Assembly (NCBI GenBank): GCA_046757165.1
Contig: JBHHXT010000067.1
Coordinates: 1 to 21,947 of the forward strand
DNA: 21,947 nt
Source: a bacterium
Lineage (GTDB): Bacteria > Zhuqueibacterota > Zhuqueibacteria > Oceanimicrobiales > Oceanimicrobiaceae
Direction: 5' to 3'
Shown here piece after piece: positions 1 through 21,947 of the stretch. The translations under genes and the position numbers were made by a program. A model generated the notes under the pieces. That model was not told the origin of the DNA. It was given only the letters and a program-made list of their open reading frames with translations, and did not search any database. How positions within the stretch are numbered: position 1 is the stretch's first letter; every line of letters begins with the position of its first letter.

Positions 1-252
1 TACAACTTCATCAACAGTGAAATACTCGTTATGGCGTATGATGGCAAAACCAACGCTGCGCGTGACTCTCTCGCCATTCTCCATGACGAAGACAAGTTCT
101 TTTCTTTCCTCCAGAATGCCAATTTGTTGCAGAGCTGATCCAGAAATCCAGGTATATTCGCTTCCTGTATCTACAAGGATTTTGGGAATCTTCACCGACT
201 TGCCGCGGTCCGCAAAGTTCTCGATTTCGCAGTGTGTAAAAAAAGTGCCCAT
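1..252 (-). CDS. Clan AA (retropepsin-like) aspartyl protease, small; 3' end runs off the window
   Basis: Not in the ORF track. Manual translation from ATG at 252 gives MGTFFTHCEIENFADRGKSVKIPKILVDTGSEYTWISGSALQQIGILEEKKELVFVMENGERVTRSVGFAIIRHNEYFTVDEVV, open to base 1. Contains the LVDTGS catalytic motif; GAGG lies just upstream. Confidence 0.85.
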   Translation of the reverse strand, partial: MGTFFTHCEIENFADRGKSVKIPKILVDTGSEYTWISGSALQQIGILEERKELVFVMENGERVTRSVGFAIIRHNEYFTVDEVV

Positions 253-286
253 CGCCTCTGTACCATTATTCGTGTAGTTAGTCAAA

Positions 287-314
287 ACACGGTCACAGAC
301 CGTGTTGGATCAGT
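287..314. repeat. REP-like hairpin repeat, copy 1
   Basis: ACACGGTC-ACA-GACCGTGT-TGGATCAGT; 26/28 identical to 2830-2857; lies just downstream of the nuoB stop. Confidence 0.75.
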
Positions 315-338
315 TCTGGCGCCATTCCCTGGGATTGC

Positions 339-815
339 TCAATACTCTTGCTTCTGTCGCTGAATCTTTTCTTGCAGCAGAATCAATCCCTGAATGACCG
401 TTTCCGGCCGCGGCGGACAGCCAGGAATGTAGACGTCCACCGGCAGGATGGTGTCTATGCCGACCACGGTTGCATAATCATCATAGAACCCGCCAGTGCA
501 GGTGCAGACGCCAAATGCTACCACATATTTCGGCTCGCACATCTGGTCGTACACGCGGCGCAAGACCGGCGCGATCTTCTGGCTCACAGTGCCGACGCAC
601 ATGAGCATGTCTGCCTGGCGCGGAGAGAATCTCGGAAAAGCAGCGCCAAACCGGTCCAGATCGTAGTGCGATGAGGCCACGGACATGTACTCCATGCCAC
701 AGCAAGCCGTCACGAAGGGATACGGGAACAGCGAATACTTCCTGGCCCAACCAATCGCCCGATCGAGCCGGGTCGTGATCAGGTTATCGCCCCCCAAAAA
801 GTTTCTCAGTCCCAT
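339..815 (-). CDS. nuoB: NADH-quinone oxidoreductase subunit B
   Basis: TACCGMEY tandem-Cys motif, YDLDRFG, SPRQAD, FGVCTCTGG, PVDVYIPGCPPRPE (N2 cluster ligands); overlaps the end of nuoA by 10 bp. Confidence 0.95.
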   Translation of the reverse strand: MGLRNFLGGDNLITTRLDRAIGWARKYSLFPYPFVTACCGMEYMSVASSHYDLDRFGAAFPRFSPRQADMLMCVGTVSQKIAPVLRRVYDQMCEPKYVVAFGVCTCTGGFYDDYATVVGIDTILPVDVYIPGCPPRPETVIQGLILLQEKIQRQKQEY

Positions 816-1159
816 CGAAATGCTCCCCTTTGCCAGGCATAGACCAAGCCCAGAACCAGGACGCCAATGAACATTGTCATGGAAACCAGGCCTGCCACCC
901 CGAGTTTCTGAAACACCACAGACCAGGGAAAAAGGAAAACGATTTCGATATCGAACAAGACGAAGAGAATCGCAATGGTATAAAACTTGATGGAAAATCC
1001 GCTGTCAGGCGTGGAAATGGCGATGTTGCCACATTCGAACGGTTCGCTTTTGCCGGGGTTGCTTTTCTTCGGGCCGAGCCACTGCGACAACCCGAGCAGA
1101 ACCGCGACCACGGCGCCAGCTCCGAGAAACATGATCAAAACAGCGATGAGCTCGTCCAT
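806..1159 (-). CDS. nuoA: NADH-quinone oxidoreductase subunit A
   Basis: 117 aa, three hydrophobic segments, EPFECG loop, FVLFDIEIVFLFPW, C-terminal YAWQRGAFRW. Confidence 0.95.
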   Translation of the reverse strand: MDELIAVLIMFLGAGAVVAVLLGLSQWLGPKKSNPGKSEPFECGNIAISTPDSGFSIKFYTIAILFVLFDIEIVFLFPWSVVFQKLGVAGLVSMTMFIGVLVLGLVYAWQRGAFRWD

Positions 1160-1163
1160 GATC

Positions 1164-2546
1164 TCACCTGACCTCTTTGTCCGCCTTCAAGAGCTGCATG
1201 AATTCGTTGATGGTTTGAAATTCCTCCATCTGCCACACCGCCCGCTTGATCTCCTTTTGCTTCGCCTCGGAAAGCACTGGCGTGCACAGACTGCGAAACT
1301 TGTTGTCCAGGTCTTGCTCACTCATCGGCTCGCGCGGATCGCCTTTCGGATAATCGAGCTGCGCTGAGTGCTCCTGCCCGTTCTTGAGACGAATCGTCAC
1401 CTTCGACGGCTGCTTCGCCGGAAACATCTTTTCGAACGCCTCACTCGCCTCCCCTTTTATCCTGGGCAAAACAGTCTTTATCTGTGCATCTTGAATACGG
1501 TCCTCTTCAAACTGGTCGGTGGTAATCTGCCGGTAAACGATGGCAGCGGCAATGCAGTAAGGCAGGCTGTGGTCTGCCGTTTCGCGCGAGGTCGGGCGGT
1601 ATTTTTCCGTGTCGAACAGAATATCGACCGCCCGGGCGATGGTCGTGACCGTGACTTCCTCGATCTCCTGCGGCTGAATGTCGTTCTCGATGACCACCTT
1701 TAGCGTCGCTGAGATGTGGGTATGGGTCAAAGCTTCGGTCGGAAACGCTTTCATGGAGCAGTCGAGGATCTTGAAGCGCTCCCCCAGGTTTGCCACCAGT
1801 TTGGAGGGGTCCCAGTCCGGGCCGAGCGTCTGCATCAAACCTTCTTTACCCTCGAAGATCTGCTCGGTGCCGGTGTACCCCTGCTGTGCCATCAAGGCCG
1901 CCATGACACCGCTTTGCGCCGCCAGCGGATCGACGGTATTCTTCATCATGGTCAACTTGCCTGCGGTGACAGCTCCCAGGGTCAGATTGTGAGCGCCGGA
2001 GATGCCGATGGCATGCACCATCTGGTCCTCGTTGAGTCCCAACAGGTAACCGGCGACGATGGGCGAAACAAACTGCGTCAGCGTGGCATGATGCCACTTG
2101 CGTTCCCGGATCCCGGGGACAGCGAACTCGCACAGCCGCATTTCAAATTCATAGGCCAGGACGATGGCCCCGATCACCTCCTGCACTGATTTGCCCTCCC
2201 GTTCGCCCACCGCCAGCGCAACGGGAATGATGTCGCTGGGATGGCTCGGATCTTCCTTCCAGTAGATGTCGTTGAAATCCAGGGCACGAACCATCAGGCT
2301 GTTCAAAAAGGTGGCGTTGAAGGCGGGTATTTTTTCACCGCTGCCAATCACCGTCGCCTCCGGCTTCCCACCCATGTCGGCGTAGATGTTCCTGATGATT
2401 TTGACATCATGCGTCGTGGTGCCCCCATAAGCACAAGCGATGGAATCGTAGAGAAAGCGTTTCACTTCCGTTACGACTTCATCCGGTAAATCTTCGTATT
2501 TCAGACCTAAAGAGAATTCTGCAATTTGTCTCGAGATGGACTTCAT
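1164..2546 (-). CDS. prpD: MmgE/PrpD family dehydratase (2-methylcitrate dehydratase-like)
   Basis: 460 aa; RALDFNDIY, HPSD, WHHAT, ETADHSLPY, YPKGDPREPM motifs typical of MmgE/PrpD. Exact substrate not established. Confidence 0.88.
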   Translation of the reverse strand: MKSISRQIAEFSLGLKYEDLPDEVVTEVKRFLYDSIACAYGGTTTHDVKIIRNIYADMGGKPEATVIGSGEKIPAFNATFLNSLMVRALDFNDIYWKEDPSHPSDIIPVALAVGEREGKSVQEVIGAIVLAYEFEMRLCEFAVPGIRERKWHHATLTQFVSPIVAGYLLGLNEDQMVHAIGISGAHNLTLGAVTAGKLTMMKNTVDPLAAQSGVMAALMAQQGYTGTEQIFEGKEGLMQTLGPDWDPSKLVANLGERFKILDCSMKAFPTEALTHTHISATLKVVIENDIQPQEIEEVTVTTIARAVDILFDTEKYRPTSRETADHSLPYCIAAAIVYRQITTDQFEEDRIQDAQIKTVLPRIKGEASEAFEKMFPAKQPSKVTIRLKNGQEHSAQLDYPKGDPREPMSEQDLDNKFRSLCTPVLSEAKQKEIKRAVWQMEEFQTINEFMQLLKADKEVR

Positions 2547-2619
2547 GGGGTATTCACCTTTCTTCGCTTAACTCAGACACTATCCGAAAGTAATAGGTAC
2601 ATAACGACGAACAGGTTCC

Positions 2620-2792
2620 AAGGGGCTGTCCCCAAAGCCCCGAAATGTCATTCCGACCGAAGGGAGGAATCTGACTGTCCACCAATCGTAGGATTTTGGA
2701 AAACAATTGTTTACACCACAGTCCCTTGCCCTAAGAGATTTCTCGCATTCGCTCGAAATGACAGGAACAGGGGCCTTTTTGGACAGCCCCTT
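2620..2792. mobile_element. Non-autonomous MITE/REP-like element with nested inverted repeats
   Basis: Outer perfect 12-bp IR AAGGGGCTGTCC (2620-2631) / GGACAGCCCCTT (2781-2792), extending imperfectly inward; inner imperfect IR TGTCATTCCGACCGAAGGGAGGAATCT (2646-2672) / AGATTTCTCGCATTCGCTCGAAATGACA (2736-2763); central palindrome AAACAATTGTTT (2701-2712); no transposase ORF. Confidence 0.7.
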
Positions 2793-2829
2793 TGGTGTCC
2801 TGCCTGCACCCAGGGCCTCAGCCTCAGCT

Positions 2830-2857
2830 ACACGGTCAGAGACCGTGTAGGATCAGT
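2830..2857. repeat. REP-like hairpin repeat, copy 2
   Basis: ACACGGTC-AGA-GACCGTGT-AGGATCAGT, just downstream of the dehydrogenase stop at 2873; matches 287-314. Confidence 0.75.
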
Positions 2858-2872
2858 CTTTGAGCATTCAGC

Positions 2873-3991
2873 CTAAAGCTTGCGTGCCACTTCCTCCGCC
2901 ACTTCGAGCGTTGTGGAGGTTCCGCCCATGTCGTAGGTCTTGACTTTCCCTTCTCTGATAACCGTCGCAATGGCGCTTTCTAACTTTTCGGACAGCTCGA
3001 GCTCCCCCAGCCATTGCAGCATCAGCTTTGCGGTCAGGAGCATGGCCATGGGGTTGACCTTATGCTGACCGGCATATTTCGGGGCAGAGCCATGTGTCGG
3101 CTCGAAAACCCCGTAGGCGTCGCCGAGGTTGCCGCTGGAGGCAAACCCGAGCCCACCGACGAGTTGTGCACACAGATCAGATATGATGTCACCGAACATG
3201 TTGGTTGCCACCAGGACGCCGTAGTCCTGCGGATTCTTGATGAGCCACATGCACATGGCATCGATATTGGTCTCCCACAGCTCGATGCCGGGATAGTTCT
3301 GCGCAACTTTGCGTGCTTCCCGCAAGACCAGCCCGCCGGTTTCGCGCAAAACATTGGGCTTTTCAACAATGGTCACACTCTTGTAGCCATGCTTTTTGGC
3401 ATACTCAAACGCCCGGGTGACAATGTTGCGGGAGGCCCTTTTTGTATTGACTCGCAAGGAGACCGCGATTTCATCCAGCGGCGTTTGGCCGAAGCGTTTC
3501 ATCTTAGGCGAATGACGCGAAATGACCTCCATCACCTCGCCCGGCAATGGATGAAACTCGATGCCGACGTACAAATCTTCCGTGTTCTCGCGAAAGACCA
3601 CCAGGTCGATGTCATCACGATAGTTCAATGGATTGCCCGGATAGGCTTTGCACGGGCGCAGATTCGTATGCAGGTTGAACTCCTGACGCAAGCGGACGAT
3701 GGGGCTGGAATAGACCAACCCTCTGTCCTGTAATTCGTGCACCAGTTCTTTCTGTGCCTCTTCTTTCGGTTTTGAGGTGATGGCGCCGAACAGGCAGGCG
3801 TCGGTGTTTTTGAGCAGCTCGATTGTTCTGGCAGGCAAAGGGTCGCCTTCCGCCCTCCAGAACTCCCAGCCGATATCACCGTGCTGGTAGTCCCCATTGA
3901 ACTCGAGCGCATCCAAAACGATTCTGGCAGCCTCCATTACGTCATGTCCGACGCCGTCTCCTGGTAACCATGCTATTTTGTACTTTGCCAT
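2873..3991 (-). CDS. Isocitrate/homoisocitrate/isopropylmalate family beta-decarboxylating dehydrogenase, probably NADP-preferring
   Basis: LPGDGVG, YSSPIVRLRQEFNLHTNLRP, RENTEDLY, NMFGDIISD, FEPTHGSAPKYAG, KTYDMGG. Start placed at ATG 3991 (MAKYKIAW) with AGGAG upstream, rather than GTG 4009. Confidence 0.9.
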   Translation of the reverse strand: MAKYKIAWLPGDGVGHDVMEAARIVLDALEFNGDYQHGDIGWEFWRAEGDPLPARTIELLKNTDACLFGAITSKPKEEAQKELVHELQDRGLVYSSPIVRLRQEFNLHTNLRPCKAYPGNPLNYRDDIDLVVFRENTEDLYVGIEFHPLPGEVMEVISRHSPKMKRFGQTPLDEIAVSLRVNTKRASRNIVTRAFEYAKKHGYKSVTIVEKPNVLRETGGLVLREARKVAQNYPGIELWETNIDAMCMWLIKNPQDYGVLVATNMFGDIISDLCAQLVGGLGFASSGNLGDAYGVFEPTHGSAPKYAGQHKVNPMAMLLTAKLMLQWLGELELSEKLESAIATVIREGKVKTYDMGGTSTTLEVAEEVARKL

Positions 3992-4010
3992 CTTCTCCTG
4001 TCCGGGCACT

Positions 4011-4289
4011 TTACTTGCCGGGTTTCTGTTTCAGTTTACCTGCCGCGGGGTCGACAATGTTCATTGTTTTCTGCTTTTCCAGGGCATGCTCGAGAATCAA
4101 GTCATCCATATGCTTGTTTGCTTCTTCCATGGTTTTGAATTTGAAAACCCCCCGCGGATAACTGACAGGATTGAGGTTCTGAGCGAACTCCCAGAGCATC
4201 CCAAGTTGATCATAATACTGCTGGTCAGGGTTGAGGCACCACAAGGCTTCTTCGGCCTCACGTAGCGATCTGTATTTGTACACGGGCAT
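4011..4289 (-). CDS. Small hypothetical protein, putative partner/antitoxin of the adjacent nucleotidyltransferase
   Basis: 92 aa; start overlaps the upstream stop (TAATG at 4289); GGAGG upstream; internal repeat PVYKYRSLREAEE / RGVFKFKTMEEANK. Confidence 0.7.
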   Translation of the reverse strand: MPVYKYRSLREAEEALWCLNPDQQYYDQLGMLWEFAQNLNPVSYPRGVFKFKTMEEANKHMDDLILEHALEKQKTMNIVDPAAGKLKQKPGK

Positions 4290-4762
4290 TACTTTGACTT
4301 CCTCCTTTTCTCCAACAGCCTTTGCAGGCTGTACGCATCCGCCTTATCGTGCAGGCGTACCGTATCTCTCTTCATGCTTATGAGAGTTTCGGGTCTGGCA
4401 ATTCTAATTTTTATGCCATTATCTTCAAGCTCCTCCCATTCCAAATTCTCGTAGGTGAAGACCTCTCCGAGTCGAAATAATATGTCAATGTAAAACCCTG
4501 CCGGTGTCCCGTAGCGAATAACAGGATAATCTGCATCTTCCTCGAGCGTGATCTCATCGATGCTTTCATCGTCGAATACCGTGTGAAGGGCTTGCCTTAG
4601 CCGGGCAAGGTTCTCGGAATCCTGCTTCACAAAGATATCCAAATCCTTTGTAAACCTGTTGATGCCATGGTAGTTGATGGCGACCCCGCCTACGAGTATA
4701 TACTCAACATCGAATTTATGCAACGCCCTGAGAATTTCTTTGTAATAGTCAAAATTCGTCAT
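4289..4762 (-). CDS. Nucleotidyltransferase of the Pol-beta superfamily (AbiEii/DUF6036-like)
   Basis: YILVGGVAINYHGINRFTKDLDIFV (GG..A....G..R.T.D.D signature), a later YIDI strand and a C-terminal K...R..D..D helix. Confidence 0.8.
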   Translation of the reverse strand: MTNFDYYKEILRALHKFDVEYILVGGVAINYHGINRFTKDLDIFVKQDSENLARLRQALHTVFDDESIDEITLEEDADYPVIRYGTPAGFYIDILFRLGEVFTYENLEWEELEDNGIKIRIARPETLISMKRDTVRLHDKADAYSLQRLLEKRRKSK

Positions 4763-4782
4763 GATTTGAGAGCACCTTCTGT

Positions 4783-5319
4783 CTACCGCACCAAATCAAA
4801 ATCAATAAAATCCGCGTGATGCAAGATAATCGCCTCGGCCGAGCGGGGAAAATGGTCTCCTTCCTTCGAGTGCACGGCCACGATGTGCATGACTTCCTCC
4901 GGGATGTCATACTTGAAGCACAGCCCCACGCCACTAAACGGGTGGCGCAGATATTTGCCGTGCTTGCTTTTGACCACGTTGCCGTTTTCCTTGTCGTACT
5001 CGTAGAGCTTGCCCACGTCCGCGAGCAGGGCGCCGGCGATCAGGTGGTCGCGGTTGACGGGGGTCTTTCTGTCGCCGTATGCCTCTGTCAGGACGTTATC
5101 GCACGCGACACACATTTTGCAGACCGTCCGGACGTGCTCCAGATACGTTATTTTGACATTATCCGCCAAAAGCGTAAAGGGAATCTTCAACAACTCTTCC
5201 GCACTCCAGTTTCGGTAGTTCGTGGCTTCGACCCAGACGGCAATCGTGTTCTCGCGCAGTTTTTCGTCTTCGATGAGATTGAATTCAGGGATGATTTCCA
5301 ACAAAGTGGTTCTGTCCAT
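4783..5319 (-). CDS. HD/HDIG-fold metal-dependent phosphohydrolase-like protein with AD in place of HD
   Basis: 178 aa; LEHVRTV, LIAGALLADVGK, LRHPFSG, HIVAVHS, HHAD; GGAG upstream. Confidence 0.82.
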   Translation of the reverse strand: MDRTTLLEIIPEFNLIEDEKLRENTIAVWVEATNYRNWSAEELLKIPFTLLADNVKITYLEHVRTVCKMCVACDNVLTEAYGDRKTPVNRDHLIAGALLADVGKLYEYDKENGNVVKSKHGKYLRHPFSGVGLCFKYDIPEEVMHIVAVHSKEGDHFPRSAEAIILHHADFIDFDLVR

Positions 5320-5339
5320 CTCAGTCTCCTTTTCGTCGC

Positions 5340-6116
5340 TCAGATGGTCCTGTCATCCGGACCGTCGTATTCGTGGTCTTGCGGGTGAATCGGCCGCATC
5401 GGCTTTTGCCGGGTGCGCTCTTCGTGGGCATGGGCGACCAGCCCCGGCACCCTCGCTATCATGAAAAAGGCATTCGCCAGCTCGGGTGAGAAATCCAGTT
5501 CGCACAAGACAGCCGCGATCGCCCCATCAACGTTGATGGGGAGTTTTTTGCCACTCTGACTTACAAGCTCACCCTCGATTGTTTGTGCTATTTTGATGAA
5601 TGTCTCTCCGATGTTCAATTCGTGTGCCAATTCAAACAGCCTGTGACTTCTTGGATCCTGCGTATGCAGACGATGGCCAAATCCGGAGATGCGCCGGCCG
5701 ATTTGCCGGTACTCTTTAACGATCTCTTGCGCCGCCACACCAATTGAGATCTGCCTGGCCTTGACCTTATCCTGCGTTTGCAGCAGAACGCCCATGCAAT
5801 CCTCGATGGCGCCTCCGTGAAATCTCGAGATGGCAAGAATGCCGCTTGCCACGGCCGCGTTTAACGGCGCACCTGTCGAGGCCACGGTAACGGCCGTCAG
5901 CGCCGAAGGGGGTGTGGCCCCATGGTCGATTGAAGAGACCAGAACCGCATCGATCATCTTGCCAACGTTGTCTGTCGGCAGCTCTCCTTTCAACGCCAGA
6001 TAGACACCTTGCCCAAATGAAATGCGCCCCATGAGCTCATCCACACGATAGCCACGCAGACGAACCTCATTTGCTCTAATCTTCGTTATCGCAGTTTTCC
6101 AGTGTAACTGACTCAT
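5340..6116 (-). CDS. Citryl-CoA lyase-like protein (short citrate synthase family)
   Basis: 258 aa; WKTAIT N-terminus, SIDHGATPPS, FHGGAIE, GFGHRLHTQDPR, INVDGAIAA, ARVPGLVAH. Length fits Ccl or the ACL C-terminal domain, not a full ~370-430 aa citrate synthase. Confidence 0.85.
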   Translation of the reverse strand: MSQLHWKTAITKIRANEVRLRGYRVDELMGRISFGQGVYLALKGELPTDNVGKMIDAVLVSSIDHGATPPSALTAVTVASTGAPLNAAVASGILAISRFHGGAIEDCMGVLLQTQDKVKARQISIGVAAQEIVKEYRQIGRRISGFGHRLHTQDPRSHRLFELAHELNIGETFIKIAQTIEGELVSQSGKKLPINVDGAIAAVLCELDFSPELANAFFMIARVPGLVAHAHEERTRQKPMRPIHPQDHEYDGPDDRTI

Positions 6117-6152
6117 TGTATCCCCTCTGTTTCGTTATCCATTATCATGGAA

Positions 6153-6206
6153 CCTTTGCGAGTTTTGCGCCTTTGCGGTTCATAACTTTATTGCGGCTTT
6201 GCCGCA
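6153..6206. repeat. Short TTTGCG triple repeat plus hairpin in the intergenic region
   Basis: TTTGCG at 6155, 6164 and 6172; TGCGGC-TTT-GCCGCA hairpin at 6192-6206. Confidence 0.45.
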
Positions 6207-6274
6207 CCAGGTTCAATGCTGTTATGTGAATCTCAAAAGACACAGTTGTCCCGGCTTCTTTCGTAATGTAAGGG

Positions 6275-7177
6275 TCATTGGCTTACCGCCGCCAGAACCC
6301 CGGCAGTCACCTGCGGGATGTCATCAAAGTTGTCGACCATGTGCGCTCCGACTTCTTGCAGACGTCCCACCTTGCTCGCGTGAGTCCCACGGTTGCCTTC
6401 CACAATCGCGCCGGCGTGCGAAAAACGCGTGCCCGATTGCGCCGCTTTGCCACCGATAAATGCAATCAGCGGCTTGGTAAACTGCCCGGTGGCGATCAGA
6501 TCCGCAACCTGCTCCTCTTGTGTGGTGCCGATCTCACCGAACATGACGACGGCTTCCGTGTCCTCGTCACGCTGGAAGAGCTTGACGGCTTCAGGATGGG
6601 GCAGGCCAACGATGGCATCCCCGCCGACATGCACGATGGTACTCAAACCAATGCCATTCTTGCTCAGGTAGTAAGCGATAGATGACGTAATGCCGCCGCT
6701 TCGCGAGGTGACGCCAACGTGCCCCTTCCGGAACCACTGCCGGGCGGTCTGCGCTCGCCCCCCGATCATGCCCAGAACAGCCTTGCCGACACTCAGCAAG
6801 CCAAGCGTGTTAGGACCGACAAACCGTGCCCCGTTCAATTCGGCTGCATGCGCGATTTCCAGAACATCATAGATGGGCACGCGGTCCGGCACGAGCACCA
6901 GCAGCTTTATACCGGCGTCGATGGCCTCCAGCGCAGCGTTTTTCACCAGTGGAGCGGGGACAAAAATCACCGAGGTGTCGACCGCTGTGTTCTCGGTCGC
7001 TTCCTGTACAGTATCGAAAACAGGCACGTCCAGCACCGTTTGGTTGCCTTTGCCCGGCGTCACGCCGGCCACGACATTCGTGCCGTACTCCATCATCAGC
7101 TTGGCGCGTGCCTGCCCTTCACGACCTGTGATGCCCTGCACCAGCACTTTGTTGTTTTCATCAACGAGAATCGACAT
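6275..7177 (-). CDS. Succinyl-CoA synthetase alpha-like CoA ligase subunit (SucD / citryl-CoA synthetase small subunit-like)
   Basis: VLVQGITGREG, VAGVTPGKG, GPNTLG, SRSGG, GEIG, RFSHAGAI (phospho-His); coupled to the upstream gene by a TGATG overlap. Confidence 0.9.
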   Translation of the reverse strand: MSILVDENNKVLVQGITGREGQARAKLMMEYGTNVVAGVTPGKGNQTVLDVPVFDTVQEATENTAVDTSVIFVPAPLVKNAALEAIDAGIKLLVLVPDRVPIYDVLEIAHAAELNGARFVGPNTLGLLSVGKAVLGMIGGRAQTARQWFRKGHVGVTSRSGGITSSIAYYLSKNGIGLSTIVHVGGDAIVGLPHPEAVKLFQRDEDTEAVVMFGEIGTTQEEQVADLIATGQFTKPLIAFIGGKAAQSGTRFSHAGAIVEGNRGTHASKVGRLQEVGAHMVDNFDDIPQVTAGVLAAVSQ

Positions 7178-8721
7178 CAGGCCACCTGCGCGCGGTATTC
7201 ATTCAAACCAGGAATCGGCAAATCGATATAGGCCCCGCGTTTGCCGTGATAGAGACACTCCATCTCGCACGCGAGACACTCGATGCACTTGCCTGCCTTT
7301 GCTTCCTCAGCCGGAATCGCGAGAAGCGGCACCCCGTCTTCGACTTTCAGAATTTCGGGGATGCAACTTTCGACGCACACCTTGTGGTCACATTCCTTGC
7401 AGGTGCCATGGTCGAAGGTGATGGTGCCGGTCAGGGTCGCAAAGGAATACGGCTGTTCGCAGGTCGGTCTCACAAAGGCTTCATCCGGGTCAGGCGCGAG
7501 TTTGTGCTGATCCACAAGATGCCGCAGTCTTTCGGCGCAGAAATCGGCCGAATCGTCCTTTTTGTAGCCTTCCACCGGCGCGGGCAGATGTTTTGTGCAG
7601 GTCGTCAGAATGTCGATCGCCCGGTCCTCAGAATTGCCCCCGAGTCGAATCACGGCAGGAATCGAAAGATTTTCCTCCACAAACGCCTTTGCCAACCCAC
7701 GAGCGGAATGGAATTGCTCCTGACTCGCAACGCCGGAGCCGGAGCCGAAGTAGCCATCGATGTTCTTTTGGGAAAGAATGATTTTGGCGGCGCGATAGAC
7801 TTTCGAAGCCGCCGGATTGCCGCTGGTGTCGGTAAAATTGGCCAGTTTGAACCCCTTTGCGTGCACGGCGTCCATCGACATCATGGAGCCGCCGCCGCCA
7901 GCGCCGTGGAACCCGATATAGCCTCCGCCCTTCTGAAATTCTTCTTCCATTTGAATAAAATAGAACGTGCCGCGATAGTCGTCCTTTTCGACATCGTAGG
8001 CGATCTTGTCCAGTACCGAGGGCGGCCGGTTGAGCTCACGAGCGATCTCGATGTCGAGCTCCGGGTGACGAAACACGGCGTAATCGTCCACGGCGATGCG
8101 GCAATCTGCGGCCATGACCTCGTTGTCTTCGGTCAGCACGAGCGGGTTGATTTCCGCGGAGCGCGCTTCGACCTTGCGGGCTGCTTGCCACAACTTGACC
8201 AGAACGCCGGCCAACTGCATCTGCCGCTTGCCGTGAATGCCGGTTTGTCGAACCAGATTGCGCGCCTGGTAGTCCCGCAAGCCAGTGGCAATGTCGATCT
8301 CCATCCTGGCCACTTTGTCGGGATGTTCAGCCGCGATCTCCTCGATGCCGCTGCCGCCCATCGAGCTGAAGATCATGACTGGACGGCGGGCGGAGTCATC
8401 GATCACAATGCCGGCGTAGAACTCCTGCCTGATTCTGATTTGTTCTTCAACCAGGACCTTGTCGATGACGAAATCCTCGACTCGCCGTCCAAAAAGCTTT
8501 TCTGACTTTGATTTTGCCTCTGCTGCTGAAGCCGCGAACTGAATGCCACCGAATGCGGCGCGTTTGGTGGACCACACCTGTGCTTTGACGACCACCGGCG
8601 TGTTGAGGGCCTCTGCCACCTTGAAAACCTCGTCAGGGCTCTTCGCGAGCTGGCCTTTGGGGGTCGGTATTCTGAAGTCCAGAAGAATTTGCTTCCCCTG
8701 GTGTTCGTGAAGTCGTGCCAT
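7177..8721 (-). CDS. ATP-grasp CoA ligase beta subunit (SucC / citryl-CoA synthetase large subunit-like) with C-terminal ferredoxin-like domain
   Basis: LHEHQGK, VVVKAQV, VLVEE, EINPL, GAGGGGSM, NFTDTSGNP, VIRLGGN; extra C-terminus with CKECDHKVCVESC and CIECLACEMEC. Confidence 0.88.
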   Translation of the reverse strand: MARLHEHQGKQILLDFRIPTPKGQLAKSPDEVFKVAEALNTPVVVKAQVWSTKRAAFGGIQFAASAAEAKSKSEKLFGRRVEDFVIDKVLVEEQIRIRQEFYAGIVIDDSARRPVMIFSSMGGSGIEEIAAEHPDKVARMEIDIATGLRDYQARNLVRQTGIHGKRQMQLAGVLVKLWQAARKVEARSAEINPLVLTEDNEVMAADCRIAVDDYAVFRHPELDIEIARELNRPPSVLDKIAYDVEKDDYRGTFYFIQMEEEFQKGGGYIGFHGAGGGGSMMSMDAVHAKGFKLANFTDTSGNPAASKVYRAAKIILSQKNIDGYFGSGSGVASQEQFHSARGLAKAFVEENLSIPAVIRLGGNSEDRAIDILTTCTKHLPAPVEGYKKDDSADFCAERLRHLVDQHKLAPDPDEAFVRPTCEQPYSFATLTGTITFDHGTCKECDHKVCVESCIPEILKVEDGVPLLAIPAEEAKAGKCIECLACEMECLYHGKRGAYIDLPIPGLNEYRAQVA

Positions 8722-8727
8722 GCTACC

Positions 8728-9447
8728 TCAGGAAATAGAGTCAGGGATTCCCACGGATGCCGGAAGGCTGGCTTCTGTGTTCAGAAAGTCTTCGATCCTG
8801 GCCTCCCTGAAATCAATTCCAAATACCTGGCTAAAATTCTCTGCAATCTTTGACCGCACCTCGATAAAACTGGGCTGGCGACTCAGCAGTTTGTGCATCG
8901 AGGTGACGGGCTTGTCGACGATGCCGCATGGCACGATGTGCCCAAAGTAGGTCAAGTTGGTACTGACGTTCAGTGCAAAACCGTGCATGGTCACCCAACG
9001 GCTCACTTTGACGCCGATGGCGGCGATCTTCTCTTCCGCCACCCAGACGCCCGTTAACCCCTCTACCCTGCCCGCTGAGATGTCATATTCAGCCAGCGTC
9101 CGAATGATGACTTCCTCCAGATCGCGCAGGAACCGGTGGACGTCAAGATAGTAGTTGTGCAGGTCCAGAATCGGGTAGCCGACGATTTGCCCCGGTCCGT
9201 GGTAGGTGATATCCCCGCCACGATCGATGCGATACACCTGGATACCGCTTTCGTTGAGCCGTTTTTCATCGGTCACAAGATTGGATTCCTGGCCTGATTT
9301 GCCAATCGTGTACGTATGCGGATGCTCGGTCAAAATCAGCGTGTCAGTGCCCGTGCCACGAACAAGGTCTTGATGCAGGCGCTTCTGCAGATTCCAGGCG
9401 TCCTGGTAGTCGAGCTGATGGGTTTTGAGCAAGATTCCGTGCGTCAT
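8728..9447 (-). CDS. lipB: Octanoyltransferase LipB
   Basis: EHPHTYTIG, DRGGDITYHGPGQIVGYPI, KIAAIGV, HGFALNV, IVPCGI. Confidence 0.95.
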   Translation of the reverse strand: MTHGILLKTHQLDYQDAWNLQKRLHQDLVRGTGTDTLILTEHPHTYTIGKSGQESNLVTDEKRLNESGIQVYRIDRGGDITYHGPGQIVGYPILDLHNYYLDVHRFLRDLEEVIIRTLAEYDISAGRVEGLTGVWVAEEKIAAIGVKVSRWVTMHGFALNVSTNLTYFGHIVPCGIVDKPVTSMHKLLSRQPSFIEVRSKIAENFSQVFGIDFREARIEDFLNTEASLPASVGIPDSIS

Positions 9448-9453
9448 GAGACC

Positions 9454-10857
9454 TCAAATATGAATGGCTTCTCCCAGCGCATCTCCGGCCGCCTCCATGA
9501 TTGCCTCGGACAGCGTCGGATGTGCGTGCACCGTCTTCAGCACTTCCGTGTAGGTTGTTTCGAGCGCCCTGGCCAGGCCGAGCTCGGCAATCATGTCCGT
9601 CGCTTCCACGCCAATAATGTGCGCGCCAAGAAGCTCGCCGTACTGTTCATCGAAAACCAGTTTTACCATCCCTTCGGTTTCGCCGACGGCAATGGATTTG
9701 CCATTGGCCCGGAAGGGGAAGCGGCCCACTTTCACTTTGTGGCCGGCTGCAATCGCTTTCTTCTCAGTCATGCCTACGCTGGCGATCTGCGGTTGACAGT
9801 AGGTACAGCTTGGAATATTCGAATAGTCCACCGGCGCCGGAGCGTGACCTGCCAGGCTTTCCACCAAATAAATCGCTTCTGCTGAAGCCACGTGCGCCAG
9901 CAGCGGTGGGCCGATGACATCTCCAATCGCGTAAATGCCCTCGACGTTGGTGCGGTAGGTCTCATCGACTTTGATGAAGCTCTTTTCTGTCTTAACGCCA
10001 ACATTTTCGAGGCCAAGACCCTCGGTCAGCCCGCCAAAGCCCACGGCGATCAGAGCCACCTCCCCCACGAGGTCTTTGGAAGAACCATCTTTGCCGCCCA
10101 CGGTGACGGTCACGCCTTTGGCCGTTTTCTTCACCGCCTCAACTTTGGTGTCGGTCAAAATGTCTATTTTGCGTTTCTTGAAATTCCGCTGCAAGATGTC
10201 GACGACCTCGCTGTCTTCAAAAGGCAGGATGTGCGGCAACATCTCCACGATGGTGCATTTGACGCCAAACGCGTTGTAAAAATAAGCGAATTCAACCCCG
10301 ATCGGGCCGCCCCCGATGATGATGATCGACCTGGGCAGCTTGTCAAGTGCCAGCGCCTCCCGGCTGGAGATCACTTTCTTTTGGTCGATTTGCACGCCCG
10401 GCAGGGAGCGCGTCACCCCTCCGGTGGCGACCACGATGGTCCTGGCGTTGACCGCGGTCGTGACCTTGCCCGAGTCGGAAACCTCCACCACCCCTTTCCT
10501 GGCTATCATGCCAGTGCCGGAAATGTGGGTCACCTTGTTTTTCCGCATCAGAAACGCCACGCCTTTGCTGAGCTTGTCAGCCGCATTGCGGCTGCGCTTG
10601 ATGATTTTCTTTGCGTCAAATTTGACCTCCCCGACCTGAATGCCATAGGCATCCGCTTCCTGGACCAGACGGTAGACCTCAGCACTACGCAGGAGTGCCT
10701 TGCTCGGGATGCATCCCCAGTTCAAGCAAAGTCCCCCAAGTCTCTCCTTTTCGACAACGCACACTTTCATCCCCAATTGCGATGCCCGGATGGCGGCGAC
10801 ATAGCCGCCAGGCCCCCCTCCGATGACTGCCAGGTCAACGTTTTCCGTTTTTGTCAT
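9454..10857 (-). CDS. lpdA: Dihydrolipoyl dehydrogenase (E3)
   Basis: GGGPGGYVAAIRA, GGLCLNWGCIPSK redox disulfide, IYAIGD, HAHPTLSE. Confidence 0.96.
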   Translation of the reverse strand: MTKTENVDLAVIGGGPGGYVAAIRASQLGMKVCVVEKERLGGLCLNWGCIPSKALLRSAEVYRLVQEADAYGIQVGEVKFDAKKIIKRSRNAADKLSKGVAFLMRKNKVTHISGTGMIARKGVVEVSDSGKVTTAVNARTIVVATGGVTRSLPGVQIDQKKVISSREALALDKLPRSIIIIGGGPIGVEFAYFYNAFGVKCTIVEMLPHILPFEDSEVVDILQRNFKKRKIDILTDTKVEAVKKTAKGVTVTVGGKDGSSKDLVGEVALIAVGFGGLTEGLGLENVGVKTEKSFIKVDETYRTNVEGIYAIGDVIGPPLLAHVASAEAIYLVESLAGHAPAPVDYSNIPSCTYCQPQIASVGMTEKKAIAAGHKVKVGRFPFRANGKSIAVGETEGMVKLVFDEQYGELLGAHIIGVEATDMIAELGLARALETTYTEVLKTVHAHPTLSEAIMEAAGDALGEAIHI

Positions 10858-11824
10858 TTAGAATGTTTCCTATGATTTTGGCCCCATGGTTGCGAGAGTT
10901 CTCGATAAACACCTTGCTGCCGTCGGAGCCCGCCGTGATGACCCCCGCAATATAAACACCCGGCACGTTAGTTTCAAGCGTATTCGGATCGTGCACCGCC
11001 GTGTATTCTGACCGCAGCTCGATCCCGATCTGCGTCAGGAATCTGGTATCCGGGTTGTATCCGGTCATGGCCAGGACAAGATCATTTTCGAGCTCCTGAG
11101 TCGTGCCGTCCTTTCTAAGAACGACGATGCTCTCGTCCCGTATTTCCATCACAACTGTGTTGAACAGCGCTCGAATCTTCCCGGCCCTGATCCGGTTCTC
11201 GATGTCCGGCAGAATCCAGTACTTGACAGAGCTTCCGAACGTCTCGCGGCGGTGAATGAGCGTCACCTCGGCTCCATTCTTGTACAAGTCGAGCGCAGCT
11301 TCAACAGCCGAGTTTTTGCCGCCGATGACCGCCACTTTTTTTCTGTAATAGGGATGCGGTTCAGTGTAGTAGTGGCTAACCTTGTCGAGGTCTTCACCGG
11401 GGACGCCCATCATGTTGGGCGTATCGTACTGTCCGGTTGCGATGGCCAGATTTTTCGTCTGGTACGCCCTTCCTTTGCTCGTGGTGAGGGTGAAACCGCC
11501 CTTCTGGCCGCTGACGGACTCCACGCGCTCGAAGAGATGGATGTTCAGGTCATAATGCTCACTGACGATGCGGTAGTACTTGAGCAAGTCCGAACGGGTG
11601 GGTTTTTCCGTTGCGACAATGAACGGGATGCCGCCAATTTCAAGCAAGTCTGGCGTTGAAAACAAAATGAGATGGGTAGGAAAGTTGAAAATCGAATTGA
11701 CCAGACAGCCCTTCTCGAGCACCAGGTAATCCAGGTTGTTCTTCTTCGCGTCTATCGCGCACGCAAGGCCAGCCGGCCCGGCTCCGATGATCACGACGTC
11801 GTTTACCTTGTTATCGACAAGCAC
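10835..11824 (-). CDS. ypdA: YpdA family putative bacillithiol disulfide reductase (FAD/NAD(P)H, thioredoxin reductase-like)
   Basis: IIGAGPAGL, EKGCLVNSIFNFP, FSTPDLLEIGGIPF, SHYYTEPHPY, GGKNSA, VKYWILPD, FIENSRNHG; lacks the TrxB CxxC. Exact start uncertain. Confidence 0.85.
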   Translation of the reverse strand: MLVDNKVNDVVIIGAGPAGLACAIDAKKNNLDYLVLEKGCLVNSIFNFPTHLILFSTPDLLEIGGIPFIVATEKPTRSDLLKYYRIVSEHYDLNIHLFERVESVSGQKGGFTLTTSKGRAYQTKNLAIATGQYDTPNMMGVPGEDLDKVSHYYTEPHPYYRKKVAVIGGKNSAVEAALDLYKNGAEVTLIHRRETFGSSVKYWILPDIENRIRAGKIRALFNTVVMEIRDESIVVLRKDGTTQELENDLVLAMTGYNPDTRFLTQIGIELRSEYTAVHDPNTLETNVPGVYIAGVITAGSDGSKVFIENSRNHGAKIIGNILNDKNGKR

Positions 11825-11896
11825 TGAGTCGATGCGATCCTTTCTTTTTCTGCTTGAGCATTGTTTCTGAACGAGTCAGTTGTGATTGCGAAACCA

Positions 11897-13171
11897 TCAA
11901 TTCAAAACATCGCGGGGGTCCGTGATCACACCACGCACAGCTGTCGCGGCTGCCACAGCCGGACTGACCAGATAAACCTGTGCCGAAGTGTGACCGTTTC
12001 TGCCGACAAAGTTGCGATTCGTGGTGAACACCCCGACCTCGTTTTCTGCCATCACGCCCATATGGGCGCCAAAGCACGCCCCGCAGGTCGGCGGGCCGAT
12101 GGAGGCGCCTGCCTGGTGGAAGATCTCAGCCAGACCCTCGGTCAGCATCTGGTGGTAGATCTGCTCAGTGGCGGGCACCACCACCATGCGCGTCTTATCG
12201 TGCACTTTCTTGCCTTTCAGCACACGCGCCGCGATCCTGAGATCTTCGATCTTGCCATTCGTACACGAGCCGATGTAAACCTGATCGACCGCAACCGGTT
12301 CTGCCTGCGAGACCGGAACAACGTTGCCGGGCAGGTTGGGGCAGGCAACCATGGGCTGCAGCTCGCTCACATCATAGTTGAGCTCCTGGCAATAAACAGC
12401 ATCGTCATCCGGCTGGAAAAACATCCATTCTTCCTCCTGCTTCGTTGCCCGGCCTTGCAGGTACGCCCGGGTGGTTTTGTCGGCGATAACCACGCCGTTC
12501 TTGCCGCCGCACTCAATCGTCATGTTGGCAAAAACAAACCGGTCATACATGGGCATGTCCTCGATGGTCGCGCCACCGAATTCCAGGGCTTTGTAGGTCC
12601 CCCCTTCTATGCCTAAATCGCGACAAACCAGCAGCATCATGTCCTTGGCCGACACCCATTCCGGCAGCACGCCGGTAAACCGAATCTTGATGGATTCCGG
12701 TACGCGCAGCCAGGTTTCGCCCAGGACCCAGGCGGCGGCCATGTCTGTACTGCCCACGCCGGTCGCAAAACAGCCCAGCCCGCCGTACGTGGTGCTGTGG
12801 GAATCGGCGCCAAGCACGACGTCGCCAGGATGAATCAGCCCCTGCTCCGGCAGCAACTGGTGCGAGATGCCTGATCGACCCACTTCGTAGTAATATTTGA
12901 TGCCTTGTTCACGGGCAAAATTGCGCATCATCTTGGAAAACTCGGCAGACTTGATGTCCTTGGCCGGGACCAGGTGGTCGTGAACGAGCGGCACCTTTTC
13001 GGGATGGAAAACCTTTTCGCCTCCCATTTCCTGGAAGACCTTTATCGTCAGAGGCGAGGAAATATCCGTCGCCATCGCTATATCTATTTTGACAATAACA
13101 AGATCGCCTGGCCCGACTTGCTTCAAACCAGCACGATTTGCCAGAATCTTTTCGGTCAAGGTCATGCCCAT
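11897..13171 (-). CDS. 3-isopropylmalate dehydratase / homoaconitase large subunit (LeuC/HacA short type)
   Basis: 424 aa; MGMTLTEKIL, DHLVPA, GADSHSTTYG, IGSCTNG, TCGACFG (three Fe-S Cys), TTNRNFVGRNG, YLVSPAVAAA. Confidence 0.92.
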   Translation of the reverse strand: MGMTLTEKILANRAGLKQVGPGDLVIVKIDIAMATDISSPLTIKVFQEMGGEKVFHPEKVPLVHDHLVPAKDIKSAEFSKMMRNFAREQGIKYYYEVGRSGISHQLLPEQGLIHPGDVVLGADSHSTTYGGLGCFATGVGSTDMAAAWVLGETWLRVPESIKIRFTGVLPEWVSAKDMMLLVCRDLGIEGGTYKALEFGGATIEDMPMYDRFVFANMTIECGGKNGVVIADKTTRAYLQGRATKQEEEWMFFQPDDDAVYCQELNYDVSELQPMVACPNLPGNVVPVSQAEPVAVDQVYIGSCTNGKIEDLRIAARVLKGKKVHDKTRMVVVPATEQIYHQMLTEGLAEIFHQAGASIGPPTCGACFGAHMGVMAENEVGVFTTNRNFVGRNGHTSAQVYLVSPAVAAATAVRGVITDPRDVLN

Positions 13172-13357
13172 GTGCTAAACCTTTGCTTTTGGTGAGTGCA
13201 GCGAGCGCTACCGAATTGACGAAACTTTCCACCGCGTTCCGAATTATTCAGGATGTCTGAGTTCTGACAAGAAAACGGTTGCACAACCAAACCGTGCAGA
13301 ATCGAACCACGCAGTTTCTTATGAACACAAACAACCGATTTGGTTATGAAACGCCCA

Positions 13358-13386
13358 AGTATAGCGAAATTCACGGTAAATTTCAA
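13358..13386 (-). promoter_or_regulatory. Sigma70-like promoter for the minus-strand operon
   Basis: Minus strand TTGAAA (13386-13381), 17-bp spacer, TATACT (13363-13358). Confidence 0.6.
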
Positions 13387-13422
13387 GTGGTATTTTCCGG
13401 TCCGCCCCGGGCGAGAAAATAA

Positions 13423-13450
13423 TTGACAAGGTGTCTTGAAATGCTATATT
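13423..13450 (+). promoter_or_regulatory. Sigma70-like promoter for the methyltransferase
   Basis: TTGACA (13423-13428), 16-bp spacer ending TGC (extended -10), TATATT (13445-13450); GGAGG at 13466-13470. Confidence 0.6.
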
Positions 13451-13483
13451 GGTTTCCCAAACCCGGGAGGATGAAAAATCAAA

Positions 13484-14902
13484 GTGAAAAACAGATTCAA
13501 CAGACTTACCTCAAAAGAATGGCTGCCGTTTCAGAAATCGTGGTTTCGATTTAGTGGGCTGGAGAAGCTGTACGAACAGAATCTTCGCTTTTTCACCCTG
13601 CCGCAGGAGAGTCCGGCATCGGTCTTCTTCCATGGCCGGCAAGAAGACAGGCAGATCCTGGAGCAAGTGGCAAGAAGAAACGGTTGTGACATCACCACGG
13701 ACGTCAATCCGCCCATCAACTTCGCCCTGATCGACCTGCTTGAGATTGTGGGTCAGGAAACCTCTGAGACCGACTATGAAAAAACCAAAACCGAAGTGCT
13801 CGGGCTCGTTTCGAAGCTGTACCACTGTCTCGACCATCGCCGGTTTCTGGCTGTGTTTGTCCGCAACGTCGCGGTTGGGAACCGGTTCTATCCTTACGCC
13901 TGGGACCTGGCCAAATCCATGGCTGAAATCCTTTCGCTCAAAGACGAAAAGATCGGCTGCCTGGACAGGGGGACGCGGGCGCAGGAGCAGAATTATTTCA
14001 CGACCCGGCAGAATGTCATCTATTGCCTCTATTTCCGCAAGGACGAACAGGCGGCCGGACCGCAGGGCAGCCACAAAACCGGCCTGTTTCACAGGACTAC
14101 GCAGGAGCACACCTCGCTCACATTCAGTCCGCTGGAGAGCTGGTATGTTCTGAAGCCACAGCCGCGCAAGAAAAACGAGATCCTGCATCCGGCGAAATAC
14201 CCGGAAGACCTGGTCGACCTTTTCGTGCAGGCCTTCACCCGGGAGCAGGACACGGTTTTTGATCCCATGTGTGGAACCGGAAGCACCCAGCTCGGCGCTT
14301 TGCGAAACCGGCGTCACGGCTATGGTGTGGAGCTGAGCGAGTTTTTCACCCAGATTGCGGTCGAGCGCTGCGACGAGTTCCTGGCACCCAGACAAGAGGC
14401 TCTGTTCGCGACCGATCGAAAACTCAGGTGCAAGATTCTGAACAAAGATGCTCGCGACATCAACGCGACTGACTTCCCGGCGATTGACTACATGCTCACC
14501 TCCCCGCCCTATTGGGATATGCTCAATATGAAAGGCGCCGAAAACCAGGCCAACCGAAAACAGAAGGGCCTGCAGCTCAACTACTCAGATGACGAACAGG
14601 ATTTGGGGAATATTGGAGATTATCAGGGGTTTCTTACAGAGTTGTGCACAATCTACTTCAAAATTATCGACCAGCTGAAACCAGGGGGGTATCTTACGAT
14701 CGTCGTTAAGAATATCAAGAAGAAAGGCAAAAACTACCCCTTTGCGTGGGATTTGGCGGAGAGACTGCAGGAAAAACTCACCCTCTTGCCCGAGGTTTTC
14801 TGGTGTCAGGATGACATTTCCATTGCCCCCTACGGCTACGGCAACACCTGGGTCAGCAATACCTTCCACCACTATTGCTTGAATTTCCGGAAGCCCGGTT
14901 AA
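13484..14902 (+). CDS. SAM-dependent amino-methyltransferase (N4/N6 DNA methylase family), orphan, with a degenerate duplicated N-terminal half
   Basis: HPAKYP, VFDPMCGTGST (motif I), GVELS, DYMLTSPPYW (motif IV), LKPGGYL; GTG start; no restriction enzyme adjacent. Confidence 0.85.
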   Translation: MKNRFNRLTSKEWLPFQKSWFRFSGLEKLYEQNLRFFTLPQESPASVFFHGRQEDRQILEQVARRNGCDITTDVNPPINFALIDLLEIVGQETSETDYEKTKTEVLGLVSKLYHCLDHRRFLAVFVRNVAVGNRFYPYAWDLAKSMAEILSLKDEKIGCLDRGTRAQEQNYFTTRQNVIYCLYFRKDEQAAGPQGSHKTGLFHRTTQEHTSLTFSPLESWYVLKPQPRKKNEILHPAKYPEDLVDLFVQAFTREQDTVFDPMCGTGSTQLGALRNRRHGYGVELSEFFTQIAVERCDEFLAPRQEALFATDRKLRCKILNKDARDINATDFPAIDYMLTSPPYWDMLNMKGAENQANRKQKGLQLNYSDDEQDLGNIGDYQGFLTELCTIYFKIIDQLKPGGYLTIVVKNIKKKGKNYPFAWDLAERLQEKLTLLPEVFWCQDDISIAPYGYGNTWVSNTFHHYCLNFRKPG

Positions 14903-14907
14903 GCGTT

Positions 14908-14945
14908 CCGGGACTAATCGCAGACACGTCTGCTCAGCTTCCCGG
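14908..14945. terminator. Possible hairpin between convergent genes
   Basis: CCGGGA...GCAGAC-AC-GTCTGC...TCCCGG nested inverted repeat between the stops at 14902 and 14956; no U-tract, so weak. Confidence 0.3.
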
Positions 14946-14955
14946 CCTGACCGCC

Positions 14956-16479
14956 TTATACAGTTTCTGAGAGAGAAACGTGGCTTTTTCGTTCTTCAGA
15001 TCGGTAACCACAAAGTTCTTCCACCGGGTCCGAGCCCTCGGATGTGTTCTTCGCTTCGGCACCTCTTGCGTGCTGTAGGCGCGAAACATCTCCCTTGGAC
15101 GAGGCGCATTTTAGATCCCGTTGCAGCAAATAGATCACCGTTTCAATCAACTCAGAGGCTTGTGGACTCTTGACCACGACCGCGTTGGCGCCCGCGTTCA
15201 AGGCGCGTTGCCTGGTTTCTGCTTCCTCGTCGCTGGTGAACAGGATCAGTTTTACATCATCGCAGGTTCTCTCAGCGCGCACTTTCTCGCAAATCTCGAT
15301 TCCTGACAGAATCGGAAGCATAAAGTCGATAACCGCAGCATCCGGTTTCTCTTCCAGGATCAGCTTCAGCGCTTCGCTGCCGTTTTTGGCGGTCAAGGGC
15401 ACGAACCCGGCACGGTGTAACAGTCGTGTATAGAGTTTTAGGATGACCGGATTGTCATCGACAATGACCACGGTCTGGGGTTTTGGCTTCTGCGTGGCTT
15501 GCTCGGTTGCGTTATCCACCCGCTCTTCGATCACGAGCAATTTGTCCTGAGCTTCGATTTTCCAACTGTAGTTGGGATCGAGATAATCTCGGTCCCCCCG
15601 GCGCAGACCAAAGACTTTGCGTTTCATTTCTTTTGAGATATTGCCGATGGTTTGCCCGATCATGCGCGAACCTTCCAGAACGTCTATCCACTGCGGCACG
15701 ACCTTCATGATATGAATCGATTCCTGCGCGGTGGCGAGGTTCCCCGCCACGGCAAGCATGTTCGCGGCAATCTGGTGTCCCGCGCTGGTATAAGGTGAAA
15801 TAACGCTGTCGGCGCCGCCTTGCAGCAGCCGTTTCTCAGAGGCCGCATTATCCGCTCTCGCAATGATGTGTAATGTGGGGTTCAACTCACGCGCGGTTAA
15901 TGTGATGAAGAGATTATCCGGCACTGACGGCAAAATGGCCAGCAATCCGTTGGCGTTTTTTATGCCGGCGGACATCAGCACGGCATCGTTGATGGCGTCG
16001 CCCTCAACGTACAGGTAGTTGTTGTCTTTTAGTTGTTGACAACTGTCCACATTTGCTTCAATAAAGACGAACCTGGCGCCACAGGCTTGCAGCTTCTCGG
16101 CCACGGCCTCGCCAACTCTTCCGAAGCCACAAATGACATAATGAGAACTTAGCAGGGAAATTTCTTTCAACATTTTTTTCCTCTCCGAGTTTGAACTCAT
16201 CAATCTACTGAAAAAATTTTCCGCGAAGGTCCGACCGACAAACGCCAAACTGGCAAAGCCGAACAAAATCAAGATTGAAGTAAACATTCGTCCACTTGTT
16301 GATAACGGCTGGATTTCTCCAAATCCAACGGTCGTGATGGTTATGAGGGTCATGTAAAAACCATCAACCAGAGAGTACCCTTCAAGCTGCGAATATCCCA
16401 GGGTGCCTCCCAGAATCACGACCAACATGAGCAACAAGGAGGTCACAATCTGTCGATTACGGGGTCCGACCATTTTCAC
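14956..16479 (-). CDS. 2TM potassium channel with TrkA-N/TrkA-C (RCK) domains fused to a C-terminal response-regulator receiver domain
   Basis: TM1, pore TITTVGFGE filter, TM2; HYVICGFGRVG Rossmann, IIARA, GADSVISP; then VVIVDDN...VIDFMLP...GIE...LFTS...GA...VVK receiver. Start GTG 16479 or ATG 16473. Confidence 0.88.
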   Translation of the reverse strand: MKMVGPRNRQIVTSLLLMLVVILGGTLGYSQLEGYSLVDGFYMTLITITTVGFGEIQPLSTSGRMFTSILILFGFASLAFVGRTFAENFFSRLMSSNSERKKMLKEISLLSSHYVICGFGRVGEAVAEKLQACGARFVFIEANVDSCQQLKDNNYLYVEGDAINDAVLMSAGIKNANGLLAILPSVPDNLFITLTARELNPTLHIIARADNAASEKRLLQGGADSVISPYTSAGHQIAANMLAVAGNLATAQESIHIMKVVPQWIDVLEGSRMIGQTIGNISKEMKRKVFGLRRGDRDYLDPNYSWKIEAQDKLLVIEERVDNATEQATQKPKPQTVVIVDDNPVILKLYTRLLHRAGFVPLTAKNGSEALKLILEEKPDAAVIDFMLPILSGIEICEKVRAERTCDDVKLILFTSDEEAETRQRALNAGANAVVVKSPQASELIETVIYLLQRDLKCASSKGDVSRLQHARGAEAKNTSEGSDPVEELCGYRSEERKSHVSLSETV

Positions 16480-16677
16480 TGACTGCCTTTGAATTCCAGG
16501 TTACATCCAAAATAAGCTGCGACATGTGCTCGGTCTATTTTTGATGTCGAACAATTGATGAAATTCTTGACCGAAATAAGCAGTTGTTTTTTAAAACGGT
16601 GGGTTGAACAGGTCGAGATGCACTGGCGCGCAAATACCCGATGCAAGTGTACGGCAAAATGCTGGAAATTGATCTGC

Positions 16678-17703
16678 CTAGGGCTTCAAGATGATTTTGC
16701 CAAACTGCTCGCGGCTCATCAACTTCTTATGCGCCCGGGCGGCGTCCTTCAGAGGAAAAGAGGTGTCCAGAACAGGCTTGAGCTTGTCCGGAAAGAATTT
16801 TAGCGCCTCCAGCAGGCCAGCCTTTCTCCCCATGAAATTGCCAAAAATCTTGAGCTCCTTGAAGAAAACATAGCGCAAATCCGTGACCGCCTCATGGCCG
16901 GTCGTCGCGCCACAGGTCACCAGCCGTCCGCCCGGCTTGAGGGCTTTGATACTTTTCTGCCATGTGGCCTTGCCGACGTGCTCGAAGACGATATCCACGC
17001 CCTGCTTATTCGTAATGCGCTTTATTTCGTCCAGGAAATCCTTGTCTTCGTAATTAATGAGCTCGTCCGCACCCAACTCTTTTGCTTTCTCGAGCTTTGT
17101 CTCCGAGCTGGCGGTGGCGATGACGTGCGCGCCAAAGAGTCTGGCGATCTGGATCGCTGCACTGCCCACTCCGCTGCCGGCCGCAAGAATCAGAATCTGC
17201 TCTCCCGGCTGAATCTTGATTTGATCGACCAGCATGTGCCACGCCGTCAGGAAAACCAGCGGGATAGCCGCAGCCTCTTCAAAACTGAGGCCCTCGGGAA
17301 TCGGAAAAGCGTTCTCGCCGGGCGCTTTGACATATTCGGCATAGGTGCCCTGGAGATTCTCTCCCAGAACTTTGTAATGGCGGCAGCGGTTGTCGTTGCC
17401 GGCCAGACAGTCCTGACACGCGCCGCACCCCCAACCCGGAGCAAGCAAGACCCTGTCCCCGGATTGTACGTTATGAACCCCCCGGCCCACATCCGCCACC
17501 ACGCCGGCAACGTCCGACCCCAGAATGTGCGGCATGGTGAGCTTGACGGCAGGCAACCCTTGCCGGACCCAGAGATCAAGATGGTTGAGCGCCACGGCTT
17601 TGACCTGCAACAGCACTTCACCGGCAACGATTTGGGGCGCCGGAAACTCTCCGTAGCGCAGTTTGTCGACTCCCCCGTGTTCGTCTATCAGTATGGCTTT
17701 CAT
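16678..17703 (-). CDS. Medium-chain dehydrogenase/reductase (quinone oxidoreductase-like, structural Zn)
   Basis: Start at ATG 17703 (MKAILIDEHGG; GGGAG upstream); NHLDLWVRQG, PHILGSD, CGACQDC...C Zn loop, AAGSGVG, GGRLVTCGAT, FGKIIL. The ORF track's extension to 17844 overlaps the OsmC gene. Confidence 0.9.
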   Translation of the reverse strand: MKAILIDEHGGVDKLRYGEFPAPQIVAGEVLLQVKAVALNHLDLWVRQGLPAVKLTMPHILGSDVAGVVADVGRGVHNVQSGDRVLLAPGWGCGACQDCLAGNDNRCRHYKVLGENLQGTYAEYVKAPGENAFPIPEGLSFEEAAAIPLVFLTAWHMLVDQIKIQPGEQILILAAGSGVGSAAIQIARLFGAHVIATASSETKLEKAKELGADELINYEDKDFLDEIKRITNKQGVDIVFEHVGKATWQKSIKALKPGGRLVTCGATTGHEAVTDLRYVFFKELKIFGNFMGRKAGLLEALKFFPDKLKPVLDTSFPLKDAARAHKKLMSREQFGKIILKP

Positions 17704-17716
17704 CCGAACTCTCCCG

Positions 17717-18247
17717 TCATTTGGCGATTTCCAGCTTTGCAGACAGCTTGACCTGGTTTCGCAGCGTAAACACCACCGGGCAGCGTTCCAGGGCCAGTTT
17801 CTCCGCCTCCAGTATTTTCTCCCTGGGGGCGTCACTTTCCACATGCAGGGTCACCCGCACTTCTTGCATCACCGGGTCATCGCCCAGCCCAAAGACCCGC
17901 GAAAAATTCACATCCGCTTCAACGCGGGTGGTGAGCTTCTTCAGCCTGATGTCCAGCATTGCCGCCATGGTAGCGAATGTACCTGTGTAACAGGATGCCA
18001 GACCAAAAAAGCAGAAATGCATCGGTCCGGGCAGATTGCCGCCACCGCCCATAAAGGTGGGATTGTCTACCTCAAAGACAGCCTCCCCACCTTCAAACTT
18101 TATGGTGGACCGAAATTGAACGTTGTCTTCATCCAGAACCCATTCCCCTTCTATGACTTGTGTTTTTCTTGACAGGGAAGGATCGTTTTGCATCTCTGCT
18201 GCAAATGCCTGTACTTTTTCAAGATCTAAATTGTTGACACCGGACAT
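17717..18247 (-). CDS. OsmC/Ohr family protein
   Basis: D.P..MGGGG..PGP....GLASC and ERCPVVFTLRN (two conserved Cys); AAGGAG upstream. Confidence 0.88.
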   Translation of the reverse strand: MSGVNNLDLEKVQAFAAEMQNDPSLSRKTQVIEGEWVLDEDNVQFRSTIKFEGGEAVFEVDNPTFMGGGGNLPGPMHFCFFGLASCYTGTFATMAAMLDIRLKKLTTRVEADVNFSRVFGLGDDPVMQEVRVTLHVESDAPREKILEAEKLALERCPVVFTLRNQVKLSAKLEIAK

Positions 18248-18316
18248 AATACTCTCCTTAGTGATTTAATTCAGATATCATGTTGAAGAATGATTTTTTC
18301 TTTTTTTTTGTTTTGT

Positions 18317-19609
18317 TCAAAACCCATACCGAAGGACAAGGTAAACATTGTCATTTTTCTTGAATTGACCAAAAAAAGTATGGTCTTTCTTGCCGGCGAG
18401 GAGAATACCTCCCACGGCCGCCCACAAGCCATTTCCCAATTCATATCGGATTTCAGGATTCATGTAAGTGTCTTGCTCGTTTGGACTGTAAAACGCAAAA
18501 AACGAAAGCCGCAGGGTCTGATACTTCATAAGCTGTGTTACCCGCAGACTCAAGGTGTGGCGCAGCTCTTTTCGCTGCGGAAACGCGGCGGGCAGAGTCC
18601 GGTCATAGCTGCCATAGTCCTGAATTCGTTGCCCATAGTACTGAAAGCCGAGAGTTAGATTCTCCCCCAGGGCACGCTGATAACCTGCCAAGAAACGGAC
18701 TTGCGAGTTTTCGATTCCCGGGTTGGTTCCGTTTGAGTCATCCCGGGAGTCATAGTAGCCCGCCTCCAGACTCAACACCCCATTTAGAAGCGCCCCCTGC
18801 ACACTGCCGCCGTAGACGTTGAGACGGGGATGCGTGAAGGTTAGCGAACCTTCACGCTGGTCTACAATCATCCCCGGCGGGCTGCCCCAAAAGCCGCGAA
18901 AAAAATAGAAGGAGGCATCGAAATTTCCCAGGTAGCGATAGAGACGTGCAGCGATTTGAGTGTTCTCAAAAGTCGCTTGCGGCAGCACATCCCTGCGGTT
19001 AGATATCTCCGGCAACGGGTCAAAGACCACCAGCCGCTGGCCACGCGGTAGCACATCTGCCTGGTAAGACGGAATGACTATGAGCTGAAGCGAGGCAAAA
19101 GCCGGAAAGAAATTTATGTTGAGCGCGTCGGAGCCGAATTTCAGATATTGCAGAGGCTGCCCGGAAAGGAAGGCCACCCAATCCTTCGGAAACACATCGT
19201 TGATAAAAACCAGATCTCCTACTCCCCAGGTGATGATCTGCCGGCCGGCGCGAATATCAACTTTGCCGAGAGTCAGGTCGACGTATGCTTCGCGAACATC
19301 GAAATCCGTACGCTTATCTATGCCATCATAGAAGAAATCAATCTTTCCCAAAAGCCGGGCGTTCTCCCCAAAGCGGGTGAACTCTAATTGCAGCCTTTCA
19401 TCGCCAAGCAAATAGTCGGGAAGCCGTTCGCCGTTTGGCGCGCGAGTCTCTCCCGTCGATGCAATCCGTAAAGAGAAGTTGGTTTGCACAAAGCCGTGAA
19501 GTTCGAGCGGTTGTGCTTTTAGCGGGCTTATCCAAACGAACAACAGAGAGATCACCAACCCAAACAGAGAAAACATCGAATGATACTGAACCTCCCGAAA
19601 AAACGTCAT
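18317..19609 (-). CDS. Outer-membrane beta-barrel protein (DUF1302-like)
   Basis: Signal-like N-terminus ending LKA-Q, VREAYVD, RAGRQIITWG.GD, alternating strands, C-terminal YLVLRYGF; start placed at ATG 19609 (uncertain). Confidence 0.72.
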   Translation of the reverse strand: MTFFREVQYHSMFSLFGLVISLLFVWISPLKAQPLELHGFVQTNFSLRIASTGETRAPNGERLPDYLLGDERLQLEFTRFGENARLLGKIDFFYDGIDKRTDFDVREAYVDLTLGKVDIRAGRQIITWGVGDLVFINDVFPKDWVAFLSGQPLQYLKFGSDALNINFFPAFASLQLIVIPSYQADVLPRGQRLVVFDPLPEISNRRDVLPQATFENTQIAARLYRYLGNFDASFYFFRGFWGSPPGMIVDQREGSLTFTHPRLNVYGGSVQGALLNGVLSLEAGYYDSRDDSNGTNPGIENSQVRFLAGYQRALGENLTLGFQYYGQRIQDYGSYDRTLPAAFPQRKELRHTLSLRVTQLMKYQTLRLSFFAFYSPNEQDTYMNPEIRYELGNGLWAAVGGILLAGKKDHTFFGQFKKNDNVYLVLRYGF

Positions 19610-19622
19610 AGAATACCCTTCT

Positions 19623-21947
19623 TTATTCCTTCCGTTTTGGTCCAACGAAGCCCACTATTGCCGGAAGAACGACAAGGTCAAACACCAATGCCAATAAGAT
19701 CACGATACCTGCCAAGATACCAAAATGAATTACAGGGTTGAAGCTGGCAAAAACCAAGAGCAGAAATCCCAGGGTCAGTGCAATACTCGTATAAATAATC
19801 GCTCTGCCTGTGCTGTTCATCGCGTTGGCGATAGCCTTCCCAATATCACGCGTTCGTTTGGTTTCGAATTTCAATCTGGACAAGAAATGAATGGTATCAT
19901 CGACAACCAGTCCTAACGCGACTCCGGCAATCATCACGGTCCCGACGTCGAGTGAAATTCCCAAAAAGGGCATCAACGCCAGAGTGAACAGTATGGGCAG
20001 GAAATTTGGAATCATAGCCAGCATACCAAGCTTAAAAGAACGCAGCATAAGCAGAATTGCCATAGAAATCACCACAAAGGCCAGAAGAAAGCTTTTGATC
20101 TGACTGGATAGAAGATAACGTTCCATCTGATTCATCAAATAAACCACCCCTGTAGGCGTAATGGCTGCGGTCTTTTTGAAAATCTCCTGCATGTTTTTCT
20201 TGATTTCAGGCATCTGATGAGCAAGTCTTTGGGTCTCATTCATCTCTACTCTTGCGATGATCCTCCCTTTGGAGTAATCGTCAGACAAAAGCTCCTCGAA
20301 ATCCTTACTTCCTGCAACAATGAAGAGTTGCTGAGCCACCTCCATAGATGAGGAGGGAATAACAAACTTTCGCTCGTCTCCGCCATTGAATGCCCGGTTC
20401 AAGGATTTCACCATGTCGACCGCAGAATAGACACCGGTAATCCCATCAATTCCTTTTAGGTAGTTGTGAAACTGGTCCATCTTTTGGAGTAATGAGGGGT
20501 CTTTTAGGGCATCCTTCATCTTAGCATCAATAAAGAACTCGAGCGAAGCGGTACCGCCAACACTGGCATCAATCCACTCTGTTTCAAGACGGACGCCGTC
20601 ATCCCTCCTGAAGTAGTCAAGGGTGTTTGTTCCGATAGTCAGGTGATCTAATGACAAAACCGCTGGAATAGCGACCAAAGCAGCTGTTGACAGCACAGTC
20701 ACAGCCCTTCCCTTTCTCCATTGTCCCAACCATCGCAGCAATTTGGCAAAAAACCCGCTTTGGATTTGCCCGCGATATTTCTCTTTGGGGTACGGAACGA
20801 TGGAAAGCAATATTGGCAGCAGAAACATCGTGATAATAAAGGCAAATAACACACCGCCAGCCGCCACCAACCCGAACTGACGGATGGGGACGAGATCTGC
20901 GCTCAGTAACGACAGTAAACCCAAAGAGGTGGTCAAGCTGGTCATGAGACAGGGCGTTATCAAATTGCCAAAAGAACGCTCGATACATTCGACTTTTGTC
21001 AGTTCGCCCATTGTGGTTTCTTGAAGATAGTCAGCGATGAAATGCATCGAATCAGCAATCGCCACCGCCATAAGTAAGGGCGTGATAATGGTAGAAATGA
21101 TGTTGATTTTGTATCCTAAAAGAACCAGAAATCCGTAAGTCCAAATCAGAGATAGAAGAACCACCAAGATTGGTAGCACTAATAGCTCTACACGTCGAAA
21201 CATGGAGAAGACAATTGCAATGATGATCAGCACCATCAGTGGCATAAAATGCGACTGATCCCTTTGGTTGTATCGAAACAGCGCATCATCCAAAACAGCG
21301 GTTCCGCCCATATGGAAACGCTTGCCCGTTTGGGTCTCTTCTTCCTGCAGAAGTGCCCTTATTTGATTGAGCAGATCAACCTTATAATCAAACTCACCAA
21401 TGATGTGATCGATTTCAACGACAATTGCGGTGTTTCTGGCGTCAGGTGAGATCAAAGTTCCCGGAATAAAAGGATCGGCAAGCGCCCTTTGCTTGATAGA
21501 AATCAGTTCTGCAGAAGAGAACGACATCTCATTCACCAGGGGATCGAAGGAGACAATATCGCCTTCTCCATAAACGATCTTTGCCGTCGTAAGACTCAGC
21601 ACACGTCTGACATGCGGCAGGTTTTCCAGTTTCCGGCTGACTGTGTCGATCACGCGCAAGTTCTCAATCGTAAAGACATCTTCATCTCCGAAGGCGATAG
21701 CAATAATTTCATCCGTTCCGAATTGGTCCAGAAATCGTCTGTAGTCTCTGAGATCATCCTCCAGAAAATAGGTTTCGATGGTGTTATCAAACTCGACTTG
21801 GGCCGCAAACCAACCAAAGAACAGGGTAAACCCCAACAATAGGGTCGAGACAAAGATTCTATGGTTTATGATGAAGAGAAAGAGCTTGTTGATCATGATA
21901 TCGTTGGAGATCAAATGATTGAACTTCATTGAAATTATCGAATCCAC
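19623..21947 (-). CDS. MMPL/RND family transporter
   Basis: Two repeats of TM + periplasmic loop + 5 TM; AVAIADSMH and GLVVDDTIHF motifs. The frame is open to the window edge; plausible starts at ATG 21929 or 21896. Confidence 0.9.
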   Translation of the reverse strand: MDSIISMKFNHLISNDIMINKLFLFIINHRIFVSTLLLGFTLFFGWFAAQVEFDNTIETYFLEDDLRDYRRFLDQFGTDEIIAIAFGDEDVFTIENLRVIDTVSRKLENLPHVRRVLSLTTAKIVYGEGDIVSFDPLVNEMSFSSAELISIKQRALADPFIPGTLISPDARNTAIVVEIDHIIGEFDYKVDLLNQIRALLQEEETQTGKRFHMGGTAVLDDALFRYNQRDQSHFMPLMVLIIIAIVFSMFRRVELLVLPILVVLLSLIWTYGFLVLLGYKINIISTIITPLLMAVAIADSMHFIADYLQETTMGELTKVECIERSFGNLITPCLMTSLTTSLGLLSLLSADLVPIRQFGLVAAGGVLFAFIITMFLLPILLSIVPYPKEKYRGQIQSGFFAKLLRWLGQWRKGRAVTVLSTAALVAIPAVLSLDHLTIGTNTLDYFRRDDGVRLETEWIDASVGGTASLEFFIDAKMKDALKDPSLLQKMDQFHNYLKGIDGITGVYSAVDMVKSLNRAFNGGDERKFVIPSSSMEVAQQLFIVAGSKDFEELLSDDYSKGRIIARVEMNETQRLAHQMPEIKKNMQEIFKKTAAITPTGVVYLMNQMERYLLSSQIKSFLLAFVVISMAILLMLRSFKLGMLAMIPNFLPILFTLALMPFLGISLDVGTVMIAGVALGLVVDDTIHFLSRLKFETKRTRDIGKAIANAMNSTGRAIIYTSIALTLGFLLLVFASFNPVIHFGILAGIVILLALVFDLVVLPAIVGFVGPKRKE

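Follow-up and report, generated by a model that had tools for sequence, protein, structure and literature searches.

The closest described counterparts of the locus studied here are the CcsAB ligase and Ccl lyase of H. thermophilus (6HXQ, 6HXP), the succinyl-CoA synthetase SucCD, the upper alpha-aminoadipate pathway as it occurs in fungi and Thermus, with homocitrate synthase, aconitase, Lys4/LysTU, and Lys12/HICDH, and the 2-methylcitrate cycle, with PrpC, PrpD or AcnD/PrpF, AcnB, and PrpB. According to the accessible text of one study, canonical homocitrate is the (R) isomer, homoaconitases catalyze only the homoaconitate/homoisocitrate step, and methylcitrate requires a dehydratase of its own (PMC3556520). 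ATP-linked citrate cleavage is placed near equilibrium (-8 kJ/mol) in the available portion of another (PMC13147460).

The window, meaning the whole stretch of 21,947 nucleotides analyzed, carries a co-oriented gene run on its minus strand, with internal gaps of 158 and 326 nt. Every gene named in a first-pass annotation is present on that strand, where it had been placed, and, as that annotation stated, the window holds no prpC, prpB, acnA/B, or full citrate synthase ORF; it holds no leuD ORF either. A promoter and terminator scan gave counts at chance level. As in H. thermophilus, separate genes encode a ligase beta subunit (SucC-like, ATP-grasp; 7177..8721, 514 aa), a ligase alpha subunit (SucD-like; 6275..7177, 300 aa), and a Ccl of the citryl-CoA-lyase family (5340..6116, 258 aa), the last exceeding its model cut-off (NF004869, 269 vs. 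212 bits) and matching H. thermophilus Ccl best in the PDB (6HXP, E 3.5e-62). However, the cluster's partners, relative to CcsAB/Ccl, are homoaconitase, PrpD-like, and HICDH-like genes, and the present host retains citrate synthase and a canonical SucCD.

The CoA ligase

Although the ligase shares its fold with SucCD, both subunits fall below the model cut-offs (beta, 255 vs. 370 bits for SucC; alpha, 295 vs. 336 and 353 bits for SucD), and the alpha subunit is 44% identical to the canonical SucD of the host genome, encoded on contig C15. The best full-length PDB match of the beta subunit is the SCS beta subunit 3UFX, which we take to be of the T. aquaticus type. The beta subunit carries the loops GAGGGGS and NFTDTSGNP, with an invariant core in 82/82 sequences, resembling the GGGGS and NFTDxxGNP loops of CcsAB; it thereby has both the catalytic glycine loop and the Gly-Asn-Pro loop of the Ccs/ACL enzymes; for ACLY, the accessible text of one report locates these at G281-283 and S308 (Ser/Gly-Asn-Pro loop) (PMC11365397). 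The citrate-binding ANxT loop (ACLY 343-348 region) is absent, and in an alignment to 6HXQ_B the TANNT of H. thermophilus CcsA is replaced by VASQEQ, again in 82/82 sequences. In the ligase tree, whose ANxT clade consisted of unnamed sequences labeled by motif, the window ligase falls in a clade of its own, outside both the ANxT clade and the SucC clade with GAGL and FGGI..CD loops. Scoring below the cut-offs, with different loops and its own clade, it is not a plain succinyl-CoA synthetase, in agreement with the first-pass annotation; judged by sequence, it is a member of neither SucC nor Ccs/ACL, and we predict that the SucC-like protein is the large subunit of a homocitryl-CoA synthetase.

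This protein also bears an eight-cysteine ferredoxin-like tail, overlooked in the first-pass annotation, which likewise distinguishes it from CcsAB. The C-terminal domain spans approximately residues 419-514, its eight cysteines are invariant in 82/82 sequences, and the domain model has a pLDDT of 95.8. The best Foldseek matches were ferredoxins, all with E values of at least 0.09 and none at E<=0.001, and Pfam Fer4 gave no match. A role in redox or Fe-S sensing is a guess.

The dehydrogenase and the (de)hydratases

The beta-decarboxylating dehydrogenase (2873..4009, 378 aa) has a Lys12-like substrate-recognition loop, its substrate-loop region best matching S. pombe HICDH 3TY3 (YSSPIV), together with the cofactor loop HGSAPKY of the IDHs 2IV0 and 2D1C, rather than the NAD-type HGSAPDI of T. 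thermophilus HICDH; the "NADP-type" label given earlier agrees with this loop. YxSPI is retained in 83/83 orthologues and KY in 81/83. The protein as a whole scores below every HICDH model cut-off (NF040626, 338 vs. 540 bits), and its top full-length PDB matches are IDHs. We predict that it is an NADP-linked homoisocitrate dehydrogenase.

The MmgE/PrpD-family protein (1164..2546, 460 aa) has both the N and C Pfam domains and scores 55-89 bits against PrpD cut-offs of 458-950; the family also includes isomerases, epimerases, and decarboxylases, as described in the accessible text of one source (PMC12290011). Among 77 genomes, all of them related, incomplete MAGs of our choosing, its orthologue occurs in 48 and an alternative Fe-S dehydratase in 18, with no overlap, while the two homoaconitase types (Lys4 and HDNT-type LeuCD) occur in 34 and 35, overlapping in 1. 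The 62 ligase-positive genomes include 57 with the dehydrogenase, 58 with Lys4 or HDNT-type LeuCD, 58 with PrpD or the Fe-S dehydratase, and 52 with all three, a pattern that implies two separate (de)hydratase steps, as proposed earlier. The PrpD/Fe-S dehydratase slot is filled alongside Ccl (58/62) and empty in an operon with an HMG-CoA-lyase-like gene (0/80 loci; genomes G027 and G031). The PrpD-like protein is thus a predicted (S)-homocitrate/homoaconitate (de)hydratase, whose partner is likely an off-window Lys4-type homoaconitase. The host genome encodes one on contig C202 (TIGR00139, 862 bits, cut-off 530); in nine related loci a fused Lys4-type homoaconitase follows the HD-fold gene, in two more it flanks the ligase, and the copy in locus L064 reaches 755 bits against the same cut-off.

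The first-pass annotation had instead assigned that partnership to the LeuC/HacA-family large subunit in the window (11897..13171, 424 aa). This protein scores 242 bits with TIGR00139 (cut-off 530), lies outside the HDNT-type homoaconitase clade, and groups with LeuC of leucine operons and of LeuA-like/LeuB operons in two trees, the first with a long-branch warning and the second from FastTree only; orthologues at >=80% (that is, at least 80%) occur in only 11/77 genomes, all close kin. On these trees and this phyletic pattern, we rejected it as a homoaconitase, and it likely belongs to a separate LeuABCD/beta-oxidation (2-oxoacid elongation) module. The LeuD, thiolase, Hbd, crotonase, and LeuA-like genes of that module lie on contigs C188 and C102, whose ends overlap by 55 nt, a sequence that occurs twice in the genome. 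The LeuA-like gene of C102 was not adopted as a synthase for the pathway, since it sits with thiolase, Hbd, crotonase, and LeuD; in other genomes, genes of this type also lie beside LeuB and a 2-oxoacid oxidoreductase.

Conserved core and lineage-specific neighbors

Across 80 related loci, the SucD-like gene adjoins the ligase beta gene in 71, and Ccl and the HD-fold gene follow in 62 and 38. This co-location is far above chance, and the core is co-conserved across phyla, as the first-pass reading required. Carriers include records titled KSB1, Calditrichota, Zixiibacteriota, Anaerolineae, and Marinimicrobia; the gene set is common to many mostly uncultured bacteria. The HD-fold protein (4783..5319, 178 aa; PF01966) travels with the pathway and has Ala at the motif His position (of 44 homologues, 28 have A and 15 have H); a PDB search returned no relative, and an Atlas search returned clusters without a functional name.

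Other neighbors are lineage-specific and outside the conserved core. The ypdA, lpdA, and lipB genes (8728..11824) all score above their model cut-offs, including ypdA (10835-11824, TIGR04018), which had been overlooked. They neighbor the ligase in loci L016-L026 only, the 11 closest of the 80. The nuoA and nuoB genes (339..1159, both model matches) recur in 6/80 and 5/80 loci, and the next ORF after nuoB is unrelated, not nuoC. We therefore rejected lipB, lpdA, and nuoAB as pathway members, and the earlier use of these genes as a sign of an oxidative direction is not supported. Between the HD-fold gene and the dehydrogenase, the first-pass annotation overlooked a nucleotidyltransferase (157 aa; PF08843, 44 bits, cut-off 22.5) and a 92-aa ORF (together 4011..4762), present in 0/80 and 1/80 loci, respectively, which likely represent an inserted toxin-antitoxin-like pair.

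A candidate reverse homocitrate route and its alternatives

We put it at an even chance that the core genes encode a reversible (S)-homocitrate route, operating mainly from 2-oxoadipate and CO2 via homoisocitrate and homocitrate to acetyl-CoA and 2-oxoglutarate. This would likely be the upper half of the aminoadipate pathway, by which fungi make lysine, run in reverse and serving lysine breakdown. Specifically, the dehydrogenase would carboxylate lysine-derived 2-oxoadipate with NADPH, and the homoisocitrate formed would pass through the off-window homoaconitase and the PrpD-like protein to (S)-homocitrate. Activation of the latter at the expense of ATP and CoA, followed by cleavage, would fall to the ligase and Ccl, giving the balance 2-oxoadipate + CO2 + NADPH + ATP + CoA -> acetyl-CoA + 2-oxoglutarate. 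Ccl, which has the Si-citrate-synthase fold, is a predicted (S)-homocitryl-CoA lyase; by CIP reasoning, (S)-homocitrate would be the substrate of a Si-type lyase, which calls for an extra enzyme. We infer substrates, stereochemistry, and direction throughout, beside an observed record of gene content, co-conservation, motifs, and displacements.

The HICDH-like loop and the Lys4-type homoaconitase, found in related loci and in the host genome, favor the substrate assignment and are shared with the upper aminoadipate pathway, as is an isomerization spread over two enzymes, a feature described in the accessible text on that pathway (PMC3556520). In contrast to that pathway, the cluster set uses a CoA ligase and lyase, has an NADP-type loop, and would act on (S) rather than (R) homocitrate; no LysS-type homocitrate synthase scored above cut-off in any of 78 genomes, and most carriers lack LysW. 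The cleavage direction is favored by the displacements of the cleavage module, the distribution of CitDE, the NADP-type loop, the LysW gaps (33/52 complete gene sets lack it), the near-equilibrium energetics of ATP-linked citrate cleavage, and a lysine 6-transaminase (640 bits, cut-off 521) beside an aldehyde dehydrogenase in the host, which also has lysA and dapF. In a sister operon, a CoA-transferase and HMG-CoA-lyase-like pair stands in for ligase and Ccl, without PrpD; the CaiB CoA-transferase and its partner accompany the same dehydrogenase in 19/23 long loci. CitDE-type lyases occur in 10/15 ligase-negative relatives and 0/13 ligase-positive kin, a pattern confounded by kinship, and the CitDEF genes do not adjoin the dehydrogenase. 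Eukaryote-type citrate synthases in ligase-negative relatives were set aside as a substitute synthase, one copy being two ORFs from an IDH-like gene. Counting against the route, lysine-catabolic genes occur as a pair next to the operon only in G031 and in one near relative among 80 further loci, and lysine genes were accordingly rejected as a constant neighbor of the HMG-CoA-lyase-like operon. A partial L116 query found no ALDH7 orthologue in the host genome (best 33%). One acyl-CoA dehydrogenase of the host scores above no model cut-off; we read it as glutaryl-CoA-dehydrogenase-like, and the host may have an ordinary 2-oxoadipate route via such an enzyme.

The same chemistry could run forward, with Ccl and the ligase replacing homocitrate synthase and gaining ATP, and 2-oxoadipate passing to LysW-type lysine synthesis or glutaryl-CoA oxidation. 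We consider this unlikely, though the likeliest of the alternatives: besides the lack of a LysS-type enzyme above cut-off, the host has lysW, two lysX paralogues, lysY, lysZ, and a lysJ-like gene with no synthase in the lysW cluster, LysW occurs in 24/62 ligase-positive genomes, an HDNT-type LeuCD is next after lysW in G075, and G010, without the ligase, has a synthase-like gene beside lysW. However, G013 carries both the ligase cluster and such a synthase-like gene, several lysW clusters include argG/argH-like genes and may serve arginine, and displacement by a CoA-transferase and lyase pair suits cleavage, as do the LysW gaps. Another 2-oxoacid series (alkylmalate or longer homocitrate) under the same activate-and-cleave logic would accommodate the VASQEQ carboxylate-binding loop, the LeuC-type gene in the window, and the promiscuity of the beta-decarboxylating dehydrogenase family, but the partner hydratases are Lys4-type and above cut-off, the YSSPI loop matches HICDH, and leucine and elongation operons exist separately, making this improbable.

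The first-pass annotation had mainly proposed that the cluster replaces citrate synthase, aconitase, and IDH. The host genome encodes citrate synthase (471 vs. 421 bits), AcnA (1426 vs. 686), canonical SucCD on C15 (580 vs. 370 and 461 vs. 336), which that annotation had suggested looking for, and, next to citrate synthase, an IDH-like gene whose loop reads ESAN, all elsewhere, and because of this the cluster is not a substitute for TCA enzymes. Its second option, catabolism of an unusual tricarboxylate, is the best reading, and among its substrates homocitryl-CoA fits best. A non-canonical citrate route, or reductive-TCA citrate cleavage, is very improbable: the Ccl model match, the GGG and GNP loops, and the NADP-IDH-like cofactor loop would suit it, but the ligase lacks the ANxT loop and falls outside the ANxT clade, and citrate needs no PrpD-type step. 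A variant of the 2-methylcitrate (propionate) pathway is scarcely credible. A PrpD-family gene does lie beside a Si-type lyase, the pairing of that cycle, in which AcnD (with PrpF) parallels the Fe-S dehydratase swap, and contig C36 has an AceA-type isocitrate lyase motif. Nevertheless, PrpC and PrpB are in none of the loci examined, the AceA-type ORF was the sole match of a motif scan, the PrpD cut-offs are far from reached, and a dehydrogenase stands in place of the lyase; 2-methylisocitrate, a tertiary alcohol, is not oxidizable by a dehydrogenase.

Returning to the reverse homocitrate route, we hold at somewhat less than even the broader claim of a CO2-consuming, oxygen-independent lysine/2-oxoadipate catabolism via (S)-homocitrate that is widespread and undescribed, comprising an "ATP-homocitrate lyase" that bears an iron-sulfur tail, a homoisocitrate dehydrogenase linked to NADP, a PrpD-family stereo-switch, and three unrelated cleavage modules (ligase and Ccl, CoA-transferase and HMG-CoA-lyase-like, and CitDEF-like) interchangeable across phyla. 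Our literature searches found no paper on this route or gene family. If true, it would add a carboxylation-based amino acid breakdown route for uncultured bacteria and new substrates for three enzyme families, and would point to bacteria as a setting in which fungal-type Lys4 and Lys12 operate. Whatever the mechanism, Ccl passes the model for citryl-CoA lyase, a reductive-TCA marker, making false autotrophy calls possible, and the ligase genes are publicly labeled succinyl-CoA synthetase.

Composition and distribution of the ligase cluster

The cluster is a real and conserved module, apparently undescribed, whose predicted workings resemble those of Ccs/Ccl coupled with the upper aminoadipate pathway, while it is a member of neither. 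All genes named by the first-pass annotation were found on the minus strand of the window, in the order LeuC-family, ypdA, lpdA, lipB, SucC-like, SucD-like, Ccl, HD, nucleotidyltransferase with a 92-aa ORF, dehydrogenase, PrpD-like, nuoA and nuoB. That annotation overlooked ypdA, an inserted gene pair and the domain of ~95 residues with which the SucC-like protein ends. The inserted pair (4011-4762, minus strand), an AbiEii-like nucleotidyltransferase plus the ORF between HD and the dehydrogenase gene, is nearly missing from related loci. After nuoB comes an ORF other than nuoC (1-254, minus strand), incomplete at the contig end, whose DTG motif looks aspartyl-protease-like by eye; in one further genome (G021, locus L160), nuoAB run on into more nuo-like genes. 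A DNA-methyltransferase-like gene (13484-14902, plus strand) diverges from the run, and positions 17717-21947 (minus strand) hold an OsmC-like gene, a 442-aa protein with no family match and an RND/MMPL-type transporter.

The ligase falls under the SucC and SucD model cut-offs and shares GGGGS and NFTDxxGNP with Hydrogenobacter thermophilus CcsA, its VASQEQ occupying the position of TANNT in CcsA; in ACLY, the catalytic centre comprises G281-283 and S308, and citrate is bound by residues 343-348 (available text of PMC11365397). In a FastTree phylogeny of 116 rows bearing motif labels only (the 114 of 150 cluster representatives with at least 340 aa, the window SucC-like protein and the genome's own canonical SucC), the window ligase belonged to a clade of 19 rows (support 99), distinct from both a 48-row GAGL-type clade with canonical SucC (support 100) and a 10-row ANxT clade (support 100), in keeping with the earlier supposition that it is no plain succinyl-CoA synthetase. 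Ccl passed the NF004869 cut-off, with 6HXP as its nearest structure. Eight cysteines of the ligase C-terminal domain are invariant in 82/82 sequences, and its confident model (pLDDT 95.8) has ferredoxins as nearest structural neighbours, none of them at E 0.001. The tail is absent from several relatives within the ligase clade, and two tree rows (P0157, P0183) keep it with degenerate catalytic loops. Several Anaerolineae-titled loci (including L067:1-9924 and L088:1-9518) carry HdrA-like and HdrB/C-like genes and two ETF gene pairs directly 5' of the ligase, which may serve its ferredoxin-like tail as a partner in electron transfer.

Full or partial ligase orthologues occurred in 16/20 same-family, 1/2 same-order and 0/18 same-class genomes. 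A scan of species genomes gave 155 relatives, and the best 80 of these 155 loci came from records titled KSB1, Calditrichota, Zixiibacteriota, Anaerolineae, Marinimicrobia and others. Across these differently titled phyla, the neighbourhood conservation on which the first-pass annotation depended was found for SucD-like (71 of the best 80 loci, many ended by contig ends), Ccl (62) and HD (38), followed by LeuC-family (33), dehydrogenase (26) and PrpD (10) genes; the corresponding counts for the 25 of these loci spanning at least 20 kb were 24, 24, 19, 17, 15 and 5. Among the same best 80 of 155, lipB (11), lpdA (10, one a distant 29% match), nuoA (6) and nuoB (5) were confined to the 11 closest loci, the distant lpdA match excepted; these genes, once read as favouring an oxidative direction, are local neighbours and uninformative on direction. 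In G021, lipB is separated from the ligase by sdhAB and a fused 2-oxoacid dehydrogenase E1 (L026:5114-9984), and a second E1 pair follows PrpD (L160:3110-5133).

Our literature search, with most subscription journals and all supplements outside its scope, returned no account of homocitryl-CoA, homocitrate lyase, reductive 2-oxoadipate carboxylation via homoisocitrate in lysine degradation, or the cluster, and an earlier description is possible; the portions of two carbon-fixation gene surveys covered by our search terms made no mention of homocitrate or of the carrier phyla. This analysis newly contributes the mutual exclusions, a prediction on stereochemistry together with its check, and the LeuC reassignment.

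Two predicted hydratase slots alongside ordinary TCA genes

The cluster had been proposed to replace citrate synthase, aconitase and IDH. The genome (assembly completeness 99.98%) keeps the ordinary genes, namely AcnA, canonical SucC and SucD (both above cut-off), and a citrate synthase above cut-off whose immediate 5' neighbour is an IDH-like gene bearing an ESAN loop, besides a leuABCD operon; the cluster is thus additional, not a replacement. The IDH-like gene passed no model cut-off and is provisionally so assigned from its loop and position. Elsewhere, the genome carries a fused fungal-type homoaconitase (contig C202; TIGR00139, 862 bits vs a cut-off of 530), an orphan LeuD on contig C188 and an additional LeuB-like gene on contig C228.

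We searched 77 genomes, comprising 27 of 40 relatives (completeness at least 93%) and 50 of 69 more distant ligase loci picked mostly by length, with thresholds placed by us at gaps in the score lists (E < 1e-130 for PrpD). PrpD orthologues were present in 48/77 and an RDF-motif Fe-S dehydratase in 18/77, with an overlap of 0 vs 11.2 expected, while the fused homoaconitase Lys4 (34/77, including two partial matches) and a split, HDNT-type LeuCD (35/77) overlapped once vs 15.5 expected, kin among these genomes not being independent. The PrpD/RDF-type swap was seen repeatedly, in class relatives and Anaerolineae-titled genomes alike. Among 62 ligase-positive genomes, the dehydrogenase was found in 57, each hydratase slot was filled in 58, and all three were present in 52. 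The split-aconitase idea of the first-pass annotation was thus right in kind, although the LeuC that it cast as the partner of PrpD is likely not the one. In seven Anaerolineae-titled loci, among them L067 (16431-16907), the two LeuCD pairs flank a conserved protein of 157 aa that has no NCBIfam match and might act with the RDF-type dehydratase as its accessory or isomerase.

Probable homocitrate chemistry and its direction

In its substrate-loop region, the dehydrogenase best matches Schizosaccharomyces pombe homoisocitrate dehydrogenase (HICDH), with LFGA and YSSPIV in common. Its cofactor loop, HGSAPKY, is that of IDHs 2IV0 and 2D1C, which we take to be NADP-linked, vs HGSAPDI in Thermus thermophilus HICDH. 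Its orthologues, some sharing one genome, retain YxSPI in 83/83 and KY in 81/83. Counting against an HICDH identity, the top full-length PDB matches are IDHs, and no HICDH model cut-off was reached. A Lys4-type homoaconitase lies 3' of HD in nine loci and beside the ligase in two others, the L064 copy scoring 755 bits. Taken as a whole, homocitrate chemistry is the probable function of the module.

Citryl-CoA has the (3S) configuration, and by priority-rule reasoning the expected substrate of a lyase with the Si-citrate-synthase fold is (S)-homocitryl-CoA, so that water would have to be added to the opposite face of homoaconitate. A Si-type lyase would then need an extra enzyme, and an (R)-type lyase none. 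Fungal homoaconitases perform only the homoaconitate-homoisocitrate step, the canonical form of homocitrate is the (R) one, and a dedicated dehydratase is required for (2S,3S)-methylcitrate (available text of PMC3556520). The MmgE/PrpD family includes isomerases, epimerases and decarboxylases (available text of PMC12290011), so family membership alone does not fix the reaction. In genomes G027 and G031, genes for an HMG-CoA-lyase-like protein, a CaiB CoA-transferase and a single LeuCD come after the same dehydrogenase, and a PrpD or RDF orthologue is absent from both. Across 80 metagenome loci of the HMG-CoA-lyase-like gene, CaiB (64), the dehydrogenase (50) and LeuC (35) recurred, and PrpD, the RDF-type dehydratase and HD were each found in 0/80; the 23 loci of at least 8 kb held CaiB in 22, the dehydrogenase in 19 and LeuC in 20. 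Enzymes of the HMG-CoA-lyase family cleave (R)-citramalyl-CoA, a point for which our literature search gave no confirmation.

We give cleavage, as in lysine breakdown, about even odds and prefer it to synthesis. Counted for it are the CoA-transferase and lyase pair standing in place of ligase and Ccl; a CitDE fusion with CitF in 10/15 ligase-negative relatives (7 of these 10 also carrying the extra dehydratase), 0/13 ligase-positive kin and, as a broken copy, 1/50 others; the NADP-type loop; the lack of LysW from 33/52 complete sets; the own genome's lysA and dapF and its lysine 6-transaminase gene, which adjoins an aldehyde dehydrogenase; and an ALDH7-like gene and aminotransferase 5' of the operon in G031. 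This case is weakened by the ALDH7 linkage recurring in 1/80 loci only, by the CitDEF genes being unlinked and perhaps acting on citrate or citramalate, and by G032, where CitDE is present and the dehydrogenase absent. Synthesis, which we consider unlikely, would draw on the genome's LysW cluster without a synthase, on LysS above cut-off in 0/78 genomes, on lysW with a synthase-like gene where the ligase is absent (G010), and on an HDNT-type LeuCD immediately 3' of lysW (G075). ATP-linked citrate cleavage is put at -8 kJ/mol (available text of PMC13147460), by which the homocitrate route is probably reversible, and it may serve both breakdown and synthesis. Class relatives at L187 and L201-L205 have the CitD-CitE fusion, then CitF, without ligase or Ccl. 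On contigs C354 (L103), C138 (L323), C293 and C5, the own genome carries a LysW cluster that includes two LysX paralogues and, besides this cluster, lysA and dapF.

The window LeuC and a possible chain-elongation module

The window LeuC carries a DISS motif, and its orthologues at 80% or more are limited to 11 close kin. A 72-row tree, which carried a long-branch warning, placed it with leucine-operon LeuC and the LeuC of LeuA-like/LeuD/LeuB operons and kept the HDNT-type enzymes separate (SH-aLRT 95); a 40-row FastTree gave the same grouping (support 96). On these sequence grounds, it is likely not the hydratase partner in the cluster. Its probable LeuD partner is the C188 gene, ahead of thiolase and Hbd. 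Crotonase and a LeuA-like gene are found on C102, whose end overlaps that of C188 by 55 nt, and in G004 all five genes form a single run. Together, the window LeuC and the C188/C102 genes resemble a distinct module for elongation and beta-oxidation.

Clusters in the own genome (C188:206-3089 and C102:16-2234; L099, L104), G004 (L129), G059 (L130) and G070 (L131) combine a LeuA-like synthase, LeuC/LeuD and LeuB-like genes with thiolase, Hbd, crotonase, acyl-CoA dehydrogenase and 2-oxoacid oxidoreductase. Their content suggests a separate chain-elongation and beta-oxidation route, to which the window LeuC likely belongs and whose substrate, at a guess, is possibly 2-oxobutyrate or propionate.

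Follow-up and report, generated by a model that had tools for sequence, protein, structure and literature searches.

A ferredoxin-type domain on the β subunit of a putative homocitryl-CoA synthetase in a candidate operon for reversed aminoadipate lysine degradation

The window, that is, the whole stretch of DNA analyzed here (21,947 nt of contig JBHHXT010000067.1, from a bacterium of the Zhuqueibacterota), carries on its reverse strand an operon that begins with the β subunit of an acyl-CoA synthetase and continues with its α subunit, a citryl-CoA-lyase-like protein, an HD-domain protein, a homoisocitrate-dehydrogenase (HICDH)-like enzyme, and a PrpD-like dehydratase; the β stop codon overlaps the α-subunit ATG (TGATG). 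The features are:

7177..8721, reverse strand: β (large) subunit, 514 aa, of an acyl-CoA synthetase in the SucC/citryl-CoA synthetase superfamily (Pfam ATP-grasp_2, E 1.6e-52)
7813..7908, reverse strand: loops HGAGGGGS (residues 272-279) and DTSGNP (residues 298-303) of β, CCS-like by alignment to 6hxq_B
7714..7743, reverse strand: family-specific substrate loop SGSGVASQEQ of β (residues 327-336; alignments to 6hxq_B and SucC chains), invariant in 120/120 sequences of an alignment made of the query and the best 119 of 6177 matches (61-80% identity)
7180..7461, reverse strand: ferredoxin-type domain of β, residues 421-514, predicted 2[4Fe-4S] (eight invariant Cys, weak profile matches, coordinated ligand loss)
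6275..7177, reverse strand: α (small) subunit, SucD-like, 300 aa (Pfam CoA_binding and Ligase_CoA; below SucD cut-offs)
5340..6116, reverse strand: 258-aa citryl-CoA-lyase-like protein with a short citrate-synthase fold (NF004869, 269 bits vs. cut-off 212)
4783..5319, reverse strand: HD-domain protein, 178 aa (Pfam HD, E 2.8e-7)
2873..4009, reverse strand: HICDH-like enzyme, likely start ATG 3991 (best NCBIfam AksF2)
1164..2546, reverse strand: PrpD/MmgE-family dehydratase, 460 aa (Pfam MmgE_PrpD_N and MmgE_PrpD_C)

The preliminary description, made from the letters alone, had drawn attention to a 514-residue ligase with two cysteine motifs and a GAGGGGSM loop, and all of these are present. 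Public records label such proteins succinyl-CoA synthetase β. Is it a SucC? The domain order is ATP-grasp (residues ~1-212), CoA-ligase/substrate domain (~262-408), linker, and ferredoxin-type tail; the AF2 model (pLDDT 91.7) shares the ATP-grasp and CoA-ligase fold of SucCD (3ufx, 1jkj; Z 30.7 to 1jkj by VIA, rmsd 3.1, 379 aligned), and the α subunit shares the conserved His. Unlike SucCD, however, β has 120 extra residues and other substrate loops, with GAGGGGS and SGSGVASQEQ instead of the SucC NGAG and FGGI(V/T)R, and the pair falls below the SucC/SucD cut-offs (for β, 251 vs. 375.55 and 255 vs. 370 bits; TIGR01016/NF001913). Ordinary SucC identity is thus rejected, also because the same genome has a separate canonical sucCD (the SucC paralog scores 582 bits, over cut-off). 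The suggestion that the substrate is not succinate is supported by this separate SucC and by the β loops.

In Hydrogenobacter thermophilus, citryl-CoA synthetase (CCS) and citryl-CoA lyase (CcsA/CcsB, 6hxq; 6hxp) likewise comprise a β, an α, and a short citrate-synthase-fold lyase. CCS aligns with β over 390 residues (Z 27.9, rmsd 4.5, ~28-29% identity) and has GGGGS and DxxGNP loops in common with it; these loops, together with the small-subunit and lyase genes in the operon, are the features that mark CCS large subunits. The early view that the glycine loop differs from SucC holds, but its proposed likeness to ATP-citrate lyase (ACL) has to be refined, as CCS fits better. An ACL architecture can also be set aside because the lyase is a separate 258-aa gene, unfused to α; a fused lyase-α form exists and pairs with a different, Fd-less β. 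Placed by motifs, HMM scores, and fold scores, β nevertheless differs from CCS: SGSGVASQEQ takes the place of the CCS GGTANNT (and of SucC FGGIVRCD-type loops), and the CCS motifs ANNT/ANFT and RR, which we take to be citrate contacts, are ASQE and RL in all 120 aligned sequences. Also unlike CCS, β has a C-terminal ferredoxin domain and neighbors homoaconitase, HICDH, PrpD, and lysine genes instead of reductive TCA genes.

The tail cysteines fall into two motifs, CKECDHKVCVESC (C441, C444, C449, C453) and CIECLACEMEC (C479, C482, C485, C489), and all eight are conserved in 120/120 sequences of the same alignment, the opposite of the non-conservation that the preliminary description would have counted as refutation; short homologs keep both motifs in 118/120 cases. 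The Fer4 search that it proposed does find matches, but below the Pfam cut-offs (best 19.3 vs. 27 bits), which is likely why the tail lacks annotation; Fer4_9 gives E 0.0011, with 65/67 alignment members at E ≤ 1. Profile matches to HycB4 (E 0.0095) and the OorD δ chain 8ys5_D (E 0.0096) point the same way, and predicted Fer4 dicluster proteins in the Atlas give TM 0.62-0.63; a single-sequence model of the tail alone has pLDDT 49, and whole-model Foldseek and VIA searches return only ligase core matches. With OorD and HycB4, the tail shares the eight-Cys pattern and the cross-wise ligand sets: cluster I is predicted to use C441/C444/C449 plus C489, and cluster II C479/C482/C485 plus C453. In four distant homologs, C489 and most or all of C441/C444/C449 are gone while C453/C479/C482/C485 are kept; this joint loss of one ligand set indirectly supports cross-wise ligation. 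Other distant members, Planctomycetota included, retain two, three, or zero cysteines while the domain persists. Cysteine spacing, coordinated ligand loss, and similarity to Fer4 and OorD support a two-cluster ferredoxin-type domain. The tail also has a conserved hairpin of its own (YxFxTxTG) and an LPIPGL end.

Unlike OorD and HycB4, the tail has as its predicted docking site a ligase domain without redox function. A docking model places it on the substrate-binding domain with a score of 0.83 (best control 0.00); the inputs were two parts of one natural chain, the runs agree on at least 93% of contacts, and partner pLDDT is at least 88. Among reference pairs, 116/157 solved and 2/215 mismatched ones attained this mark, counts that apply only roughly here. 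The predicted interface sets residues 305-314 and 341-345 against 481-487 and 499-506, and many of these residues are invariant. This position suggests that the tail is likely a clamp on the substrate domain and not an electron relay.

Could the fusion be an artifact of assembly, or the cysteines a matter of chance? The ligase loop and the eight-Cys tail lie in one frame in 78 of the 80 genome loci, the other two being unmatched by the loop pattern. The fusion is also seen in 65 of the 80 metagenome loci; a contig end truncates 12 more, two look broken or frameshifted, and in one the tail domain is encoded by a separate gene between β and α. Fusion in so many independent assemblies makes an artifact very unlikely and, with the 120/120 conservation, counters chance as well; the genuineness of the fusion, on which the first reading depended, is secure. 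The β family belongs mostly to uncultured bacteria; the tail domain by itself is also recorded in a cultured species, Desulfofundulus thermobenzoicus (WP_152947596.1).

The genes downstream of β are variably retained. The α subunit adjoins β in 73/80 loci; its His254, in FSHAGAI, is invariant (41 sequences) and is expected to be the phosphohistidine. The lyase-like gene (64/80 loci) has 6hxp as its best PDB match (E 3.5e-62); we propose that it encodes a homocitryl-CoA lyase. Against this proposal, true citryl-CoA lyase is a close homolog, and no residue change was found that would account for the release of 2-oxoglutarate. The HD-domain gene, in 37/80 loci and also within CitDEF and Fd-less operons, has AD for HD here, with HD, AD, CD, and RD variants among relatives. 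The HICDH-like enzyme scores 338 bits against the AksF2 cut-off of 540, and stays below the cut-off of every IDH, IPMDH, and HICDH model; its substrate loop, YSSPIVRLR, lacks the IDH S-x-N motif and best matches S. pombe HICDH in this region (3ty3; YSSPIVALR). SPIV is present in 35/36 captured loops (one loop is truncated), and the gene is found in 45/50 β-carrying genomes. The PrpD-like gene, present in 21/22 β-carriers of the phylum, is proposed to encode a homoaconitate/homocitrate hydratase.

Because its hydroxyl is tertiary, 2-methylisocitrate is ruled out as a substrate of a β-decarboxylating dehydrogenase; this chemistry and the HMM scores (PrpD lies far below the 2-methylcitrate dehydratase equivalog cut-offs) disfavor a methylcitrate cycle, in which PrpB stands where the operon has such a dehydrogenase. 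What is shared with PrpC/PrpD/aconitase/PrpB is the grouping of a PrpD-family dehydratase, a citrate-synthase-fold enzyme, and an aconitase-family hydratase, along with the syn-elimination logic (PMC3556520).

The rest of the source genome places the operon outside the housekeeping cycle, because besides the separate SucC it encodes a citrate synthase II (over cut-off), an AcnA-like protein, and, adjoining the citrate synthase gene, an S-x-N-type IDH-family enzyme (under every NCBIfam IDH cut-off; 249 vs. 509). Elsewhere in this genome lie genes for a fungal-type homoaconitase (TIGR00139, 861.8 vs. 529.9 bits) and a lysine 6-transaminase; the ALDH beside the latter scores 395 against a cut-off of 730, and no P6CDH-like ALDH was found within the window. 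LysA is over cut-off. Glutaryl-CoA dehydrogenase and several 2-oxoacid:ferredoxin oxidoreductases make the ordinary 2-oxoadipate route available, a point against the reversed route proposed below. A LeuA-like gene, whose neighbors are LeuC/LeuD/LeuB-like, crotonase, and acyl-CoA dehydrogenase genes, was considered as a partner synthase and rejected, as it is absent from three β-carrying families; this LeuA-like system probably also includes the LeuC-like gene at 11897-13171.

What, then, does the ligase act on? Relatives connect its neighbors to lysine. In one genome, a piperideine-6-carboxylate (P6C) dehydrogenase gene (NF050084, over cut-off) ends 3 bp before β and is followed by β, α, lyase, HD, homoaconitase, and HICDH; in another locus, an aminotransferase and an ALDH 51% identical to a P6CDH-type enzyme lie between HICDH-PrpD and β. 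The HICDH-like dehydrogenase adjoins P6C dehydrogenase with three unrelated CoA-activation/lyase modules: equivalent operons of the order TrmB-P6CDH-aminotransferase-HICDH carry CitDE plus CitF in two loci and CaiB plus HMG-CoA-lyase-like genes in three. CitF occurs in 50/121 genomes of the phylum and in 0/22 β-carriers, and HICDH in 80/84 genomes having a CCS/CCL-type or CitF module. The TIGR00139 homoaconitase, also found within related operons, is present in 15/22 β-carriers vs. 2/99 other genomes (one of these two has its operon cut by a contig end), and lysine 6-transaminase over cut-off in 19/22 vs. 18/99; these genomes are kin and such co-occurrence counts are therefore not independent.

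We judge the chances evenly balanced that β acts as homocitryl-CoA synthetase in an aminoadipate route run in reverse, from lysine to acetyl-CoA and 2-oxoglutarate, a reading that takes genes, motifs, gene order, and co-occurrence as observed, the interface as predicted, and clusters, substrate, direction, and stereochemistry as inferred. Lysine 6-transaminase would convert lysine to aminoadipate semialdehyde/P6C, which would yield 2-aminoadipate and then 2-oxoadipate; the HICDH-like enzyme would reductively carboxylate 2-oxoadipate with CO2 to homoisocitrate, homoaconitase would form cis-homoaconitate, and PrpD or a second LeuCD-type hydratase would form homocitrate; for PrpD together with the homoaconitase, the (S) enantiomer is the predicted product. 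With ATP and CoA, the α/β ligase would make homocitryl-CoA, and the adjoining citrate-synthase-fold lyase would split it into acetyl-CoA and 2-oxoglutarate, the latter reusable as amino acceptor. The likeness to the fungal aminoadipate pathway (homoaconitase, HICDH 3ty3) lies in TIGR00139, in the YSSPIV loop, and in the need for a second hydratase: PMC3556520 limits fungal homoaconitases to homoaconitate-homoisocitrate interconversion, which fits two hydratases. Unlike that pathway, none of the 50 carriers has a homocitrate synthase over cut-off, and CoA-activation/lyase modules are linked to catabolic lysine genes, which implies use in reverse. In the literature covered (most subscription papers lie outside it), we found nothing on homocitryl-CoA, homocitrate cleavage or degradation, a reverse aminoadipate pathway, homocitrate with citryl-CoA lyase and homoaconitase, HICDH reductive carboxylation of 2-oxoadipate in lysine degradation, HICDH Arg85, or a succinyl-CoA synthetase fused to a ferredoxin domain with citryl-CoA lyase.

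The pieces could instead serve ordinary citrate: β would be a divergent citryl-CoA synthetase that works together with the lyase, a pair of half-aconitases, and a bifunctional IDH, either in a reductive branch from 2-oxoglutarate to acetyl-CoA or in an ATP-yielding citrate synthesis. The CCS-like GGGGS and DxxGNP loops, a lyase above the citryl-CoA lyase cut-off and nearest 6hxp, and CitDEF-like genes in the same operon slot of relatives would all suit this, as would the oxidation of isocitrate by Thermus-type HICDHs too. So would TCA-like contexts, which speak against homocitrate: the same β loop adjoins fumarase-like and fumarate-reductase-like genes in a subgroup of five loci, and in another locus sdh genes precede a related dehydrogenase (65% identical). 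Two further counts weigh against homocitrate: the HICDH-like gene is far commoner (98/121 genomes) than β, and P6CDH-like ALDHs lie near β in only 2/80 metagenome loci. Yet the CCS ANNT and RR motifs are exchanged, the fungal-type loop of the dehydrogenase carries Val in place of an Arg found in Thermus HICDH and presumed to bear on specificity, and fungal-type homoaconitase and P6C dehydrogenase lie within related operons; the source genome has its own citrate synthase, aconitase, and IDH-family genes, 5/5 tested genomes with the operon-type dehydrogenase also encode an S-x-N IDH, and the tested CitE/CitF-like proteins are under their equivalog cut-offs. We consider the citrate reading unlikely. 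Somewhat less probable still is that lyase and synthetase run the other way, as an ATP-yielding homocitrate synthase making 2-oxoadipate for LysW-type lysine synthesis or for glutaryl-CoA oxidation (a 2-oxoglutarate-oxidizing homocitrate cycle). Known pathways use HICDH for oxidative decarboxylation, glutaryl-CoA dehydrogenase and oxidoreductases are at hand in the source genome, and the missing homocitrate synthase together with LysX-like genes in 15/50 carriers, in operons without homocitrate synthase, homoaconitase, or HICDH, fits a biosynthetic role in those carriers. But operons place the module alongside P6C dehydrogenase, which acts in lysine catabolism, and glutaryl-CoA genes were not seen in them; the interchangeable CitDEF- and HMG-CoA-lyase-type modules run as lyases; and the source genome has LysA, while many carriers have neither LysA (over cut-off in only 23/50) nor LysX over cut-off.

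For the tail, the preliminary description had suggested a redox/O2 sensor or a link to electron flow. An OorD-like carrier or docking module, through which a 2-oxoacid:ferredoxin oxidoreductase or some other redox partner would be coupled to the ligase, would agree with the nearest solved sequences (OorD and HycB4, E ~0.01), with a cluster I motif that lies outside the predicted interface, and with the strict conservation of eight cysteines in the main family. The link to electron flow fared poorly: the tail is modeled on the substrate domain, several lineages keep it with most cysteines lost, and equivalent operon modules do without it; moreover, the source genome has a ferredoxin subunit beside an oxidoreductase operon, and no oxidoreductase genes recur beside β (ORF clusters, 80 loci). 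We consider an electron carrier unlikely.

Extended beyond this operon, the homocitrate reading becomes more tentative, its chances somewhat short of even: a widespread, undescribed lysine degradation by a reversed aminoadipate route, in which homocitrate would be cleaved by any of four unrelated modules (proposed as Fe-S-clamped CCS/CCL, Fd-less ACL, CitDEF, and CaiB plus HMG-CoA-lyase types) and the Fe-S domain of β would gate the ligase by O2 or redox state. Genome surveys use CCS/CCL genes to recognize the reductive TCA cycle (PMC9802188); given this use and the succinyl-CoA synthetase labels, the family can mislead metabolic reconstructions in two ways, with KSB1, Calditrichota, Zixibacteria, and Anaerolineae at risk. 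If the homocitrate reading is true, these bacteria would have a new lysine catabolic route in which CO2 is fixed rather than two molecules of it released; PRK06224 “citryl-CoA lyases,” a PrpD subfamily, bacterial fungal-type homoaconitases, and divergent CitEF would gain functions; and an iron-sulfur domain would sit on a non-redox CoA ligase.

The ligase-ferredoxin fusion is real and under selection. It is encoded by a single gene, whose stop codon shares bases with the start codon of the alpha-subunit gene:

8721-7177, minus strand: beta ORF; 514 aa, both cysteine motifs present in the translation.

Both tail motifs read in the preliminary description are found exactly so in this frame, and all eight cysteines are invariant in 120/120 aligned sequences (the query and the other listed sequences, from 6177 matches to beta). 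A genome scan confirmed 155 loci, from KSB1, Calditrichota, Zixibacteria, Anaerolineae and others among the 80 kept; ligase loop and tail share one frame in 78 of these 80.

The tail very probably holds iron-sulfur clusters. Pfam Fer4 models match the tail, but only below cut-off. Its profile matches HycB4 and OorD (E about 0.01), and Fer4 dicluster models resemble it (TM 0.62-0.63, Atlas). Four distant representatives (P0247, P0256, P0275, P0389) keep C453, C479, C482 and C485; C489 is gone, and so are all or most of C441, C444 and C449. In a 2[4Fe-4S] ferredoxin, the C441/C444/C449 and C489-type set ligates one cluster; zinc fingers or disulfides are thus disfavoured, because the cysteines lost together are one cluster's ligand set. 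In other lineages, Planctomycetota among them, the domain persists with its cysteines reduced to three, two or none. P0253, P0274, P0279 and P0394 (Planctomycetota and others) are missing six to eight of the cysteines yet retain the ferredoxin-like tail; in two of them the ATP-grasp region is divergent and shortened, and these two may be inactive paralogues. A stand-alone 98-aa gene encodes the tail domain in Desulfofundulus-type records and in locus L286, where it lies between beta and alpha.

What might such a tail do for a ligase? In a complex prediction with alpha, beta 1-408 and tail as chains, the tail docks on beta (score 0.83 vs 0.00 for the best control), a mark reached by 116/157 solved and 2/215 mismatched pairs, counts that are only roughly valid for this case. 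Contact agreement between runs is at least 93%, and partner pLDDT at least 88. The predicted interface joins beta 305-314 and 341-345, helices after the two substrate loops, to tail 481-487 (cluster II motif) and 499-506 (C-terminus). The model suggests that the tail would serve as a structural or allosteric clamp on the ligase, which may also respond to O2 or redox state.

The beta core shares its fold with succinyl-CoA synthetase (Z 30.7) and citryl-CoA synthetase (Z 27.9; both from the predicted model). Beta scores under the SucC model cut-offs, and sucCD is present in the genome (completeness 99.98%) as a pair of its own, with a beta subunit that exceeds them; the substrate is, as had been hinted, in all likelihood not succinate. 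Two beta loops (GGGGS and DxxGNP) are like those of Hydrogenobacter citryl-CoA synthetase, but in place of its ANNT and RR segments, which presumably contact citrate, beta has ASQE and RL, invariant across its family. The ferredoxin-tailed ligase is a variant of the citryl-CoA synthetase/lyase kind, and its substrate is probably homocitrate. In genome G082, for which no citrate-synthase-family match was found, a distinct pair of ATP-citrate-lyase-like genes (420 and 907 aa, with ANNT and RGGP motifs) occurs at L262:7836-11822.

Downstream of beta lie genes for alpha (His254 invariant), a citryl-CoA-lyase-like protein, an HD-domain protein, a beta-decarboxylating dehydrogenase and a PrpD-family dehydratase. 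Among the 80 loci, many of them incomplete, the genes accompanying beta are alpha in 73 (adjacent to it), lyase in 64, HD in 37, LeuC-type genes in 33, the dehydrogenase in 26 and PrpD in 10. The dehydrogenase reaches no equivalog cut-off among the HMM models; the closest match to its loop is that of homoisocitrate dehydrogenase (HICDH) from S. pombe. Fungal-type homoaconitases score above cut-off in several related loci and at C202, elsewhere in the genome; according to PMC3556520, the fungal enzymes catalyse only the interconversion of homoaconitate and homoisocitrate and depend on a second enzyme. Operons covered in full have two hydratases each, though not always the same two: one is homoaconitase or a LeuCD-type pair, the other PrpD or a further enzyme of LeuCD type; many shorter loci have one or none. 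Between HD and dehydrogenase, a nucleotidyltransferase gene (AbiEii, E 3.2e-11) and a 92-aa ORF (4011-4762, minus; lower GC, 0.48), found in 0/80 and 1/80 related loci, are likely a small inserted toxin-antitoxin-like pair. On the opposite strand, a 472-aa DNA methyltransferase-like ORF (N6_N4_Mtase; 13484-14902, plus) is shared with 1/80 loci.

The same genes co-occur across genomes, which are kin rather than independent, so that the counts carry no P value. Among 121 genomes of the phylum, beta is found in 22, HICDH-like genes in 98, fungal-type homoaconitase in 17, PrpD in 46, lyase-like genes in 34 (22 stand-alone, 12 fused to alpha), CitF in 50 and lysine 6-transaminase above cut-off in 37. 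The 22 beta-carriers have HICDH, PrpD and lyase in 21 each, lysine 6-transaminase in 19 and homoaconitase in 15; none has CitF, which is mutually exclusive with the ferredoxin-beta operon in this phylum. HICDH is present in 80 of the 84 genomes with a citryl-CoA-synthetase/lyase-type or CitF module, and in 45 of 50 beta-carriers across phyla (taken from the 80 loci).

Operon G032 reads piperideine-6-carboxylate dehydrogenase (P6CDH, above cut-off), tailed beta, alpha, lyase, HD, homoaconitase, HICDH. G062 and G100 (the latter assigned by similarity only) have TrmB, P6CDH, aminotransferase, an HICDH-like gene of greater divergence (50-53%), HD, a pair of hydratases, CitDE and CitF; the tested CitDE/CitF-like pair is below citrate lyase equivalog cut-offs. 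G047, G087 and G075 (HMM scan of G075 and part of G047) have TrmB, P6CDH, aminotransferase, HICDH, HMG-CoA-lyase-like, CaiB, LeuC and LeuD. G003, G009 and G050 combine hydratases with a ferredoxin-less SucC-like beta and an alpha-lyase fusion (12/121 genomes), with HD in G003 and G050. Four unrelated modules for making and cleaving an acyl-CoA therefore go with the same dehydrogenase, and with three of the four a catabolic lysine gene is present too; the simplest reaction that all could share is cleavage of homocitrate into 2-oxoglutarate and an acetyl unit. Two hydratases accompany the citrate-synthase-fold and CitE lyases, but only one the HMG-CoA-lyase version, numbers that would fit a need of the former lyases for (S)-homocitrate. 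Loci L145, L229 and L230 carry the ferredoxin-less pair (fusion about 714 aa), with an architecture like ATP-citrate lyase but SucC-like loops; L239-L242, L258-L261 and L267-L269 carry a CitD-CitE fusion and CitF-like genes. In families without the beta operon (L224, L227, L228), HD directly precedes a gene that, judged by eye, resembles tryptophanase/tyrosine-phenol-lyase, and an HICDH-like gene lies about 7 kb downstream.

If homocitrate is the substrate, is it being cleaved? Cleavage within lysine breakdown is an evenly balanced proposition. The genome encodes glutaryl-CoA dehydrogenase and 2-oxoacid:ferredoxin oxidoreductases, so the organism could degrade lysine by the ordinary route, or the operon could run forwards. 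The window has no P6CDH gene, the aldehyde dehydrogenase adjoining the genome's lysine transaminase is under the P6CDH cut-off, and P6CDH-like genes lie near beta in only 2/80 metagenome loci. Across phyla, LysA is found in 23/50 carriers and LysX-like genes in 15/50, and homocitrate synthase above cut-off in 0/50; the LysX-carrying Anaerolineae, which are without a synthase, could use the module biosynthetically. In the lyase, no sequence change was found that accounts for release of 2-oxoglutarate, and a related dehydrogenase follows sdh genes in L107. A subgroup with an identical beta loop adjoins fumarase- and fumarate-reductase-like genes, and its substrates may be C4 or C5 dicarboxylates; in L289, L290, L297, L317 and L325, class I fumarase-like alpha/beta genes and fumarate-reductase-like flavoprotein and Fe-S genes precede the operon.

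Members of another LeuC/LeuD/LeuB-like set, whose unusual LeuA-like synthase is under all cut-offs, lie at 11897-13171, elsewhere in the genome (C188, C102, C228) and in L176, L178, L180 and L183. This set clusters with thiolase, 3-hydroxybutyryl-CoA dehydrogenase, crotonase, acyl-CoA dehydrogenase or 2-oxoacid oxidoreductase genes, and is a putative 2-oxoacid elongation system apart from leucine synthesis.

A full-text literature search, with most subscription papers outside it, found no description of the fusion, homocitryl-CoA or homocitrate cleavage. A homocitrate-cleavage pathway, if confirmed, would be new.
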